Source of the DNA: Convolutriloba macropyga
Lineage: Eukaryota
NCBI RefSeq assembly: GCF_964194025.1
Contig: NC_134472.1
Span: 12,524,001-12,588,000 of the forward strand
Length of the DNA: 64,000 nucleotides
Direction: 5' to 3'
A model generated the notes under the pieces. The model made no database searches and was not told the origin of the DNA. It saw only the letters and a program-made list of their open reading frames with translations. The first letter of the stretch is position 1; every line of letters begins with the position of its first letter. This document shows positions 1-64,000 of the stretch, one piece after another. The position numbers were made by a program, and so were the translations under genes.

Positions 1-25
1 CGAAAATGATCCTGATATCAAAATT

Positions 26-277
26 TTGGATTTCAACAAAACGATTAAAGAGATCGGGGCAAAAACATATAACATTTGTCGTGAAATTTATTTAACAGAC
101 TACGAGAACAGCGAGTACAATAAACTGTATCACGACAATGTTCACCTAAATTATCGAATTGGGATTCGGTTTCTAAAAAACCACGCGAATTCTAAACGAC
201 ACTTCCGATGGTCTAATCTCGAAAACCCGAGAAACATATCCTACTTATGCCAATACGACAAACACATTCATCTCTAA
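26..277 (+). pseudogene. Possible fragment of an SGNH/GDSL esterase-like LINE ORF1, cut by the window edge
   Basis: The translation contains LYHDNVHLNYRIG, resembling the DxxH block V of SGNH domains found in CR1/L2 ORF1. Only one motif is visible. Confidence 0.3.
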
Positions 278-371
278 CACTTCAAGCTATAAAAAAATGT
301 CGCCGAGAAACCCTCTTGTAAACAGACAGTACTCTAACACCTCATATGCATTTCCATACAACAACAATGCT

Positions 372-374
<3 letters not shown>

Positions 375-425
<51 letters not shown>
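375..425. repeat. (TA)n microsatellite
   Basis: Pure TA run of about 25 units. Confidence 0.98.
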
Positions 426-428
<3 letters not shown>

Positions 429-619
429 CCTTACTAATGTGAGCTAAGTTGCGGTCAGAAATGAGTAGAAAAACGTGAAACCCTCCTTATGATCAACAAT
501 AAACAATATTTGTTCATTCTGGTTTCCTTGCTGCTGTTTGAGGCCTTTCTTCGTCCCGCGTCTCTGACAGCAGTGGGGCGACCACTATGGGAATATCTGA
601 ATTGTAAAAAGTTTTTCGA

Positions 620-1355
620 ATGCGGTGAAATAGCAAAAATCAGGCACTGAATGCGGTGAAAACAAGCTTTATTGCCTGGTAGCAGTGAAAATACATAATT
701 TTACCGCTAATTTTAGCGGTGAATTTACATAAATTCAGAGCTCTGAAAAAAGTGTCCAAATTATGTGAGATAAGCGGTGACTGCGATGAAATTACGTATC
801 TTCGCCGCTTAACTTAGTGGTAAACTTGAGTGCGGTGAATTTAATGGGGAGTAAGGGAGGAACTTTAAGATTTAACCCCCCCCCCCCCCCCCCCCTCTTA
901 AAATTATCACTTAATCTTACATCTTTTTGACACTTTTCCAAGCGGTGAATTTATGTAATTTCACCACTACAGTACGCGGTGTACTTACAAATAATCACCA
1001 CATATCACCGCTAAAATATGTAATATCACCGCTAAAAATCACAAATCGCAAAAATTCATCGCGCTGGTTTCACAGAAAGTAGAAAGAATTTGATCTAAAC
1101 TCAAAACAAAAATACTGGAAGTTAGTGAGAGATGGCGCAGTTGAAGAAGTGCATGACATGCAGGAGGCGAGAGGTTCGAACCCTTGTAAGGGCTGTGAAA
1201 TGTGGTGACTTTTTGTAAACTCACTGCTTACTATAGCGTTGAAATTACATAGCTTCACTGCATTTCACCGCAAAATTAAGTAAAAAATTTGCGGTGAAAA
1301 AAACAATTTTTCACCGCTTATCTTACATATTTTTCCGATTTTTCCGCGACCCGGG
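620..1355. repeat. Degenerate GCGGTGAA/TTCACCGC motif repeat, probably a non-autonomous DNA transposon remnant
   Basis: Many copies of gcggtgaa and its reverse complement ttcaccgc, in both orientations. Confidence 0.6.
1125..1195 (+). other. tRNA-derived sequence (pseudo-tRNA or SINE head) with Pol III A and B boxes
   Basis: A-box-like TGGCGCAGTTG at 1133-1143 and B-box GGTTCGAACCC at 1173-1183, at tRNA-like spacing. No convincing acceptor stem. Confidence 0.5.
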
Positions 1356-2718
1356 TTAGAAACATAGAAAACCTGCAATTGATGACGGACTGAAATTCAA
1401 GCATAGAAAAAAGAGTCAGCAAAAAAATAATAACTGTAATATAAAAAACCTCAACCAAAAACAATATTAAACTGAGAGTGGAAATCAAAAGCAAAATCGA
1501 TAATACAAAAATTTGTACGTGAATCGAAGATCAAGAGCTCAAGTTCAAAATTATTATGCTATCTTGATTAAAACTTTTAATTAGTTTGTCCGCTGAAAGA
1601 GTTTGAAAGTTTTGTTTTCCACAACTCTGCTATCTGGACAGAATTTCAATCCTTTGAGACCGTATTTGACGTGAAATTTCTCTGATTGTTCTCTTCTGTA
1701 GATGCCGAGATTCTTCGTCATCTATTATATGGTCATGGTCATCAAAATATGCATCAGTATATTTTGGTAGAGTGTAAAACGCTAATAATGTAGTCAACTA
1801 CCTCGTCTTGCAGATTCTTAAGGACAGTCATATGATTTCTTAAACCGAACACTTTGGCTTCAAATAGGGTGTCGTATTCTGTGTGGCAGAGTCATAATTC
1901 TTTCCAAAACCAGCTTAAACTAGGGATAAATTGCCTCCGTAAGCGAGATACATATTAAGCTGGGAATCCGCATTACATTGTAGGAATCGGAAATTTTTTC
2001 CGTTTTTTGGATTGTACATTTGGAAACCACTTACACAGAGGCCAGCGTTGACCCCTCCATTTTTGCCATAATTTTGCTAGGCGGTAATTCAAAGACCTTT
2101 GAAATCAAAACCAGGAAGGTTTAAGAAAGAGAAATAGTCATTTTGAATGACATTCTTTAACAAATTTGTTCGTGCTCAAGAGGCAATGGAATCTTTTCAG
2201 CAAAAAGGAAAATTTTCGCAAATGTCTAAGTAACACGCATAGTATACTACCAGTTCTTAACATTTCAATCCCATTTACCAATTTTTTTTTTTTGACAAAC
2301 TTCAAATGAAGATTACAATTTTTGAAATTGTCTTTTAATACAATTGATTTGGTATTCGTCCGGATTTATGACCTTTTATTGTTTCGGAAGAGTTTTTCAA
2401 CTTATATGCTGGAAAAAAGATGCACAATCTGGCAAATTAGCACAGGTATTATAAGAATTAGAATTGCCCACACTTTATTTTGAAATATTGCTAAACATAG
2501 AAATTGAATTGCGGTGGGTTTGCTGATCTCAATCCTGAACGCGGGAATTCTTGAAAACGAAAGCGTAAAGGGTAAGCTGAAAATAAGAGAATGTTCGGAA
2601 ATTATGCTGAAAGCCCTGAAATTTTTTGACCTCATGGGCTCTATAAGTTGAAAAACAGGGAAGTGCAGATTCAATCGGGAAAAGGATATTTTGTGTTTGC
2701 ATGTTTACTTGATAAGAT

Positions 2719-3213
2719 TCAGTCAACATTTTTATCATAGTCATAATCATAATCATAACCGTAATAATAATAATAATGGTTATCAACATCACCACTGTCA
2801 AAACCGTAGTCATAATCCCCTAAATAATAATCGTAATCATCATGGTCATAGTCTTGGTTATAGTCAGGAGCATAGCCATAATCCACACACATATTTCCAA
2901 TGATGTTTCTGCAAAGATCGTAGTCGTAATCCAGATGGCACGTGCACTTGTCCCCAGCACCGAGACCCTCAAACCCGCCGTTCATCGTAGCGCCCAAAAA
3001 TAAAAGCACCATAATGAAACCCACGAGACCCCCTGTGGCAATCAACCCGGCCACAAGTGTTGTAACTGGAAACTGTTTGGCTCTTTCAGCTCCAGGCGCG
3101 AAATCGGACGATTGATTTGTTGGAAAAACGAAACCATTAACATGATTTTTACTGTTAACGTGGAAATTTGAATTAACAGGGACTTTTTGCTCGTAAATAC
3201 TGTTGCTTTCCAT
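2719..3213 (-). CDS. Small single-TM protein with Asp/Tyr-rich C-terminus (DY family copy 1), 164 aa
   Basis: ATG start; hydrophobic segment LVAGLIATGGLVGFIMVLLFLG; DYDY-rich tail; shares PTNQS...KQFPV..L..G..AT with the ORF at 25956-26468; TATA-like TTTATATAAA about 35-45 bp upstream. Confidence 0.65.
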   Translation of the reverse strand: MESNSIYEQKVPVNSNFHVNSKNHVNGFVFPTNQSSDFAPGAERAKQFPVTTLVAGLIATGGLVGFIMVLLFLGATMNGGFEGLGAGDKCTCHLDYDYDLCRNIIGNMCVDYGYAPDYNQDYDHDDYDYYLGDYDYGFDSGDVDNHYYYYYGYDYDYDYDKNVD

Positions 3214-4019
3214 TTTGTCAGCTTCAAATGGTTAAATTGGTATGTGTTTATATAAATTGTTTTTTCATAGTAACCAAAGTTTTCGTAGAGGAAATGTTTT
3301 TTTTCTCTTTGAAACCTACATTCTTTATGAGAACTATTAAAACAGCCTGGGGATTTTTTATATTGTCAACACAACTCATTTTTACCATTCCATTAAAGTA
3401 AACTGCATGTGTCTGCTAACAATTTCGCGCACATTCACGTGACAAAAATGATTTATTTTTTATCTGCCAATTTTGTCCGGGGATGGCGTTGTCGTGATTC
3501 CCCACTAAAAATGTTTGATAGGTAAAGTTTTGCTGTTTATCATAAAAGAAAGTGAGCGCATTGTTTATTACTTTCTTTATTTTAGTCTGCAGCTCTGCTG
3601 AGGGAATTAAGCCTTGAAAAAAATCAATGTTTTTTTTTAGAAAATTGCCAAATTGGTGATATGAAGAGTGCTCGGTGATCCGAAAAGTTAGGCATCATCG
3701 AGTGAGACCTTTCATTGAGAAATGGTCGAAACTTAACCAAAATTTTTGGGCTCAGAACGATTTGTCATTTTAGTTCAAATCATCATAAAAAAGATATTTA
3801 TTCAAAAAATCATTCAGTTTAAAATGGAAAAGTCTATCATATGCTAAATGTTCGTTAGACGGCTTCAGTTTCAATGAGTGGTCAAATTCAAAATCAAAGC
3901 ATCAGTCCGTTTTTTTAAAAAAGTTCCAGTTTAAATTGACGCGAATTGATCTTCATGTTTCAAGGTTGAAATGCTCCCATTTCTATGTCTGGAGTCTTGA
4001 ATTTTAAAAACATACTATC

Positions 4020-5537
4020 AGCAAGGGAGCTCGGTATTGTGTGTCTGCACATAATGGTCCCACCCCGCTCATATATTTTGTTGTCAAAATTGTCTACCAA
4101 ATCAGGACGAGATAGAAAACTTTCAAATATTCAAATATTGTTCAAAAATAATTGGTGTATGAATAGAAAAATTGCATCCACCTCAAATCAGTTAGTAAAG
4201 TAATTAATGCCAAATTATAGAGCCCATGAAACCTACTAATATTAAGAATCAACAATCAATAATTTCAAATAACAACAACAAACATTATTTACATCCAAAA
4301 TTCAATTTCTGTCTGAAAAATACTTAGAAAACAAAGTCAAAGTGGCATCGAACAAAATCTAAACTTAACAAATTAATAAATACTTTCATCGAGAAAACAT
4401 TAGACCAGTCCTTAATGAGACGCGATAACAAGGAGACAAAAAACAAAAACGATTGTAATACCTCTATGAAATTGTAATAAATCTATAAAAAGAACGACCA
4501 ACACAGACAAATAAAAACAAAAAAACCGAACTTAAAGTTTTGGTCTAGAAGCCATTTCAACTGTCAGCAATGCACTAATTTAAAGAAAAATGTTCTATTT
4601 TGCTTTTCTTTCACACCAAAAATGTGATATGCAACCTTTAATTAATGAAACCAGATAACAAATAAGCTTTTTTATAAAAAAATAATGTGATTTCAAAGTC
4701 ATCAAAAAACTTTACCTATAGACTGAAAAAAGTAAATAGGTTTCTTTCGTTCAAACAGATGGAACCACAAAGACCTGCAATTATCAGGCTTTTCTCATAG
4801 GACAACAGAAAATGACCAATAAGGTAAAAAATAATCACACCAAATTCTGTTACCAGATGGAGTCCTAGCTGTTAAAATCATAATTTGTTCACTGAAAATT
4901 TTGATAGATTCGGTTCTGCCCCTTCTTAGATGCCAAAATTGTGATATCTGACCTACCAATAATGTGACAGGACAAAAAAGAACAAAAAATGGGGGGAAAG
5001 CCTAAAAAACAATATTTTTGTGTAAAGCTTTAGCTTGAAAACCAAAACAAACCTTTACTTATAAAGCAAAGCTACAATTAATTTTAAAGGCTGTTCCGAT
5101 TGAGAGACGATGCGATCTGTTTTTGATGACCTTAAGAAACAAGTTGACCAAAAACATAAACAATTGGCAAAGCTCAATATACAATGGTTTTTTTGAAGAC
5201 ATGTTTTTTAGCGTCAAAGCGACCAAAAGATTTCGAATTAAAAAACTAGATAGGTTTCCTGAAACCCTGAAACTACATAAGAAACTATTTTGACCTATCC
5301 TAGTAATCTTTTTAAAAAAACAGGGGTTGCTTTTTTCTCAAAAAACCTTAATAACTGCGCAGGAAAAAAAGCTATTGAAAACAAAAATTTTAATTAGAAT
5401 GCCAACGCTGGACGGGTTTTCTATTGTTACCACTTACAACCCTCTTCGATCCATATATCGCTCGGCCAAAACTGACTGAACAAAAAAACCTCAGTTGTGC
5501 ATATGGCTCCTCCCCCACTAAAATGGGTCGCAACAAT
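4020..5537 (+). mobile_element. Helentron/DINE-1-like non-autonomous element
   Basis: The 5' end AGCAAGGGAGCTCGGTATTGTG...CCCACCCCGCTCAT matches the termini at 25302(-), ~34010(-) and 62520(+). The 3' end CTCCTCCCCCACTAAAATGGGTCGCAACAAT matches those at 11170-11199 and 19658-19695(-). Confidence 0.6.
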
Positions 5538-7689
5538 GATTTAAAAAATTTATGTCAAATTCGGCTCTGTTTTTGTTATGCCTTCCGAACAAAGAAACGT
5601 TGGAACTTAGTTCGTTTTCTTCAGGATTTTAAACATGATCACTAAATTTTATGGCAACCTCGAGGATTTGTAAAAGCCGCAGCATCCACATTTCCACCAC
5701 AAAATTGTTTGTCACTGCAGTAAACAACTGACTCTTACACCCCACTTTGTACCATTCCTGTACACTGGCCCCAGGTCAAGTCCAGGTGCCCTTCTTATTC
5801 ATAGCCGGGGCACCTCCCCCTGTTCCGCCCGTGTTGGACCTCAGAGCGACAGCTTGCTCGGAAGTCAAGAGCATTTTTTGCACTTATAGCGTTACAATAC
5901 ATTGCTGACAATTAGCGCACAAAAACAGAAAAACTTAAAAAAAAACAAATCTGTGAAACTTGTGGAGCATACCTTTTTGGTAATCTTGAGGATACCATTG
6001 CGGTAAACCATGACTAGCTATCGTAGTAACCAGTTTAGCTCAAGAATTCACTGCTTGAGAGAATCGAACGTTTCAGAACGTTTGCGTGCATTTTTTTGTT
6101 TTCTACGTCACCAACGAACAAAAAAACTTGGTTACGTATTTAAACATTGTTATATACGTAATTTATACAGTTTCAAAGTTCTATAAAGACAAAAGTTTTG
6201 CCATAAACATCTTGAAAACGTTTGGACCTTTTACAAAAACGAGGTATTGCAGGGATAGAATGCAGAAAACAAAATACCTTGATCAGATAATCATCCCCCA
6301 AATCCTTCGATATTGTTATCATTCTTATCTCTTCATGACAAACTTTGCTTAATCTTTTTGTTTATGAATTCACCCTGGCAGCAAGTTAGTTCTTTCAGAA
6401 AAAATGGTCAACATCCCTGCGCAATCATCCAGTAGCGTTTCCTCATGTGTGGTTAGTTCAGGCTTTCAACAGCAAACTGTCGACCTGGGAGAAAAAATCA
6501 CTGGTTTGACTGCGCAAAATTTTTTGAAAAAACATAGAGTCAAAAAACCTGAAAACCAAGAATTTGAAATGAATGAGAGGCTACGTGCTCAAAAGTGTTA
6601 TACAACCAAATATTGTGTGGTTATTTGCAACCCACCTTCGACCCAGCTGATGGAAGATATGTTCTTGGTAACACTCATTTTTTTTATTATCTTGGAGTTA
6701 ATTTATCTAAAGACGTGTCATAATCCCCCAGGAACCGGGGCGAAGGATTGTTTGCTTAGGCTATTGTCAAGTTTGTCTTTTTCAAGGAAAAAAATTGGGT
6801 TTATAGCTATCGCCGAAAACTGAAATGAAAAAAGAATCACGTTAATGGCAGAAACAATTTCATAAATGAAAGGCTGCCTAAGTTTGAAGCGGAACTGAAA
6901 GCTGAAGCGTCCAGAAAAGGATTCACTATTTCAACGAAAAATTGCAGCGTATCAGTACTTGTAAAAAAAAAGTGACAGTACAACGTCATATGTGCCTGTG
7001 AACAACATCCATGACCTGGAAAATGTCCCGATAGAAGTTGCAACATATCACCTGATGCTAAGAAAATTGTCAAAAAGTGAACAAGAAGTAGACAGCGAAA
7101 AAAAGCAACCTTGCTACGGACATAATGATTTATTTTTTGCTATTATCTGCCCGTAACTTCCAATAATAAGATTAATACTTAATTAATACATCAAGTGGAG
7201 CCTTGAATCAGTTCCCCCTCAGATCATTTTAAAACAGTTAATCGAAAATAAACATTTTTTTCTTCTTTTGTTTTCAAAGCGTGCCATATTCGCAGCTTTT
7301 AAAACAACCTTTCTGTTATTGATGTCTTTTTGGTCTATTAGGTCGACTTTTATCATTTAATTTTTTAATTCAGTTGCAGGGCGTTCTCTTCATGCGATAT
7401 ATGCAGGAGTTGAACCTTTTCGTTACTTATAAAAGAAGTTTCTATTTTTCTTTACGGTTCTTTAGTTGACTGAAGTCATGGAGTATTCGCAGCTTTCGGG
7501 AAAAGAAAAGAATGTTAGTCTGTTATCTATCTTCTGTCACTAAACAATTTCATTTCTCTTGCGATGGGATTTTTTGCAAATGTGAGGATTCTTGTCTTTG
7601 TTTATTCCGTTAATCAGGGTAAATGTATAACAACGAAAACATTGTCTAAATACGTAATGTTGTCCAATTACGTAATTATGAGCGCAAAT

Positions 7690-10360
7690 GAAGGAATAAT
7701 TCTTCTTCAAAATATAAGATCGATACGTCAAAATGTTGATGAGTTTGTTGTAATGATATCAGCATTAGACGTTACACCCGTAGTAATATGTTCAACCGAA
7801 ACGGGGCTCAATGAAAATTGCGACACACATTGTTCTGAAATAAAAGGCTATCAAAATTTAATTGCTTGTAAAAAAGAAACGAAAGCAGGAGGAGTTGCAA
7901 TCGACGTACAAAAAATATTAAATGGCATAAAGTATCTAGCTACAGAAACAATTTCTGTCAGGTTTTGTCTGTAAAAATTAAACGCAAAAACAGGTGTCTC
8001 TTAATCACAAACAAATACATGAAAATGAACACATCAAAAAAATTTTTTTAGAAGTAGTTCAAAACTACTTCGAAAAAGTTTGAATAAAAGCCTGATTATA
8101 TCCGTTTCCTATGTGGGGATTGCCAAATTGACCATAACAAACCATGCAGCAAATAAGTAGCTTTCAAAAATGTTCTCAACGCTTTTGAATTGCGTAATTA
8201 TCAAACAATTGGCAGCACAAGGGAGACATCCCCCACCAAGAGCGGCATTGCTGTAGCGTATTGTAGTCATAACCTTGATACCTCTATCATCAAGACTCTT
8301 ATCACTGACTATTACACGGTTTCATTCCACGTTAAAGTTAATTGCAAACTACGATCGGATGCAGAACAACCCTCTACTATGAAGCTCTGGAAAACACCTG
8401 ATGATTCGTCAATTTTGACAAAAATGGATTTTAAACTAAATCACGAATTAGGCAAATTTTTTGATGAACGCTACTGTGACTTTGATTTACATTAAGATTT
8501 TATTAAGTTCCATGGTTTTATGGAGGATACAGCAAATCAGTTTATTCCAACTAAAGTATCCAAACAAGCCAACTGCAAACAAAGTGGGGGGATAAAAAAG
8601 TTAAAAATTTTGCTTCACTGAAAATTAAGCTCTACCAACTTTTCTTACGTGACAAATATGAAGTAAGTAAATTAAAGTGCAATCGGATAAGAAACAATTT
8701 GCAAATAATAGCTGAAAAGAAGAAACGCAAACTAGCTGAAAAGAAGAAACCAATCAATGAGATCGAATAGAACAGCACACTCAATATTATTAAGCATTGT
8801 GAACAAAACAATTTTGTCAAATAAAATTCACAAATTGCCGAACAAGTTTTTACAAGATCAGTATTGAGTTAGTAATTTTATTTTAAAAAGTTAGAACTTC
8901 AGCTTGTTCCTGTGCTCACAGTACTATTTAATGACTGCATAAGGAGGCGCGTGTTCCCAGAATGTTTGAAAAGAGCTAGGGTTCTTTCCTTTCATAAATT
9001 GGGAAATGTTGATGATGCAAACAATTTTAGGCCTGTTTTCATCCTACCTATATGAGCAAATTAATTGAAAAATTTTTGTTTGCACAATTGAGCAGTTTTC
9101 TTGTTAAAAAAATGTTCTTCCTCAAAAACAGAACTGCTTCAGAAGAAAAATTTCCATGAGCAACGCTCTGGTCATGCTAACGTCTGAAATACAAAAGTCA
9201 TGGGAGATTTAAAAAAATCCAGCAAAAAGAGCAGCATTATTGGATTTACAAAAAGCTATTGATAGTGTGATTTATAAACACCTGCTTAATGTACTTCTTG
9301 ATCTGGGCTTCAGAGGGACAGTACAAGAACTGATGTCTTGCTATCTATCAAACAGATTTTAGAGAGTTAAAATAGGTAATCAACTATAATCATAGAAATC
9401 TATTGGAAATGGGTTGTCACAGGGTTTAGTTCTTGGGCCTTTAATTTTCATTTTATATATAAATGAGATCACACAATTTTCTAATGATCTTGAAATTATT
9501 CTATTTGCCGACGACACAGTTCTTCTGCAGAACAAAACTAATAAGAATATACATTACCAGGAACGTGTATCCGACATTGTAAGTTGGTTGAATAATAAAC
9601 CCATGATAATAAATTGTAAAAAAAACAGTTGAAGTTATTTTTAGTTGAAGTCACAGGAGCAAAGAAGCCACTATTCCAGCTATCAAAATATATGGTGAAA
9701 TTATTGAACGCAAACTTTCTGTAAAGTAAGCTTTTATTGAAAACCATTTGAAGTTTACCGAGCATATTCAATACCTAATTGAAAAATTCAACAACTTTGT
9801 AAGTTCGTTTTATCACTTGAGAAAATTGCTGACTTTTTCACAGTTAATGTTTTACTATAATATGTATAAACAACCAATTGTTCAATATGCTGTGCTTTTG
9901 TATGGCAAGGCGTGCATAACAGCCCTAGAGCCTCTGGAATCTAAACTGAATCATTTGGTTAGAATTATATGCGGTTCAATTCGTGCTCTGAGGGAACACA
10001 ATCAGATTCTAACTGTAAAGGAACTGCACCTTAAAGAAATCTTAAAATTTTTAGTCATTGTTTTGAGAAATGAGAACATTTTGGAGGCGATTTAACCAAT
10101 AAAACCTAGTGTTGAACTTGAGAAGGTATCAAAGTCGAGAACTACATGTAGATCCATCAAACGATCTAATAACGCAACTGGCTGTAGCTCCAAGTCTATT
10201 GGCGTAAGGGTAAGGAAATTACTCATTATCATGCTTATCTAAGAATAAATTTTACAAAAAGTATAAAAGCAATGAAAAGAAACAAACTGGAAAACTTTGT
10301 TGCTATGTGTATCCAATGTTACATTCAAGGCAATATTGAACTACTTTCAAAATTTTACTG
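7690..10360 (+). pseudogene. Decayed non-LTR retrotransposon ORF2 (APE endonuclease + RT; CR1/L2-group-like)
   Basis: APE N-terminus LLQNIRSI...VICSTET...KGY...AGGVAI; RT motifs QGLVLGPLIFILYIN and LFADDT; many stops and frameshifts. Confidence 0.85.
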
Positions 10361-11099
10361 ATCTTCAATTAAATTTTTTTTGTTGGTTTTTAATTCCGTT
10401 TTTTATCAAATAGTGGAATTTTGTTTCATTTGGAGAATTTTTACTTCTGGTCAACTACCTTAAAGCTGCTTGAAGGCATCACTAGATTAGGCTTTTTTGA
10501 AGCCTATTGATGATCTGTCGGAGCTTACTGATGTGTTTGTGCTGTGTGGATAACATGTCCTTAGCTTCTAAAAAACAATTTATTAATTTAAATTAATAAA
10601 TCAGCAATTATATGACAAGCTTTGTGATGGATAATAATTCAATGGCAAGAAATGGCTATGCGAAAACATTGCATTTTTTATCAAAATTTCATGATACAAG
10701 CTAGAATCAAAATGTAATAACTTTTTGATAAAACAGCTGGTGGAAACTCATCTGGACGTTGCATTGCTAGAACATGAACGGTTTTTATGTTTGACTCAAA
10801 CATTTGGCTATCTTTTTTTAGTTTCCGGTTAGGCGAAAACAGCTGTCCGAATTTCATATCATCTTGATATAAAAGCGTAGTCAAATATTTGTATGGTGCA
10901 TGCAGGTTAATCATATTCTTTCAGCTTTTAAAAGTAGGAAAAAAATTTTATTGCGTATGGTCCTTGTTTGAGCTGATCAATTAAGCCTCTGAGCTGAACG
11001 CCAAAAAAATCGAAGTCAATTAACCGTTCACAAAAGTGTGCCATGGACACATCTTTAAGTTAGGGTTTTGTGACTCTTCTGAATTCACTGATAATTTCT

Positions 11100-11199
11100 G
11101 GTATAGTTTACCTGAATCAACAATCTCAGGCTGATATCTCAGTTATGTCGGACTTCTTATTTCATAGTTCCTCCCCCACTAAATTGGGTCGGAACAATT
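11100..11199 (+). mobile_element. 3' terminus of the Helentron-like family
   Basis: GTTCCTCCCCCACTAAATTGGGTCGGAACAATT: hairpin plus subterminal repeat, as in the other copies. Confidence 0.55.
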
Positions 11200-12799
11200 A
11201 AGCCGACAAATTTTTAATTTTATCTCCCTGGCATCACTTCCTCTAAAGGATTGCTTATTCAAATTTTCAATTCATACTTTATAACTGCCAGCTGAACGTC
11301 GAAATATTTTCCAGAGAGGTTATTTATTATTGGCTTTGTTAAATAATTTTTGTCTATTTAACAAGAAAATTGGGAGGGAAACTTTTAGTTGAATTTTTCA
11401 GAAAGAAAACCTGTTCGAATATGAAAATTCCAGCGTGAAACTTATACTGGGAGTAGCAAAAAATGGGAGCTGATTTTTTTTTTGATTTTTTCTACTGTTC
11501 TTGGTTGTCAATTTAGTTCCCAATATTGAAAATTAATAACGGTTTTGAAAAATTATAAATTAAAACTGTTTTGAAAAATTATAAGTTTTGCTAATTTTAA
11601 GTATACTATCAAAAATTAATTCTGTTGAAGCTTGGCTAATCCAAAATTTTAAGCTTCAAGCAACGCGAGCAATTTTTTAAATTTGTTGGAAATTTGAACA
11701 CCATATTACACATAAACCAATTTTTAATTCCACAAACTGCTCAGCTGGGTCAAAAAATTGCATTTTGGCTGTCAAAAGAAAGCGTTATGGTACAGAGCCC
11801 TGGTGAATTTCTGGGAAGTAAGCAAAACATTAACATTTTTTTGGCTCAGTTCTATACTTCATTCCAAAACTTGACTAGATTGAGATACGCACCCGCCAGC
11901 TTCATAAGTTCGCTGAGCAATGTCATTTTTTGTGGTTTAAGTGGTTGAATTCAAGAAAAAATATGTTTCTTCTTTATTCAAGTTCAAGTTTTATTTGGTG
12001 CCACTCTCAATGGCGCTCTGCAATAACTATCAATGAAAAGTTTTTTGTTTTTGCCCAAAGATAGTTTAACTTACCAGTTTTTAATAATTTAATTTACAGA
12101 GATTTTATAAATTTTTTTCTCGCATGTTGAACGTTTTTTCCTCAAACACACTTGTTCATCATTTGTACGGTAAAACAATAAAGAAATTTGAACTGGAAAA
12201 ATTGGTTATCGTTACTCTTCAAATACACTTATAAATCAAATGATTGTTTGAATATTCTTTAATTTGATTTCTTTATTGCATGAAATTGTGATAAATCCGC
12301 TCATTTAGGGGGCCTTCAAAAAAATTTCGAACAGAGATTTGATAGCGTTTCTTGTATTAGACAGTCTTTTAAGTTGGTCGAGTTAACAACTAATGTTGCC
12401 AAAAAATTATGTCGTTGCGTCTTAGGGTATAATGAATGAGAAAAAAAAATATAATCACTGCATTTTTTCACGGCTTATCACATTTCAATTGTGTTTCCAT
12501 ATCTTTTTTGAAACCAACGTCTCGAGATCGTTTTTCTGACGCCTGAGCTATATGAAAAATCTTCATTTGGATTAAAAAAAGGAGTCATTGTTTTCAGAAA
12601 TGTTTAGTTTCTCGATTGGAAAGCCAGTTCATTACAGCACCATCTAATACGATTAAATCAGTGTACAAAAATTGCGATGTTCGATGCCTCCAAACATTTC
12701 AGATTAAATGTTCATATTTTATTTGAAAATTTCCAAAACGCTGAGAGCTGAACCCAAAAATGAAACAACAAAAGGACACAAACAATCATTGAAATAACC

Positions 12800-13743
12800 A
12801 GGATTCCTCTTATAAGATCTTATACAATTTTAAAAAATTCATCAGATTTTACACGATAATAATTCTAAACTATCAGATCTTACACCAACTAATACTTACA
12901 TGAGCCATAGTGCCTTGTTGAGACTCAGAATAAAACTGCCGCCAAAATAGATCAACAAACTTTTTTTGTTTCATAATTGGTCAGTTGAGCGATTATTTTT
13001 TTAAGTTTCATAGGAACTTGACTACGTTATACGGTTATAATGAAATCATTAAAACATGTTTTATCAGATCCTAAACGATAAAAATTCAGCCCTACGTGAA
13101 CTTTTATCGTGTAAGATCTGATATGATATTTATCAGATCTTATAGGATTGCAATTCAGCAGAATTGAATTTTTATCTTATGAGATCTGATAAATATCTTA
13201 TCAGCTCTTACACGATTAATGTTCACGTAGGGCAGAATTTTTATCGTGTAAGACCAGATAAGATCTAACACAATAAAAATTTTTGATCAGCATCTTATCA
13301 GATCTTACACGATAAAAATTCCAGAATCACGGGGGAAGACTTGTATTTACAATGGCCTGTTGATATTGGCTTTCAATTACGTTCTGGTTCAATTACGTCA
13401 ATCACATTTCATAGGTTGGGTATAGGAACTTGACTACGTTATACAGCAAAATTGAAATCATTAAAACATGTTTTATCAGATCATACACGATGAAAATTTA
13501 GCCCTACGTAAACTTTCATCGTGTAAGATTGGATAAGATATTTATAAGATCTTATAAGATAACAATTCAGCAAAATTGAATTATTTTTTTATACTATCTG
13601 TTAAGTATCTTATCAGATCTTACACGATTAAAGTTGACGTAGGTCAAAGTTTCTATCGTGTAAGATAAGATCTTAATCAATAAAGATTTTTGATCGGCAT
13701 CATATCAGATCATACACAATAAAAAATTATAGAATCACAGGGG
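12800..13743. repeat. ATCAGATCTTACACGATAAAA-motif repeat element, two tandem imperfect copies
   Basis: The motif recurs in both orientations; block ~13010-13335 is repeated at ~13420-13743, and both end in GAATCAC(G/A)GGGG. Confidence 0.75.
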
Positions 13744-14429
13744 ATGTGGCGTTGTTGGGACGGGCTTCGTTGGTCTTTGCAGGTCAAAATATCTTTGCCT
13801 CTGCCTTGTCTTTTACAACCTTCTTCATCTTTGGGTTGCGAATTTAAGCTTGTTTTTATGGGTTGGGGGAGTAGTCAACAGGAAAAATGTGCTTGTGCTT
13901 CGTTTTAATTATTGTGCGGGTGGTGCTCTCAATTGTCATCAGAGAACCGAGTAGATCAGGATGCTTCACGGACGCCAGGAATGGTTTTTGTTGCTGAGAA
14001 TTGATTGAATTGTTAACTTTGGCGCGATCTGCCTGGCTACCTTCGCCCACTGTTGTTCTTTGGCAACAAATTATAGTTTTCATTTCATTGATAACAGTTT
14101 AGATTCTTCATTAGCTGTCGCGAATGAGTGGACCTTTCTTTTTTTACGTCAAAATCAACAAAATCGTCTCGACAATGTTGCCGTTTTTTAATTATTGGAA
14201 GGCCCCTGGAACTTTATTAAAACTATACAGATGATAGAACCTGGGCATTTAATTCCTAGAAACATTGAAAAAAGCTATGCAATCAAGAAATCTTAAAAAA
14301 AATTAATTGTGACTTTGAAAGAGCACTTAAGTCCATAATATGGTTCTGATTTGATTTTTGAACTGTAACTGGCCTTGATAGACTGACTACATATTACCAC
14401 TTTAAATGTGGCATGCAATGTGAACTGTT

Positions 14430-14757
14430 TTACATTCGTCTGAATGTGTAACAAAGACTCTCATAATCAAAATCATAAGCATTATCCTAATCGTATTCTT
14501 AGTTATAAAGATAATCTTAAATCTAATCATACTCAAATCAACATGGTCTCTACAATCAGGCCTTATTATGTGTACACGTTTTTTGATAAGGAATTTAATG
14601 ATATACATGTTTCCATAATCAACAATCATGGTAATCCTAATCAACGTAGTCTTTGTTTTCCTGGAAATTTTAAGCAGAAAGTTAATTATGAGAATGCCTT
14701 TTCATGAATCAAGTAAGGTCTTTTCATAATAAATTAAGTTGGAGCAATGTTTTTCCA
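14430..14757 (-). pseudogene. Decayed third copy of the DY-rich family
   Basis: The minus strand reads MEKHCSNLIYYEK... then DYVD*DYHDC ... EYD*DNAYDFDYESLCY, with stops falling at Tyr-like positions. No TM segment is recognisable. Confidence 0.45.
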
Positions 14758-14759
14758 TT

Positions 14760-16590
14760 TTTCATAGATCGGACATGGTCTTTTCGTGAGTACAGGATAG
14801 CATTCTTGGGATTAACATTAGACAGAATTTATATATACTTCTTTCTGTGAATGCTTAAGCGCCTACCATCAACACAAAATTATCACATCAAAGAGTTGCA
14901 GGAGGCATAGCTGTCCACTTTGCCAAACAATTGGAATCTTGCTGAGAAAATCTTAAGAAAAATAGAATTTTAAAGCAAAATAAATTAGTAGTGGCGAGTA
15001 GGCTATTTTCCTCGCGTTGAACTCTTTAGTAGATTTAAAGTCTTCTAATGGGCTGTTTGAGTCGAGTGTAGTCTTTTCATACCACGTTTCAGCAGAGCAT
15101 GGTCTTTGCATAAGTATCGACATTATCGTGTTGCATAGAATTGTACGTTTCTTGGTCAGCGTCAATCCTTTATCTCTCTCCATACTATAACTATACTCTC
15201 GAACTATACTCCGAAGAAGCGAATTGAACTGCACCATCCCGAGTAGAACCATCAGGGTATCATCGCGCACCGGGTATTATACGTCTCAAATTTCGACCTT
15301 TGGAGCTTAAACTAGGTCCACTCAACTTTTGTTCTGTTTCCTTAGTCCACGAGACGCTTCGGGTTGGCCATTTAACGGTAGCTTATAAGCTGTAGTCATG
15401 CGATAAAAAATAGTTCTAATAATGAGACAAACAGAGAAAATTCGTCTCAAAATTTACGAAGATGCGCCAGAAAAACGCGAAAATTAGCCAAAAAATAGTC
15501 AAATATATGTCAGGAAAAAATCGAAAAAACAGGTCAGGAAAAGTTTTCAAAATAAATAAAGTACGCATGAAATAGGTCGGGAAAAAGTCAGAATTAGGTA
15601 AGGAAAATGTTCCAAAATAACTGAAATACGTCTAAGATAGGTCTAGAAACTTAACCAATAATTCTTCTGATAATCGCATCACTCAAACAGCCCAGTTGAA
15701 ACTTGAAAACGACGCTATTCTGGAGAAAATTTATGATTTTACTTAGAATTTAAATTTTCAAAAACATTGAAAAACACGGGAACCAAAATAAAAGAGCATC
15801 AGAGTTACAAATCTATGGTATCCAGAAAGCTTCTTCTTCTTCTTTCATTTTTTTGTACTGATTTCCATACAAATTTTCTTTACAACATTTCTATTTTCAG
15901 TTTGATTACTGTTCGTTCGTTTCCAGATTGTTACGGGATTGTTTCCAGGTGTCCTCAGCTTCGCGTGTTGTCAAGCCTAGAGAAAAAACTGAACAGAACA
16001 GCACAGATTAAAAACACACTGCGGCAGAGCACAGCGAGATCTAGCCTATGCAAACTTTTTGTAATAAATTTAAAACTACATCTACAACTCTTCTGGAAAA
16101 TTTAATGTCTTCAAAATAAACTAAAATTAGCTTTCAAACCATATATGTGACTCTTTTTTATCTATTGTGTTTTGAGCATTATATTTTGATAAATCGAATA
16201 TGGTCTTTTCCTAAGTAGAGGATTGCTTTTTTGGAATTATCAATACTTATTTCTTATATTTTTTCTGTGGATGCATAAGCACCTACTAACAACACTAAAT
16301 TCGTGTTGCAGCAGGCAAAACAGTCCACTTTGGAAAACAGTTGGGAGTTTGCTTGAAAAATCTTAAGAAAAGTTCAATTCTTAAAATAAATTAGCAGTCT
16401 CAAGTAGGCTTTTTTGCCTCGCGTTGAACTATTAAGTTGACCTAAGCTCTTTTCATGGGTTGTTTAAGTAGAGTATGGTCTCTTCATAAAACTTTCAGCA
16501 GATTATGGTCTTTTCAGAAGTATCGATATTATCGTATTGAATAGAATTGTACGTTTCCTGATCAGCGTCAATCCTTTATCTCTCTCCATG
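14760..16590. repeat. Local direct duplication (~14760-15185 vs ~16190-16590)
   Basis: Shared blocks such as GTCCACTTTG..AAACA, CCTCGCGTTGAACT and TCAGCGTCAATCCTTTATCTCTCTCCAT. Confidence 0.8.
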
Positions 16591-18049
16591 TTTCATAATT
16601 ACAAGCAATTTTACAAGGAATAGGACCCTGGACTTCCAGTAAGCACGCACCTGGTGTAAAATCAGAATGTCCCTCTATGTTTCAAAATTTGTTGATGGCA
16701 TTTGCTCCTTGACCGATTTCCGAACAAATTTTCTTCACAGCATTTTCATCTTCGTTTTGATGAGTGTTTATTTTGGTTCCAGATCGTTTGGGGTCGTTTC
16801 CGGCCGCCCTCACCCTAGGGGGTTGATTAATTTATAGACAAAACTGAACAGAACGGAACAGCATCCAAAACAGAACAATGCAGAACAGAACCTTGGATAC
16901 CCCACACTGCGTCACTGCGCCCACCATCTAGCCTATAAGCAAACGTTTTGCAATAAGCTTTAAAACCAGATCTATGGCCCTTCTGCGAAATCTAGCTTCT
17001 TCAAAATGAAATAAAATTAGGTTGCCATATATGTGACTCTTTATTTTAGGGTTGCGAAATAATGCCGACTGAGAATAGGAAAAGTTGCCACTTGTGGTTA
17101 CAATTTTTTGCAATTTTTCTGTGAAATTGGTACCCAACTAGTTCAGACCTGATAAATTAGTTATGCGACATATCGAAATTACTCATATCAAATTTTCAGA
17201 CCAATACATTGACTAAGCCAACAAACGATCATTTGGCATGTCCCTGTTTTTCGAGGTACAAAGTTCGAAATTTTTAACGTTTTCCAAAATACTGAATTAA
17301 TCGCAGCGATACCTAGCTCATTCAAATTCATTCGTAAAACAAGCTTTAAAACCATATAAATGACTTTTTTAAGTAATAGGTTGCAAAAAGAGGGCCAGCG
17401 CGCATAAGACTAGCTGACAAAATTCATGCTTAAAATACAATCTTTTATGTAAAAAACCTAATTATAGCCATTATTTATAACAAACAAATATATTCTACTT
17501 GAGGGCAGAAGCGGTTTTCTAATTAGAGGCTGGCTATTCAGGTAACGAATTTCGTGAAAAATCTTGTTCTTCGCTCAGCCTGCCTTGGGTTTGATTTTGG
17601 GCTCGATATGGAGGCGATAGAGGTTTCGGATTGGATCAGCCATTGTGCCATGAACAAACTGTCCCCTTAGGAACATAGCACCACCGCCGCTTCGTTTCAC
17701 ATTTTTCCGCGGCTGGAAATTGACATATTAACATAAAAATTTGTGAAGTTTGGGCAGAAAACGAGCGCAAACTGCTGGAAAATGTGACGACGAATGTGAC
17801 CTCTTGAGGTTGTTTAACAACAGTTTTTATCATTTGATATCAAATTTGAATGACGCCAGGAAAGTATCCGAAAGTTAACCTCAAAATCGTGCCACGTTAG
17901 TACATTTTTTGTAGTTTCAATTTTTCAACAGAACTTTTTGAAATGTTGAATTTGGTATTGGAATGAACTTGCAAGTTTTATTGGCTAAAAATTGTCCATC
18001 TTTATCACTTGCATGTAGACTTGCCAGTTGCTGAAAAACGGAAAATTCC

Positions 18050-19130
18050 AGACATTTGAGAATTTTATCGTGTAAGATCTTACAAATTTCTTATAAAATT
18101 GTCTTATAGGTTCTAATAAGGTTATGCGTCGCCTGACTAAGACTTTGTAAGACAATATATCAGGTCACACATATACACGCTAATAAAAATTTTATCAGGT
18201 CTGATAAGATCTTACACGATAAAAGTTCACAGTTATCAGATCTTACAAGATAAAAATTCGGTCTGACAAAAAGTGTTTATCGTGTAAGGTCTTAAAAGAA
18301 TCTTATCAGATCTTGTAAGATAAACATTCGGAAAGCTATGACTCATCTTTTTGATAAGAATTCTATCAGATCTTATACAATAACAATTCTTGAATTATGG
18401 CATATTATTCATATAGAAGACACTTCAGAGTTGCCTTCAAGCAGTAGCCAAAAAGCCACAGCATGCCGCACTTAAGTGTCATAGCAACAAAAATGTTTGG
18501 ATAAGGTTATTCGAGTGTCAAGGGCTTTCTCTGAAGCCGTGATTATCAAACTAGGCTGATAAATATTCTCCACAGACTAAAAACTATCTTGGACTGCTAA
18601 GTTTAGCCATAGAACCTAGTCAATACTCACAATGAAACTGCCGCCAAAACAAAATCAACAAATATTTTTTTGTTTAATAATTGGTCAGTTGACCGATTAT
18701 TTTTTTTACTTTCAGAAGAACTTGACTAAGTTATGCGGCTATATTGCAATCATTAAAACATGTTTTATCAGATCCTAAACGATAAAAATTCTGCCCCACG
18801 TGAACTTTTATCGTGTAAGATCTGATATGATACTTATCGGATCTTATAAGATTGCAATTCAGCAAAATTGATTTTTTTTTTATTTTATAAGATCTGATAA
18901 GTATCCTATCAGCTCCTACACAATTAATGTTCACGTAGGGCAGAATTTTTATCGTGTAAGACCAGCTAAGATCATACACGATAAAAATTTTTGATCAGCA
19001 TCTTATCAGATCTTACACGATAAAAACTCCAAAATCACTATGGAAACCTTGCTTTTACAATGGCTTGTTGATACTGGCGTTCAATTAAGTCCTGGTTCAA
19101 TTACGTCAATCACATTTGATAGGTTGGGGA
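18050..19130. repeat. Further copies of the ATCAGATCTTACACGATAAAA repeat element
   Basis: 18605-19130 is closely similar to 12900-13410; a motif array lies at 18060-18390. Confidence 0.75.
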
Positions 19131-19657
19131 TGATTCTTTATCTATACTTAGTTATTCGCACTCAATTTTTGGCCTCCTGCCAGCAATTATAGCATCAGTT
19201 CTGTTCGTCAGTGTTAAAACGTCTTCAGATCTTAGTGGATCCCTAAATTAAGCTTAATGTTAAATTTGCAATGATTTATTATGACTTTTCCAAATTTTGT
19301 AAAAATAATTCATTAGTTTTACAAATATTTGCAAAAAGGCCTGAATATTTTTGTCCCTAATTGTTAGTAGTTGGCGTTGTAGGGCAATTTCACCACACAT
19401 TTCGTTTACAAGCTGTAATTCAAACATTTTCAATTGAGTTAAGCAATCTCAGAGAAATTTTGCAAATTTGACCTTGCGAAGAGATCATTTGCATATTTCT
19501 ACAATTTTTGTTTTATCGAGCAAAATTTTGCAAATGTTTGCCAATTTAGCTTTTGTTTTGAACTAGGGATGTATTTTTTGTATTTTTCAGTCCACACAAG
19601 CAATCAGTATTTGCCTATCCTAACATTTAGCAACCAATAGTTATTGACAATTTTCCT

Positions 19658-22600
19658 CATTGATCCGACCCCCACTTTAGTGGGGAGGGAGGAACTATAA
19701 ACCCAACTGGGTTTTTTTTGTTTAGTCAATTTTGGCCGATCGATATATTCATCGCAGAGAATTGTGAGTGGTATCATTGAAAAGCCCGTCCAGAGTAGAA
19801 TACGGATGTAAAAAGAGTTTTTCCATTTTCGTTTTTAACAGGGAGTTATCGAGGTTTAACTTTTTGTGAACATTCGACTGTTTTTGTTCACATTTTCAGT
19901 AATTTTTGCTAAAATTTTGCACAATTTTGATAATATAATTCAAAATAAGTTAAAATTTTTAACGGCAGAGTGTTGTTGTTACCATAAGAAAAAGAAGAGC
20001 CTGGCTGAATTGTTTGATTGAAGTTTTCTTTTGGCTTATTTTTTTATTGATAAAATTTTCAAAATTCAAGCTTTTTTCATCAAAAATGGCACAAAAAATG
20101 CAATTTTGGTCCACTTTATTAAAGTTTGCCAGACTTAGCGACCTAGAAACCTTAAAAAAGACTCCCTCATTTAAAAAATAGCGCTAGTTAAAATTAGCTA
20201 CCGCATGAAATTTTCTGGAATTAAAACTTTGCCGTTTTTTGCAGTACTATCTCGTAAATATACAAAATGCATCGTTCTTTTTTTATATTTGAAGAATTCC
20301 ACGCAACAATTGGTCTAATTCAGAAAAATTTAGCATACTTGGTCAGCTTGCTGGGCGTGCGACAAAATCAGGGAGAGGTTCGACAATATCATGGATTCTC
20401 AGAATCAGAGACTTTTTGGTTTTTGTTTTGAAGCTGCCTTCTTTTCAAATACTTTGCTTTTGTTTTTTTAATGTTTATTAATGACGAAATTTTTTATTCA
20501 GGCTCCGTTAATGACAACTCCAATTTACGTAAACTTGAGGCCAAATGTAGATACAGTTTGTTTTCAGGTAACCAAAGAGTTTTTATGGCTTTGAGGAAGA
20601 GTTTTAAAAAAAATTATCTGAATTCTAGTCTTTTTTTCTTTCCTTCATTTTTTATTCTTTTGGCAGTCTGATTTTTAAGTTTAACCACTCAGAGTTCTAA
20701 ACGTTTTCCTCTAGAGGTGCAAGTTAACTTTTTCTATTAATTCGGTTGTTACCTAATGTCTCTTATCTTATTGAAAGTATTTGGTTTAAGGAAATTTCTG
20801 TGATTTATTGAACTTGTAAATTTTTTATGTTTTTTTAGTCAACATTTTGCTAATTCGAAGTAAAAGCAAGTCAATCTTTCCTCCGTATAGAATACAAACT
20901 AATTTTTTGGCCGATTAATTTAATAGAAAGTTTTATTGCTTTTGATACTACGAGTTTTCATAAAAAAATTTCTGATTTTTGTGCATAACTTCCCATTTTT
21001 GCTGTTGTTTTTGTTTCTTTTGTTTTTTGTGACATTATTCATTCATCTAACTTAGAAAAACTTTCCATATTTTGAAACTGATTATGTTTTTTGTTTTCAT
21101 AACATGTGGTTTGAAGCGCTGGGACACCGTTTTCTTGCAGAAATTGGTAGAGTTTTTTATTTTTGCTATTAATTTGTTGTTAATTTTTGTTGTCATATGC
21201 CAAAAATTGTGTAATTAAAATTCTCAGTGGCCAACTATAGATAAAAAATGAATTTAATAACTGATATCGGTATACAGCTGATGGTTATTTTGAATTTCGA
21301 ATTAAATTTCTAAAAAAAAAGAGAAATAGTATTTTTTAACTCATCCCTTCTTGTTCTGGTTTTTGTTAAAGTTTGCCAGACTTAGTGACCTAGAAACCGT
21401 GAAACAGACGCCCTAATATTAAAAAGAGCGCTATTTGCAATTGGACGCCGTATGAAAGTTTTCTTCCGGAAATAAAACTTTGCCGTTTTTTGAAGATTTA
21501 ACTCGATAATTATACGAAATGATTCGTTCTTTTTATTAATATTTGAAGAATTCCACGCAACAATTGGTCAAATTCGCAATCCCTTGGAACACTTGTTCGG
21601 TTTGTTCTGGGAGAGGTTCGACAATATCATGGATTCTTAGAATCAGAGACTTTTTGGTTTTTGTTTTGGTGCTGCCTTTTTTTTTTAAAAAAATACTTTG
21701 CTTTTGTCTTTTTAATGTTAATTAAAGACAAAATTTTTTATTCAGGCTCCGTTAATGACAACTCCAATTTACGTAAATTTGAGTTCAGATGTAGATAAAG
21801 TTTGTTTTCAGATAACCAAAGAGATTTTATGGCTTTGAGGAAGAGTTTTAGTAAAATTTATCTGAATTCTTGTCTTTTGCCTTCAATTTTTATTCTTTTG
21901 GCAGTCTGATTTTTAAGTTTAACCACTCAGAATATTAAACATTTTCCTCAAGAGGTGCATGTTATTTTTTTCTATTCATTCGGTTATTACCTAATGTCTC
22001 TTGTCTCATTGAAAGTATTTGCTTTAAGGAAATTCCAGTGGTTTTTTGAACTTGTAAATTTTTTATATTTTTTAGTCAACATTTTGCTTGTTCTCAGTAA
22101 AAACAGGTCAACCTTTCCTCCCTATAAAATGCAAACTAATTCTGTGGCCGATTAATTTAACAGAAGGTTTTATTGCTTTTGATACTACGAGTTTTCACAA
22201 AAAATTTTCTGATTTTTTTGCATAACTTATCATTTTTGCTGTTGTTTTTGTTTCTTTTGTATTTTGTGACATTATTTAACCATCTGACTTCAAAAAACTT
22301 TCCATTTTTTGAAACAGATTATGTTTTTTGTTTTCATAACATGTGGTTTGAAGCGCTGGGACACCGTTTTCTTGCAGAAATGGGTAGAGTTATTTATTTT
22401 TGCTGTTTATTTGTTGTTAATTTTTGTTGTCATATGCCAAAAATTGAATAATTAATAGTCTCAGTAGCCAACTATAGATTAAAAAAGTGAACTTAATAAC
22501 TGATATCGGTATATAGCTGATGGTTGTTTTGAATTTCGATTTAAACTTCTAAAAGGAAAAGAGCAATAGTATTCTTTAACTCATCCCTTTTTGTTCTGAT

Positions 22601-25302
22601 TTTTGTTAAATCTTGCCAGACTTAGTGACCTAGAAACCTTGAAACAGACGCTCTAATATTAAAAAGAGCACTAGTTGCAATGAGGCGCCGTACGAAAGTT
22701 TTCTTCCGGAAATAAAACTTTGCCGTTTTTTGCAGATTTAACTCGATAATTATACGAAATGATTCGTTCTTTTTATTAATATCTGAAGAATTCCAAGCAA
22801 CAATTGGTCAAATTCGCAAACACTTGGAACACTTGGTTGGTTTGCTCAGGGAGAGGTTCGACAATATCATGGATTTTTGAGAATCAGAGACTTTTTGGTT
22901 TTTGTTTTGGTGCTGCCTTTTTTTTAAAAAAAAATACTTTGCTTTTGTTTTTTTAATGTTAATTAAAGACAAAATTTTTTATTCAGGCTCCGTTAATGAC
23001 AACTCCAATTTACGTAAATTTGAGTTCAGATGTAGATACAGTTTGTTTTCAGATAACCAAAGAGATTTTATGGCTTTGAGGAAGAGTCTTTTATGGCTTT
23101 TGATTTATCTGAATTCTTGTCTTTTGCCTTCAATTGTTATTATTATGGCAATCTGATTTTTGAGTTTAACCACTCAAAGTTCAAAACTTCTTCCTCAATA
23201 GGTGCAGCTGAACCTTTTGTATTCATTGAGTTATAACCTAATGTCTCTTATGTTATTGAATGTATTTGTTATAAGGAAATTTCTTTGATTTTATGAACTT
23301 GTGAACTTTTTATATTATTTTGGTCAACTTTTTGCTTATTCACCGTAAAAACAGGTCAACCTTTCCTCCGTATAGAACACAAACTAGTTTTGTGGCCAAT
23401 TGTTTTAATAGAAGGTTTTCAAGCTTTTAATACTACGAGTTTTCATACAAGTTTTTCTGATTTTTTTTGCATAATTTCTAATTTTTGCTGTTGTTTTTGT
23501 TTTTTTTTTGTAATTTGTAACACTATTTAACAATCTAAGTGAAGGAATCTCTGCAACCTTTAAAACTTATCTTATTTTTTGCTTTCATAACATGCGGTTT
23601 GAATGGCTGGGACACCGATCTCTTGCGGAAATTGGTAGAGTTTTTTGATTTTGCTATTAATTTGTTGTTAATTTTTGTTGTCATATGCCAAAAATTGTGT
23701 AATTAAAAGTTGCAGTGACCAATTATAGATAAACACATGAGCTTAATAGCTGATATCTCTAAACAGCTAATGGTTGTTTTGACTTTCCCAATGAATTTCA
23801 AAAAAGTTTCTATAAGTTTTTTAGTATTTTACTATAATGTATCATTTTCGTAATTTAGCCTCATTTTTTCGAGCTCATTCTAAAAATTTGTTGAATAATA
23901 TTTTGTCTGTTGTTTAAACTTTTTAAATGATGTCTTCAAGATGTCTTAAATCATGTCTTCTTAGACAATTTGTTCCAGAAGAAGTTTGTGAAGTTTGGAT
24001 ACTTTTCAGTTTTTGTTGTTTTTTGGTGTCATTTTGAGATAGTCGTTTTACAAAAAGACGTTATGATGTTCAAAAGAGACGAAAATGAAGATGTTATATT
24101 CTCGCGGTTAATATCTTATAAACTTAATGGCTTCAAAACTGTGGTTTCGAATGTTTGTTTGTGAAACTTATTAGTTAAGCCTGTATTTAATGTTATTTTA
24201 TTTTCGTATGGTTTAGCCTCATCAATAACAGTCGCAATTAGTTTTCAAGAGTAGTTGCAAAACAAACTGTCTACTGTTTTAGTCAAAAAAATTTGTTGGC
24301 TACGAATTTTGGAAATGTTTGTTATTAATAAAAAAAAGAGATAGATTTTTGATATCTTCCAATTTTATTTGTGTTAAATTGTAGCTAAGCGTCTCTTTAT
24401 ACAATTCACATCATTTATCTATCAAAACACAATTTGCTCTTCAGAACGTTTTTAGTTTTCTCAAATTGTTATTTTTTCTTCGAACAACCTGTTTTCATAA
24501 AACCAATTTTCGTGATTTTTGCATTTTTGCCCTTTTTTGTAGGTTTCTGTTTTCTTTTCTCAGTATCACAATAATGGACCTCATTTGATTTACAAATGTT
24601 GTTACCTTCAAGCAATCCAAACGAAGATTTTCATTATTTTTAGTTATCACATTAATATTTAATTGATTGGGGGGACATCGTTTTCGTGCGTAATTTTTCG
24701 TGCAAAAATTTAGTTTTTGCCTGTATTTGTCGTTCTTTTTGTAGTCGTATGACATATCCTGGATAATGAAAGGCCTCAGTCGCTCTCTATTGAGGTACAA
24801 AAGACTCTCTCAATTATTTCATTTGATGCGTAATGTTTCTAATCAGTTCGAATTTAATTCTCTTCTTAAAAAAAGCAATGTTTTGATAAATTTCTCCTTT
24901 TTGCCCGTTTCTAGTCGATTTGCTGCCAAGCCGCATTAAGGAAAAGTCCCATACTTTGTTCCAAAAAAGTGCCGGCCAATCTTCTTAGTATAAATTTTAT
25001 CCGATGCCATTTTGATTTGGATATTAGTGTTTTCAAAAAGTGGACAAGGAGTTTTGGTCGTATTTAATATTTGTAATTAATTGATTTTTATTGCCGTTTT
25101 TTCTGGTAGTCATATTATGGTAGCCACAGGTCTCATAGGCCCTCTAGAGTAGATTGTTTTATTCTTTTAGTAAATTGTTAAACGATATGTTGATATGTTA
25201 ATTTTTTTATCTCTTCCTCATTTGGTAGACAATTAAGTGAAAAATGTAGATGGGCGGGGTCGGAACTTAATATGCGAACGCACATTACCGAGCCTCCTTG
25301 TT
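19658..25302 (-). mobile_element. Helentron/DINE-1-like element (~5.6 kb) with internal tandem array
   Basis: Minus-strand 5' end AACAAGGAGGCTCGGTAATGTGCG...TCCGACCCC; 3' end CCCCAC-TAAA-GTGGGG hairpin followed by GGGGTCGGA, the inverted copy of TCCGACCCC. Confidence 0.65.
20115..23800. repeat. Three tandem copies of a ~1.24-kb unit
   Basis: TTGCCAGACTTAG(C/T)GACCTAGAAACC recurs at ~20125, ~21372 and ~22613, with colinear downstream sequence. Confidence 0.92.
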
Positions 25303-25955
25303 AAAGCTTTCGACTTTTACGAAATGAAGACTTCCTTTAATAAACTTTTCATCATTCAAATTTTTTCAGCAACATCGTTTTCCTCGGAATAAAAAAATTA
25401 CCCAAGGTAACATTTAAGATAGTTTTTATGGCAACAAGCTGTGATAAAATTTTGTTGTGAGTTAATTTTGTTGTAAGTAAAACACGAAAGAAGCAAGTTG
25501 AACTTTTCAACAAATAGAACAGTTCTCAGGCTGAGATCCCAAACCGAAAACTTGCATGTCCAAACATCCCAAAAGGCTTATGTCATCACATTCGCGCTTT
25601 CTAGACACCGTGCATTCTTCATTCGTTCAAACTTGCCATTATCCAGACTTTCGTCCGTTAAAAAGATTTCTATGCCTAGCCTCTTGGATGTTGCAAGTAG
25701 CCTATGTTCAGATATTCGGGCGTTCATTCAGGCTTCCAGACTGTGTAATTTTGAACGCATAACCAAATCCCCCCCCCCCCCCCCCAACACTTCCCCCTCC
25801 CTCTTCTGTATTCATTTTCTCTGGACGTATCAACTTTTTCAGTGGGGCCCCAGCCTGTGTTTCTCGAACAAATTTGTGACTGTAAAGGAAAAATTAATTG
25901 ATCAGATTAGGATTAGTTTGTAGAATTGCTAAGAGTTCTGATTGTCTTAATGAAG

Positions 25956-26468
25956 TCACCCATAATAGTAAATACGATAAACGTAATAGTAATCGTCATC
26001 GTAATCGTCATCGAAACAGAAATCATAATCCCAGACGAAATAGTCATCGTGATAGTAGTAGTAATCCCAGAGATAGTCGTAATATTTCCGCAGAACGTAA
26101 TCACAGCCAGGGAAGTCGAAGTTCCTGTCGTAGTCATATTCAGTGAGATAATAATCTGGAAACTCATCAACATAAACGCCGCCCTCAACATCAGGTACAG
26201 GATCGACGTCTTTTGGACGATTCTTCCCATTCAAAAATGGACTCAAAATTGCAACCATTCCTACAACAACAATCAAACAACAGGTTGCAAATATTCCCAG
26301 GAGAAGCTTTGAAACTGGAAACTGCTTGATATTCCTTTTTTCTTCATTGGAAATTGCTGACTGGTTTGTGGGAGCGACAGCAGCGACTATCGATGTTTCT
26401 TGATCATTTTCTGACGCATTAATTGATTTTTTTGGAGAAGATTTATCATTACAGCCTGTCTTGCCCAT
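25956..26468 (-). CDS. Small single-TM protein with Asp/Tyr-rich C-terminus (DY family copy 2), ~170 aa
   Basis: First ATG at 26468 (MGKTGC...); TM LLLGIFATCCLIVVVGMVAIL; tail DYYYYHDDYFVWDYDFCFDDDYDDDYYY; paralogous to 2719-3213. Confidence 0.65.
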   Translation of the reverse strand: MGKTGCNDKSSPKKSINASENDQETSIVAAVAPTNQSAISNEEKRNIKQFPVSKLLLGIFATCCLIVVVGMVAILSPFLNGKNRPKDVDPVPDVEGGVYVDEFPDYYLTEYDYDRNFDFPGCDYVLRKYYDYLWDYYYYHDDYFVWDYDFCFDDDYDDDYYYVYRIYYYG

Positions 26469-27343
26469 GTTATTATCTCCAATTACCTTAGTGCCTGTTT
26501 TTAGAAAAAAGTTTCGTGGAAAAGCTGTTTTGTTGCATGTTGAGCTTTGCCTAGACAAAATTGCAAATGTATGTCAATATTCGCCGGGAAAATGATAAAA
26601 AGTAAAGCGCCGACAAAAGTAAGCAAAGTTACTTTGGCGACATCAACTTAAGCCACCCTTTGACGACAGATTCGTAATTTGCAGACAAAAAGAATTCTGA
26701 TGCGGGCTTTTATCAGATTATCTCTAAAAGTACGCAATTTTTATTCTATATCTTAGAATCATTGCTTGGATATGAACTTCAACAACATCTTGTCAATTCA
26801 AATGGGCCACTAAAGATTTGTGTATGGTACATAAATTCAAGTCAAAGACAGACAAATGTACTTTTGTTTTTTGATAATTATTTATAAAAGATTTTGTGAT
26901 CAGTTTTTGTTGGTTACCAGCATTTCTGCTATCGACCACCCTATTTTTTGCTGTATCCTTTTATTTCCCAGCAAAGAAAACCAAAAAAAAAGAAATTTTG
27001 CTGTCTCTATTTAAATATCAATTGATCAATTAATACTGCTTTTTTGAAAAAGATTCTTTAAGTGGATTTTTCTCAATTACAGTGCGCGTGAGTGCATTTA
27101 TTTTGTTGGTTACCGTTTTTCCAAAATTCATTGAAATATGATAACGCTCACTTGCTATATAGTACATAAAATTTTTCCTCCAAAACTTGGTTCAATGCTT
27201 TTGATACGTCAGAACTGAAACACATTTTTCCGTAATTTAAATCCCAATTAATGTATAATTGCATCCCATTCCTAGCCATTACGCCTGTAGTTAACCAGAT
27301 CCCAGTATTGTTTGTTTTGCTCCATGAATCCAAGCAATTGTAT

Positions 27344-28418
27344 CCCAGGTTTAGGTCCAGACCCAAATTGAGCTATGATCAGACTATGCAGACTGAAATG
27401 ACCTCTGATCAGACTTTCCAGACCGAAGTTACCTCTGATCAGACCTTCCAGACCAAAATGATCTCTGATCAGACTTTCCAGACCAAAATGTCTTCTGATC
27501 AGACCGAACCCAGACCACTGTCCAGACTATAGTGCGCTTATGATCAGACCCAAATTCGGACCATTGTCCAGACTATAAACAAACTATGATCAGACCATCT
27601 TCAGACCATGGTCCAGACTCAATTTCAGACCATTTCCCAGACCTTAATCAGACTATGATCAGACTCAAAATAGTCTCATCGGAGAAAGATTTTAATCATG
27701 AACAAATCTCTTAATTTTGCTATAATATATTCATTTCATAAAAACTGGTGTTTGCAGTATCAAAATCATCTAAGGAAAAGCCAATTCTGAAAATATTGCT
27801 AATGAAAACGAAACCTAAATGTTGAGAAAAAAATTGTTTACCATACCCCTTAGTTCATATTTCTGACTCAATGGATGAACTTAGACAGCTTTCCACAAGA
27901 AACGTCGTGGTCTTCAGTTAATCAAAGTTTCCTCTTGAGGGGACCAGCATTTGCTATCAGCTGGACTCCTTGTTTCTGATCAGAGTCATCGAATTTTAGA
28001 TGGGTCTTTGATCGGAACACTGCTGTATTGTTGCCTCTTGGCAGAGCCAACGTCCCTCAATAAAAAAAAACAAAAAAAATTGAAAAAATAATGCACTCGA
28101 AATCAGACCTTCCAGACTGAATTGACCTATGATCAGACCGAACCCAGACCTTGCTCAAGACTATAAAGACTGTGATCAGACCTTCCAGACCGAATTGACC
28201 TCTGATCGGACCAAACCCAGACCATGGTCCAGACTATGAAGACTATGAGCAGACCGTCCAGACCGAATTGACCTCTGATCAGACCAAAATCAGACCATTG
28301 TCCAGACTATTGTGCGCCCGAACCGCTTTCCAGACCCTGTAATTTTGGTCTGGGAACACAGGTTTGTGGGAACACAGGTCTGATCATAGCTCAATTTGGG
28401 TCTGGACCAAAACCTGGG
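27344..28418. mobile_element. Non-autonomous TIR DNA transposon (CCCAG termini, CMC/EnSpm-like) with ~30-bp internal tandem repeats
   Basis: ~41-bp TIR CCCAGGTTT(A/T)GGTCCAGACCCAAATTGAGCTATGATCAGAC with one mismatch; AT on both flanks; TGATCAGAC..TCCAGAC arrays at 27375-27665 and 28100-28310. Confidence 0.8.
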
Positions 28419-28699
28419 ATGAGAACTAAGAAGGTTTGAGTACATTTTATTGGATTCAATCTGAGAGATTCAAGATTCGGAATGATTAAGTTCAACTTTT
28501 TTAACATCTTAGAACGTCCCTTTAAAAAGCAGACTAATAGTTGTGGAAGTACCCAAAATTTGCTAGCGTTATTCTGAAAAATTTTAATTAGTTCAGTTAA
28601 GCAGAAAAACTTTCAAAACATCAAGTCTGACAAGCAAAATTGTTCTACGGATGATCAAATTATTTGATAAATTTTCATTTGCGTGAGAAATTTTGATGT

Positions 28700-31080
28700 T
28701 TGTGTAGTTGTTTAGTAGAACCACTTATAGAACTTGCGAGCACTATCTTTCCAAAATTCGTATTTTTGAAAAATAGTTTGTAATTTGGCCTAAATTCTTC
28801 CGATATTGAAATTTTTGAACAAAATATGTTTGAATTTCATGTAAATACTCTTTCTGCATTCCGATTAGCCAACAAATCATTTTATTTTACATGAGTTACA
28901 ACAACATTTCCAACAATTTTGTGATCTGTTTCTGGATTCTTAATTTTCAAGTTAGTCTGATTACTTTGAAGTAATAGAAATCGTGGATAATTCGGAGAAC
29001 CTTTTTTGCTGGGTACATTTAAAAATTGTCTTAAATGTTCCAACCCCTCGCAGTGCGGGAAGAGCTATATGCTAAAGTGATTTTATATTGTTTCGTCATT
29101 TTTGGCTGGTCGACCTATTTGACTTAACAAAGAAATGAGTAGTATCACTAGAAAAGCCCATTGGGCGTATAATTAGTCATTAAAAAGATGCTTCGAAATC
29201 TACTTTTGAAAGAGTTAATTTTGTTCTTACATTTTTGCTAGGATAATTTCGGTTGTAATAGCTCACTTTTTCTGTCAATTTTGGTAGAAATTTGAATAAC
29301 TTGGCTAAAATGTTTCAATTTTTTAACAAGAGTAGTATTGGTTATAACTGTAGAGATGACAGAAGATTGCGGAAGTAACTGATTTTCCTTTTTTACAAAA
29401 AATTTGGTTGAGTTTTTGAAAACAAATATCATTTTGCCAAAATTCTTCCTTTATTGAACTTTTTGGGCAATATAAGTTTGAACTTCATGTAAAAACTCCT
29501 TCTGTATTCCGATTAATCAACAAATCGGTTTAGCCTACATGAGTCAAAACAACATTTCCAGCAAGTTTGTTAACTACTTCTGGATTCTTAAATTGCAAGC
29601 GGAGAATGTTCTCAACCCTGAATAGAATTTAGCTCAAGTTAATTTAGCTCGATATAAGTTATGCAGAAAATAATCAATTTTTTTTTCAGTCAGTTCTCGC
29701 TGAAATTCTAAAACTCCTGAAGATTTTTATTTCCATGCAACCTTTCGGAAAAATTTAGTGGGATTCTCTGTTAGTTAGTCAGAAAACTCAGAAGAAAAAA
29801 ATCAAGGATATTTTGAAGGGCCATTTTTGCCTGGCTACTTTAAAAAATCGTTTTAATTGTTCCAACGACTGGGGGAAGAACTATATGCTAGGTTGGTTTT
29901 TTAATGTTCTGTTATTTTTGGCCGATCGACGTATTTGACTGAACAAAGAAATGAGTAGTATCTCTAGCCCATTGCGCGTATAATAAGTAATTAAAAAGGT
30001 GTTTCAGAATTTTTTGTTTTAGAAGAGCTGTTGTTGCATAAATTTTTGCAAAAAATAGTAAAATTTAGGTTCTTATAATTCATTTTTTAAGAAAATTTCG
30101 GTAGAACTTTAAATAATTTGGATATATAATTTGTCAAATTTTTAAAAATAGTAGCGTTGGTTATAACCTTAGAGATAAAAAAAGATTGCTGAACTAATTG
30201 ATTTTACGTTTTGTACAATTTTTTTCGCTGAGTTTGTGAAAAAACAATGTCATTTGGCCTAAACTCTTCCAATATTGAAGTTTTTGGGCAATATAAGTTT
30301 GAATTTTATGTTTGAAACAAATTGAGGAGTCCAATTAACCAACAAATTTTTTTAGTATACATGAGTTACAATACCATTTCGAAAAATTTTGTGAACTGTT
30401 TCTGGATTCTTAATTTTTAATTGCCTACTTTGAGGATTTTCTTAACCCTGAATACAATTTAGCTCATTTGTGATTGTCAAAAAATTGGTGTCAATTTAGC
30501 TCATTTGTGATTGTCAAAAAAAATGCAGCTTTTCAATCAATTTTGTTCTGACTTTTTTTGCTGAAACTCTAAAACTCCTGAAGATTTTGATTTCTATGCA
30601 ACCTTTCGGAAAACTGTAGTGGGATTCTTTGTTAGTTAGTCTGAGTACTTTGAAGTTGTAAAAATCAAGGATGTTTTGGAGAACCATTTTTGCCTGGTTA
30701 CTTTTGAAAACCGTTTTAATTGTTCCAACGACTCGGAGTAGGGGAAGAAAAATATGCTTAGTTTGTTTATTATTGTTCCGTCATAATTGGCCAATCGACA
30801 TATTTGACCTAATAAAAATGAGTTGTTTCACTATGAAGGCCCATTTGGCGTATAATAAATAAGAAAAGGTGTTTCGAATTTTTTTAGAAGAGTTGTCATT
30901 GTATTTATTTTTGCAAAAACTAGTCTAATTTTGGTTATTATAGTTAATTTTTTCTGTAAACTTTTGAAGGAGCGTTAATTAATTTGGCTAAAATTTGTAA
31001 AATTGCTAACAATAGTAGTATTGGTTTTAACTTTAGACATAAAAGAAGATTGTTGAACTAATTGATCTACTTTTCTTATA
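28700..31080. repeat. About three imperfect tandem copies of a 650-850 bp unit
   Basis: TTTGGCCTAAA(T/C)TCTTCC-like anchors at ~28784, ~29432 and ~30253; CCCATTG.GCGTATAAT at ~29157, ~29968 and ~30841. Confidence 0.8.
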
Positions 31081-33944
31081 AAAATGTCGGCAGGGTATTA
31101 AAAAATGTATAATATAAAGTATCACAAAATTTGCTTTTTATTCCCTTCTGTCCATTTTGGCAGGAAATGCAGGACAGAATTCTCCTAAGTGATTTTTTGT
31201 AAGCCTAAAATAGTGCTATTTTACTGCTAATTCCTATGAAAGTAATCTGAATTAAAAAATTTGACTGGCTTTTTGCTAATTTAAATCGATTTTTTGTCAA
31301 AATGAGTCATTCGGTTTGAAAATACTTCTCTTAATTTGAAAAAAATTTTGTGCCTGCTGAGCTTCAGAAACTAAGGTGAATAAGTTTTTTGATAGCGCCC
31401 TTGAAATCCAAAAGAAAACTGATGTTGAATGATAGGTCACAAAAGGAAAGTCCTTTTTCAGAGAAAATTTTTTATTACGGGCAGCTATACTAAATTTTTC
31501 TAATTTTTTTGCACTTCATTGTGTCTACGCTACATCTGAAGCTAAGAAAGCCTCATATGGTGCGTAGGGGCTACTGTTTAGATCAATAATACGATAGTTG
31601 ACATTTTCTAATATCAATTCTATTCTATCATATTCTTTCTCTCTTCATAATTTCTTCGTAAACTATCAGTAAATTATTGGGCTTTGCTCGTATTTAAAAT
31701 TTTTTGTGTTTAAAAGTTTGTTGTATTAACAACAACGCCCATTTCTCTTAGTGCACAAAAACTGCTCTAAAGTCTCCGGTACATAGCTGCTTGCTTACGA
31801 CTCCACTATAGTAGTCTCATGAAATTTAATCCAAAATTTTGCTCCCTGCTGTTAGTTGATATCGGATGTTAGTTTTTATGTATTAATTTAGTCCGGTTAA
31901 TGACGAGCGCTATTGACTTTCCAATGAAATATCAACAAACCAATTCAAAAATTATCGACGATAATTGTCTGTTTTCTTAATGCTTAGTTATTATAGAGTC
32001 TAACAAAATCTTAGTTATTCTTTCAACTCATATTGAAATGGTTCATGTCTGGTTGCTTAGTCTGGGAAATGACACATCCATTGGTTTTTTCGTCAGATAC
32101 AAATAAGATTATTTATTGTTTCTATGTGATTACCTCCGCTTTTACTACTTTATTTCTATGTAGTCTCAAAATTGTTAGTGATATTCGAATCCTGTCCTTA
32201 TATATTGATGTCTTTGATGTTGTTTTCCTGTCACATTGTTTCAAAAAAGAAGGGTTTTTTATCTCTCCAATAAGACCAGAAAACTTCTCCAATGCTTCCA
32301 GTTGAAAGCTATTTGTGGACTTTATGACTATCAATTTTAGTCCACTGAAATATTAGTGCCCTTTTAGCTTTTTAGTTTTTTTTACAATTCGAATTTGAAT
32401 TGTTTTGGGGCGCTGTTTTGTTAAGATCTGTTAACACATTTCATGATTTTTGAACCAAATTGGAATAGTGATTTTGGTCACTCCGAAACAGGAAGTGGAG
32501 CGAAAAAGCGAGTGGTTTTGCGACGTGAAATTTTTTTGCTCTTATTTGAAAGTAGAGTGAGAAAACGGTGTTTGAACAAAAAATTTGCTTTCTCGCTAGT
32601 GGTTTTTTTGTTCACAAGTGGCAATTTCACCTTGATTTTTACAGTTTTTTCAATTTTTTTGATCGGATTTTTTTTCTAAATAGTTCTCCCAATCCATTCA
32701 TAGTTCATTCTAGGCCTAGTTTTTTGTTTGAACCAAGTTTCTATTTCTCGCTAGTAGTTTTTTTGTTCACATGCGGCATTTTGACATTTGTTTGTTTGTT
32801 TTTATTTTTTTTATTTTTTTAGAAATGGTTTTCTCAATTCACTGTTAGTCCGTTCTAGGTCTAATTGTTTGTTTAGTCAATGAAAATTCTTTGAATTGTA
32901 CGTCAGGACTTCTCCTGCTATGTTGTTTTAATTTCCTTTGGTGATCTTTGCTTCGGTGAAAAATAACTCGGCTCAATGGCGCTTTAATGAGACATAAACA
33001 AACGTCTAAAAGTTACAGTTGATAGGTGTTTGTCTTTAGGACTTTAGCGCTGTGTAATCTTCGTTACTTTTAATTCTTTTTTAAGTTTTGCTATGATAGT
33101 TTTTATTGTCCTGCCACATATTTGTGTTAACTCAAGTCTCAATGGCTCTCTGCTGATTTACATTTCAATCATTCCAATGGTGGTCTTTCATATCAATCAG
33201 TGCTTACAACTTAGCCAAAAGTTGTATTCATTGAAGTTTCATTTTGAAAGTTTCAAATTTTCGCCAAAGTTTTATTGTTCATTTATTTGTCTAATAATTA
33301 AGTCCTGTTAATCACAATTGTTATTAACAGAAATGCTTATGGTATATTTAAATCTGATAAATTTGTATGAACGCCGTGTTTATGAATTTTTGTATGTAGC
33401 TTTGGTTATTTTCCTTTCTAGTAGTCTCTAGGAAAATTTTAGAGTGGATGTCACGTATTCTTGCAGATACAGTACTATGTATTTGTTGACGGTCAAACAT
33501 GGAATTAGAAATTGTTAACTGTCTCGCCATTAGTTAATTCAATTCTCTGGACTGTAGTCCAGGACTTGACCTGCTACGTTTTCCTTCAATTTGTCGTCTT
33601 CTTTGATATTAGCCAAAACCATCTGATAACGCCGTGAGAATTCTAAAAATGAGTTTTGTGACCAGTTTTACAACTCAATAGCTCAAAGTTTTTGCTTGAA
33701 TAATTAAGTGTTTTTTTTGATAAATGTTTTTTAATGAGAAGTTGCAAAAACAAATACTTTGATTAGATTAATTTTTGTCTCTCTTTTAATTAAATGGAAA
33801 ATAAACTTCAAGGGTTTTGACAACTGGTTTACATATTTGTCATTCTATTATAATCCATCAAATTCTTTTATAATTATTTGATTAAATTACAAAGCAAAAA
33901 CTAAGCTTTATTGTAAGAAACCTTTACTTCATTTGCTAGTCATT

Positions 33945-34010
33945 TAGGTCAAATTTGGGATGAGCGTGATCGGAACATTATGTGGGCACGCACAATAACA
34001 AGCTTTTTTG
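33945..34010 (-). mobile_element. Diverged 5' terminus of the Helentron-like family
   Basis: GATGAGCGTGATCGGAACATTATGTGGGCACGCACAATAACAAGC aligns with 25249-25302. Confidence 0.5.
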
Positions 34011-35678
34011 TCATCTAACGTTTGTTGAAAACTTATAAATTTCAAAGTTTGATTTCTTATTTGAAAACCACCAACGCTCAGGCCATTACTAAATGGAATT
34101 TATTGCAATCTACGCATAAAAATCATCAACTCTCTAGGTAATCATTTGATTTGTTGTAGAATTCCCTTCGTTGCGTTGAAGCAGAAAACTGGGATGTAAT
34201 TTTTCTGGTTACTTGTTCTATTATAGTTGGCTATCTGTCAAGTTTTTGTTTTTTAGAGCTTTTAGAATAAATAAACCAAATCATTTTTTCTTTTATATTA
34301 TTTTTGCAAATTACAATAAGACAAAAAAAATTCATAAAGGCTATTGTTGCATTTTCATTGAGATGACAAATATATACGAAAAACGTTTTCATTTGAGATA
34401 AAGACTAGTTACCCAAAAGCAACAAAAATTGCATCCATAAAATTTTTTAGGGTCTCAGTTTCTTCTCGTAATTTTTTGGAATTGTAAATTGTTACTGGAT
34501 CCAAAACAAAACACTATTCACTCATAAATAAAAACCACATCAGAAAAAACCAGTGAAAACATTCATTTAAACCCGAGAGTTAGATACTAACAATTTGCGA
34601 AAAAATGAACTCAGCGCACAAGGTAAGTCACGTGAAAACCACTACAGAGAGCGTTTTTGGAGTATTGCACGAATAATTTCGGAGTTTTCGTTGACAATTA
34701 ATTAAAAGATTGGCATAACAATGTTTCAAATTGAATTCCAACAGATTTTACAATCTATTGAAACTAGTTGTAAAGATAAATGGAATTAAGAAACAATGGG
34801 TCAAAAGTGTCCAACAAAAAAAGAAAAATTGACGCAACTTTTTTTCTTATCCAGACACTTTTGGCGTCACCGTATTAATTAAAAAAGCTTGAACCACCGA
34901 AGAAGAAAAAAAAGATGAAAGCAATTTGTTCACTAGAAAAATAAATCCTTCAAAAAAGTCTCAAAATCGAACGAACGGCGATCAGAACAAAGCTTTCCAA
35001 CTTTTAGCAGATGATTTCAGCAATGAAAGCAAAATATGTATTCGAAAAACGACACATTAGAAAACTGAATGTTAAATTCTATTCAAACTTAATTTGCTGA
35101 TGAGATGGGATGTTCTTCAAATATGGATAAATTGAGGAGAATCTACGGAGATGGTGAAACAAAACGCCCTTTGTTATGATTAAGTCATTGGAAAACTATT
35201 ATAAATAAAACCGAAATATGTCCAGATGCTTTCAAAATCAAGTTTAACTAGAAATTTTGTTGATCCTCTCTTTGAAATTTCTCCGAATTTATAAAACTAA
35301 CTCCAACTAATATGTAAATTATTGAAAATGTGGGAAAAGTTTAAAGATCGATACAATAGATTCTATGTTTTGAACTGAGCATAAGCAAAATACCTAACTT
35401 ACATATAAGGTCCGGCTAAAAGGAAAAATAATAGGGTAAAGACAAAAGTGTGAATTCAACGTGTAAACATAAAATATCAGTTGTAAACTGAAAACTGAAA
35501 ATATATTGAACTTAGTTTGAAGTAATAGAATTTATTGTTTCCTTCAGTTTCTACACAGTCTGTTTTTAGAAACCAGCAAGCTAAAAAGCAAACGTACTGC
35601 AGTTTAAAGATTTTAAGCTTGACGAAACGAAAACTTTCCTAAACCAGAATGTACTTATAATTTTTGTCGGACCAAACC

Positions 35679-35878
35679 NNNNNNNNNNNNNNNNNNNNNN
35701 NNNNNNNNNNNNNNNNNNNNNNNNNNNNNNNNNNNNNNNNNNNNNNNNNNNNNNNNNNNNNNNNNNNNNNNNNNNNNNNNNNNNNNNNNNNNNNNNNNNN
35801 NNNNNNNNNNNNNNNNNNNNNNNNNNNNNNNNNNNNNNNNNNNNNNNNNNNNNNNNNNNNNNNNNNNNNNNNNNNNNN
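35679..35878. other. Assembly gap (200 N)
   Basis: Run of N. Confidence 1.
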
Positions 35879-36478
35879 CTCTGAGAAAACAATTGGGATG
35901 GATATCCTGTTCCGTCTGTCGAGCAAAGTACTAGAACATACAAATGAACAAAAAAATTCGCCATCGAGTAAAAAAAAAGTAAGCGCTTGTTGTTAAGGAA
36001 ATTGAACTATACCAGGGACGTCAAATATTTTTTACCTGAAAATTAACTCATCATCAAGAGGTGCGGAAAGTTTCATTTCTCAGCCTTTCCGTTTTCTGAT
36101 AGAACCAACGTACCGCTCCCAATACTCTATGAAGTCACTGAGAGAATCTGGAATCAATAAAAAACTGCATGGTGGTTTTCAATAGAAGCCAGAATCTCGG
36201 AGTGATTTCATTCTTGGTTGAAACACAAAGTTTTTGAGTTGAAAGGCTGGCACTGTATATAGGAATTTATGACATTGTAGAACCTGGCAATTGCAGAGAA
36301 TGTGGCAGGTTAAAATTTTAAAAGTTGCACGCAAGTGTTTCAAGCGTGCCTTATCATTTATTATGTTTCTACTTATTTATTTCTTTTATTTCTAAAAAAT
36401 CTCATTAATCTCAATAAAGGCAGGTTTTAAAAAAATATATAGCATCAAGCGTTTTCATTTGTGTACAGCAGTTATAAT

Positions 36479-37413
36479 TGTAGTATTGCTAATTGGATAA
36501 TTGCCGCCGCAATTACCGATACTACAGAGAGTATAATTATTTAACCGTCGACTTTGTGAACACTTTAGACTTAGTCTAAACTGACGGAATATTAAGAGAG
36601 AGCTATGCTGCGTGAATTTCGTTGAGTGAATGAATACATTATTCATAGCCAAATACTGCTGTGTATTATTTAATACACTATGCAGCGGTCCATACCGGCT
36701 GATTCACCACCGCTATTAATACGCGTAATACGTGAAGGATACTGAAGGCTATCCAGGCCGCTCTTCAGCACCAATTCTGAAACGAATATATGACTAAAGA
36801 CGAGTAGTAGTCGGCTCCACGAATGACCTAGGAATTGATTCGGAGCTAGTCATAGGTCTTGTGATTTTTAGTCGTGTTTGACTCAATTATAAACACGCAC
36901 GAGACTAGATTTTGCTGCTGAAGGAAATCAGTTCTCCAACTCAACCAGCGCAACTTAAGACGCTAAAAATCTAACCAAAAAAATTCTCTTCTCTCTCTTC
37001 CTCTCTCTGCTCTAAGAGCGAAACCACTATTTTCTCCGCTAAGCGGGACTATCTGCAGCAATTGTAAGTCTGCCAATTTTCTAACAAAAATAGAGTTAAA
37101 GTATTATTCATATCCGGCAGTAAGATGGATTCAATTTCTTGATTAAGATTAGATACCCCACCATATTTTTAAGTAGGAATTAACCCCCAATTGTGCTCTA
37201 TCATTTTTATCTATTTACTAATTAACCTTTGTATCTAACCAATTTTATTTTCTAGCAAATAACACATAGATTTGGAAATTAGCAAAGAACATTGTGAGCA
37301 TATTGTGAGACTTATTCTAGCACGCAATTAAGGTCGCTACAATAACATAGGTTTAGCTCTAGTGTGGTAATTAAGATCAAGCGAATAAAATACCTACCAC
37401 ATCAGAGTTAAAA
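36479..37413 (+). repeat. 5' LTR (~935 bp)
   Basis: Direct repeat of 53682-54614. Starts TGTAGTATTG and ends GAGTTAAAA; TATAAA at 36888; AATAAA at 37384. Confidence 0.97.
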
Positions 37414-37415
37414 AC

Positions 37416-37429
37416 TGGTGCGACGAGGA
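37416..37429 (+). promoter_or_regulatory. Primer binding site, similar to the tRNA-Ser(GCU) 3'-end complement
   Basis: TGGTGCGACGAGGA directly after the LTR. The canonical Ser(GCU) complement is TGGCGACGAGGA, so 2 extra nt are present here. Confidence 0.7.
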
Positions 37430-38199
37430 ATAAAGAACGTCGGTTGCTCACACATTTAGGAGCCTGGTGGACTTTTTGTGGCTAGTTTTCCAAACCAAAA
37501 ACCCAGAGGTCACACAGGTTCTATGGTAGGGCCACATACCGCGCTATCCCAGTACCTGTGTGAGATGTTCTAAGATTCTGAACGTCTCAATTACGACCGA
37601 CTAAAAGAGACGGGTTCTCCCCACAAAAGAACAGTCCACTGATTTAATAACTTTGAGCACCGGTTCTTTGCTTCTCAGACCCAAATTTTGACACTGTAGG
37701 TTGGTTTTTTAAGCGCACACGTGAGTACATAATTGTGTATCATAAAAAGACGTATTTGTACTCCCCCCCGCACAAAATTCGACAAGACCGGTCACATTAA
37801 TGTTACTTTTAGACTAAATAATTGTGTTCAACTTAACCAAATCTTTAATACTGTTAGCATAACGAACTGTACTATCCCCCCTAGTCCTATATACGAAATC
37901 ATACATCAATATCCATTAATCTAGCTCGCATTTATTGTCCGTAACTTAACCTTAGCGTGTCCTATACATCTTAACTTATAATTTATCATCTAAATAGTCG
38001 AACTTATCATCCTCCAAACCCATAGTATTGCAAAAACAAATTGACCCACATGCAAATAAGCCTAGTTTAACGTGGTTCTACCTCATTATACATGCATAGT
38101 GTACCTTTTAGTGTCTCTAAAAGTTAATAAATCACTCTGATAGCTACAAATAACGTTGTATTGTTAACCAAACACCCCAGCAGTCACTATAACGCCTCG

Positions 38200-39230
38200 A
38201 TTTAGCCCCCCAATTTCCAAAATTTCATAGTTTTGAGATAAGCAAAGTTGGTTTTATCAGGTTTTTAGCCCAATTTTTCCTATTTTTTGCCAAAATTAAC
38301 AGGAATTAGTAAGAATTCATCCAAAAATCAGCCAATTGTACACGATTTTTCACTAGAATTGTCCGGAATAAAGTGAAAACTTTTATTTTTCATCAGATTT
38401 TTGAAGAATTTAGCCCTGTTTGGTGTAGAAATTGTGTGTTTTTTGCCTAAATTCACCTCAGTTTTGACTAAATAATTGAGTTTTGGTGCCAAAATCCACT
38501 AAATTTCACCAAAATAAGCCCAGATTGTTCTCTAAAATTGCCAAATTAAGCTCATATATTCCTAAAATTCACTTATTTAGACCAAATTTTTTCAATTTTT
38601 ACCTAAAAAGTGCCCAATTTTAGAGCCTTTAGTCCTAAATTTGCCCATTTTTGACCAAAATATTTCAGTTTTTATCTGAAATTCATGCAAATTAATCGGT
38701 TTTAATCCAGAATTTGCCTGAAATTAACCAATAACTAACTATATGTAGTAAATTTTGACCACAATTTTTGCTTTTAGACACAAAATTGAAATAATTTTAA
38801 CCCGAAACTATTAGATTTGACCCAAATTATTGACATATTAGCCCAAAATTGTCAAAAAATTGTCAAGTTTAGACAAAATTTTCCCGATTTCACCCTGTTT
38901 CATTAAGAAAACACCCGCTTTTGGTAAAGAATTGTCAAAATTTGCCAAGATTTTACAATATTTTGTCTAAATTGATCTGGTAATTGATCAAAATTGACCC
39001 AAAATTGTCATTTTTTGCCCAAAATTGACCCAAAATTCACTCAGGTAATCCAAAAATTGCCCAGAACTTGTAAAAAATTACCCAAATTGAACCACAACAA
39101 GTGAAAAATATCTCATTTTGGATACAAATTAGCGGTACAAATCTCAAAATTGGCCTCAAAATTCCGAATAATTTCCTGAAATTCGCCAATAATCCTGAAG
39201 TATGACTAAATATTCGAACACAGAAACAAG
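38200..39230 (+). repeat. Degenerate ~11-bp periodic A/T-tract repeat in the element leader
   Basis: For example CAAAATTGACC CAAAATTGTCA TTTTTTGCC CAAAATTGACC CAAAATTCAC at ~38989-39040. Confidence 0.65.
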
Positions 39231-39515
39231 AAAATAGCTATTGAAGACTATTAACGCCTGTTTTAAGTTCATATACTAATAGAAATATAGCGTTTTGTCC
39301 AAAACTAACCACCAAAACGGCAAACTTAAAGGAAATAACACGATCTTTTCGTGCAACCTTTTTCAGTAAACGTTCCCTTTACTGGTATTTTGTAATATTT
39401 AAGTTTCTCCTTCGTTTTTCTGAGCCATATATTCGATTGCACTTGTTGGGTTACGTATAATTCTGCTACAAATTCACTTCAACAAATTTAAATTTCCAGT
39501 TTTTGCAAAAAGTTT

Positions 39516-39776
39516 ATGGAATACCTAATAGGAGACAAACAAATAAGTATTAAGGATAACTCAGCAGACTGTCGAGTGCTCAAATACGTCACTGACGTTG
39601 AACAATCATACGTGACAATAGTCTACCGTATCAAAAGAACAAAAACTGTTGGTCAAGTAACCATTTTCAAAGCTGAAAACACCTCTCTAGATTATTTGTT
39701 TAATAGACTTAATAAACGTGGCTCAATCATCGATTTACAATGTATGTACACTCTACCACACGCTTCCAATAAATGA
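39516..39776 (+). CDS. Accessory ORF U1, 86 aa, small-domain family A
   Basis: ATG start; aligns with U3/U4 (RVLKY...Q..VTIVYR...AEN...GSIIDL); its stop overlaps the next ATG (ATGA). Confidence 0.7.
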   Translation: MEYLIGDKQISIKDNSADCRVLKYVTDVEQSYVTIVYRIKRTKTVGQVTIFKAENTSLDYLFNRLNKRGSIIDLQCMYTLPHASNK

Positions 39777-40102
39777 GTGAAAGCAGCCAAAATCTGAAAT
39801 TAGTACCCTTGCCAGATAATAAACTCTATAAGTTTGAAGAAGTTTGCATGTTTTTACCCACACTACCTGACTTTGTTAAAGAAATAATCCAAAAAGAAAT
39901 AGTTTATTGTGTTCTAATAAGAAAATCTGATAGCGATAATCAAATCATTTCCTATCGAGTCAGAGTATATAGGCCAATACTAACAACCGCCTACTCTGAA
40001 AGCAATCAAAAACCAAAATTTAGTCGCGAAGGAAAATTTTTCTGGATAGAATTTCGACTAACCGAAGATGGTTGCTATCAACGAATGAACAAATGCCCAT
40101 AA
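39773..40102 (+). CDS. Accessory ORF U2, 109 aa, unknown function
   Basis: ATG overlaps the U1 stop; globular-looking composition. Confidence 0.65.
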   Translation: MSESSQNLKLVPLPDNKLYKFEEVCMFLPTLPDFVKEIIQKEIVYCVLIRKSDSDNQIISYRVRVYRPILTTAYSESNQKPKFSREGKFFWIEFRLTEDGCYQRMNKCP

Positions 40103-40190
40103 TTATTTAATCTCAAAAATTTTTGTATAAAACGAAGTGAAAAATAAAACAAAAACTCTTTTTTATTCTTATTGTCTTATATTCTAGCCT

Positions 40191-40415
40191 ATGGATATTA
40201 GTACAAAGCATCTAAATGTAACAATTTTGTACGACGATAAAGTTGCAAAAGTTAAAAGGTACACCTTAAATAACGATAAACAATCTCTGATTATTTATTA
40301 CAGGTTTGTTAACGATCCGCGCCTACACAGTTTTATAACATATGCAAGTTCTAATCCTGAATTTTACAAAACTTTGAAAGCTTTGCACACGCCCAATAGT
40401 TATATTGAACTCTAG
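40191..40415 (+). CDS. Accessory ORF U3, 74 aa, family A
   Basis: Clear paralog of U4: KV..Y.L...KQ...I / IT.A..NP.F...L.AL.TPNS..E. Confidence 0.8.
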   Translation: MDISTKHLNVTILYDDKVAKVKRYTLNNDKQSLIIYYRFVNDPRLHSFITYASSNPEFYKTLKALHTPNSYIEL

Positions 40416-40490
40416 TTCACTAAACTTAACTTAATTTTGTAACTAATACTGTCTAAAATTACATCTTTTTTAGAGCAAAAGTTGAATTCG

Positions 40491-40727
40491 ATGAATATTG
40501 ACGCTAACTTCTTGAATATTATAATCAAACTTGGTCATAATACAGGCAAAGTTACTAGTTATAAATTAGATAAGAAAAAGCAATATATGTACATTTTCAT
40601 TAATGTTGATAACATTCCAGGACTAGCTTGTTACATAACACATGCGGAAAACAACCCAAAGTTTAACCAAATTTTAGACGCACTTCGTACCCCAAATAGT
40701 GTTTTTGAGATAGGACCATTTGTTTAA
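40491..40727 (+). CDS. Accessory ORF U4, 78 aa, family A
   Basis: First ATG at 40491 (MNIDANFLN aligns with U3 MDISTKHLN); paralog of U3. Confidence 0.8.
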   Translation: MNIDANFLNIIIKLGHNTGKVTSYKLDKKKQYMYIFINVDNIPGLACYITHAENNPKFNQILDALRTPNSVFEIGPFV

Positions 40728-40885
40728 GCAAATTGTCTGAATATTTTCTAAATTCTATAAAAAATTGTTTGACCTTTTCATAGCTTCAAATTCCTTTGAT
40801 TAGACTTTTATATTGCTTCTTTCGTTTATAGTATCTTTTTCATATAAAAACTTAGTAATAATTCAACAAAAACCCTAAAACAAAA

Positions 40886-42178
40886 ATGGCTAACATCGTA
40901 GCATACCCAGACATTTCTCTTGAAAAATTTACAGGCTTAGACCCAAGTGAGGACGTAGCAGATTTTCTAAGTCTAATAGAGAGAAAAATAGAGTTTTCAT
41001 TAGGAGTTAGACCAGGACCAGGAGATGCACAAAATGCATATGACGCACGTAGAAAAGCATTATTTGGCTCAGTCTTAAGAGGACCAGCAGCCCAATGGTT
41101 CGATTCTTTGCCCGCAGCGGAACCATGGGATGATGTTAGGACAGGTTTCCTAAATAGATTCACAGACGAGAAAGACAAGTACAGAAAACGAATTGAGGTA
41201 GAAAACATTCGTAGACAACCAGATGAATTAATCAAAAGTTACGTACACAGACTAACAAAAGCAGTGGAAAAGGGATGGCCAGACCCATTCACAGATGCTC
41301 AAAGGCAAACTAAGTGTATGGAATTTTTTGTAAGAGGACTAACTCCTCCAGCACTTAAACAAAAAGCGCATCAATATTTGATAGAAACACCCAACGCAAC
41401 ATGGGAACAACTTAGAAATCAAGTTAGCACTAAAGACTTAAGTTTTGCAGTAAGTAGTGATTTCACAGGTACAGCATCTAGCAGCATAGACAACAAAATG
41501 GAGATAGATGGTATAAAAGACCAGCTCCAAGAATTAGCAAGTTTAATGAAAAACAACAGAATTAGCGCAGCCTACAACCCAAACGAGCCTAGAAATAAAC
41601 AAAATTACACACGATTTTGTAAATTTTGCAGAAAGTCAGGTCACACAATAGCGTATTGCTATGCAAACAGAGACTTTAAAGAACAAAACAGACAGCAACC
41701 ACAGCAAAGAGATAAGTTCAGAGATAACTATCAAAGCTATAGAGGACGTCGTCCAAGAGAAGATAGTTATGATAGAAATCAGAACCGATACAGACAAGAC
41801 ACTAGACCACATAACAGTTACTACAACCAAGACAACCGCAGACAATACTCTCCTCATCCTAGACCTGAGAACAATAACTTCAGAAATCGCTCACAAAGCT
41901 TTGAGAATCGAGATCGACGCTATAATAGCAGATCCAACGATCGTAGACCCCAGGATAATAGGAACTATTCCAGGGAACGACAATATGATCGAAACGATTC
42001 CCGAACAAGGTATCGTGAGTCAAGCAGTCCAAGACAGGACTATAGAAGAAGTAACAGTTCTAATCAGAATTCTAGAGATAACAGTAGAGACCGTAACTCA
42101 AACAGAGTTCAATTCAGAGAAAATAAAGTTAATGGATTCTTTGTGGACAATCAACAAGATGAAATTAATTTAAACTAG
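40886..42178 (+). CDS. gag: Gag (capsid + CCHC nucleocapsid + R/D/S-rich tail), 430 aa
   Basis: KFTG...DFL...LRGPAAQWF...W..VRTGFLNRF capsid pattern; CKFCRKSGHTIAYC zinc knuckle. Confidence 0.95.
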   Translation: MANIVAYPDISLEKFTGLDPSEDVADFLSLIERKIEFSLGVRPGPGDAQNAYDARRKALFGSVLRGPAAQWFDSLPAAEPWDDVRTGFLNRFTDEKDKYRKRIEVENIRRQPDELIKSYVHRLTKAVEKGWPDPFTDAQRQTKCMEFFVRGLTPPALKQKAHQYLIETPNATWEQLRNQVSTKDLSFAVSSDFTGTASSSIDNKMEIDGIKDQLQELASLMKNNRISAAYNPNEPRNKQNYTRFCKFCRKSGHTIAYCYANRDFKEQNRQQPQQRDKFRDNYQSYRGRRPREDSYDRNQNRYRQDTRPHNSYYNQDNRRQYSPHPRPENNNFRNRSQSFENRDRRYNSRSNDRRPQDNRNYSRERQYDRNDSRTRYRESSSPRQDYRRSNSSNQNSRDNSRDRNSNRVQFRENKVNGFFVDNQQDEINLN

Positions 42179-42246
42179 ACGAGTCTCCGTACAAAAATAA
42201 AAAAACAAACATTTTTATTAACTTGTACATTCACGCCGTCGGAGAC
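42169..42246 (+). promoter_or_regulatory. -1 programmed ribosomal frameshift signal
   Basis: T TTA AAC heptamer in the gag frame just before the TAG; the pol frame is -1 and opens right after TAA 42166-42168; downstream stem GTCTCCG/CGGAGAC. Confidence 0.85.
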
Positions 42247-45200
42247 AGTAATAAACATAACGGTTTCGAATCGCAGTTTCTAGTTGACACAGGAGCAACG
42301 TGTTCCCTAATAAACTTTGATTTCCTACAAGAACTTAAGTCACTGATTGATGTTAAACTAATTGAGTCAAAACAGAAAACAATTGCAGTCAACGGTGAAC
42401 GATTAAAATTGTTAGGCTACATTCATGTCCCAATCTCATTTGACATTGAAGGCAAATATTACACAGATCTCAAAACATGGGTTTCAGAGAAAAACGGTTG
42501 CGAATTAAACATCCTAGGAATGGACTTTTTGAATTTTGCAACAAAATCAATCGAGTTCACAACTCCAAAAATGAACTTAAAAATTTATCCAAACGTCTCA
42601 ATCACACTCTCAAAATATCAAACAAAAAGTTATCCTTTTGTAAGTAAATTTGAAAAAGTTGTACTTAACAGACCTTTCGAACTAGCACCGAAATCTAGCA
42701 GAGTACTAACAATTACACCATCAAACCAATTTTTCAAACAAGGAACATCATTTATAATTGACAATCGACTCCAGGACAAAGGTATTTACACATACAACGT
42801 CTATTGTGTAAGAAAAGAAAAAGAGTTGCCAATAATGCTAAATAACCCTGGTGATCGTAAAGTAACAATAGATAAAGGTTCAATAGGATACACTTTGGAA
42901 GAAATTTGTAAAAAAACACAAAAGTACACACTGATTGATAACGTCGCGTTCTTAGATGTCTTAACAGAAACTGAAACAGATTTCAATCACATCTTTCATG
43001 TCACTGAAAAAGTCGAAAACCCAATTCAGACTTTAGAAAATCCGAAATTAGACAAAACAGATATTAGACAAAAGTTGAAAAAAGCTCAAAAAAAGGTTCA
43101 AGAAAAAGAATTTGCAGACCACAATGAATTAGAAACAGATTTTAGTCAAGATCTAAAAGACTTAAAACCAAAAGCAACAATAGAAGGTGAAATTCGACCA
43201 CAACAAATACCACCAGAAAAACTGGAAATGTTTAGTAAATCAGACCGTGAGTTTCTCAAAAAATTTGACTTCAGTCAATCTGACATTAATGATGCACAAT
43301 TACTAGATCTCATGAAACTTCTTGCCAGAGACAAGGACGTCTACTCTCAGCACAAGTATGACGTTGGCAAAATAAAGCAAAAATTTCACGTAAAACTTCT
43401 ACCAAATTCAACCTTGACTAAGCAGAGACCATCACGAGTGCCATTGCACCATCAGGAAAAACTTGAAATTTTGCTAGATCAGCTCTGTAAAGCAGGAATA
43501 ATTCGAGAAATGGGAGACGACACCGAAATGGGATCGTCATTTATTAATCCCGTTATCATCCTTCCAAAGGGAAACATAGTGAAACTAGTAATAGACGCTA
43601 GGTATCTAAACTCAATAACAGACCTAAGTAAGTATTCATGGCCTCTAGAGCCAATAGGTTCTTTATTGACTAGACTAAACGGAAACTACTTCATTACAAG
43701 TGATTTATGTTCTGCATATAATCAAGTCCCTCTAACGGAGGAAACACAACAATTGACGAGTTTCGTAATAGGTTCAAAACAATACACGTTTCAACGTGGT
43801 TTTTACGGACTTTGCGGACTACCAAACTTTTTCAGTAGGATAATGACAATCCATTTTGCACCCTTAATAAAATCTAGACAAGCCGTAACTTATATTGATG
43901 ACACAATCATGCAAGCTCAGACAGCTGAAGAGATGTATGCAATCATAAAAAAGTACCATCTTTTGCTACGCAAAGCAGGACTGAAAGCTCAACCTGAGAA
44001 AACAAAATTCTTTTTGCGTAAAGTACAATTCTTAGGACATGTAGTAGGAAAAGACGGAATTCAACCAGTAAAGAAAAGGGTTGAAGATCTCAAAGCCTTA
44101 AAGACACCTGAGAATAAACGAGATGTAATGCGAGTCCTAGGTTGTTTAGGATTTTACAGCATGTACATAAAGAATCTGCATGTAGACAGTAAGCCATTTT
44201 ACGATCTTATAAAAACTGAAACCACTTTTCAATGGACAGATGAACACGAGAAGTTGTTCAAAGAAATTAAGGATCGTATAAGTGAAGATACAGTCTTAGC
44301 AATTCCCGACACCAGATATCCCTTCCATGTTCATGTAGATGCATCATCAATTGGTGTAGGTTCAATCTTAGTCCAAGAATTTCCTACCGGAAAACGGATA
44401 GTTTCATTTAATTCTCGAGTTTACACAAAAGATGAGCAAAAAATGAGTACAACAGCTAGAGAACTTTGTGGCGTAATTTCTGCTCTACAAACGTATGAGC
44501 ATTACATAATAGGTTCTCCACATCCAGTTTATCTCTACACAGACCACAAACCCCTACTGTATCTTTGGGGACGTAGAGGAAAATTATCTCATCGATTTTT
44601 CCGCTATCAACTTGTCATTTCACAATTCCAAAACTTAAAAATAATCTGGACAGAAGGCAAAAACCTAGCCTTTCCAGACATTCTAAGTAGAAACGTCTCG
44701 ATAAAAGACTTAGACAAGTATCAACTGAAACACAAAAAAATTCCGAAAGACATTAAATTCTACAACGAGTCAGGCAACGAAGAAAAATACTTCGTGTTGC
44801 ATGACAATGAAAAGGGACAGAAAAATGATTGCTACCCCATTCTAAAACAAACTTTTCAAGGAGTTAAAAAACTGAATTTTGAAAATGAACAATTTTTTGA
44901 GACAAACTATAAACCCAGTGATCGAATTTGTTCAACTTCGGACATATCAGAATCCTTCTTGAAAGGAAATGCAATAAATCACTATCGCGGAAAATTCCCA
45001 CTAAAAGAGCCAATCCTAAGCGAACAAGACGACAGTGAAAATTACTACTCTGATTTGTCTTTAGAATTTGATGATAATTTGGAAAAGGAAAAAGAGCACT
45101 TTGAAAAATTTTCTACAACAGAAGACGATCCTCTGTTAGATTCTGTTGAATTATCAGATTTAGAAATAGATGACATGAGTCTTGAGAACGAGGTTGAAGC

Positions 45201-47259
45201 AAGCAAATCAAGTTTTGATAGAATAGCAAGTGTTCGACTAGCAAAACCAATTTGTGAAAATAACGAAATTTCAGATGGAAAAGAACTAATCGAGAAATTA
45301 TCTAGTTTTGCTAAAGATATTGACTTGAACATAGCAGCAATCAGCCAGGAGCAATTCAAAGACCCAGTCATTCAGACTGTAAGACAACTTTTTGAATCAG
45401 GAAACAAAGATGAGAAAAATGTAAAATTTCGACAATCAAAAGCCATGAAAACGTACTTGAATAATTTTGAAAATCTTTGCCTAATTGGAAACATTTTATG
45501 TATTAAACAACCAACTGAAGATCCCAATATTCAAAACATCAAAATATGCGCACCATTATCCCTCTTCTTAAAAATTTTTGAATTAGCTCACCAAGATTCG
45601 CTTTCTGGACACTCTGGAAAAGATAAAACATTGTCAAGCATAAAACGCTTTTTCTATTGGCCAGGTTTATATAAATGGGTTTCTCACTTAATAGCGAATT
45701 GTTTAGACTGTCAAAAAAATAAACAAAAACGCAAAGACCTAAATGAAGCACCACTTGAAAAATGGACAGAAACTGTACCTTTCCCCTTCCACACGGTACA
45801 TATAGATCACAAAGGTCCAATAAATCCACCATCGAACGGAAATAAACATTGCCTAGTAGTAATTGATTCCTTTTCTCGTTACATCCAAGTTTACCCAGTT
45901 TCATCAACATCAGCAAGTGAAACAATATCAGCACTTGAGAAATTTTTTCTTACTTTTGGTATACCACAAAAACTTGTGTATGATAAAGGATCAGCCTTTA
46001 TGAACGAGGAGTTCACAAGTTGGACTCATGAACTTGGAATTACGCATGCTCCTAGAACAGCATACTCTCCCTGGACCAACGGAAAAGTTGAGATCCAAAA
46101 CAAACATCTTGGCACACATTTCCGAATCTTTTTTGAACAAGCTAATCGTAATTGGAGTGACTTAGCACCAAAGTTCGCGTTTGCTCATAACACAACAGCA
46201 AACACTAGTACAGGATTAACACCCTACGAAATCGTTTTTGGCCAAAAGCCCCAAATTCCCCTTTCTCTGAAATTAGGATTACTAAGGTCTTCCGACTTAA
46301 CTTGTAATTCAGAATTTTGTAAAGATTTACCACTCCACAAGCATTCAGAACAAAGTAGCAACAACGATCAAATAGATAAACTACTAAAACCAAAACTAAG
46401 TAGTTCATTGCTTGCTCGTGAAAATCAATTCAAACAAATTTACAAAACTGCATACAACAGAAGCCTAGAAGTTAACTCCAAAGCACATCAAAACAGAAAC
46501 AAACATAAACTAGGTAAGCCTTTAGACGTAGGACAACTAGTGTTAATGGAAAACCACTCATTCGAGGACGGAAAATCCAAAAAGTTACATGAACTAAGAT
46601 CAGGACCGTATGAAGTAACAAAAAAATTGACAAATGTAAATTACGAAATAGAACTTGTTTCAAACAAAACTGTCAAAAAAGTTGCCCATAGAAACCATCT
46701 AATTGAGTACTTCCCAATCGAAAACGCAATTTCAGAATTAGTTGTTGACTATGGTTTAAGGAATGAAAACTTCCAACCATTCTACAAAAATTTAATGAAT
46801 AAACAAGTTGAAAAACTTAATAAGCCAATGAATAAATTTTCCTTTCAACAACCCTATACTGAAACTGAATTTTTCCCAGTAGACAATTTCACAAGTAATT
46901 CGGATAACATACAAAATGAAAATAATCATGAAAAAACATTTGAAGATAACAATACCACAATAACAAAACCTGATTCGGGATTTCAAGAAGGTTTTTCAAC
47001 TACGTTTGTAGATAACACACAAACACCTGATAACCGTAGTCGTAGTAGAACTAGAAGTTCTACCCCATATCCCGAAACACGTATTCGTTTTGCAGATCCA
47101 CCTGACATTAGAGTCAGCCCTGTTAGAACCCAAACCCGTGTACAATCACCCGAAGCAAACCCAACTCCCTCGGATGATCAACGTTCATCTCGAATCGATC
47201 GTCGAATTTCGGGACGATTGAAAAAACTTACTGCTCGCTATCAAGCGGGATTTACTTAA
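42175..47259 (+). CDS. pol: Pol: protease, RT, RNase H, integrase with GPY/F module (expressed as Gag-Pol)
   Basis: FLVDTGA (PR); IDARYLN, DLCSAYNQV, YIDD at 43891 (RT); VDAS, REL, TDHKPL (RH); H..GH..C..C, HIDHKGP, YDKGS, NGKVE (IN); GPYEV. Confidence 0.97.
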   Translation, partial: LDESPYKNKKTNIFINLYIHAVGDSNKHNGFESQFLVDTGATCSLINFDFLQELKSLIDVKLIESKQKTIAVNGERLKLLGYIHVPISFDIEGKYYTDLKTWVSEKNGCELNILGMDFLNFATKSIEFTTPKMNLKIYPNVSITLSKYQTKSYPFVSKFEKVVLNRPFELAPKSSRVLTITPSNQFFKQGTSFIIDNRLQDKGIYTYNVYCVRKEKELPIMLNNPGDRKVTIDKGSIGYTLEEICKKTQKYTLIDNVAFLDVLTETETDFNHIFHVTEKVENPIQTLENPKLDKTDIRQKLKKAQKKVQEKEFADHNELETDFSQDLKDLKPKATIEGEIRPQQIPPEKLEMFSKSDREFLKKFDFSQSDINDAQLLDLMKLLARDKDVYSQHKYDVGKIKQKFHVKLLPNSTLTKQRPSRVPLHHQEKLEILLDQLCKAGIIREMGDDTEMGSSFINPVIILPKGNIVKLVIDARYLNSITDLSKYSWPLEPIGSLLTRLNGNYFITSDLCSAYNQVPLTEETQQLTSFVIGSKQYTFQRGFYGLCGLPNFFSRIMTIHFAPLIKSRQAVTYIDDTIMQAQTAEEMYAIIKKYHLLLRKAGLKAQPEKTKFFLRKVQFLGHVVGKDGIQPVKKRVEDLKALKTPENKRDVMRVLGCLGFYSMYIKNLHVDSKPFYDLIKTETTFQWTDEHEKLFKEIKDRISEDTVLAIPDTRYPFHVHVDASSIGVGSILVQEFPTGKRIVSFNSRVYTKDEQKMSTTARELCGVISALQTYEHYIIGSPHPVYLYTDHKPLLYLWGRRGKLSHRFFRYQLVISQFQNLKIIWTEGKNLAFPDILSRNVSIKDLDKYQLKHKKIPKDIKFYNESGNEEKYFVLHDNEKGQKNDCYPILKQTFQGVKKLNFENEQFFETNYKPSDRICSTSDISESFLKGNAINHYRGKFPLKEPILSEQDDSENYYSDLSLEFDDNLEKEKEHFEKFSTTEDDPLLDSVELSDLEIDDMSLENEVEASKSSFDRIASVRLAKPICENNEISDGKELIEKLSSFAKDIDLNIAAISQEQFKDPVIQTVRQLFESGNKDEKNVKFRQSKAMKTYLNNFENLCLIGNILCIKQPTEDPNIQNIKICAPLSLFLKIFELAHQDSLSGHSGKDKTLSSIKRFFYWPGLYKWVSHLIANCLDCQKNKQKRKDLNEAPLEKWTETVPFPFHTVHIDHKGPINPPSNGNKHCLVVIDSFSRYIQVYPVSSTSASETISALEKFFLTFGIPQKLVYDKGSAFMNEEFTSWTHELGITHAPRTAYSPWTNGKVEIQNKHLGTHFRIFFEQANRNWSDLAPKFAFAHNTTANTSTGLTPYEIVFGQKPQIPLSLKLGLLRSSDLTCNSEFCKDLPLHKHSEQSSNNDQIDKLLKPKLSSSLLARENQFKQIYKTAYNRSLEVNSKAHQNRNKHKLGKPLDVGQLVLMENHSFEDGKSKKLHELRSGPYEVTKKLTNVNYEIELVSNKTVKKVAHRNHLIEYFPIENAISELVVDYGLRNENFQPFYKNLMNKQVEKLNKPMNKFSFQQPYTETEFFPVDNFTSNSDNIQNENNHEKTFEDNNTTITKPDSGFQEGFSTTFVDNTQTPDNRSRSRTRSSTPYPETRIRFADPPDIRVSPVRTQTRVQSPEANPTPSDDQRSSRIDRRISGRLKKLTARYQAGFT

Positions 47260-47408
47260 ATCCTATCTTATATATTTACTTTAAAGGTTCAAATTATCGG
47301 AAAATTAACTTCCGAGACCTTTTCTCTTACTTCTTCCAGCCTTATTCTTAGCTTTCTGACACTAAAAAAACCAAAAACTCAGTCAATCACTAATAAAATA
47401 AAGTTATT

Positions 47409-49745
47409 ATGAAAAACAATAACTTCCTTTATAAATATTTAACTGTTTTGTTTGTCTTTACTGTTGTATCTTTTTGTAGACCCTCAGTTAGAAATGAGTT
47501 GGATGACATCTCCCCTACGTTAAAAGTTGTTCATTATGACTGTTCAAAAATGAAAGAAAGCAAAATGTATGCTTTAAATCAAGTAGCTCAATGCAACATT
47601 AAACCGGAAAATATTAAAGTTGCACCTGCAACGGTGACACTGTATCAAAGATCGTACAGAACAAAAGTAGAGGCAGTGATGTGTCGAGTAAAATCGCAAG
47701 CTTTAAGATGGCACTGTGGATTTTTATCGCACTCTTCTTTAGCATATGACCAAATTTCTCTTACAACTGACGTCATAGTAACGCCAGAAGAATGCAGACG
47801 TGCAAACAAAACAGGAAAAATAGCAATAACAGAGTACGATAGAACTTATAAGCTAGACATTTCAAATGAAGTTTTAAAACACCAATACACACACGGTGGT
47901 CTGAATGAGGACGACCACTTAGAAGATAACACAGATTGCTCTGCGTCAGGAGAAGTAAAACTTTATTCCTTTGAAACACAAATGCAAAGAGTTGAACTCG
48001 AAGTTGATCAGGAAACAAAATCAGTTTTTACCCCATTAGGATTAAAACTTCCATGCGAACTCAAGGAAGGAGGTTGTGAAACAACATCACTAGACCCCTT
48101 CGCTTACTCATGGGATGTGCCAGAAAATTGCATCGTTACAAAACTTTTCACTCAAGTTGCAAAAATGATAAAGTTCACAAACGAACCAGATCCACCACAA
48201 TACTACATCATAAGTACGCACGACATGCAAAATGATATTTATCGGTTGCAAAACAACATGAAAATAGACCACACGCGAGACATAAAACTGAGGATAAATA
48301 ATGAAAGAACTTATATTTGTGGAAAGCCTACTCCTTTGTTTACTACAAACTTTGATGATTTATTTGTTTCCTTCACAGGCGGATTTGATATGAATACGGG
48401 AAAAACCGTAATTTCGAAAAATAGTGTTAATTATTACAAAATGCAAGTCGGCACCGACAACAAAATAAGGGTGAACGGTTTTTACGAGACACCTAAAAAC
48501 GAGCTAGTTGGTAGCCAACATTTTGGAAATCATAAAAAAATTCTTGAAAACGTTGGAAAAGACACTATCGATTATGATGCTCATATGCGTATGAAAATTA
48601 ATTTCATGATGTATAAGGTCTATCGTGATTTGGAACAGTCTGACTTCCTTATTTTACAAAATATGTGCGAGCTCAGACGCACTCAAATCCAAATGATCAA
48701 TGCATTGTCTTACGAAAACAATAGATTGGCCGGATACATGTTAACCGGAAATCGTTCAATGTTTTTAGAAATTGAAGGTGTTATAGGTTTTCTATATCCG
48801 TGTCCAAAGAAAATTTCACCGCTTAAAGTACTTGATCGCTGTTACGACCGTATTCCGATCTTTTATGACGGAAAAACAATGTTTGTTAATCCTATTACGC
48901 GCCAAACATTTCCATTTGCAAATGAAATAGACTGTACAGATACTTTCAAAAATTTGTTTCAACTTGATTTAGATAATAATAATTCTTGGTATCAGTTGAT
49001 GCCGGCGCCAGTTCCTTTTAAACCGCCCGCTGTTTTTGCTCCACAACAAATTGGTTATATTCAAAAAATCCCTGATTATGATTCTCGTCGTGCAGGTATC
49101 TACACTGTAAACCAGTTGAAAGATTTTTGGAGAACAATTTTGCATAAATCAGCTTCTAATTCAGTTTTGAAAAAGATTTCTCGAACAGTGCTTCAAAATG
49201 CACACGTAGACAGTAGTCAACGCGATATCTATCGCGCCGCAGGTCTCAATAATCGACTATACTTAGATTCAATGTTGTCACCATCATTTTTCCTTGATCA
49301 CTTTAAGAGTACTTTTGGAGAAATTGGCTATTACATAGAAAGAGCCGGAATTTTATTTGCATGTTTCATGTTGATCAAGTTCTTGATCGATGTCGTAATT
49401 TTTATTTTAAGAGCTTTCGAGATACAAAAACTGTCGAAAAACACTATTGGTTTTTGGAAAACACTACTAGGAGCCTCGTACAATTTGTTTCTACTTTCCA
49501 TTGTCACATCAATTTATCAAACTCCTAAAAATGATGAAAATTCTGATAACAATACAAACAACGAACCAAACAGAAGTCGATACCTAAAGCACACACCAGA
49601 TAATAACATCTATCACGACAACAGTCAAATTGAATTGTCACCACTCACTGCACCTGAAGTAGTATCACCTCCTATTCAAGAAATACCACATCTTTATCCT
49701 AAAGTTCCTACTGAGCAAGAAGTAAATGCAATTGCTCCCCCATAA
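47409..49745 (+). CDS. env: Envelope glycoprotein, chuvirus/Monjiviricetes-like class III fusion protein, 778 aa
   Basis: Signal peptide; Cys pattern HYDC..YALNQV.QC..LYQ..V..CRV..CGFLSHSS..C....TG; C-terminal TM GILFACFMLIKFLIDVVIFIL; Pro-rich tail. Confidence 0.85.
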   Translation: MKNNNFLYKYLTVLFVFTVVSFCRPSVRNELDDISPTLKVVHYDCSKMKESKMYALNQVAQCNIKPENIKVAPATVTLYQRSYRTKVEAVMCRVKSQALRWHCGFLSHSSLAYDQISLTTDVIVTPEECRRANKTGKIAITEYDRTYKLDISNEVLKHQYTHGGLNEDDHLEDNTDCSASGEVKLYSFETQMQRVELEVDQETKSVFTPLGLKLPCELKEGGCETTSLDPFAYSWDVPENCIVTKLFTQVAKMIKFTNEPDPPQYYIISTHDMQNDIYRLQNNMKIDHTRDIKLRINNERTYICGKPTPLFTTNFDDLFVSFTGGFDMNTGKTVISKNSVNYYKMQVGTDNKIRVNGFYETPKNELVGSQHFGNHKKILENVGKDTIDYDAHMRMKINFMMYKVYRDLEQSDFLILQNMCELRRTQIQMINALSYENNRLAGYMLTGNRSMFLEIEGVIGFLYPCPKKISPLKVLDRCYDRIPIFYDGKTMFVNPITRQTFPFANEIDCTDTFKNLFQLDLDNNNSWYQLMPAPVPFKPPAVFAPQQIGYIQKIPDYDSRRAGIYTVNQLKDFWRTILHKSASNSVLKKISRTVLQNAHVDSSQRDIYRAAGLNNRLYLDSMLSPSFFLDHFKSTFGEIGYYIERAGILFACFMLIKFLIDVVIFILRAFEIQKLSKNTIGFWKTLLGASYNLFLLSIVTSIYQTPKNDENSDNNTNNEPNRSRYLKHTPDNNIYHDNSQIELSPLTAPEVVSPPIQEIPHLYPKVPTEQEVNAIAPP

Positions 49746-49839
49746 TTCAGTCATCCAATTTGTCTTTTTATACTTAATTAATCACATTTCACCAACTCTT
49801 ATTAGTTTAAACCTAACTGTTTCAGCATTATGATCTGAG

Positions 49840-50106
49840 ATGCAAAACTTTAATGATCTTTTTGTATCCGAGTACCATAAAGGTTTATTTATTAAGTTTC
49901 ACGAATTTTACGGACATATATATTACTCTTTTACACCCGCTTATGAAAATTTAGTGCATTTAAAAGTTAGCGCACCCAAATTTTCTGACTTAGTAGACAT
50001 ATTAATTTATTCAGACCACGAAAAATTTTATACTCTTAAGGAATTTTTACTTGATTGTGAATATGGTCTACTAGATTTAGGAAGCAACATCCACTTTCTT
50101 TTATAA
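49840..50106 (+). CDS. Accessory ORF D1, 88 aa, possibly a divergent small-domain family member
   Basis: ATG start; SDHEKFYTLKEFL resembles U3 SSNPEFYKTLKAL; TAA-a-ATG junction to D2. Confidence 0.65.
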   Translation: MQNFNDLFVSEYHKGLFIKFHEFYGHIYYSFTPAYENLVHLKVSAPKFSDLVDILIYSDHEKFYTLKEFLLDCEYGLLDLGSNIHFLL

Positions 50107-50107
50107 A

Positions 50108-50305
50108 ATGATGCACCTCGATCTTCAAAAGTCCCTTCGGGAACTAATTATTTTATTTGCTATTTTATACGATTTAACTAATTTTGCTTTATTTCTTAAA
50201 CATTTTAGAGAACCAAACGTATTTTCAGTACACTGCAAACACTTCAAGCTCCATCAGCACGAGAATAACGTATTGGAATGTACTTTTACTACCAAGGCAG
50301 TTTAG
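50108..50305 (+). CDS. Accessory ORF D2, 65 aa, hydrophobic N-half
   Basis: Fills the space between D1 and D3; its ATG is 1 nt after the D1 stop. Confidence 0.5.
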   Translation: MMHLDLQKSLRELIILFAILYDLTNFALFLKHFREPNVFSVHCKHFKLHQHENNVLECTFTTKAV

Positions 50306-50508
50306 TAAGACCTTATCAAATTAATCGATCCTTTACTATCCATTTTCCCTATCAAGTAACTCCCACTCTAGAAGTTTTGTTCGATTTTGTAGACTCTTGG
50401 GACGAAGGTTCAATAAAAATACCAGCTTTTTCCCCTTATTGGAACTTTTTTTTAATGCTTTCAGAGGAAAATTTAGACGAGCTTCCCATTGACATCTCCA
50501 ACTGGTAA
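50278..50508 (+). CDS. Accessory ORF D3, 76 aa, family B
   Basis: M.F....LVR...I.RSFT...P.LE...SP.WNFFL shared with D6; TAATG overlap with D4. Confidence 0.8.
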   Translation: MYFYYQGSLVRPYQINRSFTIHFPYQVTPTLEVLFDFVDSWDEGSIKIPAFSPYWNFFLMLSEENLDELPIDISNW

Positions 50509-50744
50509 TGATTAATATACAGAATAGATCCCTTACCCTTAAATTAAATAACATAAAATATATTATCCTTGGATTATCCACAACCCATAACTCATTTATT
50601 ATTTATATTCGACAACCCCACAGCATTTTAAATCACTATCTAACCTTAAAAATTAGTCACCCCCAAATACTCGAAATAGCCCTATTCCTATCCTTCTTTT
50701 CTAACGCAGAATTAACAATTAAGTATCCTATTCCTTTATTTTAA
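50508..50744 (+). CDS. Accessory ORF D4, 78 aa, possibly small-domain family
   Basis: TAATG start; NSFIIYIR...SHPQI resembles U3 QSLIIYYR...SNPEF. Confidence 0.7.
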   Translation: MINIQNRSLTLKLNNIKYIILGLSTTHNSFIIYIRQPHSILNHYLTLKISHPQILEIALFLSFFSNAELTIKYPIPLF

Positions 50745-50747
50745 GTC

Positions 50748-60690: not shown

Positions 60691-62519
60691 ATGCCTCATG
60701 TCCCATCATAATATAAATATACAAAACGATTGCCACCTGGGTCGCGAAAATGAAAATTTGATCTGGCCAAGCTGTATTGCTTGTGGATTCTAGTTGCATA
60801 GTAAAGGAATTCACTTGCCAAAACTTTTTAGGTAGAGTTCAAACAAGGTAATAGTATACTCCACCTACCAGTAATAGAATATAAGCAAGACAGGGGTGAA
60901 ATGATGTCCCTGCGAATTAACATTAGGTATAGCCTATTTTCATCTCATTTCCAAAGATGAACCTGAAAAGGAGAGTGAAAACAATAGATCTGTCATATTA
61001 TCATGCTATACCAGGTGCAATCCGTCCAGTTGAGATAATTGATATTCCGCCCTATTGCTTTTCAGCTAATCTTTTCTACCTGAAAAAGTATCTCGGCAAA
61101 AATTTTGTTTTCATACAATTTATTTGCGCAAAATCATTTCAATTATCACGAATTTTTTTATATTAGATTACAACTGAATTTTTCTGAAATATGTTATTTT
61201 TTTAGGAAGTTTTTAACAAACACATCTTTAGAAAATTTTTTTGAAGTTTTCTTTTTTTTTCAAATGCCAGCATGCAAAAACCGTTTTTTAGCAGGTTCAT
61301 TCGGTTTTTTTTGGTCTGATTCTTGGTAAATTTAGTTTCGAAAACCTGAAGTTGTAAAGCAGAATTTCAAGATAATATTGTTTTACTTGTGGTTCTTCAA
61401 GAGGTGTTGCTGTTGATTGAGTCTTTTTCCATAGAAATAATTTTCAATTTCTTTCAATATGTCTTCTTGTTTAAAGTCATTATGCATATCTATTCTTCAT
61501 TTTTCTTTGTTATCAAGTAGCTTACCTTCAAGTAAAATTGTAATAACATACAGTGCGAAAACTTTTATAATTATCAAGTGTTCATATATTTATCCTTTTC
61601 ATCTATGTAATCATTCTTAACATAATTGAAAATAGGATACTTTTTAATTGAAATTATTGTTATCAATTTCCTGTTTTATTTTGTCAAATATAGAGATATT
61701 GTCACTAGCTGCTATTTACAACATTGAAAAGAAATTTAACTTGGAAATTTTTTTGCGAATGATAGTCAATTTGTTTGTGTTTTGATCATAATTTTAAGAC
61801 TTGGCTAGATGAAAACGTTTTGCACCTTATACACCAGTTGTAAAATCCTTCAATGTTCCCTTTCGTAACTCAATTATTTTCCTCTTTAAAAATTTGATGT
61901 TTTTATTTGACGTCGTTAAGTCATTATCACAACATTTTTTTATTAACAGCTTCTTTAAAATTTCTTGGAAAAGGTAAGTTCCTAAGACTAAGTTTTTTTC
62001 TTAATATCAATATTTTAATTAATGACTTTCATTGATAATAGTCGTTTAGATATTTTCAACATCTCATCTTTCAATCTATCATAGCCAGTTTTTGTTTCTA
62101 GTATAAGTAACTCTGACCGATCCAATAAATCGTCAGGGTTAAAACTTTAAATTGTTGTCTTTCAACCTTGTAAACAGTGTAGTCACTGTTATATTTTTTT
62201 GGCGAAAATAAGACTAGTCGTTACTTTTTATTAATATTTGATCTTTTACTCTTTTTACCTCCGTTTTGCCTGTATTCGATATCCAATAGAATTATTTTCA
62301 TATTAAATTTTGCACCTGTATGTCTATTTCGCTTATCTTGTCTCTAGTAATTAACATAGTGAAATCGTTTGTGAAATCTTAAATGTTTTTTTTTTAATTT
62401 TATATCATTAGGTGTTAGAGATACGTCTATACCGTTTATTTTAAAATTTTTGAATATACATCTTCGTGTTTCGAACTTATTTCTTTGTGTGTTTGTTTTC
62501 CCATTAAGAATAGAATATC

Positions 62520-64000
62520 AACAAGGAGGCTCGGTAATGTACGTACGCACATAAAGTTCCGGCCCCGCTCATCCACATTCTTGACTTAATCGGCTACCAA
62601 ATGATGAAGATTTTGAAAACCTTCAAAAACATACATATCGTTCCCTAAACAACCAATGGAAAACAATAATGCCACACTAGAGGGTCAGTCGACGTTGTTG
62701 ATAATATAATTACTAAAAAGGACAATAATAAATATCAAACAACCAACATTTTTTACGACCAAATCTCGATTTCTATAGTAAATAAAATCAAAACAAAATC
62801 AATCTCGCATCAGATAAAATCTAATTGGAACAATTTATAGCCTAGACATCATTAGAAAAAAGAGGAAAACTGTTCTCAATGCAACCGTTTGATAGGTCGA
62901 CGAAAAGAGCAAAGAGCTGGGAAGTTCAAAAAAACGTTTCCATTTTTGAAAGGAATTAGTTTCACTGAAAACCATAAGAAATTCATTTATATCTCTATAA
63001 TAAGCAATTGAGACATGCCATCATCCAATTTAACTGCTCAAAAACTCAAAGCTAATTGGAACTTCGTTTATTGTCATAAATTAGAAGGAAAACAAAAATC
63101 CTATAAAATGTCAATTACAAAAAAAACTCAAACAATCTATGAAATCTCGTAGTAACAGCAGTAACAAAACACAGAAACAATTGTTCGAAGCAAAAACATT
63201 TATAGAGAGTAAATTATAGTTCATCGGAAACTGTTTGTGTCTTGCGTTTACGAATATTGAGCTACAAATTGACCTAAAAATTATTTAAAAATGACGAGCT
63301 CAAACCCAATTATGTTTTTGACAACAAATATTTTCAAAAGTCATAACAGACTTCAAAAAGATTTCAAAAAACAGCACTGGATTAATTTGCAATACTTCAG
63401 GAAGCCACTTGTTCATCTTAATAATGAGACTCAGTCACGACCCCTCAAAATAACAACACATATAAAAAATAGCAAAACCTCCAAACAATTTTGCGAGATC
63501 AAACTGTTCAAGGCACTATAATTACGAAATGTTACCTGCCAGAACTGTATATCATCACTTTTTCCTCACTTTAACATCAAAAAGAGTCGTCCTTCTAAAG
63601 GAGATTACGTAGACATGACAAAAAAATTTATCCAGAAATTGAACAGTTTAGAAACCTCGAAAAAAAATTTTAAAATTATTGGTCGAAGCAATCAGTCACA
63701 ACGTATTACCAAAAATGATAACCCAATTGTATTGAAAAAAGCAAGAATTGACAAAAGTAATTGAGATTTCGAATTTTAGAGATTAAGCCATATTGTTACC
63801 AAAAAGAAAGCAAAAAAGATACAGTTGAAGAAAACCTTATTTACGACCAAAACTCGATTTCTATAATAATTAAAACCAAAACAAAATCAATCTCGCATCA
63901 GATAAAATCTAATCAGAACAATTTATTGCCTATACATCATTGGAAAAAATAAGCAACCTGCCCTCAATGCAACCGGTCGATAGGTCGACGAAAAAGAGCA
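62520..64000 (+). mobile_element. Helentron-like element, 5' part, with internal ~1.09-kb tandem duplication; runs off the window
   Basis: AACAAGGAGGCTCGGTAATGT...TTCCGGCCCCGCTCATC terminus; 62755-62912 is repeated at 63842-64000. Confidence 0.6.

Follow-up and report, generated by a model that had tools for sequence, protein, structure and literature searches.

What does the long open reading frame (ORF) downstream of pol at this locus encode, and what kind of element carries it? The initial annotation read it as a chuvirus-like class III fusogen serving as env of a Gypsy element that had acquired it independently. Coordinates below are positions within the window, the whole 64,000-nt stretch analyzed, and all features lie on the + strand. 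The env ORF is uninterrupted, starts 149 nt 3′ of pol, and lies inside a Ty3/gypsy element of 18.1 kb with complete LTR structure (36479..54614), which has the following features.

36475..36478, +, left copy of the 4-bp target site duplication (TSD; TAAT)
36479..37413, +, 5′ LTR, ends TG...AA
37416..37427, +, PBS-like sequence, starting with TGG 2 nt past the LTR
37428..39515, +, long leader in which no ATG ORF reaches 25 aa
39516..39776, +, a1, 86 aa, family alpha (phmmer E 1e-4 to a family B ORF)
39773..40102, +, U109, 109 aa, with an ATGA overlap with a1
40191..40415, +, a2, 74 aa, family alpha (E 2e-15 to family A)
40491..40727, +, a3, 78 aa, family alpha (E 5e-13 to family B)
40886..42178, +, gag, 430 aa (PF03732, E 1e-7)
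42169..42175, +, −1 frameshift heptamer TTTAAAC, immediately before the gag stop
42169..47259, +, pro-pol: protease, RT, RNase H, integrase, C-terminal SH3-like module
47409..49745, +, env, 778 aa, gB-type class III fusogen with a late-domain-like tail
49840..50106, +, g1, 88 aa (E 1e-12 to family A, 4e-7 to family B)
50278..50508, +, b1, 76 aa, family beta, gap- and stop-free in 7/10 copies
50508..50744, +, a4, 78 aa, family alpha (E 2e-10 to family B), gap- and stop-free in 10/10 copies
50748..50984, +, b2, 78 aa, family beta (E 2e-20 to family A), gap- and stop-free in 9/10 copies
50987..51253, +, b3, 88 aa, family beta, gap- and stop-free in 9/10 copies
51255..51689, +, 144-aa protein with two RING-like units in tandem, each of C2H2C4 pattern, beginning MGNCFS
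51693..51797, +, ORF for a hydrophobic membrane peptide of 34 aa (KD19 2.84)
52193..53164, +, ORF323: disordered N terminus, duplicated small β-barrel, long coiled coil (model)
53668..53681, +, polypurine-tract-like sequence preceding the 3′ LTR
53682..54614, +, 3′ LTR
54615..54618, +, right copy of the TSD

The two LTRs are identical in 929 of 936 columns (99.3%), and the 4-bp TSD was found in all six of the 10 fetched copies that have both outer ends. The PBS-like site, a candidate only, has a close counterpart in sister families A, B, F, and G; its 11-mers are absent from the element table of Chary and Hayashi (eLife 14:RP108449, PMC13524379). The last 10 nt of the polypurine-tract-like sequence are identical in families A and B. 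Dozens of near-identical copies exist: at the DNA level at least 40 share 97 to 100% identity (40 scored, 106 candidates), and at the protein level 69 of the 150 matches scored (2,248 candidates) share 81 to 100%. The window copy is a recent insertion of a young, abundant, complex env-bearing family. Elements of five sister families are 14 to 21 kb long. Contigs from four sequencing runs (one study, no RNA among them) cover the element; none of the 15 joints listed, of 125, is GT-AG.

Gag contains a capsid domain, a CX2CX4HX4C knuckle, and an R/N/D-rich tail, and lacks an N-terminal glycine. The pol frame is −1 relative to gag and open from 42169; the heptamer, the gag stop, and a downstream GTCTCCG are conserved in families A and B and in contig L005. 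The protease DTG lies at 42286, and the order PR-RT-RNase H-IN is that expected of Ty3/gypsy (Metaviridae). The nearest solved RT is that of Ty3 (E 1e-36), followed by lower-ranked matches to foamy virus (1e-23), a caulimovirus-type polyprotein (1e-19), and an MLV-type RT (1e-15). Pfam matches in gag and pol comprise Retrotrans_gag, RT_RNaseH, Integrase_H2C2, and Integrase_p58_C. Peptidase_A17 and DUF1759 are the protease and Gag families of BEL/Pao elements (Belpaoviridae); neither appeared among the gag and pol matches at E 0.1, and a BEL/Pao assignment was rejected.

The sequence motifs listed in the initial annotation were found in the env product at the places given for them: YDC at residues 43 to 45, CGFLSHSS at 103 to 110, CRRANKTG at 129 to 136, and, in the tail, LTAP at 746 to 749 and LYPKV at 762 to 766. 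The cysteine pattern holds: in a 50-row alignment (A1), 14 of the 16 cysteines are shared by 92% or more of the relatives covering them. The TG of CxxxxxTG, by contrast, lacks conservation there. A signal peptide is plausible; it is putative, judged from hydrophobicity alone (11-residue Kyte-Doolittle values up to 2.73 in an N-terminal core). The C-terminal TM was confirmed as one strong segment (19-residue windows starting at 645 to 655, peak 2.75), followed by a weaker hydrophobic helix at about 684 to 702 (1.39) and a long, disordered tail. Env matches Pfam PF24664 (Monjiviricetes fusion) at an E value of 2e-43 (148.6 bits; cutoff, 27), as does every one of the 50 proteins in A1, none of which matches a second Pfam family.

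A PDB sequence search with env or its 50-row profile gave no match. When a structural model of env was compared with the PDB using Foldseek, all 40 rows listed were herpes gB (best E 3e-13), with whole-chain TM-scores of only about 0.2 from a model of middling quality (pLDDT 66.9, pTM 0.33). In BFVD the best match reached 3e-29, and chu-, xinmo-, and qin-related G proteins interleave at 1e-29 to 1e-26 with 14 to 17% identity, so the donor family cannot be named; "chuvirus-like" is apt in a broad sense only. The model aligns with gB domain IV (Z 7.9, rmsd 3.8, 155 aligned) and domain II (Z 6.7, rmsd 3.0, 82 aligned), and also matches the rabies G PH/fusion domain and thogoto and GP64 chains. 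Its layout is that of a gB-type class III protein: PH-like and fusion domains, a long central helix (389 to 436), and domain IV in the model, and an N-terminal hydrophobic core, a cysteine-bridged ectodomain, a C-terminal TM, and a tail in the sequence. Class I and class II readings were rejected on the Pfam match and on the PDB and BFVD rows listed. Together, the Pfam, Foldseek, domain, and RT matches uphold a class III (gB-type) fusogen as env of a Ty3/gypsy element. Against families A and B, env gave pN of 0.33 to 0.34 and pS of 0.69 to 0.72, rough ratios since dS between families is saturated. The ORF is open in 6/10 copies, and the variants common to several copies comprise eight synonymous and four nonsynonymous changes.

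Besides gag, pro-pol, and env, the element has 12 extra sense-strand ORFs. As judged by sequence comparison, most have conserved counterparts in sister families and evolve under purifying selection. In addition to the counts given above, a1 is open in 9/9 copies, a2 and a3 are gap- and stop-free in 10/10, and g1 is so in 7/10. For U109, similarity to a family B ORF is confined to a local stretch of 29 codons, and most copies carry compensating 1-nt gaps relative to the window. The membrane peptide ORF is open in 10/10 copies; no homologue was found in other families, which have different short hydrophobic ORFs nearby. Family beta has 104 database relatives, all unnamed and free of Pfam domains, 103 of them from ENA assemblies. 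Profile comparisons of alpha with beta (E 0.76), with g1 (E 0.015), and with the small ORFs of families E, F, and G (E 0.006, probability 6%) did not establish a single superfamily.

In the RING-like protein, the eight-ligand C-C-H-H-C-C-C-C spacing occurs in both units and is invariant in 6/6 aligned proteins. One homologue, but not the window protein, passes the zf-C3HC4_3 cutoff, and weak profile matches point to Mdm2, RNF4, TRIM32, and BRCA1 RINGs (E 9e-5 to 0.05). The myristoylation-type start keeps Gly2 in 9/10 copies. The ORF is gap- and stop-free in 5/10 copies, broken in the other five, and missing from families E, F, and G and one family A copy; some lineages, at least, can therefore do without it. 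ORF323 has homologues in families A, B, and E, and two in contig L005. Its modeled barrel is weakly Tudor/PWWP-like, PWWP and Tudor chains topping the Foldseek list at weak E values of 0.06 to 0.3; there was no Atlas match, and a wide structure search, in which the barrel part was barely sampled, returned coiled coils only. A relationship between ORF323 and the ORFs that follow env in families F and G is at most suggestive (hhalign E 0.004, probability 9%; HMM match no better than reversed decoys).

Is env kept for particle formation, and do the extra ORFs have a role? The tail strings had been called weak evidence, and those of the window copy (LTAP, LYPKV) are noncanonical; the clade as a whole offers better support. 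Across 38 env-tail clusters, YPx-hydrophobic occurs in 26 (shuffled null, 2.4), P[TS]AP in 9 (null, 0.2), and LYP-type together with [TS]AP in 12 (null, 0.1), although shared ancestry of the clusters means that the shuffle test overstates their independence. PPxY is not enriched (4/38; null, 1.6). A late-domain-like motif is present in 6/7 env tails and 0/7 Pol tails; it is absent in family G, and in family E a PTAP is located in Gag. Such putative budding-type signals in env tails look undescribed so far. YPxL also matches the Yxx-hydrophobic sorting pattern, which, like the loss of tail motifs in some families, is compatible with an Env kept for a nonparticle job (passage between cells that needs no free particle, or a superinfection block) in an element that moves within cells, the motifs serving endocytosis (Yxx-hydrophobic) or ESCRT-dependent turnover instead of budding. 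The 34-aa membrane peptide fits as well, given that Drosophila MDG1-group elements use small accessory membrane proteins for cell-to-cell transfer (PMC11952523). We nevertheless consider this unlikely: the enrichment is confined to the proline-containing form (Y-non-P-x-hydrophobic, 19/38; null, 16.8), the LYP-type and [TS]AP motifs co-occur, and the ectodomain cysteines are all conserved. It is scarcely credible that the extra ORFs have no role, being either debris captured from a host or frames open by chance, even though families alpha and beta lack Pfam, PHROG, PDB-sequence, and Atlas matches and ORF number and position differ among families. Sense ORFs of at least 70 aa number 4 and 6 against null means of 0.06 and 0.24 (equaled in 0/1,000 resamples), a strand-biased density far beyond chance; paralogues and orthologues at 25 to 45% identity stay open across families despite saturated dS; and in unsaturated comparisons with a diverged copy dN is well under dS (a1, 0.03 and 0.19; U109, 0.06 and 0.23). 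Moreover, six ORFs from 50278 to 51797 are chained by stop-start gaps of −1 to 3 nt, b1 and a4 overlapping by TAATG.

The initial annotation inferred that this Gypsy lineage had acquired its env independently. A recent capture of this kind, from a chuvirus, would accord with chu-related glycoproteins outscoring herpes gB among predicted structures (E 1e-28 and 1e-15), and env-bearing elements arise from several Gypsy lineages (PMC13524379, section 8), so more than one acquisition is possible. We regard a recent event as very unlikely, however. Identity to any viral G is only 14 to 17% and xinmo- and qin-related G score alike, env divergence within the clade (19 to 21% identity) is as deep as the distance to viruses, and 14 pattern matches among viral contigs included no relative. 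RT and env trees, built solely from sequences collected in this analysis, have identical topologies for eight elements, and env divergence tracks RT down to 42% RT identity. This congruence points to old co-inheritance and not fresh capture; any capture would be old.

The reading we favor, and hold to be probable, is that of a complex env-bearing Ty3/gypsy element whose gB-type Env would act in membrane fusion, with ESCRT recruitment and accessory ORFs. Gag and Gag-Pol, made by −1 frameshifting, would build Ty3-like capsids; Env, translated from a subgenomic RNA, would reach the membrane; and a budded particle would fuse with a neighboring cell via Env, moving the element between cell types, e.g., into germline or stem cells. 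With less weight, PTAP/PSAP- and LYPxL-type motifs in the Env tail may recruit TSG101/ALIX and provide a late-domain function mostly missing from Gag, the RING protein may be a membrane-anchored ubiquitin ligase or matrix-like adaptor, and the small-protein arrays may be host-interaction proteins diversified through tandem duplication. More tentatively, and less likely than not when taken as a whole, the 14- to 21-kb enveloped clade might be an invertebrate counterpart of complex retroviruses, with ESCRT late domains in a class III Env tail and not in Gag (a reversed division of labor), a myristoylated RING adaptor or antidefense ligase, and anti-host small proteins from arrays translated by stop-start coupling. 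A Ty3/gypsy element with twelve selected accessory genes would set a higher ceiling for the complexity known in Metaviridae, and would provide new candidate antagonists of invertebrate transposon defense.

Several known systems resemble parts of this element. The arenavirus Z protein is a myristoylated RING matrix protein; like Z and Mdm2-type C2H2C4 RINGs, the protein here is a small RING protein, sharing the MG start, but it has tandem RING-like units and no late domain was seen in it. No Z sequence match occurred among the 48 rows listed, and the likeness is an analogy, not membership. The MDG1-group sORF1/sORF2 (PMC11952523) and bdelloid ORF3 types (PMC5408684) are accessory ORFs of LTR retrotransposons that likewise lie before gag or after pol, under selection, and include one small membrane protein; those elements, mostly env-less, have one or two extra ORFs, in contrast to 12 plus env here, in paralogous arrays and with tandem RING and Tudor-like proteins. 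Monjiviricetes G (PF24664; Jingchuvirales, Xinmoviridae, and relatives) and herpesvirus gB share family match, domain order, and fold with Env, which differs in its low identity (to gB, about 10%), its retroelement encoding, and its long disordered tail, where PTAP/LYPxL-type motifs occur. Among the BEL/Pao elements of mosquitoes, Anakin and others also carry a Chuviridae-like glycoprotein of class III in an LTR element (Dezordi et al. 2020, PMC7642597; 2023, PMC10084718), unlike the Ty3/gypsy pol here; the later study found Gypsy fragments beside such glycoproteins, but saw no clear capture.

The closest counterparts are the 221 gB-type (ENV_HSV) Ty3/gypsy elements among the 1,512 elements of Chary and Hayashi (PMC13524379), who call their glycoprotein Chuviridae-like. 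The pairing of Gypsy with such an env, known from many animals, is therefore not novel, and the premise that errantivirus env is exclusively baculovirus F-related is outdated. Multicopy and bounded by LTRs, with gag intact, a Ty3/gypsy pol, and a gB-type env, the present element is an errantivirus in their operational sense, sharing the gag-pol-env order, an env that follows pol, and a gB-type ectodomain between signal peptide and TM, with no furin site needed. It is larger, at 18.1 kb against 9.3 to 13.0 kb for the 16 of the first 30 ENV_HSV rows that list LTR coordinates, in a survey whose LTR search may miss longer elements. The main text of that study is silent on accessory or small ORFs, RING, late domains, ESCRT, cytoplasmic tails, and budding; the present clade may itself be among its 1,512 elements. 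The twelve extra ORFs and the late-domain-like enrichment in env tails both look undescribed, whereas there is little new in the mere presence of a chuvirus-like env in a Gypsy element. Cell exit and entry of gB-type errantiviruses are stated there to be unknown, and TSG101/ALIX-type Env tail motifs in a young, abundant family offer testable handles on both.

The env frame, 778 open codons, is carried by a young Ty3/gypsy element measuring 18,136 bp from LTR to LTR, the main features of which are as follows.

Features of the element discussed in the text (window positions)
36479-37413, +, 5' LTR, 929/936 identical to 3' LTR
47409-49745, +, env
50278-51797, +, six chained ORFs, the last two being the next two entries
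51255-51689, +, tandem RING protein
51693-51797, +, 34-aa membrane peptide
52193-53164, +, ORF323
53682-54614, +, 3' LTR, 929/936 identical to 5' LTR

The element ends carry a 4-bp target site duplication (TSD), a PBS-like site, and a PPT-like site. Gag matches a capsid domain and contains a zinc knuckle, the domain order in pol is PR-RT-RH-IN, and the nearest solved structure to the RT is that of Ty3. Pol is in the -1 frame relative to gag, and a TTTAAAC heptamer lies directly upstream of the gag stop codon; two sister families and a metagenome contig, L005, have kept this arrangement. A search of the 1.18-Gb genome with a 601-nt env probe gave 106 candidates, of which the 40 scored were at 97-100%; a 156-aa env segment gave 2248, and among 150 scored, 69 were at 81-100% and 81 at 60-63%. 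Ten of the top-scoring copies were retrieved for comparison, each ORF being covered by 9 or 10 of them; env was without gap or stop in 6 of the 10, and all six copies having both ends showed a 4-bp TSD. One copy (L013, contig C13) is without the entire leader, its 5' LTR and a variant PBS running straight into the end of the upstream ORF U109, with a TSD present. Pyrimidine-rich, acceptor-like AG sites were seen by eye before env (47338-47339) and before ORF323 (52143-52144), as were a donor-like GTAAGT (37064-37069) and an acceptor-like site (37254-37255) inside the LTR; judged from sequence, these suggest that spliced subgenomic RNAs may be made.

An assembly gap (N run) at ~35680-35880 precedes the 5' LTR by ~600 nt. 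Elsewhere in the window are three tandem units of 1.24 kb each (20100-23800), 30- and 73-nt repeats (27363-28320), a 2-kb direct repeat (55573-58418), short inverted-repeat, MITE-like elements (13010-13671 and 18714-19131), and a decayed non-LTR element (7519-10095, +) with fragments that we take, from their motifs, to be endonuclease and RT. Two related open frames (2719-3231 and 25956-26573, both -; 28% identity, E 4e-8), each of which encodes a hydrophobic segment and, after it, a long Asp/Tyr-rich tail, are probably lineage-specific host membrane proteins. The mitochondrial code of the host is NCBI table 5, with TGA as Trp, AGA as Ser, and ATA as Met at conserved COX1 positions (L050, contig C315); COX1 fragments also occur on contig C13. 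Judged by established code tables, such a code rules out cnidarians, ctenophores, sponges, tunicates, vertebrates, echinoderms, and rhabditophoran flatworms as hosts and leaves protostomes, xenacoelomorphs, and lancelets.

The initial annotation had described Env as a chuvirus-like class III fusogen with a signal peptide, a characteristic cysteine pattern, and a C-terminal TM. Every sequence motif it listed was found, the TM is a single strong segment near residues 645-673, and the proposed signal peptide is matched by a hydrophobic N-terminus. The sole Pfam match is PF24664 (Monjiviricetes_fusion), which scores 148.6 bits where the cut-off is 27; this family and no other was matched by all 50 rows of an alignment of Env with 49 of the 120 relatives listed, and 14 of the 16 Env cysteines are kept in at least 92% of the rows covering them. 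The AlphaFold2 model is of middling quality (pLDDT 66.9, pTM 0.33) and shows two β-rich N-terminal domains, a 48-residue central helix (389-436), a β crown, and C-terminal helices. With Foldseek, all 40 PDB matches listed were herpesvirus gB (best E 3e-13, TM ~0.2, ~10% identity), while the best BFVD matches were chu-, xinmo-, and qin-related glycoproteins (E 3e-29 to 5e-26, 14-17% identity), with herpes gB behind them (E 1e-15). A wide structure search also ranked gB top (Z 8.3, rmsd 26.8, 372 aligned), including matches to its domain IV (Z 7.9, rmsd 3.8, 155 aligned) and domain II (Z 6.7, rmsd 3.0, 82 aligned); rabies, thogoto/Bourbon, Chandipura, and GP64 chains ranked lower, interspersed with generic helices. 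The gB-led matches to the model thus give good support to a predicted class III fusogen. A strict-sense chuvirus donor is not well supported, the nearest glycoproteins being a mixture of chu, xinmo, and qin types at 14-17% identity.

Twelve further loci in this genome, from more distantly related env families, were sampled, together with L005, which is 13 kb long. Env lies downstream of related gag and pol at 11 of the 12; beside env at the remaining one, from family A (L047-L049), no gag or pol match was found. Trees of RT (190 aa) and Env (~416 aa) for eight elements, built without an outgroup and with no midpoint set, agree in topology even where identity falls to 42% in RT and 19-21% in Env, and purifying selection acts on env (pN 0.33-0.34, pS 0.69-0.72). 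Because env follows gag and pol, the topologies agree, and env is selected, we conclude that it has long been carried along with the pol lineage; recent capture appears unlikely on these comparisons. In families E, F, and G (L053, L059, L062, L065, L068), 2-5.5 kb with related 100-136 aa ORFs separates pol from env, a spacing that a pol-env gap filter of 1 kb would miss, and families F and G have a post-env ORF of 550-600 aa. In a family A copy (L045-L046, contig C6, 71.959-71.963 Mb), the 3' part of env occurs as a tandem array of three 1.77-kb units. A family G copy adjoins a set of ORFs that are presumably lipase-like and P-loop (L067, reverse strand, 4945-7350), and a family E copy adjoins remnants that we take, again from motifs, to be family B DNA polymerase-like (L052, 20-933).

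The pairing of a chuvirus-like env with a Gypsy element, proposed initially as an independent acquisition, had been described before. The available text of Chary and Hayashi (PMC13524379) catalogues 221 gB-type elements, reports gB-type env on Ty3/gypsy elements of cnidarians, ctenophores, tunicates, rotifers, bryozoans, nematodes, flatworms, and arthropods, and states the likeness of the glycoprotein to Chuviridae envelope genes; Xenacoelomorpha is absent from the survey as presented there. Gypsy fragments adjoining Jingchuvirales glycoproteins are noted in the corresponding text of Dezordi 2023 (PMC10084718). The pairing is therefore known, and what goes further, and is of moderate interest, is the gene-rich architecture and the motifs in the Env tail.

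Late-domain-like strings had been pointed out in the tail as weak evidence. Among 266 env relatives, 104 had both a TM region and a tail measuring 25-260 aa; these formed 38 clusters at 60% identity, which were compared with shuffled tails. [LI]YPx[LI] occurred in 14 clusters (null 0.15), P[TS]AP in 9 (0.23), [TS]AP in 19 (2.05), and YPx-hydrophobic in 26 (2.4), whereas a proline-less version of the last was at chance (19 against 16.8) and PPxY was not enriched (4 against 1.6). LYP-type and [TS]AP motifs co-occurred in 12 clusters (null 0.1). A late-domain-type motif was present in 6 of 7 Env tails and in none of 7 Pol tails; among the Gags, three families show an N-terminal YPDIxL, family E has a single PTAP, and there is little else. 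The enrichment is a good lead rather than proof, since the clusters share ancestry and the strings of the window copy are non-canonical. According to PMC8402826, TSG101 is bound by PT/SAP and ALIX by YPXnL, the proteins described as carrying these motifs being Gag and other structural ones. Our literature search turned up no description of an errantivirus Env tail with late domains, and a word search of the available text of PMC13524379 found no mention of them. Env very probably acts as a membrane fusogen that passes the element between cells, and its tail may well recruit ESCRT.

The element has 12 extra sense ORFs: four upstream of gag and, after env, five of 76-88 aa, the tandem RING protein, the membrane peptide, and ORF323. 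Sense ORFs of at least 70 aa number 4 in the pre-gag region (null mean 0.06) and 6 in the post-env region (null mean 0.24), counts reached in 0 of 1000 resamples; the opposite strand has 0 and 1. Clear homologues of 10 of the 12 occur in sister families, in which Env is only ~50% identical; U109 has a short match only, and no homologue of the membrane peptide was found there. Two paralogue families, alpha and beta, are represented. In all cross-family pairs pN is below pS, by a narrow margin in some (e.g., ORF g1 against family B), and dN/dS is ~0.15-0.5 against a moderately diverged copy. The six chained ORFs are separated by gaps of -1, 3, 2, 1, and 3 nt, a spacing that suggests coupled translation, a mechanism known from other viruses. 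The RING protein contains a pair of C-C-H-H-C-C-C-C units that do not vary among the six aligned proteins, four of which start with MG; the start of the window copy presumably fits a myristoylation pattern. Its weak profile matches are to the RINGs of RNF4, TRIM32, Mdm2, and BRCA1, and family B has three RING paralogues. Homologues of ORF323 are present in families A, B, and E, with two in L005; its modeled core is confident (pLDDT ~90), its Tudor/PWWP likeness is weak, and it has a long coiled coil. Roles proposed for the RING, barrel, and small proteins are tentative. A comparably gene-rich Gypsy element was not found in the literature covered, which lay outside subscription journals and Repbase. 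In the available text of the respective papers, MDG1-group elements have two sORFs (PMC11952523) and rotifer elements have single ORF3 types (PMC5408684), whereas the present element has 12 extra ORFs.
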